From an uncultured Thermoleophilia bacterium (GTDB lineage: Bacteria > Actinomycetota > Thermoleophilia > UBA2241): 64,000 nucleotides of DNA. Shown in pieces: positions 1 through 64,000 of this stretch. Position numbers and translations under genes: made by a program. The notes under the pieces were generated by a model. The model was not told the origin of the DNA, did not search any database, and was given only the letters and a program-made list of their open reading frames with translations. Position 1 is the first letter of the stretch. Every line of letters begins with the position of its first letter. The stretch lies in NCBI GenBank assembly GCA_963702475.1, contig CAVPCT010000007.1:22202-86201 (forward strand), read 5' to 3'.

Positions 1-76
1 GTGCCACATCGCCAGCATGCCGGTGGCCGTGAACGTGCAGTGCCACGCGCAGCGCCACAAGACGGCCGAGCTCTGA
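1..76 (+). CDS. Class I Fe-S fumarate hydratase/tartrate dehydratase alpha subunit, C-terminal end (truncated by window edge)
   Basis: Frame 2 reads CHIASMPVAVNVQCHAQRHKTAEL*, the conserved C-terminus of the alpha subunit; the beta subunit follows directly. Confidence 0.85.
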   Translation, partial: CHIASMPVAVNVQCHAQRHKTAEL

Positions 77-89
77 GAGGGGAGGAGAG

Positions 90-644
90 ATGGGCAAGAA
101 GGTCACGACTCCCCTGACGGACGAGGCCGTCAAGGACCTGCGCGCCGGTGACGCCGTGGAGATCACCGGCGTCATCTACCAGGCGCGCGACGCGGCCCAC
201 AAGCGGCTCGTCGCGCTCATCGAGAGCGGCGAGGAGCTGCCGTTCGAGCTCGAGGGCGCCGTGGTGTACTACATGGGGCCGAGCCCGGCCAAGCCCGGCC
301 ACGTGATCGGCTCGGCCGGGCCCACCACCAGCGGCCGCATGGACGCCTACACGCCGCTGCTGCTGGAGCACGGCCTGAAGGGCATGGTCGGCAAAGGCCT
401 GCGGACGGCCGAGGTCAAGGCCGCGATGCAGGAGCACCCGGCGGTGTACTTCGCCGCCACCGGAGGTGCCGGCGCCCTGCTGGCCCAGCGCATCGTGGCC
501 AACGAGGTCATCGCCTGGCCGGAGCTGGGCGCCGAGGCGGTGGCGCGGCTGGAGGTCGTCGACTTCCCCGCCATCGTCGTCAACGACTGCTACGGCGGGG
601 ACCTGTACGAGGAGGGCCGCGCGGAGTACGCGAAGAACGTCTGA
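90..644 (+). CDS. Class I fumarate hydratase/tartrate dehydratase beta subunit
   Basis: Motifs ARDAAHKR, YYMGP, GPTTSGRMD, GKG, GGAGALLA; RBS GGAGGAG. Confidence 0.92.
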   Translation: MGKKVTTPLTDEAVKDLRAGDAVEITGVIYQARDAAHKRLVALIESGEELPFELEGAVVYYMGPSPAKPGHVIGSAGPTTSGRMDAYTPLLLEHGLKGMVGKGLRTAEVKAAMQEHPAVYFAATGGAGALLAQRIVANEVIAWPELGAEAVARLEVVDFPAIVVNDCYGGDLYEEGRAEYAKNV

Positions 645-864
645 GCGGTCGGCCGGGCCGGCGCGCTCGAGAGCGGCCGGCTCCCCACCGACTTGTCACC
701 GCCGCGGGTCGATCGTCATCCTTGCAGCGGATTTCGTCACGAGCGAGCATGAGGACATGACCCGTTCGGCGGGACATCGCTCACCCGCCACCAGGACTCG
801 TCCGCGTGCTGTTGCACAATGCAACCAGCCCGGGTACTCTTCCGACAGAGGAGAGGAGAGACCC

Positions 865-1128
865 ATGGCCATCCTGCACGTCCGCGGCGTCCCCGACGAG
901 CTGCACGAGTTGCTCCGCAAGCGTGCCGCCGCACATCATCGATCGTTGTCCGCGGAAGTGGTCGCGCTGTTGGATCGTGCCACCGGCAGGGACGACACCG
1001 CCGAGCGGTGGCGTGAGGGGCTGGATCGGCTCGAGGCTATCCGCCGGAGGTCGAAGCCGGGGCCCAAGGGCTACGCTGCAGATCTGATTCGCGAGATGCG
1101 TGGTGAAATCGGTCCCCCCGGCCGCTAG
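865..1128 (+). CDS. FitA/VapB-like ribbon-helix-helix antitoxin
   Basis: MAILHVRGVPDELHELLRKRAAAHHRSLSAEV matches the FitA-type RHH; RBS GAGGAG; overlaps a PIN toxin. Confidence 0.85.
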   Translation: MAILHVRGVPDELHELLRKRAAAHHRSLSAEVVALLDRATGRDDTAERWREGLDRLEAIRRRSKPGPKGYAADLIREMRGEIGPPGR

Positions 1129-1552
1129 CGCGGTCGTCGACGCAAGCATTGCGTTGGCCTTCGTCCTCGACGAGAGGGACGAAGTCGAAGCTGCTCGAAT
1201 CAGGACGCTCCTGTCGAGAGCGCCCGGAAGGCCTGTCGTGGCGACTCACTTCGACATGGAGTGCGCCAACGGGCTGGTCAAGGCCGTCAGACGCGGTCGG
1301 ATCGCGGTTGATGATGCGTTCGAAGCGCTGCTGGTGCTTCAGGACTTGCCGTTCGAGCACGCCCAGCCAGCGGCAGGCGAGATCGACGCCTTCAGGGTCG
1401 CCATCGAGGGGGAGCTGTCCGCGTACGACGCGGCGTACGTAGCGCTCTCCGATGAGCTCGGCCTGTCGCTCGTGACTGCGGACGCGCGACTCGTGCGCGC
1501 CCTCGCCGGCACGGAGCACGACGTGAGGCTTCTCGACGACCTGGATCTCTGA
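1100..1552 (+). CDS. vapC: PIN-domain VapC toxin
   Basis: VVDASIA, E, SAYDAAYVAL and LVTADARL PIN motifs. Confidence 0.88.
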   Translation: MVKSVPPAASAVVDASIALAFVLDERDEVEAARIRTLLSRAPGRPVVATHFDMECANGLVKAVRRGRIAVDDAFEALLVLQDLPFEHAQPAAGEIDAFRVAIEGELSAYDAAYVALSDELGLSLVTADARLVRALAGTEHDVRLLDDLDL

Positions 1553-1694
1553 GCGCCGCTCCGCGGCGCGACTCGCCGGCGCGGGCTCCCGGTGCTGGGC
1601 CCGCGCCGCTTCGGCTCTGACCTGCGAACATCGCCTATGGCGCGGACGGCTTGCCCCGGCCCGACGGATACAATGTACTCATGGGGGAGGAGTC

Positions 1695-2270
1695 ATGACC
1701 GCCTGGGTGTTCGCCGTCGGCCTCATGTTGGGCCTCGGTAACGTCGTCGGCATCCGTCCGTCGCTGACGCTCGCCATCCTCGGCATCGTCTCGCGTCTGG
1801 GGTGGGGCCCGGGGCTCAACGCCGAGTTCTCGTTCCTGAGCCACTGGCTGGCCATCATCATCTTCGTGGTCCTGGCCATCTTCGAGTCGAGCTTCGACAA
1901 GATCCCCAAGCTCGACCGCTTGCAGGGCCGCCTGACGATGCCGTATCGCGTGGCCGTCGGCGCCATCGCCGGCGCCGCCACCATCCACCTCGGCTGGCAG
2001 GGCATCCTCGCCGGTGTGCTGGTCGGAGGGGCGAGCGCCTGGTTCGCCCAGTTCGTCAAACGTCTCACGCGGCCCCGCACTGTCCCGAGCGACAACGTCC
2101 TCACGCTGCTCAGCACGTGGGAGGACCTCGCGGCGCTCGCCGGCACCCTGCTCACGCTGTTCATCGCGCCGGTCGGGTACGGCATCGCCGCGTTCACGGG
2201 CGGCGTGTGGTGGCGCATGCGCTCGCGGCGGCTGGCCAAGTACCGCGAGCTCGACGGCGGCGGTTCCTGA
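1695..2270 (+). CDS. DUF4126-like membrane protein
   Basis: Hydrophobic; GIRPSL, E..DKIPKLD, STWEDL pattern; RBS GGAGGAG; TACAAT at 1669-1674. Confidence 0.7.
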   Translation: MTAWVFAVGLMLGLGNVVGIRPSLTLAILGIVSRLGWGPGLNAEFSFLSHWLAIIIFVVLAIFESSFDKIPKLDRLQGRLTMPYRVAVGAIAGAATIHLGWQGILAGVLVGGASAWFAQFVKRLTRPRTVPSDNVLTLLSTWEDLAALAGTLLTLFIAPVGYGIAAFTGGVWWRMRSRRLAKYRELDGGGS

Positions 2271-2301
2271 TGGCGACGCGCGGCGACACTCGAGGGGACG
2301 G

Positions 2302-3063
2302 ATGAGCGACGCTTCTTCGGAGATGGGCGTGCGTCGCCAGCGCATGGTCCGGGACCAGATCGTCGCGCGCGGCCTGCGCGACGAGGCGGTGCTCGCCGCG
2401 ATGCGCTCGGTGCCGCGTCACCTGTTCGTGCCCGGCTACCTGGAGGACGAGGCGTACGGAGACACCCCGCTGCCCATCGGGTACGGGCAGACCATCTCGC
2501 AGCCCTACATGGTCGCGCTGATGACGGCGCTGCTGAAGGTCGACGTGCGCAGCAAGGTGCTCGAGGTGGGGTCGGGTAGCGGGTACCAGACGGCCGTGCT
2601 CTCAGAGATCGCGGGCCGGGTGTTCGCCGTCGAGCTGCTCGCGCCGCTGGCGGAGGGGGCACGGCGCGTTCTGGCCCGGCTCGGGTACGACAACGCGCGC
2701 ACGGCGATCGGCGACGGCACCCGTGGCTGGCGGGAGCAGGCGCCGTTCGACGCCGTTCTCGTCGCCGCGGCCGCGAAGGAAACCCCGCACGAGCTGCTGG
2801 AGCAGCTGGCGGACGGCGGCCGTCTGGTGATCCCCCTCGGCAAACCGCATCGCGATCAAGTGCTCTCGGTGTTCGAGCGACAGGGCGACGCGTGGACGCA
2901 GCGGCGTGACACACCGTGCCGCTTCGTGCCGCTACTACGGGACGGTGAGCCCGAGGTGGTGGCTGGCGGCAGCGTGGCGGCCGGGCCCATCCCGAGTCCC
3001 GGCCGCCGGACCTGGCGCATCGAGCGCCCCGACCCGGGGGCAGGATACGAGGAGGGACCGCAG
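2302..3063 (+). CDS. pcm: Protein-L-isoaspartate O-methyltransferase (runs in frame into acyP as sequenced)
   Basis: VPRHLFVP, GQTISQPYMVA, VLEVGSGSGYQ, GDGTRGW, APFDAV, CRFVPL. Confidence 0.92.
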
Positions 3064-3333
3064 GTGAAGTCGGTGTCGGCGCGCGTGAGCGGCCGTGTGC
3101 AAGGCGTGTACTACAGGGCCAGCGCGGCCCGCGAGGGCGAGCGTCTGCGCCTGCAGGGCTGGGTGCGCAACGAGCGCGACGGATCGGTGGTCGTGCGCGT
3201 TCAGGGGCCGGAGGAGGCCGTGGACGCTCTGCTGGCCTGGTGCCGCGTCGGGCCGCCGGCGGCGCACGTGGACCGCGTCGAGGTTGAGGACGTCCCCGCC
3301 GACGAGACCCTGCACGCATTCGAGGTGCGCTAG
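3064..3333 (+). CDS. acyP: Acylphosphatase
   Basis: VSGRVQGVYYR, GWVRNERDGSV, GPPAAHV; own RBS GGAGGG before GTG 3064; ends in TAG. Confidence 0.88.
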   Translation: MKSVSARVSGRVQGVYYRASAAREGERLRLQGWVRNERDGSVVVRVQGPEEAVDALLAWCRVGPPAAHVDRVEVEDVPADETLHAFEVR

Positions 3334-4008
3334 ATGGCCGAGGTCCGGGTCGTGACGCTGGAGGACGTGCGTCACGACCACGAGGTCCGGGTCTTCATCG
3401 ACAAGGCCGACGAGAAGCTCGGGGTGCTCGGGTACACCGAGCATGGGCCGCGGCACGCGAGCGTCGTGGCGAGCATCGCGCACAAGGTGCTCACCCAGCT
3501 CGGGCGGCCAGAGCGCGAAGCCGAGCTGGCCGCGATCGCCGGCTACCTGCACGACGTGGGCAACGGCATCAACCGGCTTGACCACGGCATCGCCGCGGCT
3601 CTCTTCAGCCGCCATGTGCTCGGGCGTCTGGGCATGCCGGCGGAGGAGTACGCCGAGGTCATGTGCGCCATCGGCAATCACGAGGAGGAGTACGGCGAGG
3701 CGGTGAGCCCATTGGCGGCGGCCGTGATCCTGGGGGACAAGTCCGACGTGCACCGCAGCCGCGTGCGCGTGATCGACCCGGCCACCGGTGATATCCACGA
3801 TCGCGTCAACATGGCCACCACGCTCTCCAACCTGCAGGTGGACGGTGCCGGTCGCACCATCACGCTGGAGCTCGAGATAGACACCGCGATCATCCAGGTC
3901 ATGCACTACTTCGAGATCTTCCTGGCGCGCATGGTGATGTGCCGCAGGGCGGCCGCTTTCCTGGGGTGCACGTTCGAGATCGTCATCAACGGCGATCGCA
4001 TCCTGTAG
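3334..4008 (+). CDS. HD-domain phosphohydrolase
   Basis: YTEHG.RH, GYLHDVGN, GNHEE, DKSDVHRSRV. Confidence 0.85.
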   Translation: MAEVRVVTLEDVRHDHEVRVFIDKADEKLGVLGYTEHGPRHASVVASIAHKVLTQLGRPEREAELAAIAGYLHDVGNGINRLDHGIAAALFSRHVLGRLGMPAEEYAEVMCAIGNHEEEYGEAVSPLAAAVILGDKSDVHRSRVRVIDPATGDIHDRVNMATTLSNLQVDGAGRTITLELEIDTAIIQVMHYFEIFLARMVMCRRAAAFLGCTFEIVINGDRIL

Positions 4009-4070
4009 GCCGGCTCGCGCGGGGCGCTGTAGACTTGCGCACGGCATGGTGAGCGAGCGGAGGTGTCACG

Positions 4071-4412
4071 GTGGGTGCAGGCAGAGCTGAGAGGCTGGCG
4101 GCGAAAGCCGAGAAGCGGGCGGCACGGCGTGGCCGCCGCGGCGGGTTGCTGCTCGGCATCGCCGCAGGCGTGGCGATAGGGATGCTCGTCGCTCCCAAGA
4201 GCGGCAAGGAGACGCGCGCCGTGCTGTTCGGCGAAGGCGGGCTGGGCGCCCAGGTCGACAGGTTCCGGGGCGCCCTCGGCGCCGGCAAGGACTCCGCCGC
4301 CGACCAGTCCGAGGTCCTGCGGGTGAAGATCGAGGAGACGCGCGAGCGGCTGCGCCGCCAGATGGACCTCGGGGGCGAGGAAGCGACGTCCGGCCCCGCG
4401 GATGCGGGCTGA
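4071..4412 (+). CDS. YtxH-domain protein
   Basis: GLLLGIAAGVAIGMLVAPKSGKETR signature; RBS GGAGGT. Confidence 0.8.
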   Translation: MGAGRAERLAAKAEKRAARRGRRGGLLLGIAAGVAIGMLVAPKSGKETRAVLFGEGGLGAQVDRFRGALGAGKDSAADQSEVLRVKIEETRERLRRQMDLGGEEATSGPADAG

Positions 4413-5289
4413 CGGCCGGCGCACGCTCGACCGTCTGCTCGCGGCGACGGTGGCGCTGGATCTGACCGCCGCCGCCGCTGCCCTGTACATGCTGCACGAG
4501 GCGCAGTGGGTGCGCAGCGTCGACCGTGCTCTGCCGGCGCCGGGAGTCGCCGACGATCTGGACGGCCTCGTCATCGTGCAGCTGTCCGACTTCCACGCGG
4601 GGTTCCGCCCCAGCCTCAACCTGCGCGCCACGCGTAAGGCGGTCGACCTGGCCCTTGCGGCGCACCCCGACCTGGTCGTCCTCACCGGTGACTTCGCAGG
4701 CGGGCCGTACGGCTACGAGGCCCTGCGAGGCCAGCTCCGCCGCCTCACGGCGGCGGCGCCCCTCGGCGTGATCGCCGTGCTGGGCAACCACGACCATGGG
4801 CACAGCAAGGCGCCGTTCGTGCGCGCCACCGACCCGCGCCTCTTCGCGGCCTGCGGCATCCGCCTGCTCGTCAACGAGACGGCGATGGTCACACGCGGCG
4901 GCGGGGTGGTGCAGGTAGCCGGCATCGACGACACCGACGGCGGCCACGACGACCTGCCGGCGGTGCTCGCGAAGCTCGACCGCCGGCCCGGCGTGCTGCG
5001 CCTGCTCCTCACGCACCACGGCAACGCCGTCGTCGGGACCCGGCCCGGGGACTTCCATCAGACCTTCGCCGGCGACACGCACGGCGGCCAGATCTGCCTG
5101 CCGCTGCCGGGCCGCCGCATCCTGCTCAGCAATCTGCGAGCGCGGTACGCCGAGGGCGCCTATGACGTCGGCGGCCGGCCTCTGTACGTCACGCGCGGCG
5201 TCGGCACGAGCCTGCTGCCGTTCCGCGCGTTCTGCCGGCCGGAGGTCGTGGTGTTCCACGTGCTCACCGGCCGGGAGGAGTCGGCGTGA
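4402..5289 (+). CDS. Metallophosphoesterase (YkuE/YaeI-like)
   Basis: SDFH, TGDF, LGNHDH, THGGQI, TRGVG calcineurin-like motifs. Confidence 0.88.
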   Translation: MRADGRRTLDRLLAATVALDLTAAAAALYMLHEAQWVRSVDRALPAPGVADDLDGLVIVQLSDFHAGFRPSLNLRATRKAVDLALAAHPDLVVLTGDFAGGPYGYEALRGQLRRLTAAAPLGVIAVLGNHDHGHSKAPFVRATDPRLFAACGIRLLVNETAMVTRGGGVVQVAGIDDTDGGHDDLPAVLAKLDRRPGVLRLLLTHHGNAVVGTRPGDFHQTFAGDTHGGQICLPLPGRRILLSNLRARYAEGAYDVGGRPLYVTRGVGTSLLPFRAFCRPEVVVFHVLTGREESA

Positions 5290-5627
5290 GCGGCCGGCTG
5301 TTCGCGGCGCTCGTCCTCATGCTTCTCGCGGCGGCGGGCGCCGTCCAGCTCGCCGCGTGCGGCGGCACGACGAGCGATCCTTTCGTCGGCTCGTGGTGGG
5401 AGCCCTCGTCCGGCCGGCGCGTGCAGGTGCAGGCCACCGGCGACGGCTACGAGGTGCTCATCGGCTCCAACCTGAAGGCGTCCCCGGCCACGAAGAGCGG
5501 CGCGGAGCTGCGCCTCACGGATCCCGAGCTCGGGCCCGTCGTGCTGAAGATCGCTTCGGACGACACACTCCAGCTCGTCGCCGGCGGAGCGGTGAGCATG
5601 TTGGAGCGCTCTCCCCAGCACCAGTAG
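5286..5627 (+). CDS. Hypothetical lipoprotein
   Basis: Hydrophobic signal peptide with LAAC-G lipobox; RBS GGAGGAG; GTGA overlap with upstream gene. Confidence 0.6.
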   Translation: MSGRLFAALVLMLLAAAGAVQLAACGGTTSDPFVGSWWEPSSGRRVQVQATGDGYEVLIGSNLKASPATKSGAELRLTDPELGPVVLKIASDDTLQLVAGGAVSMLERSPQHQ

Positions 5628-5679
5628 CCCGGCGCTTCTGCGCCGCGCGGTCTCCGGAGTCCGGCGCGCCGGCCGGGCG

Positions 5680-6885
5680 TCAGAGACGCGGCGCGAAGAA
5701 ACGGGCCAGCCGCGGCGCCACGCTGTCGATGGCCGCCGTCGGGCAGACCTCGGTACACGCGTAGCAGCGCACGCAGCGCCTGTCGTCGAACACCGGCAGC
5801 GGCTCCATGGTGATCGCCCCGGCGCCGCAGATCGTGGCGCAATCGCTACAGCGCGTGCACGTGTCGGGGGCCACGAGCACCGGCCGGGCGCTCAGGCGGT
5901 TGCGCGCGAAGCGGGTGAGGCCTGGCGGCACGCGCGAGCTCTCCTGCGTGTCGCGTGCCGCGGGTACGAACCCCACTTCGGCCGCGATGGGGTCGCCGGC
6001 GAGTGTGTACGGCCGGCGCAGGTCGACGGCGCCACGGCGTTCGGCGGCGGCGAGCACCCAGATGGTCCGGCGCTCGAAGCCGACGCGGTCGGCGAGCGCC
6101 GCGTCCAGTGCGACGGCGTCGCGGGCCGCGAACAGCGAGTCCAGGGCCCGCGGCGTCCCGCTCCCCGGGCCTTGCCCCTCCATGGCGATGATGGCATCGA
6201 TGATCGTGAAGCGCGGGCGCACCGCGAGGTGCAGGTCGAGCAGCATGTCGGCGAAATCCTCACGGCGATGAGCACGCACGTGCAGCTGGGCCTTGGTGAG
6301 CCCGGGGATGCAGCCGAAGGTGAGCTTGACGCCGCCGGTGAGGCGCATGAGCTGGTGCGTCTTGAGGACGCCGACCTGGACGATGGCGTCGGCGTCCAGG
6401 AACGCTCTGCCGACGGGGAACGACCTGAACAGGTGTCCGTGCGGGGCGTCGAGCACGACCGCGTCGTCCTCGACGTCGACGATCTGCACGCGCTCGGCCG
6501 TGCACACGTCGGTGAGCCCGCTCACGTGGTACGCACGCGCCACCTTGGCCGCGCCGTTGAGGCCGCCAGGGCTGTCGGCCACGAAGGGGCGCGCGCCGGC
6601 CGCCTTGAGCGCGCGCAGCACGGCGCCCAAGGTCTCGGGGTGCGTGCTCACGGCCCTCTCGGGGGGCGCGCCGCGCAGCAGGTTGATCTTCACGGCTACC
6701 CGCTCGCCCTCGGAGACGATGCCGCACCAACCTCCGAAGGGCTCGACGAGACGTGCCAGGGATGCGTCGAGCGACGGGCCGTGCGACGCCTTGACGTGGC
6801 ACACAGGCGGCGGGCCTGCGGCGGCCGCCCCGCCCGCGCTGCCCGCGGACTGGCCGTCGCGGGCCGGGTCGGACGGGTGGGTCAC
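5680..6885 (-). CDS. DUF362-domain protein with C-terminal 2x[4Fe-4S] ferredoxin
   Basis: VAVKINLL, THPE, LKTH...TGGVKL.FG, AMEGQGP; CxxCxxCxxxC twice. Confidence 0.88.
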   Translation of the reverse strand: MTHPSDPARDGQSAGSAGGAAAAGPPPVCHVKASHGPSLDASLARLVEPFGGWCGIVSEGERVAVKINLLRGAPPERAVSTHPETLGAVLRALKAAGARPFVADSPGGLNGAAKVARAYHVSGLTDVCTAERVQIVDVEDDAVVLDAPHGHLFRSFPVGRAFLDADAIVQVGVLKTHQLMRLTGGVKLTFGCIPGLTKAQLHVRAHRREDFADMLLDLHLAVRPRFTIIDAIIAMEGQGPGSGTPRALDSLFAARDAVALDAALADRVGFERRTIWVLAAAERRGAVDLRRPYTLAGDPIAAEVGFVPAARDTQESSRVPPGLTRFARNRLSARPVLVAPDTCTRCSDCATICGAGAITMEPLPVFDDRRCVRCYACTEVCPTAAIDSVAPRLARFFAPRL

Positions 6886-6907
6886 GGCGAGACGGGCGGC
6901 GCGACGG

Positions 6908-7189
6908 CTACTTGACGCAGCGCGCGTACTTGAGGAAGGCCTCGAGCGCCTTCTCCACGGCCTCCGGGGAGGCGGGCGGTTCGCCGTCGGCCTCCTCCGC
7001 GAGGCACTCCCGCATCTTGAGCGAGATGAGCAGCACCCCCACGCGGTCGAGCGCCGCCTTGGTGGCGGCCAGCTGCGTGAAGATCTCCTCGCAGGAGCGG
7101 CCTTCTTCGATCATCCGTTGCAGGCCGCGGGATTGCCCCTCGACCCGGCGCAGCCTGTTGATGAGGCGGCCGGCCTCGTCGCTGTCCAT
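6908..7189 (-). CDS. CsoR/RcnR (DUF156) family repressor, CstR-like x-C-x-C fingerprint
   Basis: INRLRRVEGQ..G..RMIEEGRSC..IFTQLAA..AAL; second Cys in KMREC with no His; RBS GGAGGAG. Confidence 0.88.
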   Translation of the reverse strand: MDSDEAGRLINRLRRVEGQSRGLQRMIEEGRSCEEIFTQLAATKAALDRVGVLLISLKMRECLAEEADGEPPASPEAVEKALEAFLKYARCVK

Positions 7190-7207
7190 GAGCTCCTCCA
7201 CAGCCCG

Positions 7208-7236
7208 ACTATACCCCCCGGGGGGATACCGGACAA
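7208..7236 (-). promoter_or_regulatory. Sigma-70-type promoter with a CsoR-family C-tract/G-tract operator in the spacer
   Basis: Minus strand TTGTCC-17 nt-TATAGT; spacer contains ATACCCCCCGGGGGGAT. Confidence 0.75.
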
Positions 7237-7398
7237 TACTGCCGGGGCGCGGGTTGCGCTGCGTGGCAGGACTACCGCAAGTGGCCCTGGTCGTACCGAC
7301 GTGGAAAGGTGGCCTCGGTCCGACCGAGACTGGGTCGGCCGGCACTCGGGTGGGCTTCGGCCCGCGCGGACGAGGGCCCGCTCGCGGGCGGACGGTGC

Positions 7399-8271
7399 TC
7401 AGCCCGTCGGGACGAGGCCGGCAGGGTGATCCAGGCCGGTCAGACAGTCGAGGCCGGCCAGGATCTCGTCGGGCACCGGTTCGCCCGCGGCCGCGACGCC
7501 GAGCCGGATGCCCGGCTTGACGCGGCCGTGGTAGTCGGAGCCGCCGGTGGGGGCCAGCGCGTAGCGCTCGGCGAGCTCCGTGCACAAGGCCACCATGCGC
7601 TCGTCGTGCAACGGGTACAGCACCTCGAGGCCGGCCAGGCCGAGGCGGGCGGCTTCGCGGACGATGTGCTCGAGGCCGGCGGCGTCGGTGCGGATGATGC
7701 CGGGGTGGGCGATCACCGGCAGGCCGTCGGAGGCTCGCAGCAGACGTATGGCGGCACCGAGCGCCAGCCGGCGGCGGTCGACCCAGGCCGGCGCTCCCCG
7801 CTTCAGGAAGCGCGTGAAGGCATCGGACACCGACTCGGCGTAGCCCAGGCGCACCATGGCCTCGCCGATGTGCGGCCGGCCCACGGCGCCGCCGCCGGCC
7901 GCCTCCGCCAGGTCGCCGGCGCCGATGGGGTACCCCAGTTCGGCGAGTCGCGCCAGGATGCGCGCGTTGCGTTCGTCGCGGTATCGGCGCAGCCCAGCGA
8001 GCTCCTCCTCCAGCTCCAGGCTCGGCGCGCCGGCGAGGAAGTAGCCGAGCACGTCCAGGGTCACCTGCTCGTGCTCGCAGTTGATCTCGACGCCGGGGAC
8101 GACGCGTACCCCGAGGCGCTCACCGGCGGCCAGCGCCTCGGGTAGCCCGTCGACCGTGTCGTGGTCGGTCACCGCCAGGGCGCTCAGCCCCAGGTCCGCG
8201 GCCGCCTCCACGAGCTCCGTGGGCGTGAGCGTGCCGTCCGAGAACGTGGTATGTGTGTGCAGGTCGATCAC
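7399..8271 (-). CDS. PHP-domain phosphoesterase (TrpH/YciV-like)
   Basis: DLHTHTTFSDG, AVTDHD, GVE, GRPH, AHP, GGSDYHG. Confidence 0.9.
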   Translation of the reverse strand: MIDLHTHTTFSDGTLTPTELVEAAADLGLSALAVTDHDTVDGLPEALAAGERLGVRVVPGVEINCEHEQVTLDVLGYFLAGAPSLELEEELAGLRRYRDERNARILARLAELGYPIGAGDLAEAAGGGAVGRPHIGEAMVRLGYAESVSDAFTRFLKRGAPAWVDRRRLALGAAIRLLRASDGLPVIAHPGIIRTDAAGLEHIVREAARLGLAGLEVLYPLHDERMVALCTELAERYALAPTGGSDYHGRVKPGIRLGVAAAGEPVPDEILAGLDCLTGLDHPAGLVPTG

Positions 8272-8513
8272 GGTCCTTAACCTACCCCACGTCAGTCCTC
8301 GGCCCGGCGCGCCGGGCCGTGCGGCGTCGGAGCATCGCCCTCACCGCGCCGGGCCGTGCGCTGCGCACGCATCGCCCGCAACGTGCCGGCCCGTCCGTCG
8401 CTCTCACGCCGTCCCGGGGTTGACCCGGCGGCCTTCGGGTAGAACGCTGACAACGCGCGGTCCGTCTTCGTCGCCGCGCCCCCGTCCCGTCCTCGCGTCA
8501 CCGGAGGTCCGCC

Positions 8514-9554
8514 ATGCGCGTCGGCATGATCGCCCCGCCCTGGTTCCCCCTGCCGCCGCAGCGCTACGGCGGCATCGAGTTCGTGGTGAGCCTGCTCACC
8601 GAGGGGCTGGTGAAGCACGGGCACGACGTGACGCTGTTCGCCAGCGGCGACTCCCGTACCAAGGCCGACCTCAGCTACATCTTCGCGCGCGCGCCCTTCG
8701 AGCAGATCGAGAGCGGCGGCCACCTCGAGGTGGTGCACAGCTTGGCCGCCTACACGCAGGCGCACGAGTTCGACGTGATCCACGACCACGACGGGCTCGC
8801 CAGCAGGGCCATGGGCGCGCTGGTCCACAGCCTCATCGGCACGCCGGTCGTGGCCACGCTCCACGGACCGGCCGACGCCACCACGGTCGAGCTGCTGTCG
8901 TCGCTGCGCCACGACCTCGCCTTCATCGCCATCTCGGAGTACCAGCGCAACGGCTTCCCCGACCTGCACTTCGTGGGGACGATCCCCAACGCCGTGGACG
9001 TGGAGCACATGCCGTTCGAGACGCAGAAGGAGGATTTCTTCCTGTTCATCGGGCGCATGTCGGCCGACAAGGGCGCGCACAGCGCCATCGAGGTGGCGCG
9101 CCGCCTGGACGCGCGCCTCATCATGGCCGGAAAGGTCAACGAGGGGCCGGAGCGCGCCTACTACGCGGAGCGGGTCGAGCCGTTCCTCTCCGACCGCATC
9201 CACTTCCGCGGGGAGGTGGACCACGACACCAAGATGGAGCTGTACAAGCGGGCGCGCTGCACGCTGTTCCCCATCCAGTGGCCGGAGCCGTTCGGGCTCG
9301 TGATGATCGAGTCCATGGCGTGCGGCACGCCGGTGATCGCCATGCGCCACGGGTCGGTGCCCGAGGTCGTCGAGCACGGCCGCACCGGCTTCATCGTCGA
9401 CACCGTGGACGAGATGGTGGAGGCGGCGGGGCGCATCGACGAGATCGACCCTGCGGAGTGCCGCAAGGTGGTGGAGGAGCGCTTCGGCATCGACCACTTC
9501 GTGGCCCAGCACGAGGCCGCCTACCGACAGCTGCTCGGCGAGCAGCCGGCCTGA
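8514..9554 (+). CDS. Glycosyltransferase family 4
   Basis: PPQRYGGIE, FIGRMSADKG, EPFGLVMIESMACGTPV. Confidence 0.92.
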   Translation: MRVGMIAPPWFPLPPQRYGGIEFVVSLLTEGLVKHGHDVTLFASGDSRTKADLSYIFARAPFEQIESGGHLEVVHSLAAYTQAHEFDVIHDHDGLASRAMGALVHSLIGTPVVATLHGPADATTVELLSSLRHDLAFIAISEYQRNGFPDLHFVGTIPNAVDVEHMPFETQKEDFFLFIGRMSADKGAHSAIEVARRLDARLIMAGKVNEGPERAYYAERVEPFLSDRIHFRGEVDHDTKMELYKRARCTLFPIQWPEPFGLVMIESMACGTPVIAMRHGSVPEVVEHGRTGFIVDTVDEMVEAAGRIDEIDPAECRKVVEERFGIDHFVAQHEAAYRQLLGEQPA

Positions 9555-9585
9555 GGCGGCCCGGAACGCCCGGAAGGTCACACCG

Positions 9586-10995
9586 GTGAAGCTGCTCTAC
9601 GACGACGTCCACCTGATCGCCGACCCTCTGTACGGGTACCTGCGCATCTGCCTGTCGCGGGCCGGGGAGATCGCTGAGGCCGACGTCATCGACAACCCAT
9701 GGGTGCAGCGGCTCAAGCGCATCCATCAGCTGCAGAGCTCATGGTGGGTGTTCCCCACGGCCGAGCACAGCCGCTTCGCGCACAGCCTCGGCGCCATGCA
9801 TCTGGCCGGGCAGCTGGCGCGGCAGGTGCACCCCACGCTTGCCGAGGTCGAGCCCGGCACTCCCTCGCTGCCGCTGGTCGAAGAGACCCTGCGGCTGGCC
9901 GGGCTGCTGCACGACATCGGCCACGGCCCGTTCAGCCACTTCTGCGACGAGGAGTACTTCCAGCCCGTGTTCGGCATCGACCACGAGCAGATCTCGCAGT
10001 ACCTCATCGTCAACGAGCTCGGGGGGCTCGTCGCCGAACTGCGGCGGAGCCCGTCGGGTTCGTTCGCGCCCGACGAGGCGGTGGACCCCTGGCACGTTGC
10101 CTTCCTGGTGCGGGCGGAGGAGGGGGCGGGCGCCCCCGGCCAGGACGCCGGCCCCATCCCGCGCTGGGTCCGGCTGCTGCACCGCGCCCTCTCCGGCGCG
10201 GTCACGGTCGACAACATGGACTACGTGCGGCGCGACGCCTACATGTGCGGCGTCGCGCTCGGCCCCGTGGACGTCGACCGCCTCATCTACTACACGTTCT
10301 GCACGCCCGACGGGCTCACGTTCCACAAGCGCGCTCTCGGAGCGCTGCGCGCCTTTCTCAACGCCCGCTTCTACATGTACGAGAACGTGTACTTCCACCG
10401 CATAGGCCACGCCATCGACCTGCACCTGCACGAGATCTTCCGGCCGACCATGGAGCTCATCCTGCCGCGGAGCCCCCTTGACGATGAGGCGGCCTACCGC
10501 CGCCTCACGGAGTGGTCGCTGTTCACCAGCGTGGAAGCGTGGCTGGACGAGCCGCTGGAGAGCGAGAAGCGCGCCCTGGCGGAGCAGTGGCAGTCCATCA
10601 TCCACCGGCACGTGAAGTACAGCATGGTGTACGAGCATCACGTGGAGCGGCAGCAGCCCCTGCCCGCTGCCCGGGACATGACCCGCGAGGAGTTCCACGC
10701 CGCCATCGTGAAACGGCTGCCGGCCGCGCTGCGCGACCTGGAGTTCGTGGTGGACATCGCGTCACAGGACCCGCGGCCGCTCAACCCGCTCGTCGGACCC
10801 AAGCGTATCGCCGTGTACGACCCGGCCACCGACGCCATCGAGGAGCAGCTTCTCAGCGGCATCCTCGAGTTCGTGCCGGCCAAAGCGCACCTGTACCGCG
10901 TGTTCGCGGTGGGCCGGCAGTACGAGCGCGAGCTGGCGCTGGCCGCGCGGGCGGCGCTCGAGGAGGCCGAGCCGCCGAGCCTGGTCAACCTCTGA
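9586..10995 (+). CDS. HD-superfamily phosphohydrolase (SAMHD1/YwfO-like dNTPase)
   Basis: QRLKRIHQL, EHSRFAHSLG, LLHDIGHGPFSH, D.MDYV.RD, MYENVYFH. Confidence 0.88.
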   Translation: MKLLYDDVHLIADPLYGYLRICLSRAGEIAEADVIDNPWVQRLKRIHQLQSSWWVFPTAEHSRFAHSLGAMHLAGQLARQVHPTLAEVEPGTPSLPLVEETLRLAGLLHDIGHGPFSHFCDEEYFQPVFGIDHEQISQYLIVNELGGLVAELRRSPSGSFAPDEAVDPWHVAFLVRAEEGAGAPGQDAGPIPRWVRLLHRALSGAVTVDNMDYVRRDAYMCGVALGPVDVDRLIYYTFCTPDGLTFHKRALGALRAFLNARFYMYENVYFHRIGHAIDLHLHEIFRPTMELILPRSPLDDEAAYRRLTEWSLFTSVEAWLDEPLESEKRALAEQWQSIIHRHVKYSMVYEHHVERQQPLPAARDMTREEFHAAIVKRLPAALRDLEFVVDIASQDPRPLNPLVGPKRIAVYDPATDAIEEQLLSGILEFVPAKAHLYRVFAVGRQYERELALAARAALEEAEPPSLVNL

Positions 10996-11102
10996 GCTCC
11001 CGACCCGCGCGGCGCGGGCGGCGACCGGGGAGTGCCCGCACAGGACCACCGCTGTCGCAGGGGTCCGGGGCGCGAGCGGGTCCGGCTCTCTTGTCCGCGG
11101 GT

Positions 11103-12539
11103 TCAGCCGGGGTGCGTCATGGCCTCCGGCCGCACCCAGGCGTCGAACTCGTCCGCCGTGACGTGGCCGGAGGCCAGCGCGGCCTCGCGCAGGGTGAGGC
11201 CGCCGAGGTGCGCGCTGCGCGCGATGGCGGCGGCCTTGTCGTAGCCGATGTGCGGGCTGAGGGCAGTCACCAGCATCAGTGAACCCTCGAGGTGACGATG
11301 GATCGCCTCGAGGTCGGGCTCGATGCCCTGCGCGCAGAAGCGGTCGAAGGCACCCACGGCGTCGGCGAGCAGCTCGGCCGACTCGAGCAGGCCGTGCAGC
11401 ATCACCGGCTTGTACACGTTGAGCTGCAGGGTGCCCTGCGAGCCGGCGAACGCCACGGCCGCGTCGTTGCCGAACACGCGCACGGCGACCTGCGTGAGCG
11501 CTTCAGCCTGTGTGGGGTTCACCTTGCCGGGCATGATCGACGAGCCGGGCTCGTTCTCGGGGATGCGCAGCTCGCCGATGCCGCTGCGCGGCCCGGAGGC
11601 GTACAGGCGCACGTCGTTGGCGATCTTCATGAGGTCGCCGGCCAAGGTGCGAAGTGCGGCGCTGGCGTTGACGACGGCGTCGTGCGTCGACAGTGCCGCG
11701 AAGAAGTCGGGCGCGGGGTGGAAGGGACGGCCGGTGAGCTCTGCGATGTACTCGGCGGCGAGCTCGGCGAAGCGCGGGTGCGTGTTCAGGCCGGTGCCGA
11801 CGGCGGTGCCGCCGAGGGCCAGCTCGTGGAGGCCGGGCAGCGCGCGGTGTACCGTGTCCAGCGCCTGGTCGAGCTGCGCCGCCCAGCCGCCGATGACCTG
11901 GCCGAGCGTGACCGGGACGGCGTCCTGCAGGTGGGTGCGGCCGACCATGACGACGTCGGCGTAGCGGTCGGCCTTGACGCGGAGGGTGTCGCGCAGCTGC
12001 TCGACCGCCGGGACCAGGACGTCCTCGAGCACCCCTGCCGCGGCGATGTGCATGACGGCGGGGAAGGTGTCGTTGCTGGACTGCCCCATGTTGACGTCGT
12101 CGTTGGGGTGGATGGGCATCCGGCCAGCCGGCGCGCCGTTTTCACCGGCGCCGGCCGCAGGGCCCCCCGCCTCCCGCGCCAGTTCGTTGGCGCGCGCGGC
12201 GATCACCTCGTTGGCGTTCATGTTGGACTGGGTGCCGGAGCCGGTCTGGAAGACGACGAGCGGGAACTCGTCGTCCCAGCGGCCGTCGGCGACCTCCTGC
12301 GCGGCGCGTCCGATGAGGGCGGCGCGCTCGGGGGCGAGGAGCCCCAGCTCCTCGTTGGCGCGCGCCGCCGCGAGCTTCAGCACACCGAGGGCGGCGATGA
12401 CGGGGCGGCCCCAGCGGAAGCGCTCGACGCCTATGGCAAAGTGCTCCACGGCGCGCTGCGTCTGGGGGCCCCAGTAGCGGTCCGCGGGCACGCGGACGTC
12501 GCCGAGGCTGTCGTGCTCGATGCGCCAGTCGTCGCTCAT
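11103..12539 (-). CDS. fumC: Class II fumarate hydratase
   Basis: [47 protein letters not shown]. Confidence 0.95.
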
Positions 12540-12644
12540 GGCGCGAGAAGCCTACCCGTCCCGGTGGGATTCGTAGCGGACGCACTTGCGCCTGCACCCA
12601 CCTGAATGGATACTAGCTGGCATCCACGCGGCGGAGGAGAGCAG

Positions 12645-13355
12645 GTGGACGAGAGCGTCGAGCTGGAGTCAAACGTGCCGCAGCGGCGGGCCTCGTCCGT
12701 GAGGGGCCGCGTCTGCGTCCCCTTCGAGAATCCGTTGTCCACGCTGCCGAAGACTGCCCAGAAGATCCTCGCCGCGGCCCGCAAGCTCCTCGTCGAGCGC
12801 GGCTACGAGGCCATGACGCTCGAGAACGTGGCCGCCGAGGCCGGCGTGAACAAGGCGTCCATCCGCTACAACTTCGGTAACAAGGCCGGGCTGGTGACGG
12901 CCGTCCTGGACTCGTACATCCACGACGAGTGCCGGCGGCTCGTCGGCACGGCCAAGGACGCGCCCCGGGACGAGGTCGTCGACAACGCCGTGAGCGGTAT
13001 GCGCGACATGGTCGTGGAGGCGGAGAACTTCTCGGGCTACTTCGACATCCTGCCGTACGCGTTCCGTGAGCCCGAGCTGCGCGAACGCATGCTGTCGCTG
13101 TACAAGTGGTGGTACCTGCAGAACCTGGAGTGGCTCGGCCTGCGGGACGTGCCCGGCGTGGAGCAGAACGAGACGCTGGTGGGTCTCGGCGAGTTGGTGT
13201 GCGCCGTGATCGACGGCCTGTGCATCCAGGCGGGGCTGCAGCCCGAAGGCTTCGACATGGGCCGCGCCATGAACGTGTTCGGGCTGCTGCTGCGCGCCGG
13301 GTTCGACGAGGTGTGCAGGCAGGCCGGCGTGGACCAGCCGGCCGAGGCCGGCTGA
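12645..13355 (+). CDS. TetR family transcriptional regulator
   Basis: ILAAARKLLVERGYEAMTLENVAAEAGVNKASIRYNFGNK HTH; GTG 12645 follows RBS GGAGGAG. Confidence 0.88.
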   Translation: MDESVELESNVPQRRASSVRGRVCVPFENPLSTLPKTAQKILAAARKLLVERGYEAMTLENVAAEAGVNKASIRYNFGNKAGLVTAVLDSYIHDECRRLVGTAKDAPRDEVVDNAVSGMRDMVVEAENFSGYFDILPYAFREPELRERMLSLYKWWYLQNLEWLGLRDVPGVEQNETLVGLGELVCAVIDGLCIQAGLQPEGFDMGRAMNVFGLLLRAGFDEVCRQAGVDQPAEAG

Positions 13356-13437
13356 CGGGGCTGCCGGCCGCACCGCGCGCCCGGACGCGGCGGCCCGGGG
13401 GCCGGCGGCGAAGCCGGCCCGGCCCGCTCGGCGCACC

Positions 13438-13482
13438 TTGACACCCCGGCGCGCCTCACTAGAATGTCCCCACCCAGGTGGG
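13438..13482 (+). promoter_or_regulatory. Promoter of the mttB-mtbB operon with a downstream palindrome (candidate operator)
   Basis: TTGACA (13438)-16 nt-TAGAAT (13460); CCCACC-CA-GGTGGG at 13469-13482. Confidence 0.6.
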
Positions 13483-13526
13483 TAGAATCGCCGGATCGGC
13501 GGCCACCCGACACCCGAGGGGGCTCT

Positions 13527-14996
13527 ATGAGACGAAACCTGTTCGCGGGCCGGCGGCGCAGTGAGGGCGTGACCTTCGAAGTCCTCACCGGCGACGACCT
13601 GCGGGACATCCACGCCGGCACTCTGGAGGTCCTGGACCGCACCGGCGTGTTCGTGGAGGACGAGGAGGCCCGCGCCGTCTTCGCCGGCGCGGGCGCCGGA
13701 GTCGATGAAACGACGCGCGTGGTGCGCATCCCGCCGCGCGTGGTCGAGGAGGCCGTCCGCACCGCACCGTCCCAGGTGGTCCTGGCCGGCCGCAACCCGA
13801 AGAACGACATCGTCCTCCAGCCGGGCCGCGTGGGCTTCACCAACTTCGGCGAGGGCGTGAAGGTGGTCGACCCGTACACCGGCGAGGTGAGGGTGCCGAT
13901 GAAGGCCGACGTGGGCCTCACCGCCAAGGTCGTCGACTACCTCCCCAACGTGGACGTGTACGAGCGCGCCATCACCGCCATGGACGTGCCGCAGGACATC
14001 GCCCCCCTGCACCAGGCCGAGGCGTGGTTCACCAACACCTCCAAGCACGGCTTCATGGGCTCGGGCGACGGCTTCATCTCGGAGAAGCTCCTCGACATGG
14101 CGGCCGCCATCGTCGGGGGCCGGGACAAGCTGCGCCGCCGGCCCATCATCTCGTTCATCACCTGTCCCGTGAGCCCGCTCAAGCTGGTGCAGGACACCTG
14201 CGAGATCATCATGACGGCGGCCCGCGGCGGCGTCGCCGTCAACATCCTCAGCATGGCCATGGCCGGCGGCTCGTCCCCGGTCACGCTCGCCGGCACGCTG
14301 GTGACGCACAACGCCGAGGTGCTGGCCGGGCTCACGCTGAGCCAGCTCACGCAGCCCGGCGCGGCGGTGGTGTACGGCAGTTCCACCACCGCCATGGACC
14401 TCAGGCTCGCAGCCGCGTCCGTCGGCTCGCCCGAGTGTGGCCTCATCAGCGCCGCCGTCGCCCAGATCGCCCGCTTCTACCTGCTGCCCAGCTGGGTGGC
14501 GGGTGCGTAGGGCGACTCCAAAGTGGTCGATGCCCAGAGTGGCCACGAGAAGACCCTGACCGGCATGTTGCCGGCGTTGGCAGGCGCCAACCTGATCTAC
14601 GGTCTGGGGATGATCGAGTCGGGCATGACCTTCGACTTCGGCCAGCTCGTCATGGACGACGAGTTCGCCGGCCTCATCAAGCAGTGCGTCAACGGCATCC
14701 CGGTGAACGACGAGACGCTGGCCCTCGACGTGATCCACGAGATCGGGCCGTTCGGCGACTTCCTGAGCCACGATCACACCATGGCCCACATGCGCACCAC
14801 GTCGCAGCCTGCGCTCATCGACCGCCGCGTGCGCGACGAGTGGGCGGAGATGGGGAGCAGTACACTGCACGAACGGGCGCTCGCCAAGGCCCGCGTCATC
14901 ATCGAGACGCACGTCCCGGACCCGCTGCCGGACGGCGTGCCCGAGCAGCTGGCGGCGATCGTGGAGAGCGCGGGCGCCGCCGCGGAGGTGAGCTGA
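13527..14996 (+). CDS. mttB: Trimethylamine:corrinoid methyltransferase, pyrrolysine-containing (in-frame TAG 14508-14510, codon 328; 489 aa)
   Basis: ORFs 13464..14510 and 14523..14996 share one frame; junction LPSWVAGA-TAG-GDSKVVDAQSGHEKT is the MttB Pyl site; FTNFGEG, TLAGTLVTHNAEVL, YGSSTT, GSPE motifs. Confidence 0.95.
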
Positions 14997-16382
14997 TGGG
15001 CACCATTCGCACGAGGATGGGCGACGGCTACGTCGTGCATCTGACGCCCGGAGGAGCTCCGCGCCGACCTGGAGGCCGGCTGCGCCGAGGCGGTGAAGCG
15101 CGCCAAGGTGCCGCCTCTGGAGGAGAACGAGTTCGAGTACCTCTACGACCTGTTCGCCATGCCCCAGCCGCATCATGGGCGTGGAGCCGGGTCACGAGGT
15201 CATCCTGACCAAGGACGGCTCCGTCAACACGCTGTACTCCGCCCAGCTCTCGAGCGGGGTGGGCCTGCCCCTCTCCCGGGAGCAGGCCTTCCGCGTGTTC
15301 GAGCGCGCCTTCTGCTTCGACACCATGGAGATCGGCCACCCCGACTACTCGTACAAGGCGGTCAAGCCCATCGTGGCGCTCGAGGCGACCGGCGTGGAGC
15401 AGGCGCTGCTCACCACGATCATCCCGGTGTTCTACGGCGCCATGCCCAACTTCGGCCTGTACGCGCAGCCGGACGGGCCGTTTCCCAACCCGGCCGACCT
15501 GCTGCCGCGCGGCGAGACGCAGGCCGCGCGCGACGCGCAGATGGCCATCGCCGAGGCCTGCCGCGAGGACATGCTGTACGTGTCCAAGGCCATGGCCGAG
15601 GTCGGCGCCGACGGCATCAACTTCGACACCACGGCGTCCATCGGCGACGCCGAGTTCTACGCGACGCTGCTGACGGTGGAGGAGCTGGCCGAAGACGACC
15701 CACCTCGCCATCGAGGTGGGCATGGCGGCCGAGTTCGTCCTCGGCTTCCACGGCGAGGTGGAGTAGCAGGGGCAAGCGGCTCGCCGGCATGTGGCCTCAC
15801 CAGCAGGTCAAGGTGGTGGAGGAGGCCGGCGCGCACATCTTCGGGCCGGTCGTGAACACCAACTCGCGCAAGTCGGTCCCCTGGAACGTGGCGCGCTCGG
15901 TGACCATCGTGAAGGAGTGCTCGCGGGTCGCCGAGATCCCCGTGCACGCCAACGTCGGTATGGGCGTCGGCGGCGTGCCGATGTTCGAGGTGCCGCCGGC
16001 CGACGTGCTCACCAGGGCCAGCGCGGCCATGGTCGAGATCGGCCGTGTGGACGGCTTGTAGGTCGGCACGGGTGACCCGTACGGCATGTCGATGAGCCAC
16101 GCGCTCGCGTCGGGCATGGGCGGCATCAGGACCACCGGAGACCTGGTGGCCAGGGTGCAGCTCCACACCAAGAAGCGGCTCCCCGAGGCGAAGAAGTACG
16201 TGGCCGACAAGCTCCACGTGAGCGTGGACGACCTGGCCGACTCCACCGTGATGCGCGGCCTGCGCCAGGAGCTGGACATCGGCGTGATCACCGCGGTGCC
16301 CGGCGCCCGCAAGGGCATCGAGGCCAAACGCAACATCTCCGAATTGCTCGACGTGCCGGTGGCCTGTCTGAAGAGGCTGTAG
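14996..16382 (+). CDS. mtbB: Dimethylamine:corrinoid methyltransferase, pyrrolysine-containing (in-frame TAG 16059-16061); four +1 frameshifts near 15050, 15165, 15691, 15766, probably sequencing errors
   Basis: [88 protein letters not shown] follow MtbB in order; TGATG coupling to mttB. Confidence 0.92.
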
Positions 16383-16613
16383 AGGGACGGCGGCCGAGGT
16401 CGGCCGAGCCCTCATGCCCCAACGCGGGCGTGCTCGCCGCCCAGCGCGGCGAGCACGCCCGATCGGGTGCCGATCCTCGAGTGCATCGACTGGGCGCGGA
16501 TGGCCGGTTTGGCAAGGGCCGGCCCTCAGTGTGGTGGGTACCGAAGTCGAGCCTCCTGACGCCGTGCGCCGGCGGCGCACGAGGCGGCTGCCGGAGGGAG
16601 AGGAGAGTTGTCC

Positions 16614-18542
16614 ATGGGATTCAGGGCATCGGCGCTGGCGGCGCTACGAGGCGAGCTTCCGGAAGGGCTGCCGTACGCGCCGCGCCTCGACCTCTGGCAC
16701 ACGGCCCGCCTCGCCTCGGGGACCATGCCGCGCCAGTACGAAGGCGCATCCATCGAGGAAATCTGCCGTGCCGAGGGCTGGGGCATCTACCTGCTGACCG
16801 CCAGCTTCGTCGGCCTGATCTCCTCGGACGAGGCCATGGCGCAGAGCGCCCTCGGCCTCTACGCGCCGCCCGAGTGCGGCTACCGGCTTGCGTTCGGGGA
16901 CGGTGTCGGCATGACGTGGCGACGCCGCGGCGAGCTTCTCGATGTGGAGGCCGAGACGGACAGCGGCACACTGCACACTACGCTGAGCCACACCGCCGAG
17001 ATGCTGCGCAACGGGATCACGTATCCGTGGGTCTCGGAGCCTCTCGTCAAGAAGTTCAGCGACTGGCGCGTGGTCGCCGACCTGTTCCGCTCACTGAGGC
17101 TCGTTCCGGACCCGGAGACCTATCGCGGGGCTAGGCAGCGCGTCGGCGAAGACGGCGCCGTGATCTCGGCGGCCAGCGAGCCGGGATCCCCCATGCATCA
17201 CGTCCAGAAGCACTTCTTTCCCGGCACGGAGTTCTACCTGCTCTACAACGATCGGCGGGCGGAGCTCGAGGAGTTCGCGGCCGCCATCACGCCCTTCTAC
17301 GAGCAGCTGCTCGAGTTCTATGCGCGCGCCGACGTCGACGGTGTGACCTGGGGTGGCAACTTCGACGAGACGATCACGTACGCGCCCTTCTTCGAGGAGC
17401 AGATCCTGCCCTGGCTGCAGCGCGCTTCGGACGTACTCCGTCCGCGTGGCATCCCCCTGCTGACGCACTGCGACGGCGAGAACCGCGGGCTGATGGAGCT
17501 CATCAGGACATCCGGCATCGACGCCGCGGAGTCCGTCTGCCCGTATCCGATGACGGCCCTGACCCTGCGCGAGTATTACGAGAGCTGGGGTGACGACCTG
17601 TGCATCGTCGGAGGCATCCCGGCCGAGTACCTCATCCCGGAGCAGACGTCGATAGACGATCTCTCCGACTATCTGAGCTACCTGCTGCGCGCCGTGGCTC
17701 CCGGTCGTCGTTTCATCGCGGGTGTCACCGACGCCGTGCCGCCGGACGCCGACTTCGACCGCTTGCGACGCGTGCACGAGTTCTTCGAGGGCCGTGGGAG
17801 ACTGCCGCTCGCCGTGGGCCCGATGCCCGACATCTTCGGCGAACGCGCGGCGGCGACCGCTCCGCGGGCCGCGCCGGTCCAGGACGAGTTCATCGCGCTG
17901 GAGGCCGCCGTCCTCGCCGGTGACGAGGCCGGCGTCGCCGACGCCTGCCGGCGTCTGCTCGCAGCGGGACAGACGGGGCGGGCGATCCTGGACGGCGGCC
18001 TCATCCGCGCCATGGACGTCATCGGAGTGCGGTTCGCTGCTGGTGAGGCGTTCATCCCGGAGATGCTGCTCGCGGCTCGCGCGATGCAGGCGGGAGTCGA
18101 TGCGCTGGAGCGCGCGCTCGTCGACGAGGAGGGCGCCTCGCGGTCGCAGGGGTCGGTCGTCATGGGCACCGTGAAGGGCGACCTCCACGACATCGGCAAG
18201 GACCTCGTGGTCCTCCTGCTGCGTGGCGGCGGATTCGACGTAGTGGACCTCGGCACCGACGTCCCGGTCGAGGAGTTCCTCCACGCGCTGCGCGAGCATC
18301 GGGCTCCGCTCCTGGGTCTCAGTGCCCTGTTGACCACGACCATGCCGCAGATGGCTCAGGTGATCGACGCTCTGGTCGCGTCCGGCGAGCGCGACCGCGT
18401 GCGCGTCATGGTCGGCGGTGCTCCGGTCACGGCACGCTTCGCCCGCGACATTGGGGCTGACGGCCACGGCTCAAGCGCCGGCGATGCGGTGACCGTCGCC
18501 CGCCACCTTCTGGCGGAGGTCCGTGGCGGGTCGCCGGAGTGA
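16614..18542 (+). CDS. Uroporphyrinogen decarboxylase-family (MtbA/MtaA-like) methyltransferase fused to a methylamine corrinoid protein
   Basis: N-terminal URO-D-type domain (GNFD, THCDG, GGIP); C-terminal cap MDVIG.RF..GEAFIPEML plus B12 motif GTVKGDLHDIGK and GLSALLTTTM, VMVGGAP; RBS AGGAGAG. Confidence 0.88.
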   Translation: MGFRASALAALRGELPEGLPYAPRLDLWHTARLASGTMPRQYEGASIEEICRAEGWGIYLLTASFVGLISSDEAMAQSALGLYAPPECGYRLAFGDGVGMTWRRRGELLDVEAETDSGTLHTTLSHTAEMLRNGITYPWVSEPLVKKFSDWRVVADLFRSLRLVPDPETYRGARQRVGEDGAVISAASEPGSPMHHVQKHFFPGTEFYLLYNDRRAELEEFAAAITPFYEQLLEFYARADVDGVTWGGNFDETITYAPFFEEQILPWLQRASDVLRPRGIPLLTHCDGENRGLMELIRTSGIDAAESVCPYPMTALTLREYYESWGDDLCIVGGIPAEYLIPEQTSIDDLSDYLSYLLRAVAPGRRFIAGVTDAVPPDADFDRLRRVHEFFEGRGRLPLAVGPMPDIFGERAAATAPRAAPVQDEFIALEAAVLAGDEAGVADACRRLLAAGQTGRAILDGGLIRAMDVIGVRFAAGEAFIPEMLLAARAMQAGVDALERALVDEEGASRSQGSVVMGTVKGDLHDIGKDLVVLLLRGGGFDVVDLGTDVPVEEFLHALREHRAPLLGLSALLTTTMPQMAQVIDALVASGERDRVRVMVGGAPVTARFARDIGADGHGSSAGDAVTVARHLLAEVRGGSPE

Positions 18543-18629
18543 CTGCCCATGCCCGGCCGTGCGCCGAACGCTGGACCTCAGCGTGATCACGGCGGCGGGC
18601 CGGGGCCGGCGGACGATCGGCGTCGAGAC

Positions 18630-19844
18630 ATGACGCGGACCACGGGCGCGTCCGCGGTGACGCGGGCGCGGGGCCACGCAGCCGGGTTCCCGCGTCCGTT
18701 CTGGCTGCTGCTCACCGGCGGCTGGTTCATCTACGTCCTGGGCTACGAGGGCGGCTTTCCGTTCGAGTCCATCTATCTCAACGAGAAGCTGGGCATCTCG
18801 GTCACGGCGATCGGCCTGATCTACGGGTTGTCGCAGCTGGCCGGCCTGCCGGCCCAGGTGGCGGGCGGGGCGGTGCTCGACCACGTCGGCCGCCGCACGG
18901 TCATGCTGTTCGGCATCCTCGCCACGGTCGTGCTGTTCCTGGGTCTCGCCTTCGTACATAGCATCCCCCTGGTCATCGGCCTCATCGTCTTCGAGGCGGC
19001 CTTCGGCTGGGGCATGTTCCAGATGTCCAGCAACGCCATCGTCAGCGACGTGCTCCCCGAGGCGCGACGCACCGAGGGCTACAGCATCACGAGGACGGCC
19101 TCCAGCGCCGGCATCGTGGTGGGTCCGCTTCTGGGCGGGCTGCTGCTGCGGCACGACCCGAGCTTCCGCTGGCCGTTCATCGCCGGCGGGGCGTTCTGCT
19201 CGCTCATCTTCGTCATTGCGCTGGTGCGGCTGCCGGAGACGCGACCGGCGCTCGCCGCCGCGCACAAGAGCGTGCGGGCCACGTTCGCCGGCTACGTCAC
19301 CGTGCTCAAGGACCGGCGCATGCTCACGCTCGCGGCCGTGACCCTGCTGCCGCTGTACTGCCACGGCCAGTTCCTCATGACGTTCCCGATCCTTCTCAAG
19401 GGCACCGTGGGGATGTCGTCGAGCGCTGTGGGGTTGATGTACTCGGTGTACGCGCTGAGCAACGTGCTCGTGCAGTACCCTATGGGGCGCCGCTTGCGGC
19501 ACGCCGACCGCATGAAGGTGCTGGCCGTGGCCAGCACCTTCATGGGCGTCGGCCTGTTCGGCGCCGCGTTCGCGCCGCGCGGCGTGGCCACCGCGGCGTT
19601 CGTCGTGGTCGTGAGCTTCGGGACGGCGCTGCTCATGCCGTTCAGCGTCACGGCCATCTCACACCTCGCGCCCCTGCGACTGCGCGGCCGGTACATGGGC
19701 GCCTGGACGCTGGTGTGGACCGCAGGCGTCGCGCTGGGACCGATCTTCGGCGGGCTCCCGATGGACAGGCTCGGGGGGCGCGGCGCCTACACGCTGGTGC
19801 TGGCTGCGGGGCTCGTCGGCGCGGCGCTGTACCTGGTACTGTAG
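18630..19844 (+). CDS. MFS transporter
   Basis: About 12 hydrophobic segments; GAVLDHVGRR motif A; RGRYMG. Confidence 0.88.
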   Translation: MTRTTGASAVTRARGHAAGFPRPFWLLLTGGWFIYVLGYEGGFPFESIYLNEKLGISVTAIGLIYGLSQLAGLPAQVAGGAVLDHVGRRTVMLFGILATVVLFLGLAFVHSIPLVIGLIVFEAAFGWGMFQMSSNAIVSDVLPEARRTEGYSITRTASSAGIVVGPLLGGLLLRHDPSFRWPFIAGGAFCSLIFVIALVRLPETRPALAAAHKSVRATFAGYVTVLKDRRMLTLAAVTLLPLYCHGQFLMTFPILLKGTVGMSSSAVGLMYSVYALSNVLVQYPMGRRLRHADRMKVLAVASTFMGVGLFGAAFAPRGVATAAFVVVVSFGTALLMPFSVTAISHLAPLRLRGRYMGAWTLVWTAGVALGPIFGGLPMDRLGGRGAYTLVLAAGLVGAALYLVL

Positions 19845-20117
19845 CGGCGCGGGACGATGGAGCGTCGCGACGACACGCCCGGTGTCAGTTGAGCGCTACT
19901 CGCCGGCCAGGGGTGAGATGCGCCGGTGTCGCAGTGAGCCGGAGCATTTCGCCCGCTCTGCGGGCGCTGACCTCGTCATGCCGACCGACGTCAACGCCGA
20001 GATCGAGCACTTGGTGAGCCTCATCGCGGCCGAGGCTCACCCTCTGCGCACACATGCCGCACACCATGCAGATCGGCCGATCCCCGTGGCTGGCCAAGGG
20101 ACCGCTCAGGATCGCAA

Positions 20118-20456
20118 CTATCCCCGTATGGATCCTGTCGTCGAACGAGCAGCAGGTACGAGCCGGATCTCGACCTCACAGCCGACGGCCCGCGCGTACC
20201 TTTTGAGCGTACTCACAGAGGGCGAGTGCTCACCGAAGGTCTCCAGCCGCGAGACGGCGCTCTTGGTCGTGCCCATCGATGCGGCGACCTGCTCTTGGGT
20301 GAGTCCGGCCCTGGCGCGGGCGGCCAGGAGCTCGCGGATGAGGCCGTACTCGTCGGCCCGCTCGGCGTAGGCGGCGGCGAAGCCCTTGCGCTTCATGGCC
20401 CGGGCCAGGAACTCGTCGTGATCGTGGGCGACCGGGCGGTACTCGCGCTCAGCCAT
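20118..20456 (-). CDS. XRE/HigA-type HTH antitoxin
   Basis: RARAGLTQEQVAASMGTTKSAVSRLE..SPSVSTLKRYA; overlaps the toxin gene. Confidence 0.88.
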   Translation of the reverse strand: MAEREYRPVAHDHDEFLARAMKRKGFAAAYAERADEYGLIRELLAARARAGLTQEQVAASMGTTKSAVSRLETFGEHSPSVSTLKRYARAVGCEVEIRLVPAARSTTGSIRG

Positions 20457-20772
20457 CACACACCTCCTTCATCCTGCGGCGGGCGGTCTGCAGGTGTCGC
20501 GCCGGCGTCGTCGGCGTCTTCTTGACGAAGGCGTGGAGCACGACCACCCGCTCGCCGATGAGATAGCAGTACAACGCCCGTCCGACGCCCTCGTGGCTGC
20601 GGGGACGGAGCTCGAACAGGCCGCCTCCGAGGGCTCGCGAGTGCGGCATCCGCAGGTCTGGGCCGAACTCCATCAGCAGTTCGACGAGGCGCGCGTAGTC
20701 GGCCAGCACTCTGACCGGCCAACGCTCGATCTCGGCGAGTGCGCGTTCGTTGAAGTATTCGACGGAATACAG
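20449..20772 (-). CDS. RelE/HigB-family (Gp49/DUF891-like) toxin; start uncertain, possibly CTG at 20772
   Basis: MPHSRALGGGLFELR...GRALY...VVLHAFVKKT; toxin-first order; minus-strand TTGACG-17 nt-TAACTT promoter just upstream. Confidence 0.82.
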   Translation of the reverse strand: MYSVEYFNERALAEIERWPVRVLADYARLVELLMEFGPDLRMPHSRALGGGLFELRPRSHEGVGRALYCYLIGERVVVLHAFVKKTPTTPARHLQTARRRMKEVCDG

Positions 20773-21046
20773 CCTGACTCCGAAGTTAGCGGATACGCGA
20801 ACACGCGTCAATGTGCGACGGCGGTCGAGGGTCCTCACCGACCCATGATATGGAGATGGACTGCCCGCAGGGAGGATGACGATCGTCGGCGCCGGTTGAC
20901 GTTGCCAGGCAGCGCACGCACAACGGACGCCGAGCAACCAGGCGGACGTCGCGCGCCCCCTGGTGGACGGGCATGATTGGATCTGGCGCACCAGGGCTCC
21001 GCAGCCGTGCCGTCCGGCAGGCCTGGAATGCGCCCGGGGCGGCGGG

Positions 21047-22232
21047 TCAAGCCGAGCGGGCCTCCAGCGCCTCGCGGATAGTCCGCCCGAGGCGTGCGGC
21101 GCCCTCGCGCAACTCGTCCGGCGCGTACATGCTGAAGCCCAGGCGGATGCCGCGGTCGGTGCGGTCCACGGCGAAGCGGGTGCCCTCCATGAAGCCGACG
21201 CCGTTGGCCTCGCCGGCAGCGACGAGGTCGCCGGACGCGAGGCCCTCAGGCAGCCGGACGAGCAGGAAGAGGCCGCCGGCCGGGCGCGCGAAGCGGCAGC
21301 CGGCGGGCAGGTGCTCGGTCAGGCCTTCAACAAGCGCGTCGCGGCGCGCGGCGTAGTGGCCGCGCAGGGACTCGACGTTGGCCTCGGTACGCGCCCTCGA
21401 GCACGAGTCGCGCGGCCACCAGTGAAGTGAACTGGCTCATGCAGCCGGCGCTGTCGAACACGGCGCGTTCGGTGAACTCGAGCACGCGACCCGGTCCGGA
21501 CGTGACCCAGCCGCAGCGCAGGCCGGGCGAGAGCGTCTTGGAGAAGCTGCCGAGGCGGATGACGTGCTCGTCGGCGCCGTCGACGTCGCTCGCGATCCGC
21601 CAGAGTGACGGCGGCGGCGGGGCGTCGTACCAGAGCTCGCGGTAGGCGTCGTCCTCGATGACGATAAGATCCTCTTCGACCGCGAGCTCGACCAGCTTGC
21701 GTCGCCTGGCCGCGGACATGCACACGCCGACCGGGTTGTGGAAGGTGGCGACGGTGTAGACCATGCGCGGCCGACGTCCGCTCGCGCGCACGTCCTTGAC
21801 GGCCTGCGCCAGGCCCTCGACGTCGAGGCCGTCGGCGTCCAGCGGGACGGCCACGAGGTCGAGCCTCGTGTCGCGCGCCATACGGATGCCGAGGCTGAAG
21901 CCGGGGTCCTCCATGAAGACCACGTCACCGGGTTCGACGAGATGCGCGAACAGCAGCTGGATGGACGGCGAGCAGCCGTTGGTGACGGCGATCTGCGGCA
22001 GGTCGACCGGCAGGCCCTCGACGGCCGCGATGTGCTGCGCGAACGCGGTCCGCGCCGCGCCCGGCCCCTCGTTGACGCCGTAGTTCAGCGCGGCCTCGCC
22101 CACGGTGTCGGTGACCCACAGCATGGCGTCGCGGATCGCGGCCACCGGGATGAGCCGGGGGTCGGGGTCGCCCCAGCGCAGCTCGATGATGCCGGGGCGC
22201 ATGATGGCCTGGGGTTCGACGACGAAGTCCAC
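21047..22232 (-). CDS. PLP-dependent class I aminotransferase (ARO8/LysN-like), one +1 frameshift near 21387
   Basis: WGDPD, YGVNEG, TFHNPVG, EDDAY, GSFSKTLSPGLRCGW; C-terminus (RRDAL, PAGGLF, IRLGFS) continues in the next frame to TGA at 21047. Confidence 0.85.
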
Positions 22233-22422
22233 GGACGCATTGTATCGGGCGGGGCAAGGGCGCCCGGCGGGCGTCCTCGTCGGGAGGCGTGCGACGCCGC
22301 CCTGTGGCGTTGCGCCCGCCGGCGCCCGCCGGGCCGTTTTGCCGCGGTCGGCGGGCGTGCTAGCGTGAGGCCGGCGCCGCCGCAGGCGGGCGCCGGTGTA
22401 TGACGTGCGGGAGGTCATCGGG

Positions 22423-23212
22423 TTGAGGGCATCGCTCATGGTCACGTGCCTCGGCGACGCCCTGTACCCCGAGGTCGGGGAGAGCGTCATGGCCGTCCTC
22501 CGCAACCTGGGCGTGACCCTGGACTTCCCGGCCGGCCAGACGTGCTGTGGCCAGCCGGCCTTCAACAGTGGGTACGTGGACGACGCGCGGCGCTCGGCCC
22601 GCGCCTTCATCGACGCTTTCGAGGGCAGCGAGCACGTCGTCTCGATCTCCGGGTCGTGCGCGGCCATGGTGCGGCAGCACTATCCCCTGCTGTTCCCGGC
22701 GGGGCGCGAGCGCGCGCGGGCCGAATCCCTCGCCGCGCGCACCTGGGAGTTCTCGCAGTTCCTCACCGACGTGCTGGGCGTCGAGCGCCTTCCGGTGACG
22801 TACCGTGCCGTGGCGACCCTGCACCACTCCTGCCACACGATGCGCCTGCTCGGCGTGCGCGAGGGGCCCGAGCGCCTGCTCGGCATGGTCGACGGCCTGG
22901 AGTACCGGCCGCTGGCGCGTGCCGAGGACTGCTGCGGCTTCGGCGGCACCTTCGCCGTCAAGATGGCGGCGATCTCCGGCGAGATGGTCGACCGCAAGGC
23001 GAGCCACGTGCTGGAGACCGGGCGCCGGCCTGCTCGTGGGCCTGGACATGAGCTGCCTGATGAACATCGGCGGCCGCCTGCGGCGCCGCGGGGCCCGGGT
23101 CGCCGTCAAGCATCTGGCGCAGGTGCTGGCCGAGGGCTGGCGGGTCGACGGTAGGACGGCGGCGGCGGGCGGAGCGGCAGGAGCGGCCCGCGCGGCAGGA
23201 GCGGCCCGGTGA
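22423..23212 (+). CDS. lutA: Lactate utilisation protein A (CCG domains), +1 frameshift near 23021
   Basis: VTCLGD..YP, QTCCGQPAFNSG, HHSCH, CCGFGGTF, D.SCLMNIGG; TTG start after GGGAGGT. Confidence 0.88.
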
Positions 23213-24627
23213 CGCCGAGTCCCGGACGCGAGCGGTTCGATGCCCAGGTGGCCAAGGCGCTCGGCGACCGCCGTCTGCAGGACTGGCTGGCGGACTTCCA
23301 GCGGCTGGGCCAGGAGGCCTACGTCGAGGCCATGGGCGAGTTGGACGACAGGGAGGCCTGGCGCGACGCGCTCTCCGAGATCCGCGCTCATACGGTCGCG
23401 AACCTCGACCGCTACGTGGACCAGTTCGCGACCAACGTGGAGGCCAACGGCGGTCACGTATTCTTCGCGGCGACGGCCGCCGAGGCGCGCGAGTACGTGC
23501 TGCGGGTCGCGCGGTCCATCCCGGCGCGGCGCGTCGTCAAGGCCAAGTCCATGGTGACCGAGGAGATCGACCTGAACGCCGCGCTCGAGGCGGCCGGCAT
23601 GGAGGTCGTGGAGACCGATCTGGGCGCGTTCATCGTCCAGCTCACCCATGAAGACCCGTACCACATCATCGCCCCGGCCCTGCACCTCACGCTCGAGCAG
23701 GTGCGCGAACTGTTCTCCCGCGAGTCCGGCGAGGATCTGCCCGCGGAGCCCGATGTCCTGGCTGCCTACGCGCGCCGGCGGCTGCGCGAGAAGTTCCTGA
23801 CCGCCGAGCTGGGCATCAGCGGCGGCAACTTCGGCATCGCCTCGACGGGCACCGTCGTGCTGGTCACCAACGAGGGCAACGGTCGCATGTCGACGACGCT
23901 GCCCGGTACCCACGTCGCCGTGATGGGCATGGAGCGCCTGCTGCCGGATTGGGAGAGCCTGGACACGGCGCTCACCCTGCTCACGCGCGCCGGCACGTCG
24001 CAGCGCATCTCGACGTACGTCAGCGCCATCTCCGGGCCGCGGCGGGACGGGGACCGGGACGGCCCGGACGAGCTGCACGTCGTGCTCCTCGACAACGGCC
24101 GCTCGCGGATCCTCGGCACGCAGTACGAGCCGGTGCTGAAGTGCGTGCGCTGCGGGGCCTGCCTCGACCACTGCCCCGTATATGGCTGCATCGGCGGGCA
24201 CGCGTACAGCCGGGTGTACACCGGGCCGATCGGTGCCGTGCTCACGCCGCTGCTGGATGGGCTCGACGAGCACGTCGAGCTCCCGTACGCGTCGAGCCTG
24301 TGCGGGGCGTGCGTGGACGCGTGCCCGGCGCGGGTGCCGCTCACCGACCTGCTGCTGGCGCTACGCGCCGAGGCCGTCTCTTCGGGCCGTCAGCCGCGGA
24401 GCTGGCGCGCGGGGATGCGTGGCTACGCCGAGGTCACGGCGCGCCCGGCCATCTGGGACGCGGCCGTGCGTGCGGCGGGCGCGCTGGCACGCCCGTTCGC
24501 GCCCGGCGGGTACGTGCGCTCGGCGCCCGGCCTGCTCGGCAAGTGGACGGCCGCCCGCGACCTCAAGGTGCCGGTGGCCCGCAGCTTCCGGCGTCGCCGG
24601 CGCGAGTCCGGCGGCCGGGGGAGCTGA
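23209..24627 (+). CDS. lutB: Lactate utilisation protein B (Fe-S)
   Basis: KSMVTEEI, ETDLG, NEGNGR, DNGRS, CVRCGACLDHCP, SSLCGACVDACP. Confidence 0.93.
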   Translation: MTPSPGRERFDAQVAKALGDRRLQDWLADFQRLGQEAYVEAMGELDDREAWRDALSEIRAHTVANLDRYVDQFATNVEANGGHVFFAATAAEAREYVLRVARSIPARRVVKAKSMVTEEIDLNAALEAAGMEVVETDLGAFIVQLTHEDPYHIIAPALHLTLEQVRELFSRESGEDLPAEPDVLAAYARRRLREKFLTAELGISGGNFGIASTGTVVLVTNEGNGRMSTTLPGTHVAVMGMERLLPDWESLDTALTLLTRAGTSQRISTYVSAISGPRRDGDRDGPDELHVVLLDNGRSRILGTQYEPVLKCVRCGACLDHCPVYGCIGGHAYSRVYTGPIGAVLTPLLDGLDEHVELPYASSLCGACVDACPARVPLTDLLLALRAEAVSSGRQPRSWRAGMRGYAEVTARPAIWDAAVRAAGALARPFAPGGYVRSAPGLLGKWTAARDLKVPVARSFRRRRRESGGRGS

Positions 24628-24629
24628 CG

Positions 24630-25242
24630 GTGGACCGCGAGCAGTACCTCGGCCGCATCGCGTCGCGTCTCGGGCGTCGCCGCGACCAGGCTGTGCCCCC
24701 CGTGCCCCGGCGTGCGTCCGCCGCGGCCGGGCCGGACCGCGAGGCGCTGGTGCAGCGCTTCTGCGAGCGCCTCGCCGGCGTCTCCGGCGCGGCGGTCGTG
24801 GCTGCCGACCGCGCCGCGGCGCGCGCCGCGGTCGAACGCCTCGTGGCCGGGCACGGCATGGACGCTGGACTGCCCGGCGGTGCTGCGCTGGCCGGCCGTC
24901 GAGGGCCTGTGCGCCGCCGATCCCAGCGGCGCCGACTACGGCCTGAGCGAGGCGCGCTGGGCGATCGCCGAGACCGGGACCGTGGTGCTGTGGCACGACG
25001 ACGCCACGCCGCGGGCGGCATCGCTCGTCCCGCCGGCCGCCGGGGTGTTCGTGCCGGCGTCGGCGATCGTGCCGCGGCTCGGCGACATCACCGCGCGCCT
25101 CGCCGCGACGGAGCGGCGCGACCTGCCTGCCTGCGTGACCTTCATGAGCGGCCCGAGCCGCAGCATGGATATCGGCTACGTGAGCTGCATGGGCGTGCAC
25201 GGCCCGGGCGAGGTCGTCGTCTGGGTCATCGCCGACGAGTAG
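24630..25242 (+). CDS. lutC: Lactate utilisation protein C (LUD domain), +1 frameshift near 24858
   Basis: AIAETGTVV, RAASLVP, SGPSRSMDI...GVHGP; follows lutB. Confidence 0.85.
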
Positions 25243-25340
25243 CGAGCGGGCGCGCGCCGCTTCGCCGGCGCGCCCGTCCGTTGCTTCGCCGGTCCCTCAT
25301 CGTCGTCACGAATGCGGAGCCGGCAGATGAGTCCGTGCTC

Positions 25341-25946
25341 TCACGCCCTCGGGAGCGCCGGGCCTGCCCGGCGGTTGCCCCGCAGCGCGCTGTGGGTTCC
25401 GGGGGCCCGTGAGGTGGGAGCCGCGTCCGACGGCGTTGCGGACGGGCGCCGCATAACGTAGCGGTCCTCGTCGTCCCGGTAGAAACCGGCGACGTACTCC
25501 TTCTCGGCGAAGCCCAGAGCTTCGTAGCGGCGCACGTCGTCGGCGTGCGCGGGATCGACCGTGAGGAAGCACGCGGCGCCCGACGTGGCATCGACTTCGT
25601 CGAGGAGGGTCTTGAAGAGCCGCGTGCCGATGCCGCGCCGCCGGTACTCGGCGGCGACCATCACCTTGTGCACGAAGAGTTCGCCGCCGAGTACCGGGAA
25701 GGCGACGATGGCGCCCACCAGGGCGCCGCGCTCGCGCGCGACGAAGACCCAGGCGCCGTCGATCCAGATGCGCCACACGTGCTCTCCGTCCGGGATGCGT
25801 TCGGGGTGGGCGCCGTCGCTCCAGGCCACCGCGTCGAGGGCGGCCGTCGCCGCGGCGTCGCCGGGGCGGGCGGTCTCGATGGCGAGGCCGGCCCCGGCGT
25901 CCTGGCAAGCGAGGGCGCCTGGTGCGACGCCGGCAGGGCGCTCCAT
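25341..25946 (-). CDS. GNAT family N-acetyltransferase
   Basis: VHKVMVAAEYRRRGIG motif A, YEALGF; RBS GGAGGT. Confidence 0.82.
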   Translation of the reverse strand: MERPAGVAPGALACQDAGAGLAIETARPGDAAATAALDAVAWSDGAHPERIPDGEHVWRIWIDGAWVFVARERGALVGAIVAFPVLGGELFVHKVMVAAEYRRRGIGTRLFKTLLDEVDATSGAACFLTVDPAHADDVRRYEALGFAEKEYVAGFYRDDEDRYVMRRPSATPSDAAPTSRAPGTHSALRGNRRAGPALPRA

Positions 25947-26371
25947 GATGCCTACCTCCGGACGGCGGTGAACGTGATGGGGCGAGTGTACCAGTCTGGA
26001 TCACCCTTCGGTCCCGGAGACCCCAGGGGGCGTAGAAAGCTCGCGCCGCCGCGCAGCAACGGTGGGGCTCCGCTCGATGGGCCGCGCGAGCGACCGGCCC
26101 GGGGCGGTGTCGAGGGTGGGCGGGAGAGGACGGGCGAGCACGGTGTCAGAACGCACGTACCCGCATGTCCGCGTACGCCGACAAGGGGCAGACCCAGCCC
26201 CGTGATCAGGCGGCCCGCCGCGTTCTCGCCCGGTCCAGGCGGCGTCGCAGTGGCGTAGACCATGAGCGAGTCCGCAGCGCCGCTGAGCTCCGCCATGTCG
26301 CGCAACGCAGCGGGCGTCTGCGGCGGACAGGTCGCGCAGATGAGCTGTGGCGTCGCCCACCCCGCCGCGGG

Positions 26372-27010
26372 TCATTCCGACGGAGCGGGAACCTCGCGGC
26401 GAGGGTCGCCCTCGGCTTGTGCGCCGGATCCCAGCGGCAGCACGACGCGACCGAACAGGCCGTTCCAGAGGTGTGCGGCGGCGACGTACATCGCACCGAT
26501 GCCCGTGGCGACCCCCACCCACCCGGCGACGATCCGGACGACCTCGCTGCCGGCCCACTCGCTCGCGGCGAGCAGTACGAACAGGGTCGTCACGCCGACG
26601 AAGACGATGTAGAGGGCCCGGTCCTTCGTGCGGGCAGCGACCGTCATGACCGCGGAGAAGGCGCCCCAGACCAGAAAGAACCATGCCAGAGAAGTCGCTC
26701 CGGCGGCCAGGTCGGCAGCGCCCTCGACGAAGCTCAGCCGCGGCAGGAGGATGATGAACGCAAGCAACATCCAGAAGAACCCGTAGGCGGAGAAGGCGGT
26801 CTGGGCGAAGACGTTGCCTTTGCACCACGCCTGCCAGCCGGCGATCACTTGCGCGGCGCCGCCGAAGAAGAAGCCCATGGCGAGGACCATGGCGTCGAGC
26901 GGGTAGCCGCCCGCGTTGTGGATGTTGAGCAGCACCGTGCTCATGCCGAACGCCATGAGGCCGAGCACGGCAGGGTCGCCGGTCGCGTCCCTGGGATCGA
27001 GCCGTGTCAT
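26372..27010 (-). CDS. satP: Acetate uptake transporter (SatP/YaaH, GPR1/FUN34 family)
   Basis: DPAVLGLMAFGMSTVLLNIHNAG, GGAAQVIAG, TAFSAYGFFW. Confidence 0.88.
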   Translation of the reverse strand: MTRLDPRDATGDPAVLGLMAFGMSTVLLNIHNAGGYPLDAMVLAMGFFFGGAAQVIAGWQAWCKGNVFAQTAFSAYGFFWMLLAFIILLPRLSFVEGAADLAAGATSLAWFFLVWGAFSAVMTVAARTKDRALYIVFVGVTTLFVLLAASEWAGSEVVRIVAGWVGVATGIGAMYVAAAHLWNGLFGRVVLPLGSGAQAEGDPRREVPAPSE

Positions 27011-27222
27011 CTCGGGGCTGCCAACACGTCGCGAAGCTCCTCGATCACGGCGGCGTCGTCGATGGTCGCCGCCGTCGAGGACCCCGGTACGGGCTTGGTC
27101 GGCGAGCCCGGCTTCATCGGCAGCTCCTCTAGGCCTCGGCAGCTGGCCTCGGCTGCCGCGCCCCAGAACTCGTCAGGCCGCTGGATCGACGCACGGTACG
27201 CGGCCTCGTATGGTCCCTCCAC
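27007..27222 (-). pseudogene. Internally deleted propionyl/acetyl-CoA synthetase relic
   Basis: N-terminal YEAAYRASIQRPDEFWGAAAEA and C-terminal ATIDDAAVIEEL motifs typical of PrpE/Acs ends, joined in 71 aa; ATGA-coupled to satP. Confidence 0.6.
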
Positions 27223-27645
27223 GCTCCACTCCTTCTGTTCCGGGGCGCACGTGCGACGGGGAACGCGTCGTGACTTCTGCCACCATCCGATTGGTGGCCA
27301 CCAGTCGTTGGACGCACCATAGCATCTCCGGACCGGCTGTCAAACGCCGCGGTACTGGAGTGCCCGGCTTCCCGGCGGCGCACGGCCGGCGACCGTGGTC
27401 CTGCAGGTCCGCCGACGAGGAGTCCGGCGACGGCACCGCGTCAGAGTCCTCTTCACGGCGCCCACGGCCGACGATCTCAGGGGGCGGTTGGTCGACGACC
27501 AGCTCGCGGTAGGACGTACACGAAGGGCATGTATCCGCGCCGCTCGCAGGACCGTTGCGCTGCGTCGTTCCCGCGCGCGGGCGTCATCGTCCCTGTCCTC
27601 TTCGCAGGAACGGTCTTCGCGACCGGACCCGCCTCCTGCGCAGGG

Positions 27646-27867
27646 TCACAACCACGGTTCGTCCCCGGGCCGTCTCGGCGCCTGCTCTGAGAGCTCCGCC
27701 AGGCCCTGCTCGAGCCGGTAGCGGTAGCACGCCAGGCACAGCGGCCTCTTCTCCTGCTCCTCGGCCGGGAGCGGGATCAGGCCGAACACCTCGCGTCCGA
27801 TGGTGCGGCCGCAGTCGGTGCAGCGCCAGTACCAGTAGGAGTTGGGGTACGCCTCGTTGTCGCTCAT
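27646..27867 (-). CDS. Small hypothetical protein with CxxC...CxxC (putative Zn ribbon)
   Basis: 73 aa, CTDC and CLAC, G/C-ending codons. Confidence 0.6.
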   Translation of the reverse strand: MSDNEAYPNSYWYWRCTDCGRTIGREVFGLIPLPAEEQEKRPLCLACYRYRLEQGLAELSEQAPRRPGDEPWL

Positions 27868-27912
27868 GGTGCGTGCCGCCTGGTTCGTACGCTCCTGCGG
27901 CGCCGGCTCCGC

Positions 27913-28599
27913 TCAGGCCTCGGTGGCCACCACGGGGTTCCGCAGCACGCCGATACCCTCGACCTCCACCTCGGCCACGTCGCCGGGCTTCATGGACAGC
28001 TTGGGGTCGCGGAACACGCCCACGCCGGCCGGCGTGCCGGTCAGGATGAGGTCGCCGGGCTGCAGCGTGAGCACGTGCGAGGTGAACGACACGAGCTCGC
28101 GCACGCCGAAGATCAGCTGGCTGGTGCTGCCGTCCTGCAGGGTCTCGCCGTTGAGACGCTGGACCACGCGCAGTTCGCCGGCCTCGCCGAGCTCGGCGAC
28201 CGGGACGATGCGTGGTCCCACCGGGCAGAACGTGTCGTACGTCTTGCCGCGGAACCACTGGCGGTCGCCGAACTGCGCGTCCCTGGCGCTCACGTCGTTG
28301 CCGCAGGTGTAGCCGTACACCGCGTCCAGGGCGTCGTCCGCCGCGAGCTTGTGACACTCTCGGCCGATGATCACGGCAAGCTCCGCCTCGGAGTCCACGT
28401 GGCCGATGCCGTCGGGCATGAGGATGGGATCGCCGTCGTTGCAGAGCGCCGTGGCGAACTTGGCGAAGAGGATGGGGGACTCCGGCAGCTTCTTCACGCC
28501 GCCCTCGACGGCGTGGTCCTTGTAGTTCAGGCCCACGCAGACGATCTTGGGCTCGGTGCGCCCGAAGCGCTCCTGCCACTCGGCACGCCAGTCGAACAT
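27913..28599 (-). CDS. Fumarylacetoacetate hydrolase family protein
   Basis: KIVCVGLNY, DSEAEL, NDVSARD, GKTYDTFCP, GDLILTGTP; RBS AAGGAG. Confidence 0.92.
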   Translation of the reverse strand: MFDWRAEWQERFGRTEPKIVCVGLNYKDHAVEGGVKKLPESPILFAKFATALCNDGDPILMPDGIGHVDSEAELAVIIGRECHKLAADDALDAVYGYTCGNDVSARDAQFGDRQWFRGKTYDTFCPVGPRIVPVAELGEAGELRVVQRLNGETLQDGSTSQLIFGVRELVSFTSHVLTLQPGDLILTGTPAGVGVFRDPKLSMKPGDVAEVEVEGIGVLRNPVVATEA

Positions 28600-28613
28600 C
28601 GGTCTCCTTCGCT

Positions 28614-29957
28614 TCAGGCGGTCTGACGGGACGCCGGCTCGTCGCCGGAGGCAGCCCGGCCGGAGCCGCGGCGGGACTCCGCGGCGCTTCCGGCCAGCGC
28701 CTCCGCGACCAGTTCGACGGTGTGGCACACGCGCTGCCCCAGGCCTCTGCGGCGCAGGCTGCTCGTGAGCTGCATCCGGCAGCCGGGGCAGCTCGTGACG
28801 ACGACGTCGGCGCCGGTGGCGGCCACCTCCGCCGCCTTGCGGGCGCCGATCTTCTCGGAGAGGGCTGCGTGCGTGAGCAGGAACGATCCGGCCCCGCCGC
28901 AGCAGACCTCGGCAGAGGCGAGCTCGGCGAGCTCGTGGCCGGCCACGCGGGTGACGAGTTCGCGCGGCTGGGAGCGCACGCCCTGGCCGCGCGCCAGGTG
29001 GCACGGGTCGTGGTACGTGACGCGCAGGCCGGCCGGGGCGGAGGCCGCCGGCAGGTCCGCGCGCTCGGCGAGGTACTCGGTCGCGTCGGCCGCGCGCCCG
29101 GCGACGGCTTCGGCGCGCGGCCCCCACTCGGGGTCGCCGGCCAGCAGCCGCGGGATGAAGTGCTTGAGCGCGGAGCCGCACGTGGGGCAGGCGGTGAGCA
29201 CGGCTTCGCCGGGCATCTCCTCGAGCGTCTGCACCAGCGCCTGGGCCAGCTCGCGGGCGGTGTCGGTGTCGCCGTGCATGAGCATGGGCACCCCGCAGCA
29301 GTGGTTCTCGAGCGGGAGGGCGACGCCGATCCCGGCGCTGCCGAGCACGGCGACCAGGGCACGGCCGATCTCCGGGTACACGTACGTGATCATGCAGCCC
29401 GGGTAGAAGACGACGCGCCGGCCGGAGGCGAGCGCGTCGGCCGAGCCGTCCGCGGACGTCAGCGGGCGGTCCGGAAGCTTCGGCAGGACCGCGTTACCCA
29501 GCCCCGGCACGGGAACCCGCGGCACTCCGAGGCTGTCGTCCGGTCCCGGCGCCAGCACGAGGTCCTGCAGCCGCGCGGCCGCGGCGGCCCCCGCCTTGAG
29601 CACCTTGGGCCGCTTGACGGCCGCGAATGCCGCTGCTGCCGCCGGCGACACGCCGCGCCGGCGGACGACCTCCGCCCGGGCCGCCAGGATCACGTCGTCG
29701 ATGCGCACGCCCGACGGGCAGCCGGCCACGCACGCGGTGCAGGTGAGGCAGAGGTCCAGCTGGCGCAGGGCCTCGTCGTCGGGTTCGATCTCGCCGTTGA
29801 GCAGCGCCGCGGCGATCGCGACCTTTCCACGGGCCACGGAGCCCTCCCGGTGCGTCTCTTTGTACACCGGGCACACCGCCTGGCAGTTGCCGCAGCGCAT
29901 GCAGGTGGAGATGTGCTCGCGCAGCTCCTCGAGCTCGCTTCGCCCGGCCTCGCGCAT
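28614..29957 (-). CDS. glcF: Glycolate/D-lactate dehydrogenase Fe-S subunit (GlcF-like)
   Basis: CMRCGNCQAVCP, CLTCTACVAGCPSG, CCG domains, YHDPCHL. Confidence 0.85.
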   Translation of the reverse strand: MREAGRSELEELREHISTCMRCGNCQAVCPVYKETHREGSVARGKVAIAAALLNGEIEPDDEALRQLDLCLTCTACVAGCPSGVRIDDVILAARAEVVRRRGVSPAAAAAFAAVKRPKVLKAGAAAAARLQDLVLAPGPDDSLGVPRVPVPGLGNAVLPKLPDRPLTSADGSADALASGRRVVFYPGCMITYVYPEIGRALVAVLGSAGIGVALPLENHCCGVPMLMHGDTDTARELAQALVQTLEEMPGEAVLTACPTCGSALKHFIPRLLAGDPEWGPRAEAVAGRAADATEYLAERADLPAASAPAGLRVTYHDPCHLARGQGVRSQPRELVTRVAGHELAELASAEVCCGGAGSFLLTHAALSEKIGARKAAEVAATGADVVVTSCPGCRMQLTSSLRRRGLGQRVCHTVELVAEALAGSAAESRRGSGRAASGDEPASRQTA

Positions 29958-31375
29958 CAGGCCCTCGTCAGGGTGACGACCTTGCCGGGGTTGAGCAGGT
30001 CGTCCGGGTCGAGGGCTCGCTTGATGCGCTCGGATACCTCGACGCCCACGTCGCCGATCTCCCACGGCAGGTACCGCTGCTTCGAGGTGCCGATGCCGTG
30101 CTCGCCGCTGAGCGTTCCACCGAGCCGCAGCGTCGCCGCGAAGAGCTCGTCGATGGCGGCGTTGACGCGGGCCATCTCGACGGGGTCGCTCTTGTCGCAG
30201 AGGATGCTGGGGTGAAGGTTGCCGTCGCCGGCGTGGCCGACCACGCTGATGGCCAGGTCGTGCTTCTCGGCAAGCTCGGCGACCAGCTCGAGCATCGCCG
30301 TGATCTGGCTGCGCGGCACCGTGGCGTCTTCGACGATGATGGTGGGGCGCAGCCGCGCGACTGCGGGCAGGGCCGCGCGCCGCGCGGCCCACAGGGAGTC
30401 GCGCTCGGCGCCCATGGCGGCCTCTATGACTTCACCGCCGTGCGCGCGCAGCACCTCGAGCACCGTTGCGGCTTCGCGCTCGACGACCTCGGGAATGCCG
30501 TCCACCTCGATGAGCAGTGCAGCCTCGGCGTCCTCGCGCAGGCCCACGTGCGTGAAGTTCTCGACGGCGACGATGGTGGTGTGGTCCATGAACTCCAGCG
30601 TCGCGGGGATGACGCCAGCGCCGACGATGGCGACGGCGGCGTCGGCGGCGACCTTCTGGTCGTCGAAGTACACCAGCATGCTGCGCATGGCCTGAGGCCG
30701 CGGCCGCAGCTTCACGGTGATCTCGGTGATGATGCCGAGCGTGCCCTCGGAGCCGACCATGAGCTTGACCAGGTCGTAGCCGGTCACGTTCTTCACGGTC
30801 TTGCCCCCGGAGCGCAGCACGCGGCCGTCGGCGAGCACGACCTCGAGGCCCATGACGTAGTCCTTGGTGACGCCGTACTTGAGGCCGCGCAGGCCGCCCG
30901 AGCACTCGGCCACGCTGCCGCCCATGGTGGCCACGGCCACGGAGCCGGGGTCGGGCGGGTACATGAGGCCGAGCTTGCCGCATGCCTCGTCGAGGTCCTT
31001 GATGATGACGCCGGGCTGCACCGTGGCGGTGAGGTTCACGGCGTCGATCTCGACGATGGTGTCCATGTCGAGCATGCAGACGACGAGGCCGCCGTCGACC
31101 GGCGTGCTGCCGCCGCTCAGGTTGGTGCCGGCGCCGCGGGTGTAGACCGGCCGGCGGTACCTGGCGGCCGCCCGCACGACGTGCGAGACCTCGGCCGTCG
31201 TGCGCGGGAACACGACGGCGACGGGGATGCCGGGCACGGCGTCGGCGGCCGCGTCGAAGCCGTAGCAGACGAGCTCTTCCGGCTCCGTGACGACCTGTTC
31301 CGGCGCGAGCCCGCCGCGCAACTCGCGCAGCAGGTCGAGCACGGCCGGCGCCGGCTTGCGGCCGGCGGCGCTCAT
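29957..31375 (-). CDS. glcD: FAD-linked glycolate/D-lactate dehydrogenase subunit (GlcD-like)
   Basis: RGAGTNLSGG, YPPDPGS, GSEGTLG, EDATVP, GHAGDGNLH, SGEHGIG. Confidence 0.9.
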   Translation of the reverse strand: MSAAGRKPAPAVLDLLRELRGGLAPEQVVTEPEELVCYGFDAAADAVPGIPVAVVFPRTTAEVSHVVRAAARYRRPVYTRGAGTNLSGGSTPVDGGLVVCMLDMDTIVEIDAVNLTATVQPGVIIKDLDEACGKLGLMYPPDPGSVAVATMGGSVAECSGGLRGLKYGVTKDYVMGLEVVLADGRVLRSGGKTVKNVTGYDLVKLMVGSEGTLGIITEITVKLRPRPQAMRSMLVYFDDQKVAADAAVAIVGAGVIPATLEFMDHTTIVAVENFTHVGLREDAEAALLIEVDGIPEVVEREAATVLEVLRAHGGEVIEAAMGAERDSLWAARRAALPAVARLRPTIIVEDATVPRSQITAMLELVAELAEKHDLAISVVGHAGDGNLHPSILCDKSDPVEMARVNAAIDELFAATLRLGGTLSGEHGIGTSKQRYLPWEIGDVGVEVSERIKRALDPDDLLNPGKVVTLTRA

Positions 31376-32533
31376 CGGCGCACCCCCGACCGGCGCATCG
31401 CCGGCGTCGCGCGCGGCGAGCACTCGCGACTCCGCCCGGAGCGCCTCGAGGAACCGCTCGTTCTGCTCCGGACGTCCGACGGTCACGCGCAGGTGTTGCG
31501 TGAGGCCCCAGCCGGTGCACGGCCGCACGATCACGCCGCGGCGCAGCAGGCGGTCCCAGAGCTGCTCGGCGTCCTCACCCGCGTCGAACATGACGAAGTT
31601 GGCCTGGCTGGGCTCGACCGCGAACCCCCACCCCGTGAGCGTCTCGGTGAGCAGCCGCCTCCCCGCGATCGTCTGTGCCACGCAGTCCTCCAGCCACTCA
31701 GTGTCGGCCAGCGCCGCCGGCCCGGCGACGATGGAGAGCCGGTTCAGATTGAACGGCTCCTTGATGGTGTCCAGCAGCCAGCAGACGCGCTCCGGTACCA
31801 GCGCGTAGCCGAGTCGCATGCCGGCGAGGCCGTACGCCTTGGAGAACGTGCGCAGCACGATGACGTTGTCGCGGCCCTCCTTGAGCAGGTCGAGGCCGTC
31901 GGCGTAGTCCGGGTCGTCCACGAACTCGCAGTAGGCCTGGTCGAAGACGACGGTGACCCCCTCCGGCAGCGACGCCATGAAGGCGTCGACCTCGTCGCGG
32001 CGCACGATGCAGCCCGTGGGGTTGTTGGGGCTGCACAGCCAGACCAGCTTGGTCCGCGGGCCGACGGCGGCGCGGACCGCCTCGAGGTCGTAGTGGAAGT
32101 CGCGCAGAGGCACCACGTGCACGCGCCCCTCCATGAGCTTGGCCGCCTCGGCGTAGCGTCCGTAGGTGAGGTCGGCGACGATCACGTCGTCGCCGGATCC
32201 GCAGAACAGCTGCGGGATGAGCTGGATGATGACCTCGGTGCCGTGGCCGACCACGACGTTCTCGGGGCCCACGCCGTTGTGCTCGGCCAGCACGTGCTTG
32301 AGGTCGAAGAAACTCTGCTCGGGGTACTGCCACAGATTGTGCAGCTCGCCCTTGATGGCCTCGAGCGCCTTCGGCGACGGGCCCCAGGCGTTCTCGTTGG
32401 AGGCGAGCTTGACCAGGTCGGTGAGGCCGAGCTCGCGCCTGACCTGTTCGGTGGTGTAGCCGGCGATGTACTTCTCGAGGCTGTAGACGGCCTCGCGGTA
32501 GCAGCTCTCGCCGGGCAGGCGTTCGGTGCTCAT
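31372..32533 (-). CDS. Histidinol-phosphate aminotransferase family protein (in frame with glcD as sequenced)
   Basis: KLASNEN, SPNNPTG, DQAY, RTFSKAYGLAGMRLGY, SQANF. Confidence 0.88.
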
Positions 32534-32541
32534 CGCCGGCC

Positions 32542-33546
32542 TCAGGAGACGCGTGGCGCGGCCGGCCGCAGGTGCGGCCGGCCGAGCACGTCGGGGTTGA
32601 CCACGTAGTGCGGCGTCTCGCCGCGCAGGGTCCGCACCACCTCCAGGCAGGCCTTCTCGCGGACCTCCTCCTCGGAGACCCTCGACATGAACGCCGTGTG
32701 CGGCGTGAGGATGACGGTGTCGAGCGCGTAGAGCGGGTGGCCGGCGGGCAGCGGCTCGGGCCAGAGCACGTCGAGGGCGGCGCCGGCGATCTCGCCGGCC
32801 TGGAGGGCCGCGGCCAGGGCGTCGTCGTCGACGCAGGCGCCGCGGGCGGTGTTGATGAGGTAGGCCGAGGGCTTCATCGCCCTCAGCTCGGCCTCCCCGA
32901 CGATCCCTCTCGTCTCGTCCGAGAGCAGGCAGTGCAGCGACACGTAGTCGCCCTGCAGCACCTCGCCGAGGCCGGTCTTGCGTACGCCGAAGGCCTTCAT
33001 GGTGGCCTCGTCCACGTAGGGGTCCGAGGCCAGCACGGTGAGGCCGAAGGCCTGCGCTCGCAGGGCGACCGCCCTCCCGATGCGCCCCAGACCGATGATG
33101 CCCAGGGTCTGGTGGCTGATGCGGTCTGGCTTGCCGCAGGCCTCGTAGTCCCACCTGCCGTCGAGGATGCAGCCGTGGTGGCGCAGCAGGTTGCGGCCCA
33201 GGGCGAGCAGGAAGCCCATGGCGTGGTCGGCGACCTCCTGCGTGCAGTAGTCGGGCACGTTGGTGACGACGATGCCGCGCTCCGTGGCCGCGTCCATGTC
33301 CACGCTGTTGAAGCCCGTGGCCATGAAGGCGACGTGGCGCACACGGGGCAGCGCGTCGAGCACACGCGCGGTGAGCGGCGCGTAGGCGCAGATGAGAGCG
33401 TCCGCCCCGGCGCAGGACTCGATGAGGGCGTCTTCGCCCTCGAGCTCGTAGCGGACGAACTGGACGTCCAGCCCGCAGGTGTCGAACACGCCAAGCTCCA
33501 CGAGCATGTCCGAAGCGCCGCGTTCGGTCTGGATCACGGTGTACAT
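32542..33546 (-). CDS. D-isomer-specific 2-hydroxyacid dehydrogenase (CtBP/SerA-like)
   Basis: NVPDYC..EVADH, GLGRIG, INTARG, LDV..EP, TPH. Confidence 0.9.
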   Translation of the reverse strand: MYTVIQTERGASDMLVELGVFDTCGLDVQFVRYELEGEDALIESCAGADALICAYAPLTARVLDALPRVRHVAFMATGFNSVDMDAATERGIVVTNVPDYCTQEVADHAMGFLLALGRNLLRHHGCILDGRWDYEACGKPDRISHQTLGIIGLGRIGRAVALRAQAFGLTVLASDPYVDEATMKAFGVRKTGLGEVLQGDYVSLHCLLSDETRGIVGEAELRAMKPSAYLINTARGACVDDDALAAALQAGEIAGAALDVLWPEPLPAGHPLYALDTVILTPHTAFMSRVSEEEVREKACLEVVRTLRGETPHYVVNPDVLGRPHLRPAAPRVS

Positions 33547-33630
33547 CGACGTCCTCCGCCGGTCGGCTTGCAGTGCGCGGGAGGCCGGAGGTCGCTCACG
33601 CCACCGGCCGCAGGCCCCGGCGCGGGAAGC

Positions 33631-34158
33631 TCACGTGACGCCGTTCTGGCCTACGTTCTCGCCTTCCCAATTGTAGAAGAACTTCTCGGTGCGCATCACG
33701 TGCCAGGTCTCGGTGGCGCTGATGCCGTCGATCGCCTCCAGGTCCTCGTTGAGGAACTTGAACAGCCCCTCGGTGTCGGGCAGGAACGCCTCGATGAGGA
33801 TGTCGAAGCTGCCGGCCAGGTAGGCCACGTAGGCGACGTTCTCCATGGCGGCGAGCTTCTGGCCGACCTCCTTCACGCGTCCGCGCACGGCCTTGACGGC
33901 GATGAACGCGTCGATGGGAAAGCCGATGGGGGCGGGGTTCACGCGGGCCATGACCATGATGGCGCCCGCGTGGGTGAGCCGGTCGATGCGCTTGCGGACC
34001 GTGGGCTCGGAGACCCCCACCGTCCGGGCGATCTGGGCGTAGGTGAGCCGCCCGTCGTGGCGCAGCAGCTTCATGATGTGACGGTCGAGCTCGTCGAGCT
34101 CCAGGACGCCGTGCGGCATGGAGCCCTGACGGATCAGTGGCTGTGATTCAGAATCCAT
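33631..34158 (-). CDS. Lrp/AsnC family regulator
   Basis: LDELDRHIMKLLRHDGRLTYAQIARTVGVSEPTVRKR; GSFD. Confidence 0.92.
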   Translation of the reverse strand: MDSESQPLIRQGSMPHGVLELDELDRHIMKLLRHDGRLTYAQIARTVGVSEPTVRKRIDRLTHAGAIMVMARVNPAPIGFPIDAFIAVKAVRGRVKEVGQKLAAMENVAYVAYLAGSFDILIEAFLPDTEGLFKFLNEDLEAIDGISATETWHVMRTEKFFYNWEGENVGQNGVT

Positions 34159-34337
34159 AGCGGTTCCGCCTCTTTGTGGTCGGTACGTGCCCCATTAGGG
34201 ATGATGCAGTTCAGTCCCCATCTGGAATCGTAACATTCTGTTGTGAATCCGTCACGTAGTAGTTGCCAGAGAGCAGTGCGGCTGCTACTGTCGCGGGGCC
34301 GAGACACCTCACTCACTTCTCAGCAAGGAGCAGCTCC

Positions 34338-35066
34338 ATGCACAAGATCGTCCCTCTCTGGTCCGTCCCGCGCTCGATCTCCACCGGGTTCGAGCGCATG
34401 ATGTTCGAGCGCGGCGACTTCAAGGTCATCCACGAGCCGTACGGCTACTTCTTCTACCTCGAGGCTGCGCACAAGGAGCCCGTGGGCATGCAGCCCCAGG
34501 AGGGCCATCCCCGGACCTTCGAGGGCACGACCGAGATGATCGAGGCCGCCTCGGCCGACAAGCCCGTCTTCTTCAAGGACATGGCGTACTACGTCAGCGA
34601 CATCGCGGACGAGGAGTTCATGAAGAAGTTCACCAACACGTTCATCATCCGCGACCCCGCCCTCACGCTCGTCTCCTACCACAAGCTCGACCCCACCGTC
34701 ACGCTGCGCGAGATCGGCTTCGAGTCGCAGTTCAAGCTGTTCGAGCTTGCCAAGGAGATCACCGGCGAGGTCCCCGCCGTCGTGGACGCCGAGGACCTGC
34801 TCATCGACGCCGCCTCGGTGGTCAAGCAGTACTGCGAGAAGACCGGCATCCCGTACCTGCCCGAGTCGCTCACCTGGCAGCCCGAGTTCAAGCAGGAGTG
34901 GAAGGACTGGGAGATGTGGCACCTGGACGCCGGCGACAGCACCGGGTTCCAGCGTGACATGGAGGACTTCGGCTATACCGTGGACGACGTGCCGGAGCTC
35001 AAGGAGATGTACGAGCAGTGCATGCCGTACTACGAGAAGATGTACGAGGTGCGCCTGAAGCCGTAA
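34338..35066 (+). CDS. Sulfotransferase-like protein
   Basis: LWSVPRSISTGFER, HEP, FFKDM, FIIRDP...SY, STGF; RBS AAGGAG. Confidence 0.8.
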   Translation: MHKIVPLWSVPRSISTGFERMMFERGDFKVIHEPYGYFFYLEAAHKEPVGMQPQEGHPRTFEGTTEMIEAASADKPVFFKDMAYYVSDIADEEFMKKFTNTFIIRDPALTLVSYHKLDPTVTLREIGFESQFKLFELAKEITGEVPAVVDAEDLLIDAASVVKQYCEKTGIPYLPESLTWQPEFKQEWKDWEMWHLDAGDSTGFQRDMEDFGYTVDDVPELKEMYEQCMPYYEKMYEVRLKP

Positions 35067-35078
35067 GGCCCGCCGCGG

Positions 35079-35119
35079 CGGTGGGGCGGGCCGGCCGGAT
35101 GAGCAGGCCCGCCCCACCG
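35079..35119 (+). terminator. GC-rich stem-loop after the sulfotransferase gene
   Basis: CGGTGGGGCGGGCC / GGCCCGCCCCACCG, 14-bp inverted repeat, no U-tract. Confidence 0.5.
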
Positions 35120-35148
35120 TGCCCCTTCGTCAACCTCCGGGTTCACCC

Positions 35149-36389
<1,241 letters not shown>

Positions 36390-36568
36390 TGAGGTCGGCC
36401 GGCGCGGCTGCGACCGCGCGGGCAGGCGGACGGGCCCACGCCAAGGATGCTCGACCGGGCACGCACATCGTTGTCTTCTGGTCGGTCCTCGTTACGATGT
36501 GGACAGGCGAGGACGGAGGGGGGCGTGCAGCGAGGCTCACCAGTGCAGCCGGCCGGTCGGGGCGCCAC

Positions 36569-39500
36569 GTGAGTCCTGCCCGTCCTGCGAGTTACCTCGC
36601 CGCCGACGACTTCGCCTTCTGCCCGAAGTGCGGCAGCCCGCTGGACCGGCTCCGGCCGTCGGCGACTGCCGTCCTGCCCCACGGTCGGCCGAGCGGAAGA
36701 CGGTCACCACACTCTTCTGCGATTTGGTCGGCTTCACCGCCATGTGCGAGGCTGCTGACCCGGAAGACGTGGACGTCTGCCTGCGTGAGTACGGCACTCG
36801 CGCGCGCGAGCTCATCGAGCGCTACGGTGGCACGGCGGAGAAGTTCATCGGCGATGCTGTGGTCGGCGTGTTCGGCGTCCCGGTCGCTCACGAGGACGAT
36901 GCGGAGCGGGCCGTGCGGGCGGCTCTCCGCCTCGTGCGCGCCGCCGCCGAGATCGCGGCTCCGGACGGATCGCCGCTGCGTGCCGCGCGGGGGTGAACAC
37001 GGGTGATGTACTCGTCCGCGGCGGAGGTGCTGTGAAGACGCCGGACAAGGCCTGGTCACGGGCGACGCCGTCAACGTAGCGGCGCGTCTGCAGGCGGCGG
37101 CGCCGCCGGGCGGCGTGGTGGCAGGTGCGCTCACCTATGAGCTCACGCGCCGCGTCGTGCGTTACGAGGCGCTCGCGCCTGTCGCGGCCAAGGGCAAGTC
37201 GGAGCCCGTGGAGGCCTGGCTGGCCCTCACTCCGGTCTCCCGCACGGGTCTCGCCGGGGACGATGCCGTTCCAGCCGCGGCTCCTTTCGTCGGGCGCGAC
37301 GTGGAGCTCGCCGCCCTCGAGCACGAGTTCGACGAGGCCGTCCGTTCGGGGTCGACGCGGTCGGCGCTGATCGTCGGCGACGCGGGCATGGGCAAGTCGA
37401 GGCTCGTCGCCGAGCTATCCCGACGGGTCGATTCGCGTCCGACGCTCGTCGCCTGGCGCCAGGGTCGCTGCCTGCCCTACGGAGAGGGTGCGGCGTTCGG
37501 GGCGTTCGCGGAGGCCGTCAAGAGCCACGCAGGCATCCTGGACACCGACGATGCCGAGGCACGCCGGCAGAAGCTCGACGCCGTCGTTCCCGCCGTCGGC
37601 GACCGCGAGTGGTTGCTCGAGCGATTGGGCGCCCTCGTCGGCGTCCCGGCGCCCGGGTCGACGGTCGAGGAGAACGTCGCCGCGTGGACCCGCTTCGTGG
37701 CCGCCCTCGCGGCACTCCGTCCGCTCGTGCTGGTACTGGAGGACGTCCACTGCGCCGACGACGGCTTCCTCTCGTTCGTCGAGAGCCTCGCGGGGCCGTC
37801 CGGCGCTGGTGGCGCACGTCCTGCTGGTCCTGACCGCGCGGCCCGAGCTCCTGGAGCGCCGGCCGGGCTTCCCTGCACCCGCGGCGGCCGGGGACGGCAC
37901 GCGGCCTCCGTCCGTCCTCCGCGTCGAGCTGCCTCCGCTGGGGGAGGCCGCGGTGCGCCGCATCGTGGCGGCCGTCGGCGGCGGACGACGTCGGCGGTGA
38001 GCTCGCGGAGCGCGTGGTGCGGTCGGCGGCCGGCAACCCGCTGCACGCCGAGGAGGCCACGCGTCTCCTCGCCGCGGGCAGTCCGCGGGCGGCGCTGCCC
38101 GCGTCTGTGGCGGCCGTGTACTCGGCGCGGCCTGGACGCGCTCTCGCGGCGCACCGCGACGTGCTGACCGACGCGGCGGTGGTCGGGGGCGTCTTCTGGG
38201 AAGGGGCGCTCGCCGCCGTCGGGGGACGGTCGCTCCCGCAGACCTGCGAGGCGCTCGAGGCACTCGAGGTGGCTGCGCTGGTGCGCGCTGGGGGGCGCAT
38301 CGACCATTCCCGGGGAGCATGAGTTCGCGTTCGTGCACGCGATCGCCCGGGAGGTCGCGTACGGCAGGCTGACGCGCGCCGCCCGGGCTCACCGGCACGC
38401 CGCCGTGGCCGAGTGGCTGGAGACAGAAAGCGGAAGGCAGGGAAGGTGTCTTCGTGGACGAGCTCGCGCATCATCGGGCGCTCGCCTGCAGGCTGGCCGT
38501 GGCGGCCGGGGAGGCCCGGCTCGCCGACGTCGTGAGGGGCCGGCCGTCAGGAGTGTCCGTGAGGCCGGCCGGCGGGCCGCAGCTATCGACGCGGCTGAGG
38601 CCGAGCGCTGGTACGGCGTGGCGATGGAGCTGGTCGCACGAGGACGACTCCGCTGTACTCCACATTGCTCGCAGAAGGGGGCACGGGCACTGTTGGAGCG
38701 CGGGCGCGCCGACGAGGCGAGACGTACCCTGGTCGCTGCAGTCGCCGCCTTCAAGCGCGCCGGGCAGCCGCGGGCGGCTGCGGTGTGGGCCGGCCTCCTT
38801 GGCGGGATTCTCGTGGAACATGGACGACCCGGGCTGGCGCGCCGCCCAGGATGAGAGCGAGCGCCTCGTCGAGGACGAGGAACCGTGCGAGGAGAAGGCG
38901 CGCGTGCTCTCCGGTGCGGCCTTCAAGCAGCTCTCTATGGACAACGACCTGGTTGGGGCGCAGGCGACCATGGCGCAGCTCGTCGAGGTGCTCACGGCGC
39001 TCGGCCTCGAGGACCCGGAGACTGTGGACATCGAGGGATTGCAGGCCGACCTCGGCTGGCGTCTCGGCGACCCTGTGGCGCTCGCGACGCTGCGCCGGCG
39101 AGAGCTCGAGCGGCCGTCCAACAACGGCGGTATCGGGTATTGTCATGCCGTGGTCGCCTTCGAAGGGCCCCGCCGCCGCCGTCCGAGCCGCCGAGCATCA
39201 CGTCGCCTGGTTCGAGCGCACCTCCCAGACGTTCAGCGCCGAGTCGTTCAGGGAGATGCTCTCCTCGTTCACGTTGTGGGCGGGCGAGTGGGACGAGGCT
39301 ATGGCGGACGCAGAAGTGGCGGCCGCGCGTCTGCGGGGCACCGGCGTGATCGTGGAGTACATGGCCGCCCGGCTCGTCCGCCTGATGCGCGAGGTATGGT
39401 GCGGCGAGCGCCCCGCGGACGAGCTCGCAGCCGAGGTCGCCGCTCGCGCCGCGGCGTCGCCGCTCCCTGACGGACGCTTCGAGTGTTCGGTCGCGTGGGC

Positions 39501-39996
39501 CGCCGCAGCGCTGGCCGGAGGTCGCACAGAGGACGCGAGATCGGCCATCCGCGCCGCGGCCCGAGATGGCGGCTGCAATCCCGAGTACTGCTTCCTGCTC
39601 TTCCCGGAAGCGGTGCGCGTCGCGCTGCGGCTGGGAGAAGCTGCCGCGGCCCGCACGCTCGCCAAAGGGCCGGCCATGGACGTACCGGTGAGCGCGCACG
39701 TCAGGACTGCTACGGCCGCCCTGCTCGCGGAGGCGGACGGACGCCTCGCTGAGGCGGCGGCCGGCTTCGCCGCCGCCGCCGCCCGCTGGCGCGCGTTCGG
39801 CGTGCCGTACGAGGAGGGGCAAGCGCTGCTCGGGCAGGCCCGCTGCCTGGTCGCGCTGGGCAGGCCGGCTGAAGCGGCCGCACCGCTCGCCGGCGCCGCG
39901 ACGCTCTTCGCGAGGCTCGGCGCCGCGCCCGCGCTCGCTGAGACTGAGGGAATGCTTGCCCGGGCTCGAACAGAGAGCGCCGACTCTGCGTATTGA
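36569..39996 (+). pseudogene. Zn-ribbon + class III adenylate/guanylate cyclase + AAA ATPase + TPR-like protein, heavily frameshifted; start approximate
   Basis: FCPKCG; ERKTVTTLFCDLVGFT, KFIGDAV, GDAVNVAARLQ; FVGRDVEL, GDAGMGKSRL, LEDVH, GNP; C-terminal helical repeats. Confidence 0.75.
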
Positions 39997-40184
39997 TCCA
40001 CGGATCGGGGGCTGCCTCGCCGCGGGTAACGGGGGGTGGGGCCTTTCGGCCGGCCGGTCGAGTCGCCGTCCCGAGTACCACCCTCCTGACTCCCGGCATG
40101 TCGGCGAATGCTGTCGCGCCCCGCTCGTCGCTCGCCCGGGCTGTCCGTGGGACACCGAGGCAATCGCGACGCGGCCCCGCGCGA

Positions 40185-40490
40185 TCAGCCCAGAGACTCG
40201 CGCACGATCTCGGGGTACCGGGTGGCGATGCGAATGAGCGCCTGCGCGGCGCCGGAGGGCGAGCGGCGGCCCTGCTCCCACTCCTGCAGCGTGCGCCTCG
40301 AGATGTGCAGCGCAGCTGCGAACTCCGCCTGTGAGAGGCCGATGCTCTGCCGCGCCTGAGCGACCTCGTTGGGCTCGACCCTGGTCGTCCGAGCAGCTTG
40401 GCCGGCCTTCATCTCGCGGACGGACTGCAGCAGCTTGACGCCCAGGTCCTCGGCGCTGCTCGGCGCTCCGTTCGGCTCAGTAGTTGCCAT
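40185..40490 (-). CDS. HigA2-like HTH antitoxin
   Basis: GLSQAEFAAALHISRRTLQEWEQGRRSPSGAA. Confidence 0.88.
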   Translation of the reverse strand: MATTEPNGAPSSAEDLGVKLLQSVREMKAGQAARTTRVEPNEVAQARQSIGLSQAEFAAALHISRRTLQEWEQGRRSPSGAAQALIRIATRYPEIVRESLG

Positions 40491-40797
40491 CTTCGAGCTC
40501 CCTCCGGATCTGTCTCAGGATGTGGCTCGGTATGTCGTCCTTCACCGTCTTCGGATACACAAGGAGCATCCAGATCTCCCCGGCGTGAAGCCGGGCGAAG
40601 TAGATGATTCGTGTACCGCCTTGCTTGCCGGCGCCGGGTCGCGACCACCTGACCTTGCGGCAGCCACCGCTGCCTGGGATGACGTGCCCCGGCTCCGGCT
40701 CGCCGGCGATCCAGGCGAAGAACTCCAAACGCTCGTCGTCGGACCACATGCGGGATGCTTCTTCCGCGAACGTGGGTGTCTCTACGATGGTGAGCAT
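40477..40797 (-). CDS. HigB2/RelE-like toxin
   Basis: MLTIVETPTF...GHVIPGSGGCRKVRW..GKQGGTRIIYF...LLVYPK. Confidence 0.88.
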   Translation of the reverse strand: MLTIVETPTFAEEASRMWSDDERLEFFAWIAGEPEPGHVIPGSGGCRKVRWSRPGAGKQGGTRIIYFARLHAGEIWMLLVYPKTVKDDIPSHILRQIRRELEDGNY

Positions 40798-40802
40798 GTC
40801 CA

Positions 40803-40830
40803 AGTATACGTCAATGACGTAGTTGCGCAA
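40803..40830 (-). promoter_or_regulatory. TA operon promoter with palindromic operator, probably leaderless
   Basis: TTGCGC-16 nt-TATACT, 5 nt before ATG; perfect TACGTCA-A-TGACGTA at 40807-40821. Confidence 0.75.
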
Positions 40831-41194
40831 CGCTTGCGTCCTGGGTCTCCTGCGGCGACCGTCACCTCGGAGGCGGTTCCTCCGGAGCGGCACGCCTGCA
40901 GTATCGGCTGTGGACAGAATGGGCGGAAGGGTTCCAATGGCTTGCTGTCCAGGTCCCGCCGGCATCGCTTCGCCGCAGGAACTGCGGCACGCAGCTCGCC
41001 GGCCTCCTCGGGGGCGCAGCTTCTGCTGCCGTTCCGGCTCTCTGCCGCACGATATCCTGAGTCAGCCTCCGTGCTACGTCTTGTCGCCTGTCCGAACGTT
41101 GACCGGCAGGACAATGTGCGGGTAGAATCGCATCTACGCAGTAGAATCGCCGGTCCCCGACTCGGTGGGCCGGACGACGGACGGGAGGGTTCCC

Positions 41195-42502
41195 ATGGAA
41201 GCGCGTGACTACCTGCGACAGAGGCTCGAGGTGTCGGCCGACGACCTCGCCGTGGTGAACGACTTCCTCACGTCGGACGCCAACCCGCTGATCGACCCGC
41301 TCCTCGACCTCGTCGAGCGGTACGGCGGCGTGGACGAGATCAACCGCAAGGCCGACGAGGCCGGCGAGCTCGAGAACCGCATGGCGCGCCTGCGCGCCGA
41401 GGGTTCTCCCTTCGTCGCCGGCCTGGAGTGGCTCATCGAGCAGCGCGACGCGGGTGCGTTCGTCACGCTGCCTGAGTATCGCCGCAGCGTGCTCGGCGAC
41501 GCGGCCGAGCCCATGACCTTCGACGACGAGCACGCGGTCACGCTCGAGATCAGCGCCCTGCAGTACTTCCCCTGGCTCATCGCCGAGGCCGAGCAGGCCA
41601 TCGAGCGCCGCGAGCTCATGCCCGGCCGCTACATCCGCGTGCGCAACATGGCCGAGCAGACGGCGCCGGGGGAGGACGTCCTGGCCGTCGCGGCCGCCAT
41701 GCAGATCATCGGCGCCAGTCACGTCGAGACGCTCGACACCAAGGGCATCGACGGCTCCAACGTGCACCTCGGCGGTCCCGATACCATCGCCGGCTACTTC
41801 GGCGGCATCGGCCAGCCCAACGACTACCCGCTCAGGTGGGCCGACGAGTACCTGCGCAACCTCACCGAGTACGGCATCCGCCAGGTGCTCAACATCAACA
41901 GCGGTACGATCCTGGTCGCCATGCTGCTGCACAAGCTCGGCGTCCGCAACGAGTTCAAGGTGTCGGTGTTCATGGGTGTGGACAACCCTTGGTCGGTGCT
42001 CTGGCTCCTCATGGGCGCGCGGCTCTTCGGCGCCGAGCAGGGGACGACCGGCATGGCCGGCCTCAACCTGTCCAACTCCGTCGACGCCGACACCATCCGC
42101 GAGTCGTCCGCCGTGCGCCGGGCCTTCGGTCTCGAGCAGGACGTCCGTTTCGAGCACCACATCACGGAGGCGTACAGGTCCATCGTGCGCCAGCCGTACC
42201 TGCGCCGCGCCGAGCTGCTCGAGATCGCCGCCGACGTGCCGAACATCTCGGCCAAGCACGAGGGCGGCGATCCGGACGTCGAGGCCACGCGCGACCATCC
42301 CAGCGACCTCTTCGACTACTTCGTGCCCAAACAGCAGCTTCTGGACGGCGGGCTCATGCCGGTGCTCGAGCAGAACTACCTGGACAAGCACGAGGCGGTC
42401 TGCCGCACCGCCGCCGAGCTCACGCGCGCCGGGATCGGCGTGCACGCAGCCGCGCTGCTGCACGCGCCTCACGGGGTCGTGGTCGGCGCCGGCGCCGCCT
42501 GA
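41195..42502 (+). CDS. Hypothetical soluble protein (435 aa), function not recognised
   Basis: Strong G/C-ending codon bias, RBS GGGAGGG, TTGACC/TAGAAT promoter upstream. Confidence 0.8.
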   Translation: MEARDYLRQRLEVSADDLAVVNDFLTSDANPLIDPLLDLVERYGGVDEINRKADEAGELENRMARLRAEGSPFVAGLEWLIEQRDAGAFVTLPEYRRSVLGDAAEPMTFDDEHAVTLEISALQYFPWLIAEAEQAIERRELMPGRYIRVRNMAEQTAPGEDVLAVAAAMQIIGASHVETLDTKGIDGSNVHLGGPDTIAGYFGGIGQPNDYPLRWADEYLRNLTEYGIRQVLNINSGTILVAMLLHKLGVRNEFKVSVFMGVDNPWSVLWLLMGARLFGAEQGTTGMAGLNLSNSVDADTIRESSAVRRAFGLEQDVRFEHHITEAYRSIVRQPYLRRAELLEIAADVPNISAKHEGGDPDVEATRDHPSDLFDYFVPKQQLLDGGLMPVLEQNYLDKHEAVCRTAAELTRAGIGVHAAALLHAPHGVVVGAGAA

Positions 42503-42577
42503 CGGGGGGGTGACGGGCGCCTGTCACGCGGCTACTGTGAGCCGCGTCAGGCGCCCCGCAGCCCGAGAGGAGGAGCG

Positions 42578-43468
42578 GTGAACGACGAGGTCATCATCAC
42601 CTGCGCGGTCACCGGCGCCGGCGCGACGGCCGGTGTGCACCCCGACCTGCCCATCACTCCGCGGCAGATCGCCGGCGCGGCGCTCGAGGCGGCGCGCGCC
42701 GGGGCCGCGGTCGCGCACATCCACGTGCGCGACCCCGAGACCGGCGCTCCTTCGCGCAAGCTCGAGTACTACCGTGAGGTCGTCGAGCGCATCCGCGAGA
42801 GTTCCACGGACGTCATCATCAACCTTACGACGGGCATGGGCGGCGACCTCGTGGTGGACGACGCCCACCCCACGGTGGCCGCGGAGGGCAGCGACCTCGT
42901 TCCCGCGCTGGAGCGGCTCGAGCACGTCGAGGCGCTGCTCCCCGAGATGTGCACGCTGGACTGCGGCACCATGAACTTCTCGGATGGGGACTACGCCGCC
43001 GTCGTCACGCCCTCGCAGCTGCGCGCCATGGCGGCGCGCGTCCAGGAACTGGGCGTCAAGCCGGAGTTGGAGGTGTTCGACACCGGCCAGGTATGGCTCG
43101 CGAACCAGCTCGTGGCTGAAGGGCTGATCGACGGTACGCCCCTGTTCCAGCTCTGCCTCGGCATACGCTACGGAGCCCCCGCCGACACGCGGACCATGCT
43201 CGCCATGATCGACCTGCTGCCGCCGGGCGCGCAGTGGGCCGCCTTCGCCCTCGGACGCCTGGAGATGCCGTTCGTGGCGCAGGCGCTGCTGCTCGGCGGC
43301 AACGTCCGCGTGGGCCTCGAAGACAACCTGTACCTGCGGCGCGGGGTGTTCGCCGGCAACGCGCAGCTGGTGGAGCGCGCCGCCGGCATCGTGGAGAGCC
43401 TCGGGGCACGACCGCTCTCGCCGGAGGAGGCCCGCGGGAAGCTCGGGTTACGGCCGCGGGGAGGCTGA
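42578..43468 (+). CDS. Beta-keto acid cleavage enzyme (BKACE/Kce family), CdhC-like
   Basis: [51 protein letters not shown]. Confidence 0.9.
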
Positions 43469-43637
43469 AGGAGTGGAGCCGAGCGTGCGTGGCGAAGGTC
43501 CCACCCCCCTTGCACTTCGCCGCGCTTCCCCCGGCGCCGGGCCTTCCTTCCGGGGCCCGGCGCCGGTCCCCCCTCCGCCGGCGGTACACTGACACAGCCG
43601 GCGCCGGGTCGCCTGGCGGAGCCAAGGAGGGCGTGAG

Positions 43638-44414
43638 ATGGAGTTGGCAGGCATTCACGGCGCGCGCGTGCTCGTCACCGCCGGGGGGAGCGGCATCGGC
43701 AACGCGATCGCGCGCACGTTCGCGGAAGCGGGCGCGCGCGTCTTCACCTGTGACGTGGACGAGGATCTCGTGAAGGCGGCCGTCGCGGGCGGCGCGGCAC
43801 ACGGCGCCTGCCTCGCCGACGTCTCCGACGAGGGCGACGTGGACCGTCTGTTCGACCAGGCGCTGGCACGACTTGGCGGGCTCGACGTGCTCGTCAACAA
43901 CGCCGGCGTCGGCGGCCCGGTCGCCTCCGTAGAGGACGTCCCGCCGGCGGAGTGGCGCCGCACCCTGGACGTGAACCTCACCGGCGCGTTCCTGTGCGCC
44001 CGACGTGCCGCGCCGCTCCTGAAGATGCAGGGCTCCGGCAGCATCGTCAACATGTCGTCGCACTACGGGTTTCTCGGTGGTCCGACACGCTCGCCGTACG
44101 TGGCCAGCAAATGGGCCCTCATCGGCTTCACGAAGACGATCGCCATGGAGCTCGGGCCCTTCGGCGTGCGCGTCAACGCCATCGCCCCGGGGGGCGTGGA
44201 GGGCGAGCGGCTGGAGCGTGTGATCCGCCTCGAGTCCGAGCAGCGCGGCATCACCTGCGAGCAGTTGCGCGAGGACTGGGTCCGCGGCTGTTCGTTGCGC
44301 ACCTTCGTCAGACCCGAGGACGTGGCCGCGATGATCCTCTTCCTGTGTTCGGAGCAGGGGGCGCGGATCTCGGGGCAGACCGTCGGTGTAGACGGCCACA
44401 CCGAGTTCATCTGA
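43638..44414 (+). CDS. Short-chain dehydrogenase/reductase
   Basis: TAGGSGIG, NNAG, YVASK, VNAIAPG. Confidence 0.92.
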   Translation: MELAGIHGARVLVTAGGSGIGNAIARTFAEAGARVFTCDVDEDLVKAAVAGGAAHGACLADVSDEGDVDRLFDQALARLGGLDVLVNNAGVGGPVASVEDVPPAEWRRTLDVNLTGAFLCARRAAPLLKMQGSGSIVNMSSHYGFLGGPTRSPYVASKWALIGFTKTIAMELGPFGVRVNAIAPGGVEGERLERVIRLESEQRGITCEQLREDWVRGCSLRTFVRPEDVAAMILFLCSEQGARISGQTVGVDGHTEFI

Positions 44415-44673
44415 AAGCCGGGGCGGCGCGCCCGGCCTGAGGTCACACCCGGTTGCTGCGGCGGTGATCACCTATGTCCGCAGGTCGTATCGACGTTCCT
44501 ACCATACGACGGCGGTCGTCCTGTAGAAGAGACGATTCTGCGCAGTAACAGCGGCGCGGCCGTTGACGCACCTTGAACGCAGCCACTATCATGCAGCCAC
44601 TCCGCACGATGCCGGCGGGCCGTCCGGGACGGACGCCCGAGCACGCCCACCCCGCCCAGAGAGGGAGCGTCTG

Positions 44674-45924
44674 ATGGACGACGTAGTCATCGCGGCGGCC
44701 TGCCGCACGGCCATCGGCGCCTTCGGCGGCGCCCTCAAGGACGTGCCGCCGTACCTGCTGGCCGCGACCGTGATCCGCGAGGCGATGGTGCGCGCGGGCG
44801 TCCAGCCGGGCGACGTCGACGACGTGCGTCTGGGCAACTGCTTCGAGTCGTACCTGACGAAGAGCGTGGCCCGCTCCGCGGCCATCGAGGCCGGCATCCC
44901 CGTGAGCGCGACGGCCGTCTCCATGGACCGCGTCTGCGTCTCGGCCATGGAGGCCGTCGTCTCCGGCATGGCGATGATCAAGGCCGGCCTGGCCGACGTC
45001 GTCGTGGCCGGCGGGGTGGAGGTCATGTCCGGCGTGCCGTACGCCGTGCCGACGGCACGGTGGGGGGCGCGCCTGCAGAACCAGACCATCGACGACCAGG
45101 TCATCGAAGGCCTCTACTGCGGTTCTCGCTACCACCCCTGCCCGCCCTGTGAGGACCCGGAGCGGTATCCGGTCCACGCCCGCTTGCAGGGGCAGCCGTT
45201 CATCATGGGCCACACGGCCGAGCTGGTCGCCGAGCAGTACGGCCTCACGCGCGAGGAGCTGGACGAGGTCGCGCTGCGCAGCCACCACAACGTGGAGCGC
45301 GCCACCGAGGACGGCGATTTCGCCGACGAGATCGTGCCGGTGGCGATCCCGCAGAAGCGGGGCAAGCCGCCGCTGGTGTTCTCTCGAGACGAGCACTTCC
45401 GCCCCGGTCTGACTGCAGTCGACCTCGCCGCCCTCAAGCCGGCCTTCGTGCCGGACATCGGGGTCGTCACTGCCGGCAACTCGTCCGGCATCAACGACGG
45501 CGCCAGCGCCATCGTCATCCTGTCGGCCTCCCGGGCACGGGAGCTGGGCGTCACGCCGCTAGCCTCGATCAGGGGCGTCGGTTACGGCGGCTGCGAGCCC
45601 TCCGTCATGGGCATCAGCCCGGTCCCCGCCATGCAGGACCTGGAGCGGCGCTCGGGGCTGCGCCTGCAGGATTTCGAGGTGCTCGAGGTGCACGAGGCCT
45701 TCGCCTCGCAGTACCTGGCCTGTGAGCGCGATCTCGGGCTGGACCGCGAGATCACCAACGTCAACGGATCGGGCATCGGTCTCGGCCACCCGGTCGGGTC
45801 CACCGGCTGCCGCCTCATGGTCACGCTGCTCCACGCCATGCGGCGTCGCGGCAAGACCCTTGGTGTGGCCACGCTTTGCGGCGGCGGCGGCGTGTCGATG
45901 GCCGTCGCCCTCGAGCAGGTCTGA
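44674..45924 (+). CDS. Acetyl-CoA C-acyltransferase (thiolase)
   Basis: RTAIG.FGG, RVCVSAM, NSSGINDGA, HEAF, GHPVG.TG, LCGGGG. Confidence 0.93.
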   Translation: MDDVVIAAACRTAIGAFGGALKDVPPYLLAATVIREAMVRAGVQPGDVDDVRLGNCFESYLTKSVARSAAIEAGIPVSATAVSMDRVCVSAMEAVVSGMAMIKAGLADVVVAGGVEVMSGVPYAVPTARWGARLQNQTIDDQVIEGLYCGSRYHPCPPCEDPERYPVHARLQGQPFIMGHTAELVAEQYGLTREELDEVALRSHHNVERATEDGDFADEIVPVAIPQKRGKPPLVFSRDEHFRPGLTAVDLAALKPAFVPDIGVVTAGNSSGINDGASAIVILSASRARELGVTPLASIRGVGYGGCEPSVMGISPVPAMQDLERRSGLRLQDFEVLEVHEAFASQYLACERDLGLDREITNVNGSGIGLGHPVGSTGCRLMVTLLHAMRRRGKTLGVATLCGGGGVSMAVALEQV

Positions 45925-45938
45925 GCGAGAAGGTCCGC

Positions 45939-47582
45939 ATGCCTCCCAGACTCATCCCGCGCACGCCGGAGGCCTACGGCTATCCGCTGCTGATCAAGCA
46001 CCTGCTGCACGCGCCCATGGCTCACGCCGGCGACCACGAGATCGTCTACCGCGACCTGGTCCGCCACACCTACCGCGACTTCGTGGAGCGTGTGCACCGT
46101 CTTGCCGGCGCGCTGGCCGGGCTGGGGGTGCAGCCCGGCGACACGGTCGGCGTGCTCGACTGGGACAGCCACCGCTACCTGGAGTGCTTCTTCGCCGTGC
46201 CCATGATGGGCGCCGTGCTGCACACCGTGAACGTGCGGCTCTCGCCGGAGCAGATCCTCTACACCATCGAGCACGCGGAGGACGACGTTCTGCTCGTCAA
46301 CGCGGAGTTTCTCCCGGTGCTGGAGCAGATCTGGGACCGCGTCACCCGGGTCCGGTGTGTCGTGCTCATGAGCGACCTCGCGGAGGCGCCGGAGACGGGG
46401 GTGCCGCTGGGCGGCGAGTACGAGGCCCTGCTGGCCACGAGTCCGGCGGCATACGGCTTCCCCGACCTGGACGAGGATACCTGCGCCACCACGTTCTACA
46501 CCACCGGCACGACCGGCCTTCCCAAGGGCGTGTACTACAGTCACCGCCAGCTGGTGCTGCACACGCTCGGCGGCCTCACCGCCATGGCGATGGCGCCGCA
46601 TCAGGGCGGCTTCCACGCCGACGACGTGTACATGCCGATCACGCCGATGTTCCACGCGCACGCCTGGGGCTACCCCTATATGGCGACCCTGATGGGCGTG
46701 AAGCAGGTCTATCCGGGGCGGTATGACCCGGCCACCCTGCTCGGCCTCATCGGGAGGGAGAAGGTCACGGTCTCGCACTGCGTGGCGACCATCATGTTCA
46801 TGCTGCTGCGCAGTCCGGTCATGGAGCACACCGACGTCCGCGGCTGGAAGGTCATCATCGGCGGCGGGCCGCTGCCGAAGGCCATCTGCGAGGAGGCGCT
46901 CGCCCGCGGCATCGACATCTACGGCGGCTATGGCCTCAGCGAGACGTGCCCGTTCATCGCGAGCGCACACCTCGATCCGGCGGTGACGGACCTCGGCGAC
47001 GACGCCGAGCTCGAGGTCCGCTGCCGCGCCGGGCGCCCCAACCCGCTCGTGGACCTGCGCGTCGTCGACGCGGAGATGCGCGACGTGCCCCACGACGGCA
47101 GGGCCACCGGCGAGATCGTGGTGCGCGCACCATGGGTGACGATGGGCTACCTCAAGGACGAGCAGAGCTCACGCGCGCTCTGGGCCGGCGGCTATCTGCA
47201 CACCGGCGACGTCGGTTTCATCGACCCGCAGGGCTACCTGCAGGTGGCGGACCGCATCAAGGACGTCATCAAGACCGGTGGGGAATGGGTCTCGTCGCTC
47301 GATCTCGAGAACATCATCCTGCAGCACCCCGCCGTGAGCGAGGTCGCCGTCGTCGGCGTGCCGGACGACAAGTGGGGCGAGCGCCCGCTCGCACTGGTGG
47401 TGCTGCGCGACGGGGCGCCGGACGACGCCGAGAGCATCCGGCGCTTCGCCCTGGACCACGCGGAGCGCGGCATCATCCCCAGGTACGGCGTGCCCGACCG
47501 CATCGTCTTCGTGCCCGAGCTGGACAAGACGAGCGTCGGCAAGCTCGACAAGAAGGTGCTGCGCGAGAAGTACTGCGGGTGA
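45939..47582 (+). CDS. AMP-forming fatty acid--CoA ligase
   Basis: YTTGTTGLPKG, PMFH, YGLSET, TGD, RIKDVIKTGGE, KTSVGK. Confidence 0.93.
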   Translation: MPPRLIPRTPEAYGYPLLIKHLLHAPMAHAGDHEIVYRDLVRHTYRDFVERVHRLAGALAGLGVQPGDTVGVLDWDSHRYLECFFAVPMMGAVLHTVNVRLSPEQILYTIEHAEDDVLLVNAEFLPVLEQIWDRVTRVRCVVLMSDLAEAPETGVPLGGEYEALLATSPAAYGFPDLDEDTCATTFYTTGTTGLPKGVYYSHRQLVLHTLGGLTAMAMAPHQGGFHADDVYMPITPMFHAHAWGYPYMATLMGVKQVYPGRYDPATLLGLIGREKVTVSHCVATIMFMLLRSPVMEHTDVRGWKVIIGGGPLPKAICEEALARGIDIYGGYGLSETCPFIASAHLDPAVTDLGDDAELEVRCRAGRPNPLVDLRVVDAEMRDVPHDGRATGEIVVRAPWVTMGYLKDEQSSRALWAGGYLHTGDVGFIDPQGYLQVADRIKDVIKTGGEWVSSLDLENIILQHPAVSEVAVVGVPDDKWGERPLALVVLRDGAPDDAESIRRFALDHAERGIIPRYGVPDRIVFVPELDKTSVGKLDKKVLREKYCG

Positions 47583-47684
47583 TATGCTTTGTTCCCGAAG
47601 ATTCTCCTGAGAAGTAGGATTCAGTCGGGATAGAGAGCGGATACTCTGCTGGGACGACGGAAAGGATTCGGTACCTCAGTCGCC

Positions 47685-49475
47685 ATGGACACACTCTTCC
47701 TCATGGGCAACGAGGCCATCGGCTACGGCGCCGTGCGCGCCGGCGCCGGCTTCGCCTGCGCCTACCCGGGCACGCCCTCCACGGAGATCCTCGAGACCGC
47801 AGCCAGCCTCGGCGGCATCCATGCCGAGTGGTGCGTGAACGAGAAAGTCGCGCTCGAGACTGTTGTCGGCGCCAGCAGGGCCGGCGTGCGCAGCATGGTG
47901 AGCATGAAGCACGTGGGCGTCAACGTGGCCGCCGACCCGCTGCTCACCCTCACGGAGACCGGCGTCAACGCCGGTCTCGTCATCGTCAGCGCCGACGACC
48001 CCAGCATGGCGTCGTCCCAGAACGAGCAGGACAGCCGCAACTACGCCCGGTTCGCCAAGATCCCCATGGTCGAGCCGTCGGACAGCCAGGAGGCCTACGA
48101 CTTCGTGGCCGAGGCGTTCGCCCTCTCCGAGGAGTTCGACACGCCGGTGCTGCTGCGCTCGTCGACCAAGCTGTCGCACGGACGCGGCCAGGTGCAGCAG
48201 CGCGAGCGCATCGAGCCGCCGCAGATCGACTACGTCAAGGACATCACCAAGCACCTCATGGTGCCGCAGTGGGCGCGCCTGCGCACGCGCTTCATCCTGG
48301 AGCGGCTCGTGCGCCTGCGGGAGCGCGCCGAGCAGTCCCCGCTGAACGTCATCGAGCCCGGCACGGTGGACTTCGGCATCATCACGTCGGGGGTCGCCTA
48401 CCAGTACGTCAAGGAGGCCTTCCCGGACGTTTGGGTGCTCAAGCTCGGCATGTCCTGGCCGCACCCGTGGCACAGGATCGCCGAGTTCTACGAGATGGTC
48501 TCGCGGGTCGCGGTCGTCGAGGAGCTCGACCCGATCATCGAGGAGACGGTGCGCCTGCTCGGCCTGCCGGTCATCGGCAAGGAGGCCATCCCCGCCGACG
48601 GCGAGCTGGACCAGGACATGGTCCACGAGGCGCTGACGCCGTACGTCGACGCCCCGGCGCCGGAGCGCCGGCAGCCGGTCTTTCCGCCGCCGCAGCGTCT
48701 GCGGCCGCGGCCTCAGGCCGAGGACCTGCCGGTGCGCCCGCCGGTGCTCTGCCCCGGGTGCCGGCACCGCTCGGTCTTCACCGCCCTCAAGCGGCACAAG
48801 CTCGCGGCCATGGGCGACATCGGCTGCTACATGCTGGGCGCCGACCCGCCGCTGAACGCCCTCGACAGCTCGCTCTGCATGGGCGCCAGCATCGGCATGA
48901 TGGCCGGCTTCAACGAGGCGCTCGGGCGCAAGGCGGCGGCCGCCGTCATCGGCGACTCCACCTTCTTCCACTCGGGCATCACCGGCCTCATCAGCGCCTC
49001 CTACAACGAGGCCGAGGGCCTGGTGCTCATCCTCGACAATCGCACCACGGCCATGACCGGCCACCAGGGCAATCCTGGCAGCGGCGTGCGCCCGGACATG
49101 ACGGAGGGGCCGTCCATCGACCTGCAGTCCCTGTGCGACGGGATCGGCGTTCGCTGCACCACCATCGACGCCAAGGACTACGGCGCCATCGTCGACGCCA
49201 TCAAGTCCGAGGTGGCCACCCCGGGCCTCGGCGTCATCGTCGCCCAGGCGCCGTGCGCCCTGCTCGTGCGCGAGAAGTCCGGCACGGTGCTCGTGGACGA
49301 CGAGCGCTGCAACCTCTGCGGGCTGTGTCTGGCGATCGGTTGTCCGTCCATCGTCCCCGAGGAGGACACGGTGCGCATCACCGAGACCTGCACCGGCTGC
49401 GGGCTCTGCGTGGAGGTCTGCAAACGCAAGGCGCTCACGCTGGAACCCTCGCAGGTCGCGGGAGGTGTCAGATGA
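47685..49475 (+). CDS. iorA: Indolepyruvate:ferredoxin oxidoreductase alpha subunit
   Basis: GNEAI, YPGTPSTE, MKHVG.NVAAD, SSQNEQD, LCPGC.H, DIGCY, GDSTFFHSG, AMTGHQ, two C-terminal Fe-S motifs. Confidence 0.93.
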   Translation: MDTLFLMGNEAIGYGAVRAGAGFACAYPGTPSTEILETAASLGGIHAEWCVNEKVALETVVGASRAGVRSMVSMKHVGVNVAADPLLTLTETGVNAGLVIVSADDPSMASSQNEQDSRNYARFAKIPMVEPSDSQEAYDFVAEAFALSEEFDTPVLLRSSTKLSHGRGQVQQRERIEPPQIDYVKDITKHLMVPQWARLRTRFILERLVRLRERAEQSPLNVIEPGTVDFGIITSGVAYQYVKEAFPDVWVLKLGMSWPHPWHRIAEFYEMVSRVAVVEELDPIIEETVRLLGLPVIGKEAIPADGELDQDMVHEALTPYVDAPAPERRQPVFPPPQRLRPRPQAEDLPVRPPVLCPGCRHRSVFTALKRHKLAAMGDIGCYMLGADPPLNALDSSLCMGASIGMMAGFNEALGRKAAAAVIGDSTFFHSGITGLISASYNEAEGLVLILDNRTTAMTGHQGNPGSGVRPDMTEGPSIDLQSLCDGIGVRCTTIDAKDYGAIVDAIKSEVATPGLGVIVAQAPCALLVREKSGTVLVDDERCNLCGLCLAIGCPSIVPEEDTVRITETCTGCGLCVEVCKRKALTLEPSQVAGGVR

Positions 49476-50071
49476 GCGGCGTCACCACGGTGTGCCTGGT
49501 CGGGGTCGGCGGCCAGGGTATCCTCCTGGCTGCTTCCATCCTGAGTGAGGCTGCGTCGGCCGACGGGCTCGCCGTCAAGGCCAGCGAGATCCACGGCATG
49601 GCCCAGCGCGGCGGCAGCGTGGTCAGCACCGTGCGGTACGGGGAGAAGGTCTACTCGCCCGTGTCCGGGCACGCCGACATCGTGCTCGCGACCGAGCTGC
49701 TCGAGGGTCACCGCGGCCTGCGCCTTCTCGGCGAGGGCGGCACGCTCGTCTGCGCGATGAGCACGGTGATCCCGCCGGGCAGCGTCCTCCGTAGGGAGCA
49801 GCAGTACCCGGCAGACCTCGCGGCGGAGGCCGAGGCGCGGGGCGTGCGGCTGGTGGCCGTTGACGCCGAGGCGCTGGCGCGCGAGGCCGGCACGGTCAAG
49901 GCCGTCAACGTCGCCCTGCTCGGCGCGGCCAGCGCCGTGTTCCCGTTCGCGGCGGCCTCGTGGCAGACGGCCATCGAGCGCGCCGTGCCGGCCAAGATCC
50001 GCGCCGTCAACGAGCGCGCCTTCGCGCTCGGGCGCGAGGCCGGGGCCGGCCAGGTGGCGCAGCAGGCGTGA
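49472..50071 (+). CDS. iorB: Indolepyruvate:ferredoxin oxidoreductase beta subunit
   Basis: GVGGQG, SEIHGMAQRGGSV, NVALLG, N..AF.LG; ATGA overlap, RBS GGAGGT. Confidence 0.92.
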   Translation: MSGVTTVCLVGVGGQGILLAASILSEAASADGLAVKASEIHGMAQRGGSVVSTVRYGEKVYSPVSGHADIVLATELLEGHRGLRLLGEGGTLVCAMSTVIPPGSVLRREQQYPADLAAEAEARGVRLVAVDAEALAREAGTVKAVNVALLGAASAVFPFAAASWQTAIERAVPAKIRAVNERAFALGREAGAGQVAQQA

Positions 50072-50150
50072 CACCACGTGTGGTGCCGGGCGCGGCAGCC
50101 GCAGCTGCCGGCCGCGCCCCGCACCGCCCGGACCCGAGAGAGGAGCCGAG

Positions 50151-50906
50151 GTGCAGATCGCGGGTGCGAGGATCCTGATCACCGGCGGGGCACGCGGCCT
50201 GGGCCGCGTCTTCGCACTCGACCTGGCCGCGGCCGGAGCGCGCGTCGGCGTGTGCGACGTCGACCCGGCGGGGCTCGCGAACCTCGAGGCGGCCGCCGGC
50301 GCGGACGCCTCCATCTGGACGCAGGTCGCCGACGTGGCCGACGAGGCCAGCGTCGAGGCGCTGTTCGCCGGGTTCGTCGAGCACGCCGGCGGCATCGACG
50401 CCGTCGTCAACAACGCCGGTCTCAACCGCGACGGCTTCCTCGTGCGCAAGAGGGGCGACGAGGTCGAGAAGCTGTCGCTGGCCAAGTGGCAGGCGGTCAT
50501 CGACGTGGACCTCACCGGCGTCTTCCTGTGCTCCCGCGAGGCGGCCTGGCACATGGTCCGCCAGGGCACCGGCGGGGTCATCGTCTCCATCTCGTCGCTG
50601 TCGTGGCTGGGGAATCTGGGTCAGACCAACTACAGCGCCGCCAAGGCGGGCGTGGTCGGCATGACGCGCACCTGGGGGATGGAGCTGGCGCGCTATGGCA
50701 TCCGCGCCGTGGCCGTCGCCCCCGGCCTCACGGCGACCGAGATGGCGAAGGCCATGCCGGAGGAGGCGCGCAAGGCGCTCACCGACGCCATTCCGCTGCG
50801 CCGCATGGGCGAGCCGGCGGAGATCGCCATGGCGGTGCGCTTCGCCCTCGAGAACGACTTCATCAACGGCCGGGTCATCCCGGTCGACGGCGGCCTCAGG
50901 CTCTGA
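50151..50906 (+). CDS. 3-oxoacyl reductase-like SDR (FabG family)
   Basis: TGGARGLG, NNAGLNRDG, GQTNYSAAKAG, DGG. Confidence 0.9.
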   Translation: MQIAGARILITGGARGLGRVFALDLAAAGARVGVCDVDPAGLANLEAAAGADASIWTQVADVADEASVEALFAGFVEHAGGIDAVVNNAGLNRDGFLVRKRGDEVEKLSLAKWQAVIDVDLTGVFLCSREAAWHMVRQGTGGVIVSISSLSWLGNLGQTNYSAAKAGVVGMTRTWGMELARYGIRAVAVAPGLTATEMAKAMPEEARKALTDAIPLRRMGEPAEIAMAVRFALENDFINGRVIPVDGGLRL

Positions 50907-50913
50907 GGTCCCG

Positions 50914-50979
50914 GCCGCACCGCACGGCGGTGCGGCTCATCGAGCGCGTTGACGGGCCGCCGCCCCTTGGGCGGCGGCC
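50914..50979 (+). terminator. Two tandem GC-rich hairpins in the intergenic region
   Basis: GCCGCACCGC/GCGGTGCGGC (50914-50936) and GGCCGCCGCCC/GGGCGGCGGCC (50955-50979). Confidence 0.45.
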
Positions 50980-51005
50980 GTGAAGAGTGACGGACGGAGG
51001 TACGC

Positions 51006-53073
51006 ATGGTCACGGTCAAGGTGGATCCGGCACGCTTCGCGCGCCTGCTGGACCCGCGCTCGATCGCCGTCTTCGGCGGCGCGCAGGCTCAGGAGGTCAT
51101 CAAGCAGTGCGACCTCATGGGCTACGACGGGGAGATCTGGCCCGTGCACCCCAAGAAGGACGAGATCATGGGGCGTGCGGTGCATCGCTCGGTGGACGAG
51201 CTCCCCGGCAGCCCCGACGCGGCTTACGTCGGCGTGAACCGCAACCTCACGATCGACATCATGCGCGGCCTCTCCGCGCTGGACGCCGGCGGCGCGGTCT
51301 CCTACGCCACCGGGTTCGCCGAGGCTGGAGAGGAGGGCGCCGAGCTCACGCGGCAGCTGCTCGAGGCCTGCGGCGACATGGTCCTTGTCGGGCCCAACTG
51401 CTACGGGCTGCTCAACTACGTGAGCGGGGCCATGCTCTGGCCCGACCAGCAGGGGGGCAAGCGGGTCGAACGTGGCGTCGCCATCATCACGGCGTCGTCA
51501 AACGTGGGCTTCAACCTCACCATGCAGCGCCGCGGCCTGCCCATCGCCTACATGGTCTCGCTCGGCAACCGCCTCAAGCTCGACTTGCACGACGCCATCG
51601 AGCTCTTCGCGCGCCAGGAGCAGGTCACTGCCATCGGGCTGTACCTGGAGGCGCTGCCCGATCCGGCCACGTTCCAGCGCGCGGTCGACGTGGCGCGCGA
51701 GCTCGGCAAGCCCGTCGTCGCCATCAAGACGGGACGCTCGCAGGTGGCCCAGCAGGTGGTCATGTCCCACACGGCTTCGCTGGCCGGTTCGGACGAGCTG
51801 GTCGACGCGCTGTTCGCGCGTCTCGGCGTGGCGCGCGTCGACTCGCTGGAGGCGCTGATCGAGGCGCTCAAGGTGCTGCATGTGCTCGGGCCGCTGAAGG
51901 GCGGGCGCATCGCCGCGATGAGCACCTCCGGCGGGGACCTCACGCTGCTCGCCGACGCGCTCAAGCCGGGGCTGACGCTGCCGCCGCTCTCGCCGCAGGC
52001 GACGGAGCGGCTGCGCGCGGTCGTGCACGAGCGCGTCGTCCCGTCCAATCCCTTCGACTACCAGATGTTCTCGTGGGACGACGACGACGCCAACGCGGCC
52101 ATCTTCGGCGCGCTGCTCTCGGACGACTTCGACGTCGCCCTGTGCCTGCTCGACTACCCGCGCGCCGACAAGTGCGACCAGTCCACCTGGGGCGGCGCGG
52201 AGCGGGGCTTCGTCCGCGCCGCCAACGCCACCGGCACCAAGGGCGCCGTCATGGCGACGTTCTCCGACACCTGCTCCGAAGCACGTAGCCGAACGTCTCA
52301 TGGAGGACGGCGTGGCCATGCTCGCGGGCATCGACGGCGGCGTGGCGGCCGTGAAGGCGGCCTGCGACGTCGGCGCCGCCTGGGCGCGGCCGCCGGCGCA
52401 GCCGCTCCTCACCGACCCCGGCCGCGTCCCGGGCGCGGTGGACGTCCTCGACGAGGCCGCGTCCAAGGCCGTGCTGGCCGGGCATGGCGTCCCCGTCCCG
52501 GCCTCACGCGTGGCGCACACGACCGAGGAGGCCGTCGCCGCGGCCGAGGAGCTCGGCTATCCCGTGGTGGTCAAGGCTCTCGGCGTGGCGCACAAGTCGG
52601 ACGTGGGCGGGGTGCGTCTCGACCTGCGCAGCGCGGAGGAGGTCGCTGAGGCGCTCGACCTCATGGCCGGTCTCTCCGAGTCGTACCTCGTCGAGCGCAT
52701 GGTCGAGGACGCCGTGACCGAGCTCATCATCGGCGTGACGCGCGACCCGCAGTTCGGTCCCTACCTGGTGGTCGGCGGCGGCGGCATCCTCGTCGAACTG
52801 ATGAAGGACAGTGCTTCTCTGCTGCTGCCGGTCACGAGGGAACACGTGCTCGAGGCGCTCGGCGCGCTGCAGTGCGCCCCGCTCCTGAACTGCTTCCGCG
52901 GGTGCCCGCAGGCGGACCTCAACGCCGCTGCCGACGTGGTCATGGCGGTGGCCACCATGGTGGAGAAAGACCCCGGGGCGGTCGCCGAGCTGGACATCAA
53001 CCCCCTGCTCGTGCTCGAGCAGGGCAAGGGCGCCGTGGCGGCCGACGCCCTGGTCAGACTGAACGCGGAGTGA
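51006..53073 (+). CDS. NDP-forming acyl-CoA synthetase (CoA-binding + ATP-grasp), +1 frameshift near 52280
   Basis: PRSIAVFG, GPNCYG, SHTASLAG, STSGG, NPFD; then GYPVVVK, HKSDVGGV, DPQFG, ELDINP in the next frame. Confidence 0.88.
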
Positions 53074-53078
53074 GGCAC

Positions 53079-54467
53079 ATGAGCAGCGACGGCCTGAAAG
53101 AGCGCATCATCGCCCGGGCGAAGGAGGAGGGGGCCGCGGCGGCCGGCATCGTCCGCATCGCCGATCTCAAGAACGCCCCATCGTACCCCGCCTACGACGC
53201 CGACCCGTTCTACCCCGAGTACGAGGGCGTGGAGTGGAAGGACGAGTTCGAGTCCATGCTGGTCTGGGGGCTGCCGCACCCGGCGGCCGAGCCTGTCCTC
53301 GACTGGTGGAGTCTCAAGGTCAAGGGCTTCACGCCGGGTAACCGCGAACTGGCGGCGCAGTCGAAGCGGCTGCGCGTCTGGATGAACGAAGAGCTCGGCA
53401 TGGGTGCGCTGTCCCTGCCCTACCAGATCGAGTACGGCGGCGCTTTTCTCAAGGACGCCGCCGTCCTCGCCGGCCTGGGCGTGATCGGCAGGAACAACCT
53501 CGTCGTGACGCCGGAGTACGGGCCGCGCATCCGCTGGCGCGGCATCTTCATGGCGGCCGACCTGGAGCCGACAGGCCCGCTGGAAGGGTTCGACCCCTGC
53601 ACCGGATGCGCCGAGCCGTGCAGGACGGCGTGCCCCAAGGTCGCCTTTGGCGGCGGCACGTTCGAGCGCTCTCTCTGCAAGCAGCGGCAGGACCAGCTCG
53701 ATGTGGACTTCGAGGTGATGGACGGCGCGGTGTTCGGCATCGAGGAGGCGGGCAACGTCACCGAGTACTGCCGCGTGTGTGAGCTGGCCTGCCCGGTGGC
53801 GCCGGACTACAGACACGCCGACGTCGCCGCGGCCGGGGAGGCCATCACCTCCGCCGACCAGACGGCGTTCGTCCTGTCCGACGAGCGGTGGGTGGCCTTC
53901 ACCGAGCTTCTCGGCGGCAAGTCGACGGTGATCCCGGCGCTCGCCGAAGCCGCCGCGTCCGTGGAGACCGCCGCCGACGTCCGCGCGCTTGCGGCCGCCG
54001 ACGACGTGGCCGCCTTCACCTGCGGGGAGCCGGCTCTGGACGAGTTCCTGGCGGAGCGCGCCCTGGCGGAGCAGCGCGCCGGCAAGACCCGGGTGCTGGC
54101 GCGCGACGGACGGCCGCTCGCCTACTTCAGCCTCAAGGCGGCGAGCGTGGGACCTCGCCCGGACACGAGGGTGCTTGCCGCCGGCAAGGGGCCTCGCGAG
54201 GTGCCGGCGGTCCTGCTGGCGCGTCTCGCGGTCGACAGCGCCGCGCAGGGTGCGGGTTTCGGCGAGGCGATGCTCCTCCAGGCCCTGAGCCGCAGCCTGC
54301 AGGCCTCCAGCACCATGTTCGCCCGGGCCGTGATCGCCGACGCTCCCACCGACGGGGCGCGAGGCTTCTACGAGAAGTACGGGTTCGTGCCGTGCCCGAC
54401 CGACCCGCGGCACCTGGTGCTGCGCATGAAGGACGTCCGCAAGAGCCTGACGCCGCCGGAGGAGTGA
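53079..54467 (+). CDS. Fusion of QueG/reductive-dehalogenase-like Fe-S domain, DUF1778-like peptide and TacT/AtaT-like GNAT acetyltransferase
   Basis: LKDAAVLAGLGVIGRNNL..TPEYG.R, CTGC..PC..ACP, CRVCELACP; ADQTAFVLSDERWVAFTELL; FTCGEPALDEFL, VPAVLLARLAVD..AQGAGFG, ARGFYEKYGF; one uninterrupted frame. Confidence 0.8.
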   Translation: MSSDGLKERIIARAKEEGAAAAGIVRIADLKNAPSYPAYDADPFYPEYEGVEWKDEFESMLVWGLPHPAAEPVLDWWSLKVKGFTPGNRELAAQSKRLRVWMNEELGMGALSLPYQIEYGGAFLKDAAVLAGLGVIGRNNLVVTPEYGPRIRWRGIFMAADLEPTGPLEGFDPCTGCAEPCRTACPKVAFGGGTFERSLCKQRQDQLDVDFEVMDGAVFGIEEAGNVTEYCRVCELACPVAPDYRHADVAAAGEAITSADQTAFVLSDERWVAFTELLGGKSTVIPALAEAAASVETAADVRALAAADDVAAFTCGEPALDEFLAERALAEQRAGKTRVLARDGRPLAYFSLKAASVGPRPDTRVLAAGKGPREVPAVLLARLAVDSAAQGAGFGEAMLLQALSRSLQASSTMFARAVIADAPTDGARGFYEKYGFVPCPTDPRHLVLRMKDVRKSLTPPEE

Positions 54468-54720
54468 CGGCCGCCGACGACGGGGCACGCGGCGGCGGGA
54501 CGCGGGGCCGGCCCCGCCGCCGCTCCCGCTCCCGACGGCCCTGCTCCGGCCGCCGCCCCGCCACCGCAGAGGCTCGCCCGCCGCCGCTCCGCCGCCGCAG
54601 ACGCCGCAGCTTGACAGCGGCGGAGCCCGCCGGAGAGAGTGTCCGCCGACTGACCGGTCGACCTGTTGTTCCTCGACGCGCGCGTGGACCGCGGCGCGAG
54701 GGGGCGAAAGGAGAGCTCAC

Positions 54721-56154
54721 GTGAAGTGCCGTCAGAGCTGGCTGAGCGCGAGCGAGCGCGACCTCATCATCGAGTCGGCCATGGCCGTGCTCGAGCGCGT
54801 GGGCATGGGCCTCAAGGGCGCGGCCATCCTCGGCCCACTGGAGGAGCGCGGCGCGCGGGTCGACCACGAGACCGGCATCGTGCGTATGCCTGAGGCCCTC
54901 GTCCGGGAAGCTCTGGCGAGCCTGCCGGAGACGATGGTGATGGCGGGCGCGACCGAGGCGCAGGACGTTGTCTTCGACAGGTGCAACGGTCCGCACTTCA
55001 ATCCGTCGGCCTGTATCGCGAAAACGCTCGACTTCCGCACCGGCAAGGTCAGGCCCTCCACCCTGCAGGACATCCGTGAGGGCTCCACGGTCATGGACGC
55101 CACACCCGAGCTCGATCTGATGTGGACGTTCGCGACGGCGAACGACGTCGCCGTGGAACGCCGCGAGTTGCAGGAGTACCACGCCTACCTCACCAACACG
55201 TCGAAGCCGCTGGTGTTCGTGGACTGCCCCGGTGAGACGGCGCCGGTGAAGCGCATCATGGAGGTCCTCAGCGGCAGCCTCGAGGCGCACCGTGAGCGGC
55301 CGCGGCTCGGGCTGCTTTGTGCGGTCCGCGCACCGCTCGAGGTGAACACCCGCCTGCTCGACGCCACCTGCGAGCTCGCGCAGGCCGGCATGCCGATCTT
55401 CGCCTACTCCATGACCATGCTCGGCGCCACGTCGCCGATCACGGTGGCCGGCACCCTTGCGCAGCTGTGGGCCGAGCTCCTGGGCATGGTCACCGTGGTG
55501 CAGACGGCTTCCCCCGGCACGGCCATGCTGCTCTGCTGCGGCCCCGGCATCCTGGACATGCGCACCGGCTCCATGTCACTGGGCTCACCGGAGAACACGC
55601 TCTTGGGGGTCGCCTCGGTGGAGATCGGCCACCACCTCGGTCTGCCGGTCCACAACTCCGGTCTCTCGAGCGACGCCAAGCACCCGGGACTGCAGGCGGG
55701 CTACGAGAAGGGCATGAAAGCCCTGCCGGCGGCGCTGGCCGGGGTCGACCTCATCAGCGGGGGCTTCGGCGCGCTCGACTCGTCGAGTGTGTGGCACCTG
55801 CCCATGGTGCCCATCGACGCCGAGGTGGCGCGGCTGGTCAAGCGTCTCGTCGCCGGCGCGGAGATCACGCCGGAGACGGTGATGCTCGACGTGATCGAGC
55901 GCGTCGGCGTGGGCGGCAACTACCTCAAGGAGAAAGTCACGCGTGAGCGCGTGCGCGCAGGCGAGCACTTCCAGCCGGTGATCGGCAGCCGCCTTCCCTT
56001 CGAGCAGTGGGTCGCGGAGGGCCGCCAGGAGCTGGACGAGGCGCGCGATATTGTTGAGGGTGCGCTGGCGGCCAGGGAGGCCGAAGGCGGCGGCTCGCTG
56101 CTGAGCGACGACCAGCTCGCCGCCCTGGCCGACATCTGCGGCGCCGCCGACTGA
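54721..56154 (+). CDS. MttB-superfamily methyltransferase without pyrrolysine (MtgB-like)
   Basis: GATSPITVAGTL, DMRTG...GSPE, LPVHNSGL-S-SDAK (Ser at the Pyl site), AGYEK; RBS AAGGAG; TTGACA at 54611. Confidence 0.9.
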   Translation: MKCRQSWLSASERDLIIESAMAVLERVGMGLKGAAILGPLEERGARVDHETGIVRMPEALVREALASLPETMVMAGATEAQDVVFDRCNGPHFNPSACIAKTLDFRTGKVRPSTLQDIREGSTVMDATPELDLMWTFATANDVAVERRELQEYHAYLTNTSKPLVFVDCPGETAPVKRIMEVLSGSLEAHRERPRLGLLCAVRAPLEVNTRLLDATCELAQAGMPIFAYSMTMLGATSPITVAGTLAQLWAELLGMVTVVQTASPGTAMLLCCGPGILDMRTGSMSLGSPENTLLGVASVEIGHHLGLPVHNSGLSSDAKHPGLQAGYEKGMKALPAALAGVDLISGGFGALDSSSVWHLPMVPIDAEVARLVKRLVAGAEITPETVMLDVIERVGVGGNYLKEKVTRERVRAGEHFQPVIGSRLPFEQWVAEGRQELDEARDIVEGALAAREAEGGGSLLSDDQLAALADICGAAD

Positions 56155-56211
56155 CGGCGAGCCGGCTACGGCCGGTGGGGGCGGCTGTGGCCGCCGCCGC
56201 GCCGGCCGCCT

Positions 56212-56682
56212 CTACGCCGTCGAGTCCTCCGACACGGGCCACCCGGCGTCGGGCTTGACCTCGGAGTAGACGAGCATGGTCTCGACGCGATCGACGCCGG
56301 GAATCGCGGCGATGTCGTGCTTGACCACCTCCCCGAGGTGCTCGAGGTCCCTGACGGCGACGTGGAGGAGGTAGTCGAACCGCCCGGCAACGTGGTAGCA
56401 GGCGCGGACCTCGGGCAGGGCCCGCACGCCCTCTTCGAACTCCGCGATGCAGTCTGTGCCATGGCGCACCAGCTCGGCGGCGACGAACGCCTGCAGGCCT
56501 ATCCCGAGGCTGCCGGCCGCGATGATTGCGCGATACCCCTGGATGTGGCCCTCTTGCTGCAGGCGCCGCACACGCTCCGACATCGCCGACTGGGACAGTC
56601 CCAGCGTCTCCGCCAGTCGTGCGTTGGTGAGGCTGCCGTCTTCCTGCAGCTTCACCAGGATCCGCCGGTCGAGATCGTCCAC
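56212..56682 (-). CDS. Lrp/AsnC family regulator
   Basis: DDLDRRILVKLQEDGSLTNARLAETLGLSQSAMSERVRRL; GRFDYLL. Confidence 0.92.
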   Translation of the reverse strand: MDDLDRRILVKLQEDGSLTNARLAETLGLSQSAMSERVRRLQQEGHIQGYRAIIAAGSLGIGLQAFVAAELVRHGTDCIAEFEEGVRALPEVRACYHVAGRFDYLLHVAVRDLEHLGEVVKHDIAAIPGVDRVETMLVYSEVKPDAGWPVSEDSTA

Positions 56683-57081
56683 GTCACCCCCGTTCGCGTG
56701 CTTGCCGCATGATATGCCCATCCGTGACGCGTCGCACGTCCCGTAGGACGTGCACGAGAACACAGATTAGCACGTCTGAACTCCAGTCAATGGTATCAAT
56801 CACAGGAGAAATCGCGGAACAGGCGTTGACGAACCGCACGTCCTCTCCATATCATCGGAGGCGCACGGTAGCGGGCGCGCAGGGATCGCGCCGCTGCGGG
56901 CCCAGGCGCGTCGGTGTCTTCCGTATCGCCCATGCTGCGGCGCGCTTCCGTACCATCAAAGGAAGCGAAATGGCACGATTCGTTGGAGAAGGCGAGTGAT
57001 TCCGCCGTTCTCGCTTGCGATTCCGTCATTGGTTCTTGTCCCGCTCGCGAGTGGGTGCTACTGTGCTGCGACCACTCGTTG

Positions 57082-57111
57082 TTGACAAGCCGGAGCACGG
57101 GCTTCTAGAGT
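57082..57111 (+). promoter_or_regulatory. Candidate sigma-70-type promoter for the ABC operon
   Basis: TTGACA-18 nt-TAGAGT; a second candidate TTGACG-18 nt-TATCAT at 56826-56855. Confidence 0.45.
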
Positions 57112-57449
57112 GCCTTCCATCTTGTCGAACCACCCGGGCGGATACATTCGCCGTCTGAGGCGGCCGCGAGTGGGGCGGACGGTGCACGGCAAAGCCGGTC
57201 AAGGGGGTCGAGCGGGATCGGACGATCAGTGTGTGGGGGGAGCGCCGCGGTCCGCGGGATCGGCGGGCCGCAACCGCCACAGCCGCATGGACTTCGTCCG
57301 GGCCACGGCCGGGACGACAGATGGCGGAACGGCGTCCTCCGGGGAGATGGCTTGGCGACCGCCGCCGCGTCTCGCGCGGCCGCGGGCCGCTTGGTCACCC
57401 GGACGGCGACGGTAACGAGTCGGCAAGAACGCGACAGGGGGACGACATC

Positions 57450-59111
57450 GTGACTGATCAGGAGAAGCAGACAGGGTTCGAGGTGGGCGAGATCCGCGAG
57501 ATCGTCCACGACAAGCGCGTCACACGCCGCGACGTGCTCAAGGGCGCGGCGGCCATGGGCGCCGTCGCGGCCTTCGGCTCCGTGGCGGCTGCGTGCGGCA
57601 GCAGCGAGGAGTCGGGGGGCGAGGCCTCGCCGGCGGCCTCCGAGTCAGCCGCTGCGGGCCCCAAGAAGGGCGGCGACCTCAAGGTAGGCATCGGCGGCGG
57701 CTCCGCCAAGGATACCCTTGACGCGATGGTCGCCACCAGCGAGACGCAGATCGACTACCAGTTCATGCTCTACGACTCGCTGCTGGGGTGGGATCCGGAG
57801 CACAATATCGTCAATCTCCTCGCTGAGGAGTACTCACCCAACGCAGACGGCACCGTGCACACGGTGAAGCTCAAGCCGGACCTCACCTTCCACGACGGCT
57901 CGCCGGTCAATGCCGACGCCGTGGTGTACAGCTTCCAGCGCATCCTCGACCCCAAGACGGCGGCCGCCGGCGCTGACCAGCTCGTCGGCCTCTCGCCGAG
58001 CGGCATCAAGAAGATCGACGACCTCACGGTGGAGTTCGCGCTGGACAGGGCCAACGTGATCTTCTACGAGGCCATCGCCTACTACAACAACGCCATCGTG
58101 CCGGTCGGCTACGCGCCCAAGGGCGCCGACGGCGCCAACGGCACCGGCCCCTGGATGGTGACCAGCTTCTCGCCGGGTCAGCAGCTCGAGCTCGCGGCGA
58201 ACCCCAACTACTGGGGTGATGGGCCGTATTGCGACACCTGCACGCTGCTCAACTTCGCCGACCCGACGGCCAAGCTCAACGCGCTGCTGGGCGGCACCGT
58301 CGACTACCTGACCCTCGTCGACAGTACCCAGGTCGGCACCCTGCAGGCTACGCCGGGCTACAAGGTCCTCGAGGCCAAGACCGGCGGCTGGAAGCCGTTC
58401 ACGATGCGCGTCGACGTGAAGCCGTTCACCGACGAGAAGGTCCGTCAGGCCTTCCGCCTCATCGTCGACCGCCAGCAGATGATCGACCAGGCCATGGGCG
58501 GTTTCGCCTGGATGGGCAACGACATGTACGGCGTGTTCGACCCCGGGTTTCCCCAAGACCTGCCGCAGCGAGACCAGGACCTGGAGCAGGCCAAGTCGCT
58601 GCTCAAGTCAGCCGGCTTCGACGGCGACCTCTCCGTGGAGCTCATCTGCTCGACGGCCACCGGCGCCGGCGACGTGCAGGCAGCCCAGGTGTTCGCACAG
58701 CAGGCCAAGGGCGCCGGCGTGAACGTCAAGGTCAAGCAGGTCGACCCGAGCGTGTTCTACGGCGACGACTACCTCAAGTGGGTCTTCGCGATGGACTTCT
58801 GGGGCTACCGCAACTACCTGCCCCAGGCCGCGGTGGGCAGCTACCCGGGCGCCGTGTGGAACGAGACCCACTGGAACGACCCCGAGTGGATCAAGCTCTA
58901 CGACGAGGCAGTGCAGACCGTCGACGACACCAAGCGCAACGAGCTCATCGCGCAGATGAGCACCATCGAGTACGACAAGGGCGGTTACATCATCTACCAG
59001 TTCAACGTGCTGCAGGACGCCTATACCGACAAGGTGACCGGCGCGGTGGCCGACAACTGGGGCGCCGAGGCCGCCAACAAGATGCGCTTCAATCTCATGT
59101 CCTTCGTGTGA
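57450..59111 (+). CDS. ABC transporter substrate-binding protein family 5 (Opp/Dpp), Tat lipoprotein
   Basis: TRRDVLK twin-arginine motif, VAAAC lipobox; LKPDLTFHDGSP, GTGPW, VRQAF. Confidence 0.93.
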   Translation: MTDQEKQTGFEVGEIREIVHDKRVTRRDVLKGAAAMGAVAAFGSVAAACGSSEESGGEASPAASESAAAGPKKGGDLKVGIGGGSAKDTLDAMVATSETQIDYQFMLYDSLLGWDPEHNIVNLLAEEYSPNADGTVHTVKLKPDLTFHDGSPVNADAVVYSFQRILDPKTAAAGADQLVGLSPSGIKKIDDLTVEFALDRANVIFYEAIAYYNNAIVPVGYAPKGADGANGTGPWMVTSFSPGQQLELAANPNYWGDGPYCDTCTLLNFADPTAKLNALLGGTVDYLTLVDSTQVGTLQATPGYKVLEAKTGGWKPFTMRVDVKPFTDEKVRQAFRLIVDRQQMIDQAMGGFAWMGNDMYGVFDPGFPQDLPQRDQDLEQAKSLLKSAGFDGDLSVELICSTATGAGDVQAAQVFAQQAKGAGVNVKVKQVDPSVFYGDDYLKWVFAMDFWGYRNYLPQAAVGSYPGAVWNETHWNDPEWIKLYDEAVQTVDDTKRNELIAQMSTIEYDKGGYIIYQFNVLQDAYTDKVTGAVADNWGAEAANKMRFNLMSFV

Positions 59112-59135
59112 GCATCTGCCAAGCGAGCTGAGTCA

Positions 59136-59170
59136 GGGCGGAGCCGGCGCTGCAGGCGCCGGCTCCGCCC
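59136..59170 (+). terminator. Perfect 15-bp stem-loop after the SBP gene (terminator or mRNA stabiliser)
   Basis: GGGCGGAGCCGGCGC-TGCAG-GCGCCGGCTCCGCCC. Confidence 0.65.
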
Positions 59171-59194
59171 GCACCCTAAGGAGGTCGGCGGGCA

Positions 59195-60157
59195 GTGCCA
59201 CCGTTGTTGAAGATCATCCTGCGTCGCGTCGGGCTGGGCATCCTGACCCTGTTCCTGGTCTCGGTCCTCGTGTTCGCGGCCACGCAGGCGCTTCCCGGCG
59301 ACACGGCGCGCGCCATCCTTGGCCGGGACGCCTCGCCCGAGCGCCTCAAGGAGGTGCGCGCCCGGCTGGGGCTCGACAGGCCGGCGTACGTCCAGTACGG
59401 CGAGTGGCTTGGCGACATCGTGAGGGGAGATCTCGGTGATTCGCTGGTCGCCCAGCAGCCGGTCATGACGCTCCTCGGCAACCGCGTGATGAACTCCGCC
59501 GCGCTCGTGTTCGTCGCGGCCATCATCAGCATCCCGATCTCCATCCTCATCGGCAGCGTGAGCGGCTTGTTACGCGACAGACCCTTCGACACCGGCGTGT
59601 CCCTCGGTAGCCTTGCCCTGGCCGCCCTGCCCGAGTTCGTGATCGGCATCCTGCTGATCATGCTGCTGGCCACGCAGGTGTTCCACATCTTCCCGGCCGT
59701 CTCGCGCGTGACCCCGGGCGAGTCCATCTGGAGCCAGATGGACATGCTCATCCTGCCGGCGCTCACGCTGATCCTGGCTGTGGCCCCGTACATCATCCGC
59801 ATCCTGCGCGCCTCCATGATCGAGGTGCTCGAGAGCGAGTACGTGCAGATGGCGCGCCTCAAGGGCATGCCCGAGAGCATCGTTCTGCGTCGTCACGCCC
59901 TCCCGAACGCAGTCATCCCCGCCATCCAGGTCATCGCCCTGAACCTCGCCTGGCTGGCCGGCGGCGTCGTGGTGGTGGAGTACCTCTTCAACTACCCCGG
60001 CATCGGCTCGGGCCTGGTGGATGCGGTCGCCAACCGCGACGTGCCGGTCATCCAGGCCATCGTGCTGCTGATCGCCACCTTGTACGTCGGCTTCAACCTC
60101 ATCGCCGACATCCTCACGATCCTCGTCAGCCCCCGACTGAGGACGGGCCTGCAATGA
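59195..60157 (+). CDS. ABC permease (DppB/OppB-like)
   Basis: LPGD, GLDRP, GDLG.S, YVQMARLKG, HALPNA, RDVP. Confidence 0.93.
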   Translation: MPPLLKIILRRVGLGILTLFLVSVLVFAATQALPGDTARAILGRDASPERLKEVRARLGLDRPAYVQYGEWLGDIVRGDLGDSLVAQQPVMTLLGNRVMNSAALVFVAAIISIPISILIGSVSGLLRDRPFDTGVSLGSLALAALPEFVIGILLIMLLATQVFHIFPAVSRVTPGESIWSQMDMLILPALTLILAVAPYIIRILRASMIEVLESEYVQMARLKGMPESIVLRRHALPNAVIPAIQVIALNLAWLAGGVVVVEYLFNYPGIGSGLVDAVANRDVPVIQAIVLLIATLYVGFNLIADILTILVSPRLRTGLQ

Positions 60158-61140
60158 GCACCGACGCGTACGTCTTCAGAAGCGGCATGACCAGCGACCT
60201 GGACCTCGGCCCGGACGGGGGCATCTCCGAGCCCCTCGAGCCCGGCCTGCAGAAGGGGGTCGATTACACGCCGCCGGTCCGCGGCAAGAGGCGCCGCGCG
60301 GAGTGGGTGCAGCTGCTCTCGGACGCCATGCACTACCGGCGCACGCAGATCGGCCTCGCCCTTTTCCTGTTCATCGTGGCCATAGCCGTCATCGGGCCCT
60401 GGGTGGCGCCGCACTCGCCCTACGACTTCATCGTGGCGCCGTTCGCCAAGCCCAGCGACGTCGCCAAGCTGGGCGGCGACGTGCTCGGCCGCGACGTGCT
60501 CAGCCGCGTGCTCTACGGCGGCCGCTCCGTGCTCATCCTCTCGTTCATCGCCACCGCCATCGGCATGGTCATCGGCGTCTCGCTGGGCCTCTTCGCCGGC
60601 TATGCGCGCGCGGCCGTGGACGACGTCATCATGCGGCTGCTCGACGTGTTCCTCGCCTTCCCGCAGATCGTGCTGGTGTTGCTGCTGGTCTCGGTGCTGG
60701 GGCCGCGGCTGTGGCTGATCGTGCTCACGGTCGGACTCTCGCACGCGCCACGCATCGCCCGCGTGGCGCGAGGATCCACGCTCGAGGTCAAGGAACGCGA
60801 CTTCGTCAAGGCGGCGGAGTCGCTGGGTGTGTCGCGCATCAAGATCGCCTTCGGCGAGATCCTGCCGACCATCACGAGCCCGTTGTTCGTGGAGTTCGGC
60901 CTGCGTCTCACCTACTCCATCGGCCTGATCGCGGCCCTCAGCTTCCTCGGCTTCGGCATGCAGCCGCCGGCCTGCGACTGGGGCCTCATGATCAACGAGA
61001 ACCGCATCGGCCTCGTCATCCAGCCGTACTCGGTGTTCGTGCCGGTGGCGCTCATCGCCGTCCTCACGATCGGCGTGAACCTCGCCACCGACGGCATCTC
61101 GCGCGCCATGATCGGCATCGAGCGCGACACGGGGGCCTGA
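60154..61140 (+). CDS. ABC permease (DppC/OppC-like)
   Basis: GRDVLSRVLYG, DFVKAAESLG, LSFLGFG, DWG. Confidence 0.93.
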   Translation: MSTDAYVFRSGMTSDLDLGPDGGISEPLEPGLQKGVDYTPPVRGKRRRAEWVQLLSDAMHYRRTQIGLALFLFIVAIAVIGPWVAPHSPYDFIVAPFAKPSDVAKLGGDVLGRDVLSRVLYGGRSVLILSFIATAIGMVIGVSLGLFAGYARAAVDDVIMRLLDVFLAFPQIVLVLLLVSVLGPRLWLIVLTVGLSHAPRIARVARGSTLEVKERDFVKAAESLGVSRIKIAFGEILPTITSPLFVEFGLRLTYSIGLIAALSFLGFGMQPPACDWGLMINENRIGLVIQPYSVFVPVALIAVLTIGVNLATDGISRAMIGIERDTGA

Positions 61141-61141
61141 G

Positions 61142-62938
61142 ATGAGCAAGATCATCCTGACCGTCAAGGACCTCGAGATCGCGCTCGACCCCTCGGGCGT
61201 GGAGATCGACCACGAGGTGAACTTCGAGCTCGTCGAGGGCGAGGTCCTGGGCCTCGTCGGCGAGTCGGCTTCGGGCAAGACCACGGCGGCCACGTCGCTG
61301 CTCAACTTCCAGCGCCGCGGCGCCATGATCAGCGGCGGCACCATCACGATCGACGAGAGGGACGTGCTCTCGCTGGGCGCAGGTCAGCTGCGCCAGCTGC
61401 GCGGCGGCGTGATCAGCTACGTTCCGCAGGACCCGGGCTCGGCGCTCAACCCGGCGCTGCGCATCGGTCTGCAGCTGCGCGAGATTCTCGAGGTGCACAA
61501 CTTCGGCAAGAGCGACGACGAGCGGCAGGCTCGCATCGCGGAGATGATGGCCGAGGTGCTTCTGCCCAGCGACAGGGAGTTCCTGCGCAGGTACCCGCAC
61601 CAGCTCTCCGGCGGCCAGCAGCAGCGCGTGGCCCTGGCCATGGCGTTCGCCTGCCGGCCCAAGATCATTGTGCTGGACGAGCCTACCACCGGCCTCGACG
61701 TGACCACCCAGGCCCACGTGCTCGACACCATCCGCGACCTCACCAAGGCCCATCACGCGGCCGCGGTGTACGTGACGCATGACCTCGCGGTCGTGTCGGA
61801 GCTGGCCGACCGCATCGCTGTGATGTACGCGGGCAGGCTCGTGGAGATCGGCCCCGCCCGCGAGCTGTTCGCCGGGGCCAGCCACCCGTACACGCGCCGG
61901 CTGCTGCACGCCATCCCGCTGCTCACCGGGCGGCGGCAGCTCGAGGGCATCCCCGGGTTCGCGCCGCGCCCGGGCCGCCGGCCTGCCGGCTGCGCCTTCG
62001 AGCCGCGCTGCGCCTACGCCGTCGAGCAGTGCGAGAAGGAGATGCCGCCGGAGGAGGTGGTCGGCGAGTTCCACCGCGTGCGCTGCTGGCGTCACCAGGA
62101 GGTCCGCAGCCAGGCGCCCGTGCTCACCAACGTCGACGACATGGCGCTCGAGAGTGGCGGCGAGGAAGGGCTTCTCACCGTGCGCGCCGTCACCGCCTGG
62201 TACGGCAAGAAGGAGATCCTGCACGACATCGACATCACCCTGCGCGCGCACGAGTGCCTCGCGCTCGTGGGTGAGTCGGGCAGCGGCAAGACCACGCTGG
62301 CGCGCTGCATCGCCGGGCTGCACCCGTTCAAGGTCGAGGGCGAGATCGCCTTCCAGGGCAAGGAGCTGCCGCGCCTGGCGCGCAGCCGTTCACGCTCCCT
62401 GCGGCACGCCATCCAGTACGTCTTCCAGAACCCGTACAGCTCGCTGAACCCGCGCAAGACCATCGCGCAGATCCTCACGCAGCCGCTGCAGATCTTCTTC
62501 GACTACGACAGGGATCAGCGCGAGCAGCGGCTCCGCGAGGTGCTTGACCTGGTGTCGCTCGACGACACGCTGCTCGGCCGCTACCCGGACCAGCTGTCGG
62601 GCGGCGAGCGCCAGCGCGTGGCCATCGCGCGCGCTCTCGCCGCCGAGCCCACGGTCCTCGTCTGCGACGAGGTCACCTCGTGGCTCGACGTCTCGGTGCA
62701 GGCTTCCATCGTCGAGTTGCTCGTGCGGCTGCAGCGGGAGATCGGCCTCTGCATGCTGTTCGTGACGCATAACCTCGCGCTCATCCGCAGCATCGCCTAC
62801 GACGTGGCCGTGATGAGCGAGGGCCGAATCGTGGAATACGGCAAGACCGACGACGTCCTCGCGGACCCGCAGGACGAGTACACGAAGAAGCTGCTCGCCG
62901 ACACGCCGACCATCGAGCCGGTCACGGTCGACGCCTGA
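61142..62938 (+). CDS. ABC ATPase with two fused nucleotide-binding domains (DppD/DppF-like)
   Basis: GESASGKT and GESGSGKT Walker A; LSGGQ/LSGGE; DEPT/DEVT. Confidence 0.93.
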   Translation: MSKIILTVKDLEIALDPSGVEIDHEVNFELVEGEVLGLVGESASGKTTAATSLLNFQRRGAMISGGTITIDERDVLSLGAGQLRQLRGGVISYVPQDPGSALNPALRIGLQLREILEVHNFGKSDDERQARIAEMMAEVLLPSDREFLRRYPHQLSGGQQQRVALAMAFACRPKIIVLDEPTTGLDVTTQAHVLDTIRDLTKAHHAAAVYVTHDLAVVSELADRIAVMYAGRLVEIGPARELFAGASHPYTRRLLHAIPLLTGRRQLEGIPGFAPRPGRRPAGCAFEPRCAYAVEQCEKEMPPEEVVGEFHRVRCWRHQEVRSQAPVLTNVDDMALESGGEEGLLTVRAVTAWYGKKEILHDIDITLRAHECLALVGESGSGKTTLARCIAGLHPFKVEGEIAFQGKELPRLARSRSRSLRHAIQYVFQNPYSSLNPRKTIAQILTQPLQIFFDYDRDQREQRLREVLDLVSLDDTLLGRYPDQLSGGERQRVAIARALAAEPTVLVCDEVTSWLDVSVQASIVELLVRLQREIGLCMLFVTHNLALIRSIAYDVAVMSEGRIVEYGKTDDVLADPQDEYTKKLLADTPTIEPVTVDA

Positions 62939-63037
62939 CGTGCGGGCCGGCGGGGCCTCGCAGCAGGCCGCCGCCGACCCGGCTCTTCCGGCCCCGCTCC
63001 GCCGAGCGCCCGCGGGGCCCGTCGAAAGGACGCCCCC

Positions 63038-64000
63038 ATGCGGCAACGCACCAGCTGGCTGAGCGACGCCGAGAAGACGCTCATCGTGGAGGAGGCTCTC
63101 GCGCTCCTCGAGCGCGTGGGCATGCGCATGACCGGGTCGCGCGCGCTGGAGACGCTGGCCGCGGCCGGCGCCGCGGTGGACGCCGCGACCGGGGTGGTGC
63201 GCTTCCCGCCGCAGCTCGTGCGCGAGGCCCTCGAGCTGTGCCCCCGCGAGGTCGTCATGGCCGGCGCCACGCCCGAGCGCGACGTGCTGCTGGCCGAGGG
63301 CAGGGGACCGCACTTCTGCTCCTCCGGGTGCGGGGCGTTCGTGCTCGACGACGACAGCGGCGAGCGCCGGCTCTCCACGCTGGACGACCTCGGGAAGGCC
63401 ACGGAGCTGCTCGACGCGTCACCGGAGGTCGACCTCATCTGGACCACGGTGACGGCCAACGACGTGCCGCTCGAAGTCCGCGAGCGCACGACCTTCTACA
63501 CGATGCTCACGCGTTCCGACAAGCACGTCACGTTCGTGGACTGCCCCTCGCAGATCGAGTCGCTGGTGCGCATCGCGGAGATCGTCCGCGGCGACCTGGA
63601 TGCGTTCCGGGCGCGGCCGCGGTTCAGCACGCTGCTCACGGCGGCGTCGCCGCTGCAGGTGGACGGCGACACGCTGGACTTCCACATCTCGGTCGCCTCG
63701 CACGGAGTGCCGATCAAGGTCTACACGATCCCCATGTCGGGGGCGACGGCGCCCATCACCATCGCCTCCGGGGTCACCCTGGCCGTCGCCGAGTTCATGG
63801 GGGTCAACGCGGCCGTGCAGAGCGTGGTGCCCGGCGCGCACCTGCTCTTCGGCGCGTCGTCGAACATCATGGACATGCGCGCCGCCCGCGTCTCATACGG
63901 CGCGCCGGAGTCGCTGCTCATGGCCGCCGCGTCCATCGAGGTCGGCCACCTGCTCGGGGTGCCGGTCGCGGTGCCGGGTCTGGGCACCGACGCCAAACAC
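63038..64000 (+). CDS. MttB-superfamily methyltransferase without pyrrolysine (truncated by window edge; not in the ORF track)
   Basis: MRQRTSWLSDAEKTLIVEEAL... paralogous to 54721; GATAPITIA, DMRAAR.SYGAPE, VPVAVPGL-G-TDAKH (Gly at the Pyl site); open to 64000. Confidence 0.88.
   Translation, partial: MRQRTSWLSDAEKTLIVEEALALLERVGMRMTGSRALETLAAAGAAVDAATGVVRFPPQLVREALELCPREVVMAGATPERDVLLAEGRGPHFCSSGCGAFVLDDDSGERRLSTLDDLGKATELLDASPEVDLIWTTVTANDVPLEVRERTTFYTMLTRSDKHVTFVDCPSQIESLVRIAEIVRGDLDAFRARPRFSTLLTAASPLQVDGDTLDFHISVASHGVPIKVYTIPMSGATAPITIASGVTLAVAEFMGVNAAVQSVVPGAHLLFGASSNIMDMRAARVSYGAPESLLMAAASIEVGHLLGVPVAVPGLGTDAKH

Follow-up and report, generated by a model that had tools for sequence, protein, structure and literature searches.

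The window analysed here, a 64,000-nucleotide stretch of DNA from an uncultured Thermoleophilia bacterium, carries a gene (P0001) whose product joins three parts: a domain of the QueG/RdhA superfamily (residues 1–244, hereafter the N-domain), a segment homologous to the toxin-binding arm of DUF1778/TacA antitoxins (residues 257–295), and a GNAT domain (residues ~302–457) (Table 1). Profile searches run segment by segment confirmed this three-part architecture in one 462-aa frame, as proposed in the initial annotation of the locus. The gene lies inside a metabolic operon, as also claimed there, with the same neighbours in every relative examined (IorAB, SDR, ADP-forming acyl-CoA synthetase, fusion, MttB). 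It starts 5 nt after the end of the synthetase gene, and its SD-like sequence overlaps the stop codon of the latter, which suggests that the two genes may be translationally coupled. In the window, the synthetase gene is split by a 1-nt frameshift near positions 52283–52290. A scan of positions 52800–54900 found nothing resembling a promoter, and its two weak terminator-like hits did not exceed those of shuffled sequences; no riboswitch was found near the operon with Rfam, and no PADLOC defence model was matched.

Table 1. Features of the fusion gene and its immediate neighbours, in window coordinates.
Feature	Coordinates	Strand	Remarks
ADP-forming acyl-CoA synthetase gene, upstream	51006..53073	+	CoA_binding_2, Succ_CoA_lig, ATP-grasp_5; one ORF in relatives
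SD-like GGAGTGAGG	53067..53075	+	Read directly; overlaps the synthetase stop (53071–53073)
Whole fusion ORF (P0001)	53079..54467	+	462 aa plus stop, single uninterrupted frame; ATG at 53079, TGA finishing at 54467
N-domain, residues 1–244	53079..53810	+	QueG/RdhA-superfamily core and presumed two-cluster ferredoxin part; no HEAT/tRNA-binding tail, no TAT signal
Eight invariant Cys	53598..53795	+	C174-x2-C177-x3-C181-x3-C185-P, C200, C231-x2-C234-x3-C238-P
Variable linker, residues 242–256	53802..53846	+	15–38 aa long in family members; mean pairwise identity 0.34
Antitoxin arm, residues 257–295	53847..53963	+	By homology, the toxin-binding C-terminus of DUF1778/TacA/KacA
Junction and complete TacT/AtaT/KacT-type GNAT, residues 296–462	53964..54464	+	PDB alignments cover residues ~302–457
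Acetyl-CoA-binding elements	54228..54263	+	A384 in R-L-A-V-D at the position of TacT A93; Q390-x-x-G393-x-G395
TAC codon for Y431	54369..54371	+	Matches TacT Y140
MttB-family methyltransferase gene, downstream	54721..56154	+	Same conserved operon

The 1-nt frameshift directly upstream could suggest that the fusion itself is an assembly chimera or a sequencing frameshift merging separate genes. However, 51 further full-length homologue clusters from several sources (60–88% identity to the protein of the window) share the architecture, with the arm and GNAT frames open in all 52 members down to 60% identity, and identical junctions were found in genomes of two genera. In addition, contigs assembled from three other runs span the N-domain/arm boundary (X1, 53579–53888; X2, 53664–53900; X3, 53793–53943), while among the contigs listed no piece bridges 53943–54054, where cover is thin. 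We regard this explanation, whose probability is negligible, as refuted, in agreement with the initial annotation, which had argued against an indel artefact; nor is the fusion confined to its source assembly. Broken copies appeared only in two assemblies (G001 and G354), and they were not taken as decay, because the neighbouring genes are also frameshifted in both. Contigs over parts of the fusion gene were present in one run as well, whose RNA-Seq label is a guess, and they are no proof of transcription.

At 50% clustering, the full-length fusions collapse into a single representative, and public databases name them either “GNAT family N-acetyltransferase” or “epoxyqueuosine reductase”, both of which overlook the architecture. 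A search with the 218-aa C-terminus against longer proteins recovered only the fusion family, although this is weak evidence (19 matches at E ≤ 1e-10 among 8000 scored candidates), and a protein-cluster search with the homologue P0020 returned small stand-alone QueG-like clusters and acetyltransferases of ~170 aa, without further architectures. A 285-aa protein (P0223) containing a whole antitoxin and a toxin connected through an odd Cys/Arg-rich stretch was set aside as a frameshifted gene call. As the initial annotation had supposed, no description of a DUF1778-GNAT pair fused to a QueG-like protein was found in the literature covered, which was mainly open access and included PMC9177977 and PMC2701414.

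The N-domain matched the NCBIfam models well below their cut-offs, with 31.2 bits for RDH (TIGR02486, cut-off 160.35), in a partial match limited to residues 126–240, and 21.5 bits for QueG (TIGR00276, cut-off 200); in a genome-wide QueG search, the fusion locus reached 21.7 bits and no locus of the genome passed the cut-off. Among known structures, it aligned with QueG (5d6s, E 3.7e-8) and PceA (E 2.4e-6), and a profile of diverse stand-alone relatives (A4) aligned over positions 6–229 of 231 with residues 28–273 of the 5d6s chain (E 6.9e-17). The N-domain family thus resembles the corrinoid-binding core plus the two-cluster ferredoxin part of QueG (5d6s) and RdhA (8q4h, 4ras), and the eight cysteines of Table 1, invariant in 52/52 fusion members and in 48/48 diverse stand-alone relatives, are presumably the ligands of two [4Fe-4S] clusters; Fe-S and corrinoid cofactors would be expected. 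In contrast to those enzymes, the N-domain of the fusion has merely 244 aa, a direct reading of its N-terminus revealed no twin-arginine motif, and the C-terminal domain of QueG, which is HEAT-like and tRNA-binding, has no equivalent: the alignment to 5d6s stops at chain residue 273 of 399, and the linker and the arm come instead. Therefore, of the QueG/RdhA-like Fe-S domain put forward in the initial annotation, the superfamily and the cysteine motifs stand, whereas the link to tRNA through QueG is unsupported, as the counterpart of chain residues 274–399 is missing and the score lies far under the cut-off. Judged by its sequence, the N-domain is a small representative of the QueG/RdhA superfamily and not a QueG orthologue.

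Relatives of the N-domain make up a widespread family of stand-alone proteins of 230–270 aa. A quick tree built from 52 fused and 62 stand-alone N-domains plus an outgroup placed fused and stand-alone forms on opposite sides of one branch (SH-aLRT 94, 88; outgroup 97). The fused forms group in a single clade whose sister comprises the stand-alone genes, with a single fusion origin, and no secondary loss of arm or GNAT was detected on this tree. The synthetase gene lies directly upstream in eight of the nine fused loci, the ninth contig beginning inside that gene, and the same arrangement occurs in 34 of 39 stand-alone N-domain loci from other phyla. In a genome of the same genus, a stand-alone N-domain gene occupies the identical operon position, and in the Thermoleophilia copies examined the N-domain gene belongs to a 2-oxoacid:ferredoxin oxidoreductase/acyl-CoA operon; this place is vertically conserved in at least two genera. 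Distant stand-alone homologues (38–48% identical) were seen in unrelated gene contexts. A canonical TacA/TacT-like pair is also present in the source genome, and in a genome of the same class the antitoxin and toxin genes stand in one frame, divided by a single TAG.

Regarding the middle segment, the 60-aa piece of the window gave a sub-threshold match to Pfam TacA1 (PF08681; E 0.029, 14.8 bits against a cut-off of 21, positions 36–76 of 80), a model matched at E ≤ 0.1 by 12 of the 52 family members (best 8.6e-6). When a profile of nine genomic copies of the arm was compared with five canonical TacA1 antitoxins of the same class, it aligned with their columns 47–90 of 91 (hhalign probability 97.9%, E 3.3e-13), which upholds the DUF1778/TacA origin suggested earlier; the earlier limits (~53853–53945) were also correct within a few codons. 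The arm comprises the end of alphaB, betaB, alphaC, a linker, and alphaD, and it begins straight after the point where the RHH domain would end. No RHH was found, since the matches start only at position 36 of 80 (Pfam) and column 47 of 91 (hhalign), and N-terminal to the arm there is only the variable linker, preceded by the Fe-S domain, so the reported absence of this domain was corroborated.

In KacA, according to PMC6698736, the RHH spans residues 5–51, and betaB-alphaC-alphaD (52–86) wraps the toxin and impairs acetyl-CoA (AcCoA) binding and dimerisation. The arm by itself suffices for toxin binding, as two PDB complexes contain it in isolation: a 39-aa “TacA1 antitoxin peptide” (7ak8_G, profile positions 54–84) and a 42-aa DUF1778 fragment (9ilr_B, profile positions 49–83). 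In the subclade of the window, the arm is 6 aa shorter, the S-P-F end motif being included in the loss, and this might loosen the clamp. The arm also holds an invariant G-K/R-S turn. A Walker-A-like reading of this region (G-x4-G-K-S) was rejected, the first glycine (275) being present in 23/52 members and the lysine being replaced by arginine in seven, and acylation of K281 was dismissed because a K/R exchange is tolerated there.

The C-terminal part is a complete TacT-type GNAT, as initially annotated, since three Pfam GNAT models exceeded their cut-offs and the best PDB matches were TA toxins (7ak7, E 7.6e-21, followed by TacT 5fvj, KacT, and AtaT). Among the PDB matches, the top 15 (E 7.6e-21 to 5.9e-9) were all TA toxins or near relatives, including the 6ajm/6gt* AtaT set, with residues ~302–457 aligned to toxin chain residues ~12–164, and the family profile reached E values down to 3.8e-27 against PDB TA toxins. 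The AcCoA motifs are well kept across the family (A384 and Q390 in 50/52 members, G393 in 47/52, G395 in 51/52), the first of them at the position of TacT A93, to which PMC4942678 assigns a role in acetyl-CoA binding. In contrast, the position of the catalytic tyrosine (TacT Y140, KacT Y145), which is Tyr in 22 of 23 canonical toxins, splits into 16 Tyr, 32 Phe, and 4 Cys among the 52 fusion members, through about six changes on the family tree. In TacT, the Y140F change abolished both toxicity and tRNA acetylation (PMC4942678). The protein of the window keeps its tyrosine (Y431), as do 15 other members, and thus this copy, with its intact AcCoA motifs, may retain some residual activity. In addition, the fused GNAT presents newly invariant residues (T412-M413-F414, G335, P372, and K455), and its net charge (−1.2) and pI (6.3) are lower than those of canonical toxins (+3.4 and 9.3).

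Selection was estimated as NG86 dN/dS over 36 pairs, in which dS is probably underestimated, with GC3 above 90%. The N-domain gave 0.10–0.37, and the GNAT exceeded it with 0.23–0.50, including 0.23–0.47 within six all-Phe genomes. The linker was at ~1 or higher, and the arm, with only 35 codons, gave noisy values from 0.2 to 1.3. The GNAT and the arm are under purifying selection, the noise of the arm values notwithstanding.

When set against known systems, the fusion follows TacA-TacT, AtaR-AtaT, and KacA-KacT in that its arm corresponds to the antitoxin C-terminal region, its GNAT to the toxin, and its order is collinear with the two-gene module. However, those are two polypeptides, while the fusion is a single one in which arm and GNAT follow an Fe-S enzyme domain, and its gene has a fixed place in a metabolic operon; the TacA-type antitoxins carry an RHH, without which the fusion would lack DNA binding and autoregulation; and the canonical GNAT toxins are basic and keep the tyrosine, which is dispensable in most members of this less basic family with its newly invariant residues. 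CapRel is a phage-sensing defence protein that also carries toxin and neutralising segment in one chain. This is a likeness of possible working and not of sequence, as its toxin family is unrelated and its role is defence, whereas the fusion shows no match to defence models, a metabolic context, and an eroded catalytic residue. With the TA exaptations reviewed in PMC8987985, such as Cas2 from VapD-like toxins and antitoxins turned into transcription factors, it shares the retention of a selfish TA component under purifying selection for a host function, but those take the toxin or the antitoxin alone, and here the interacting arm-toxin pair was taken jointly and welded to an enzyme.

Altogether, an exapted type II toxin-antitoxin module is the overall explanation that we propose, and on balance we consider it probable that the GNAT is a domesticated, intramolecularly clamped domain whose present role is to bind acyl-CoA or to regulate. 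The data show that a TacA/TacT-like pair (DUF1778 antitoxin and GNAT toxin) was joined once, at the 3' end, to the gene of a small Fe-S protein of the QueG/RdhA superfamily; this fusion dropped the RHH of the antitoxin, retained just the toxin-gripping arm, and merged the antitoxin and toxin reading frames. The arm would stay docked on the GNAT in cis, so that the latter could not act as a free dimeric tRNA-acetylating toxin. As the acyl-CoA pocket appears to be kept while the catalytic tyrosine is no longer needed, the GNAT would most likely act as an acyl-CoA-binding, regulatory, or scaffolding module, with slow acyl transfer at most, and it would tie the Fe-S protein to the acyl-CoA turnover of the adjacent gene products, of which IorAB makes acyl-CoA and the synthetase consumes it. 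Expression would be governed by the operon and no longer by TA autoregulation. More tentatively, and with a low probability in our view, acyl-CoA in the GNAT pocket could compete with the tethered arm or reposition it, at the G-K/R-S turn where the linker of KacA nears the AcCoA site, and so control how a corrinoid/Fe-S reductase that works with the synthetase passes electrons or binds its partner; in the Tyr-retaining, short-arm subclade that includes the window, the same arm-GNAT unit could still acetylate tRNA and thereby act as a conditional brake on translation when the acyl-CoA or redox balance fails.

The initial annotation had left the choice between a self-inhibited toxin and a domesticated acetyltransferase within a metabolic operon, and the second is favoured by the data, given the Phe or Cys in 36/52 members, the purifying selection in the all-Phe clade, the newly invariant residues, and the less basic GNAT. 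A live single-chain TA switch, with a tRNA-acetylating GNAT restrained by the attached arm and released either by a change in the state of the N-domain (cluster oxidation, cofactor loss, or acyl-CoA level) or by proteolysis of the linker or arm, is less likely than domestication, and we consider it rather unlikely. The GNAT is complete and of TacT type, its AcCoA motifs are intact, the tyrosine persists in the copy of the window and 15 others, the arm is conserved, the flexible and fast-evolving linker could serve as a protease target, and fused TA systems have been described before, CapRel among them. However, the tyrosine was lost repeatedly in a domain that remained under purifying selection, the position in a metabolic operon is fixed and vertically conserved in at least two genera, PADLOC found no match, the GNAT is less basic than canonical toxins, and the loss of the RHH takes away the usual regulatory logic.

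Pat combines a synthetase-like domain, built from the same CoA_binding_2, Succ_CoA_lig, and ATP-grasp_5 set as the upstream gene product, with a GNAT. By analogy, the fused GNAT could be a retargeted, active acyltransferase with a structural arm, moving acyl groups from an acyl-CoA of the pathway onto either a small-molecule amine or a lysine in an enzyme encoded nearby (e.g., the AMP-forming ligase or the synthetase). Its conserved AcCoA motifs, the newly invariant residues near the substrate side, and the adjoining genes for enzymes that make and use acyl-CoA, including the synthetase with the domains mentioned, are compatible with such a role. TacT, moreover, can acetylate a protein, K44 of TacA, even in complex with TacA (PMC5449658), and thus some chemistry may persist with the arm in place, a point that counts against the clamped-domain reading. 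The tyrosine that TacT requires for catalysis is nevertheless dispensable in most members, and the arm would, by homology, cover the substrate/AcCoA access region; we consider this explanation slightly less likely than the previous one. That arm and GNAT are a functionless passenger, an accidental and harmless TA remnant, appears improbable: both evolve faster than the N-domain, the tyrosine is relaxed, and the stand-alone N-domain evidently functions without them in other phyla, but their frames are open in every member, the GNAT dN/dS contrasts with ~1 in the adjoining linker, many residues are invariant or newly invariant, no secondary loss occurred on the tree, and broken copies appear solely in G001 and G354, together with frameshifted neighbours.

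In conclusion, a group of uncultured actinobacteria appears to have recruited a selfish TA pair into one of its metabolic operons. TA modules are usually viewed as selfish or defence elements, and clear recruitment into core metabolism is rare; the cases in the reviews consulted concern single components only (Cas2 and antitoxins turned regulators). Here, arm and toxin were captured as a unit, the DNA-binding and autoregulatory half was lost, and selection was kept while the catalytic residue decayed repeatedly. The Tyr, Phe, and Cys variants, along with the full and shortened arms, provide a natural series for the reuse of the GNAT toxin fold, with the arm as a putative intramolecular regulator. 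In addition, the finding draws attention to a widely distributed, unstudied gene pair, that of an ADP-forming acyl-CoA synthetase and a small QueG-like Fe-S protein.

The fusion gene forms one open frame on the plus strand of the window, from an ATG at 53079 to a TGA ending at 54467 (462 aa, protein P0001), with its start codon 5 nt past the stop of the preceding gene and preceded by the SD-like sequence GGAGTGAGG, and all three parts described in the initial annotation were found within it. A search of a 5.8-billion-protein set retrieved 51 further clusters (456–488 aa, 97–100% query coverage, 60–88% identity; sources ENA, JGI, NCBI, and Logan), as well as 62 stand-alone proteins of 254–281 aa that match the N-domain only (57–66% identity), and an exhaustive search of 50%-identity representatives gave a single full-length one, P0033. 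Full-length copies were present in genomes G020, G006, G005, G021, G354, G358, G380, G342, and G305, which represent two genera of one family. Nine fused loci were found in genome_contigs, several being the same contigs as in these genomes, with titles naming Thermoleophilia in eight cases and "Actinomycetes bacterium" in one. Contigs from three other sequencing runs bridged the junction between the N-domain and the antitoxin arm, a check that had been proposed on reads; together, the 51 further clusters, the two genera, and the bridging contigs exclude an assembly artefact as the source of the fusion. When the N-domain was placed on a quick ML tree, the fused proteins (52) and the stand-alone proteins (62) lay on opposite sides of one branch (SH-aLRT 94 and 88), with five distant homologues outside at 97; the fusion has one origin.

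In public databases, the fused proteins are named "GNAT family N-acetyltransferase" (NCBI) or "epoxyqueuosine reductase" (JGI). No fusion of DUF1778-GNAT to a QueG-like protein was found in full-text searches of the accessible literature, nor does one appear in the available portions of a GNAT-toxin phylogenetic survey (PMC9177977), a TA census (PMC2701414), and a review of mobile-element exaptation (PMC8987985). Fused TA proteins have been described in other toxin families, such as CapRel.

The N-domain (residues 1–244) gave partial, sub-threshold matches to the NCBIfam models of reductive dehalogenase (31.2 bits, cut-off 160) and QueG (21.5 bits, cut-off 200), and in PDB sequence searches residues 121–240 matched QueG 5d6s (3.7e-8) and PceA (2.4e-6). 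Positions 6–229 of 231 of a profile of 48 diverse stand-alone relatives aligned to residues 28–273 of the QueG chain (E 6.9e-17), and also to three dehalogenase structures. From this span, the N-domain comprises the whole corrinoid-type core and the two-cluster ferredoxin part of the superfamily, with a putative cofactor content, and ends where the extra C-terminal domain of QueG begins. Eight cysteines are invariant in all fused (52/52) and all aligned stand-alone (48/48) sequences. A genome-wide search found no QueG above the cut-off, the fusion locus scoring 21.7 bits.

Regarding the antitoxin arm (residues 257–295), the match of the 60-aa piece from the window to Pfam TacA1 was weak (E 0.029, 14.8 bits, profile positions 36–76 of 80), and 12 of the 52 family members matched at E ≤ 0.1 (best 8.6e-6). 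The DUF1778 origin suspected for this segment was borne out by hhalign, in which nine genomic copies of the arm aligned to columns 47–90 of 91 (probability 97.9%, E 3.3e-13) of five canonical antitoxins, each from a locus with a GNAT toxin gene downstream, in genomes of this class that include the window's own; all five match TacA1 (best 5.5e-25) and align without gaps to KacA residues 1–84. In PMC6698736, the RHH of KacA covers residues 5–51 and the toxin-wrapping betaB-alphaC-alphaD residues 52–86, so that the fusion retains the toxin-binding arm without the DNA-binding half, in agreement with the absence of the RHH noted initially. Certain toxin complexes in the PDB contain nothing of the antitoxin but a "TacA1 antitoxin peptide" of 39 aa (7ak8_G) or a DUF1778 fragment of 42 aa (9ilr_B), both of which cover the same positions, showing that an arm of this kind binds toxin by itself. 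The hydrophobic positions that the fused arm has in common with the canonical antitoxins (F264, W271, F274, L278, L288) are near-invariant across the fused family, as is a family-specific G-K/R-S turn. In the window's subclade (P0001–P0004), the arm end lacks six residues, including the S-P-F motif.

The local canonical antitoxins carry K-P-S-P-F close to their C-terminus, followed by two or three further residues, and this end overlaps the start of the toxin; in the fused family the frame runs through this motif directly into the first residues of the toxin. Furthermore, in genome G026 (L060 586–1365, minus strand), only one TAG codon interrupts the frame shared by canonical tacA and tacT; there, one substitution or stop read-through would give an antitoxin-toxin fusion. 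Thus, a point change or a small indel would suffice for the merger. The fusion may have arisen by a two-step route, in which such a change would have merged both frames and a second event, a deletion, would have linked the Fe-S gene, at its end, to a point midway in the antitoxin gene, so that the RHH was lost.

As for the genetic context, the Pfam order is BKACE, SDR, thiolase, AMP-forming ligase, IorA, IorB, SDR, ADP-forming acyl-CoA synthetase, the fusion, an MttB-family methyltransferase, a divergent Lrp/AsnC regulator, an ABC transporter, and a second MttB. From thiolase to MttB, this gene order is preserved in G020, G006, G021, G001, and G358, and partly in G354. The synthetase lies directly upstream in eight of the nine fused genome_contigs loci, the ninth contig beginning inside the gene, and an MttB orthologue follows in seven. 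Stand-alone sisters occur in Desulfobacterales, Anaerolineae and other Chloroflexota, Thermoanaerobaculales, Sulfomarinibacteraceae, and Myxococcota, and 34 of their 39 loci carry the synthetase upstream on the same strand (71–79% identity in the first part); two have none within 4 kb upstream and three are too short to judge. The same-genus genome G072 has the synthetase and a stand-alone N-domain, followed by nothing TA-like. From these pairings, the N-domain and the synthetase are native partners, and the TA piece was added.

The pairing of the synthetase gene with one for a QueG-like Fe-S protein of about 255 aa is conserved in several phyla (L078–L116 in genome_contigs, and L051), with hosts among Desulfobacterales, Chloroflexota, Acidobacteriota-type MAGs, Myxococcota, and Thermoleophilia and an unusually high identity (71–79% for the synthetase, 54–65% for the Fe-S protein); no description of it was found in the literature. 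Both G020 and G006 have an uninterrupted synthetase ORF of about 690 aa, and the frameshift of this gene in the window reflects an assembly error or a genuine lesion. G020 also has an insertion of about 2 kb between the fusion gene and mttB (L017 9419–11430), with a frame of 408 aa (L017 10039–11265) and another inside a long frame (8156–10798), which may resemble aconitase-X-type proteins.

Other features of the window and its genome were also recorded (table). Two table-11 ORFs stop at TAG exactly at the PYLIS sites; with TAG read as Pyl, one grows from 348 aa to 510 aa and the other from 322 aa to 488 aa. PylS is encoded on contig C3 (TIGR02367, 314.6 bits, cut-off 178), and this Thermoleophilia genome appears to use pyrrolysine; the window itself yielded no tRNA gene. 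PF02310, the B12-binding domain, is matched at 43 places in the genome, many of them within ORFs of about 210 aa, and the window has at least two non-Pyl MttB-family genes, which suggests a very corrinoid-heavy methyltransferase metabolism. At the operon edge, the Xre-type HTH gene overlaps by a few codons a 138-aa ORF for which no Pfam match was found, and both may form another toxin-antitoxin pair.

Further features of the window (Rfam bit scores are assigned in the order of the PYLIS coordinates)
Feature	Position	Strand	Remarks
PYLIS mttB	14508–14607		Rfam 64.9 bits; pyrrolysine insertion element; within 13464–16559
PYLIS mtbB	16059–16158		Rfam 63.3 bits; pyrrolysine insertion element; within 13464–16559
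PF02310 match	about 18153–18488		B12-binding domain
Xre-type HTH gene	40188–40893	-	101 aa; weak MqsA-antitoxin similarity; position includes the overlapping 138-aa ORF
First gene of cluster	41165–42502	+	445 aa; GC3 0.95; no Pfam match at E ≤ 1e-5
Synthetase gene	51006–53073		split by 1-nt frameshift near 52283–52290
MttB-family gene, non-Pyl	54721–56154
MttB-family gene, non-Pyl	from 63038

The C-terminal part proved to be the complete TacT-type GNAT anticipated in the initial annotation: three Pfam GNAT models scored above their cut-offs (residues about 302–457), the 15 best PDB matches were TA toxins or near relatives (7ak7 7.6e-21, 5fvj TacT 1.1e-16, also KacT and AtaT; down to 3.8e-27 with the family profile), and the alignment spans the toxin from about residue 12 through its end. 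Among free toxins, the nearest share about 50% identity with it (P0178, 52%), and the canonical toxin of the window's genome shares 43%. Acetyl-CoA elements are retained, with the TacT A93-equivalent Ala in 50 of 52 proteins and the Q-x-x-G-x-G motif. Fusion-invariant residues differing from free toxins include G335, P372, K455, and T412-M413-F414, the third position of the latter being Gly in 18 of 23 free toxins. With a mean net charge of -1.2 and a median pI of 6.3, the fused GNAT is close to neutral; free toxins are basic (+3.4, pI 9.3).

Y431 aligns opposite residue 140 of 7f36_A, which from its motifs is probably the TacT sequence and has Phe there in the crystal construct. According to PMC4942678, 5FVJ is TacT Y140F, toxicity is lost with Y140F or A93P alone, and purified Y140F leaves tRNA unacetylated. 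Of the 52 proteins of the fused family, 32 have Phe at position 431, 16 have Tyr, and 4 have Cys; among 23 free toxins that the representative search gave, 22 have Tyr there and one has Cys. A quick tree of the 52 proteins, built with this column blanked, requires six changes at the position and contains a clade of 29 with Phe throughout and another with 16 Tyr, 4 Cys, and 3 Phe. With the Tyr so often replaced, a live toxin switch is unlikely, although in the window copy, with its retained Tyr and shortened arm, residual or conditional activity is possible. That the domain is a retargeted acyltransferase seems rather improbable too, with some support from the report (PMC5449658) that TacT complexed with TacA acetylates a protein substrate.

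The selection data fit poorly with a functionless passenger, which we consider very unlikely. By Nei-Gojobori on nine intact genomic copies (36 pairs), dN/dS was 0.10–0.37 for the N-domain, 0.23–0.50 for the GNAT (0.23–0.47 among the six Phe-bearing copies), a noisy 0.22–1.35 for the 35-codon arm, and, for the linker, above 1 in every between-subclade pair and 0.12–1.09 within the all-Phe group, all of these being upper bounds, as the strong GC3 bias probably lowers dS. Mean pairwise identity was 0.79 for the N-domain, 0.67 for the GNAT, 0.62 for the arm, and 0.34 for the linker, whose length varies from 15 to 38 aa.

In conclusion, the C-terminal unit is maintained for a role that needs the fold, the CoA pocket, and the arm, but not the catalytic Tyr of the toxin. 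IorAB makes acyl-CoA and the synthetase uses it, and with such neighbours the most economical reading, towards which we lean, is that the GNAT serves the Fe-S protein as a module for acyl-CoA binding, regulation or scaffolding and is held in a clamp by the antitoxin arm of the same chain.
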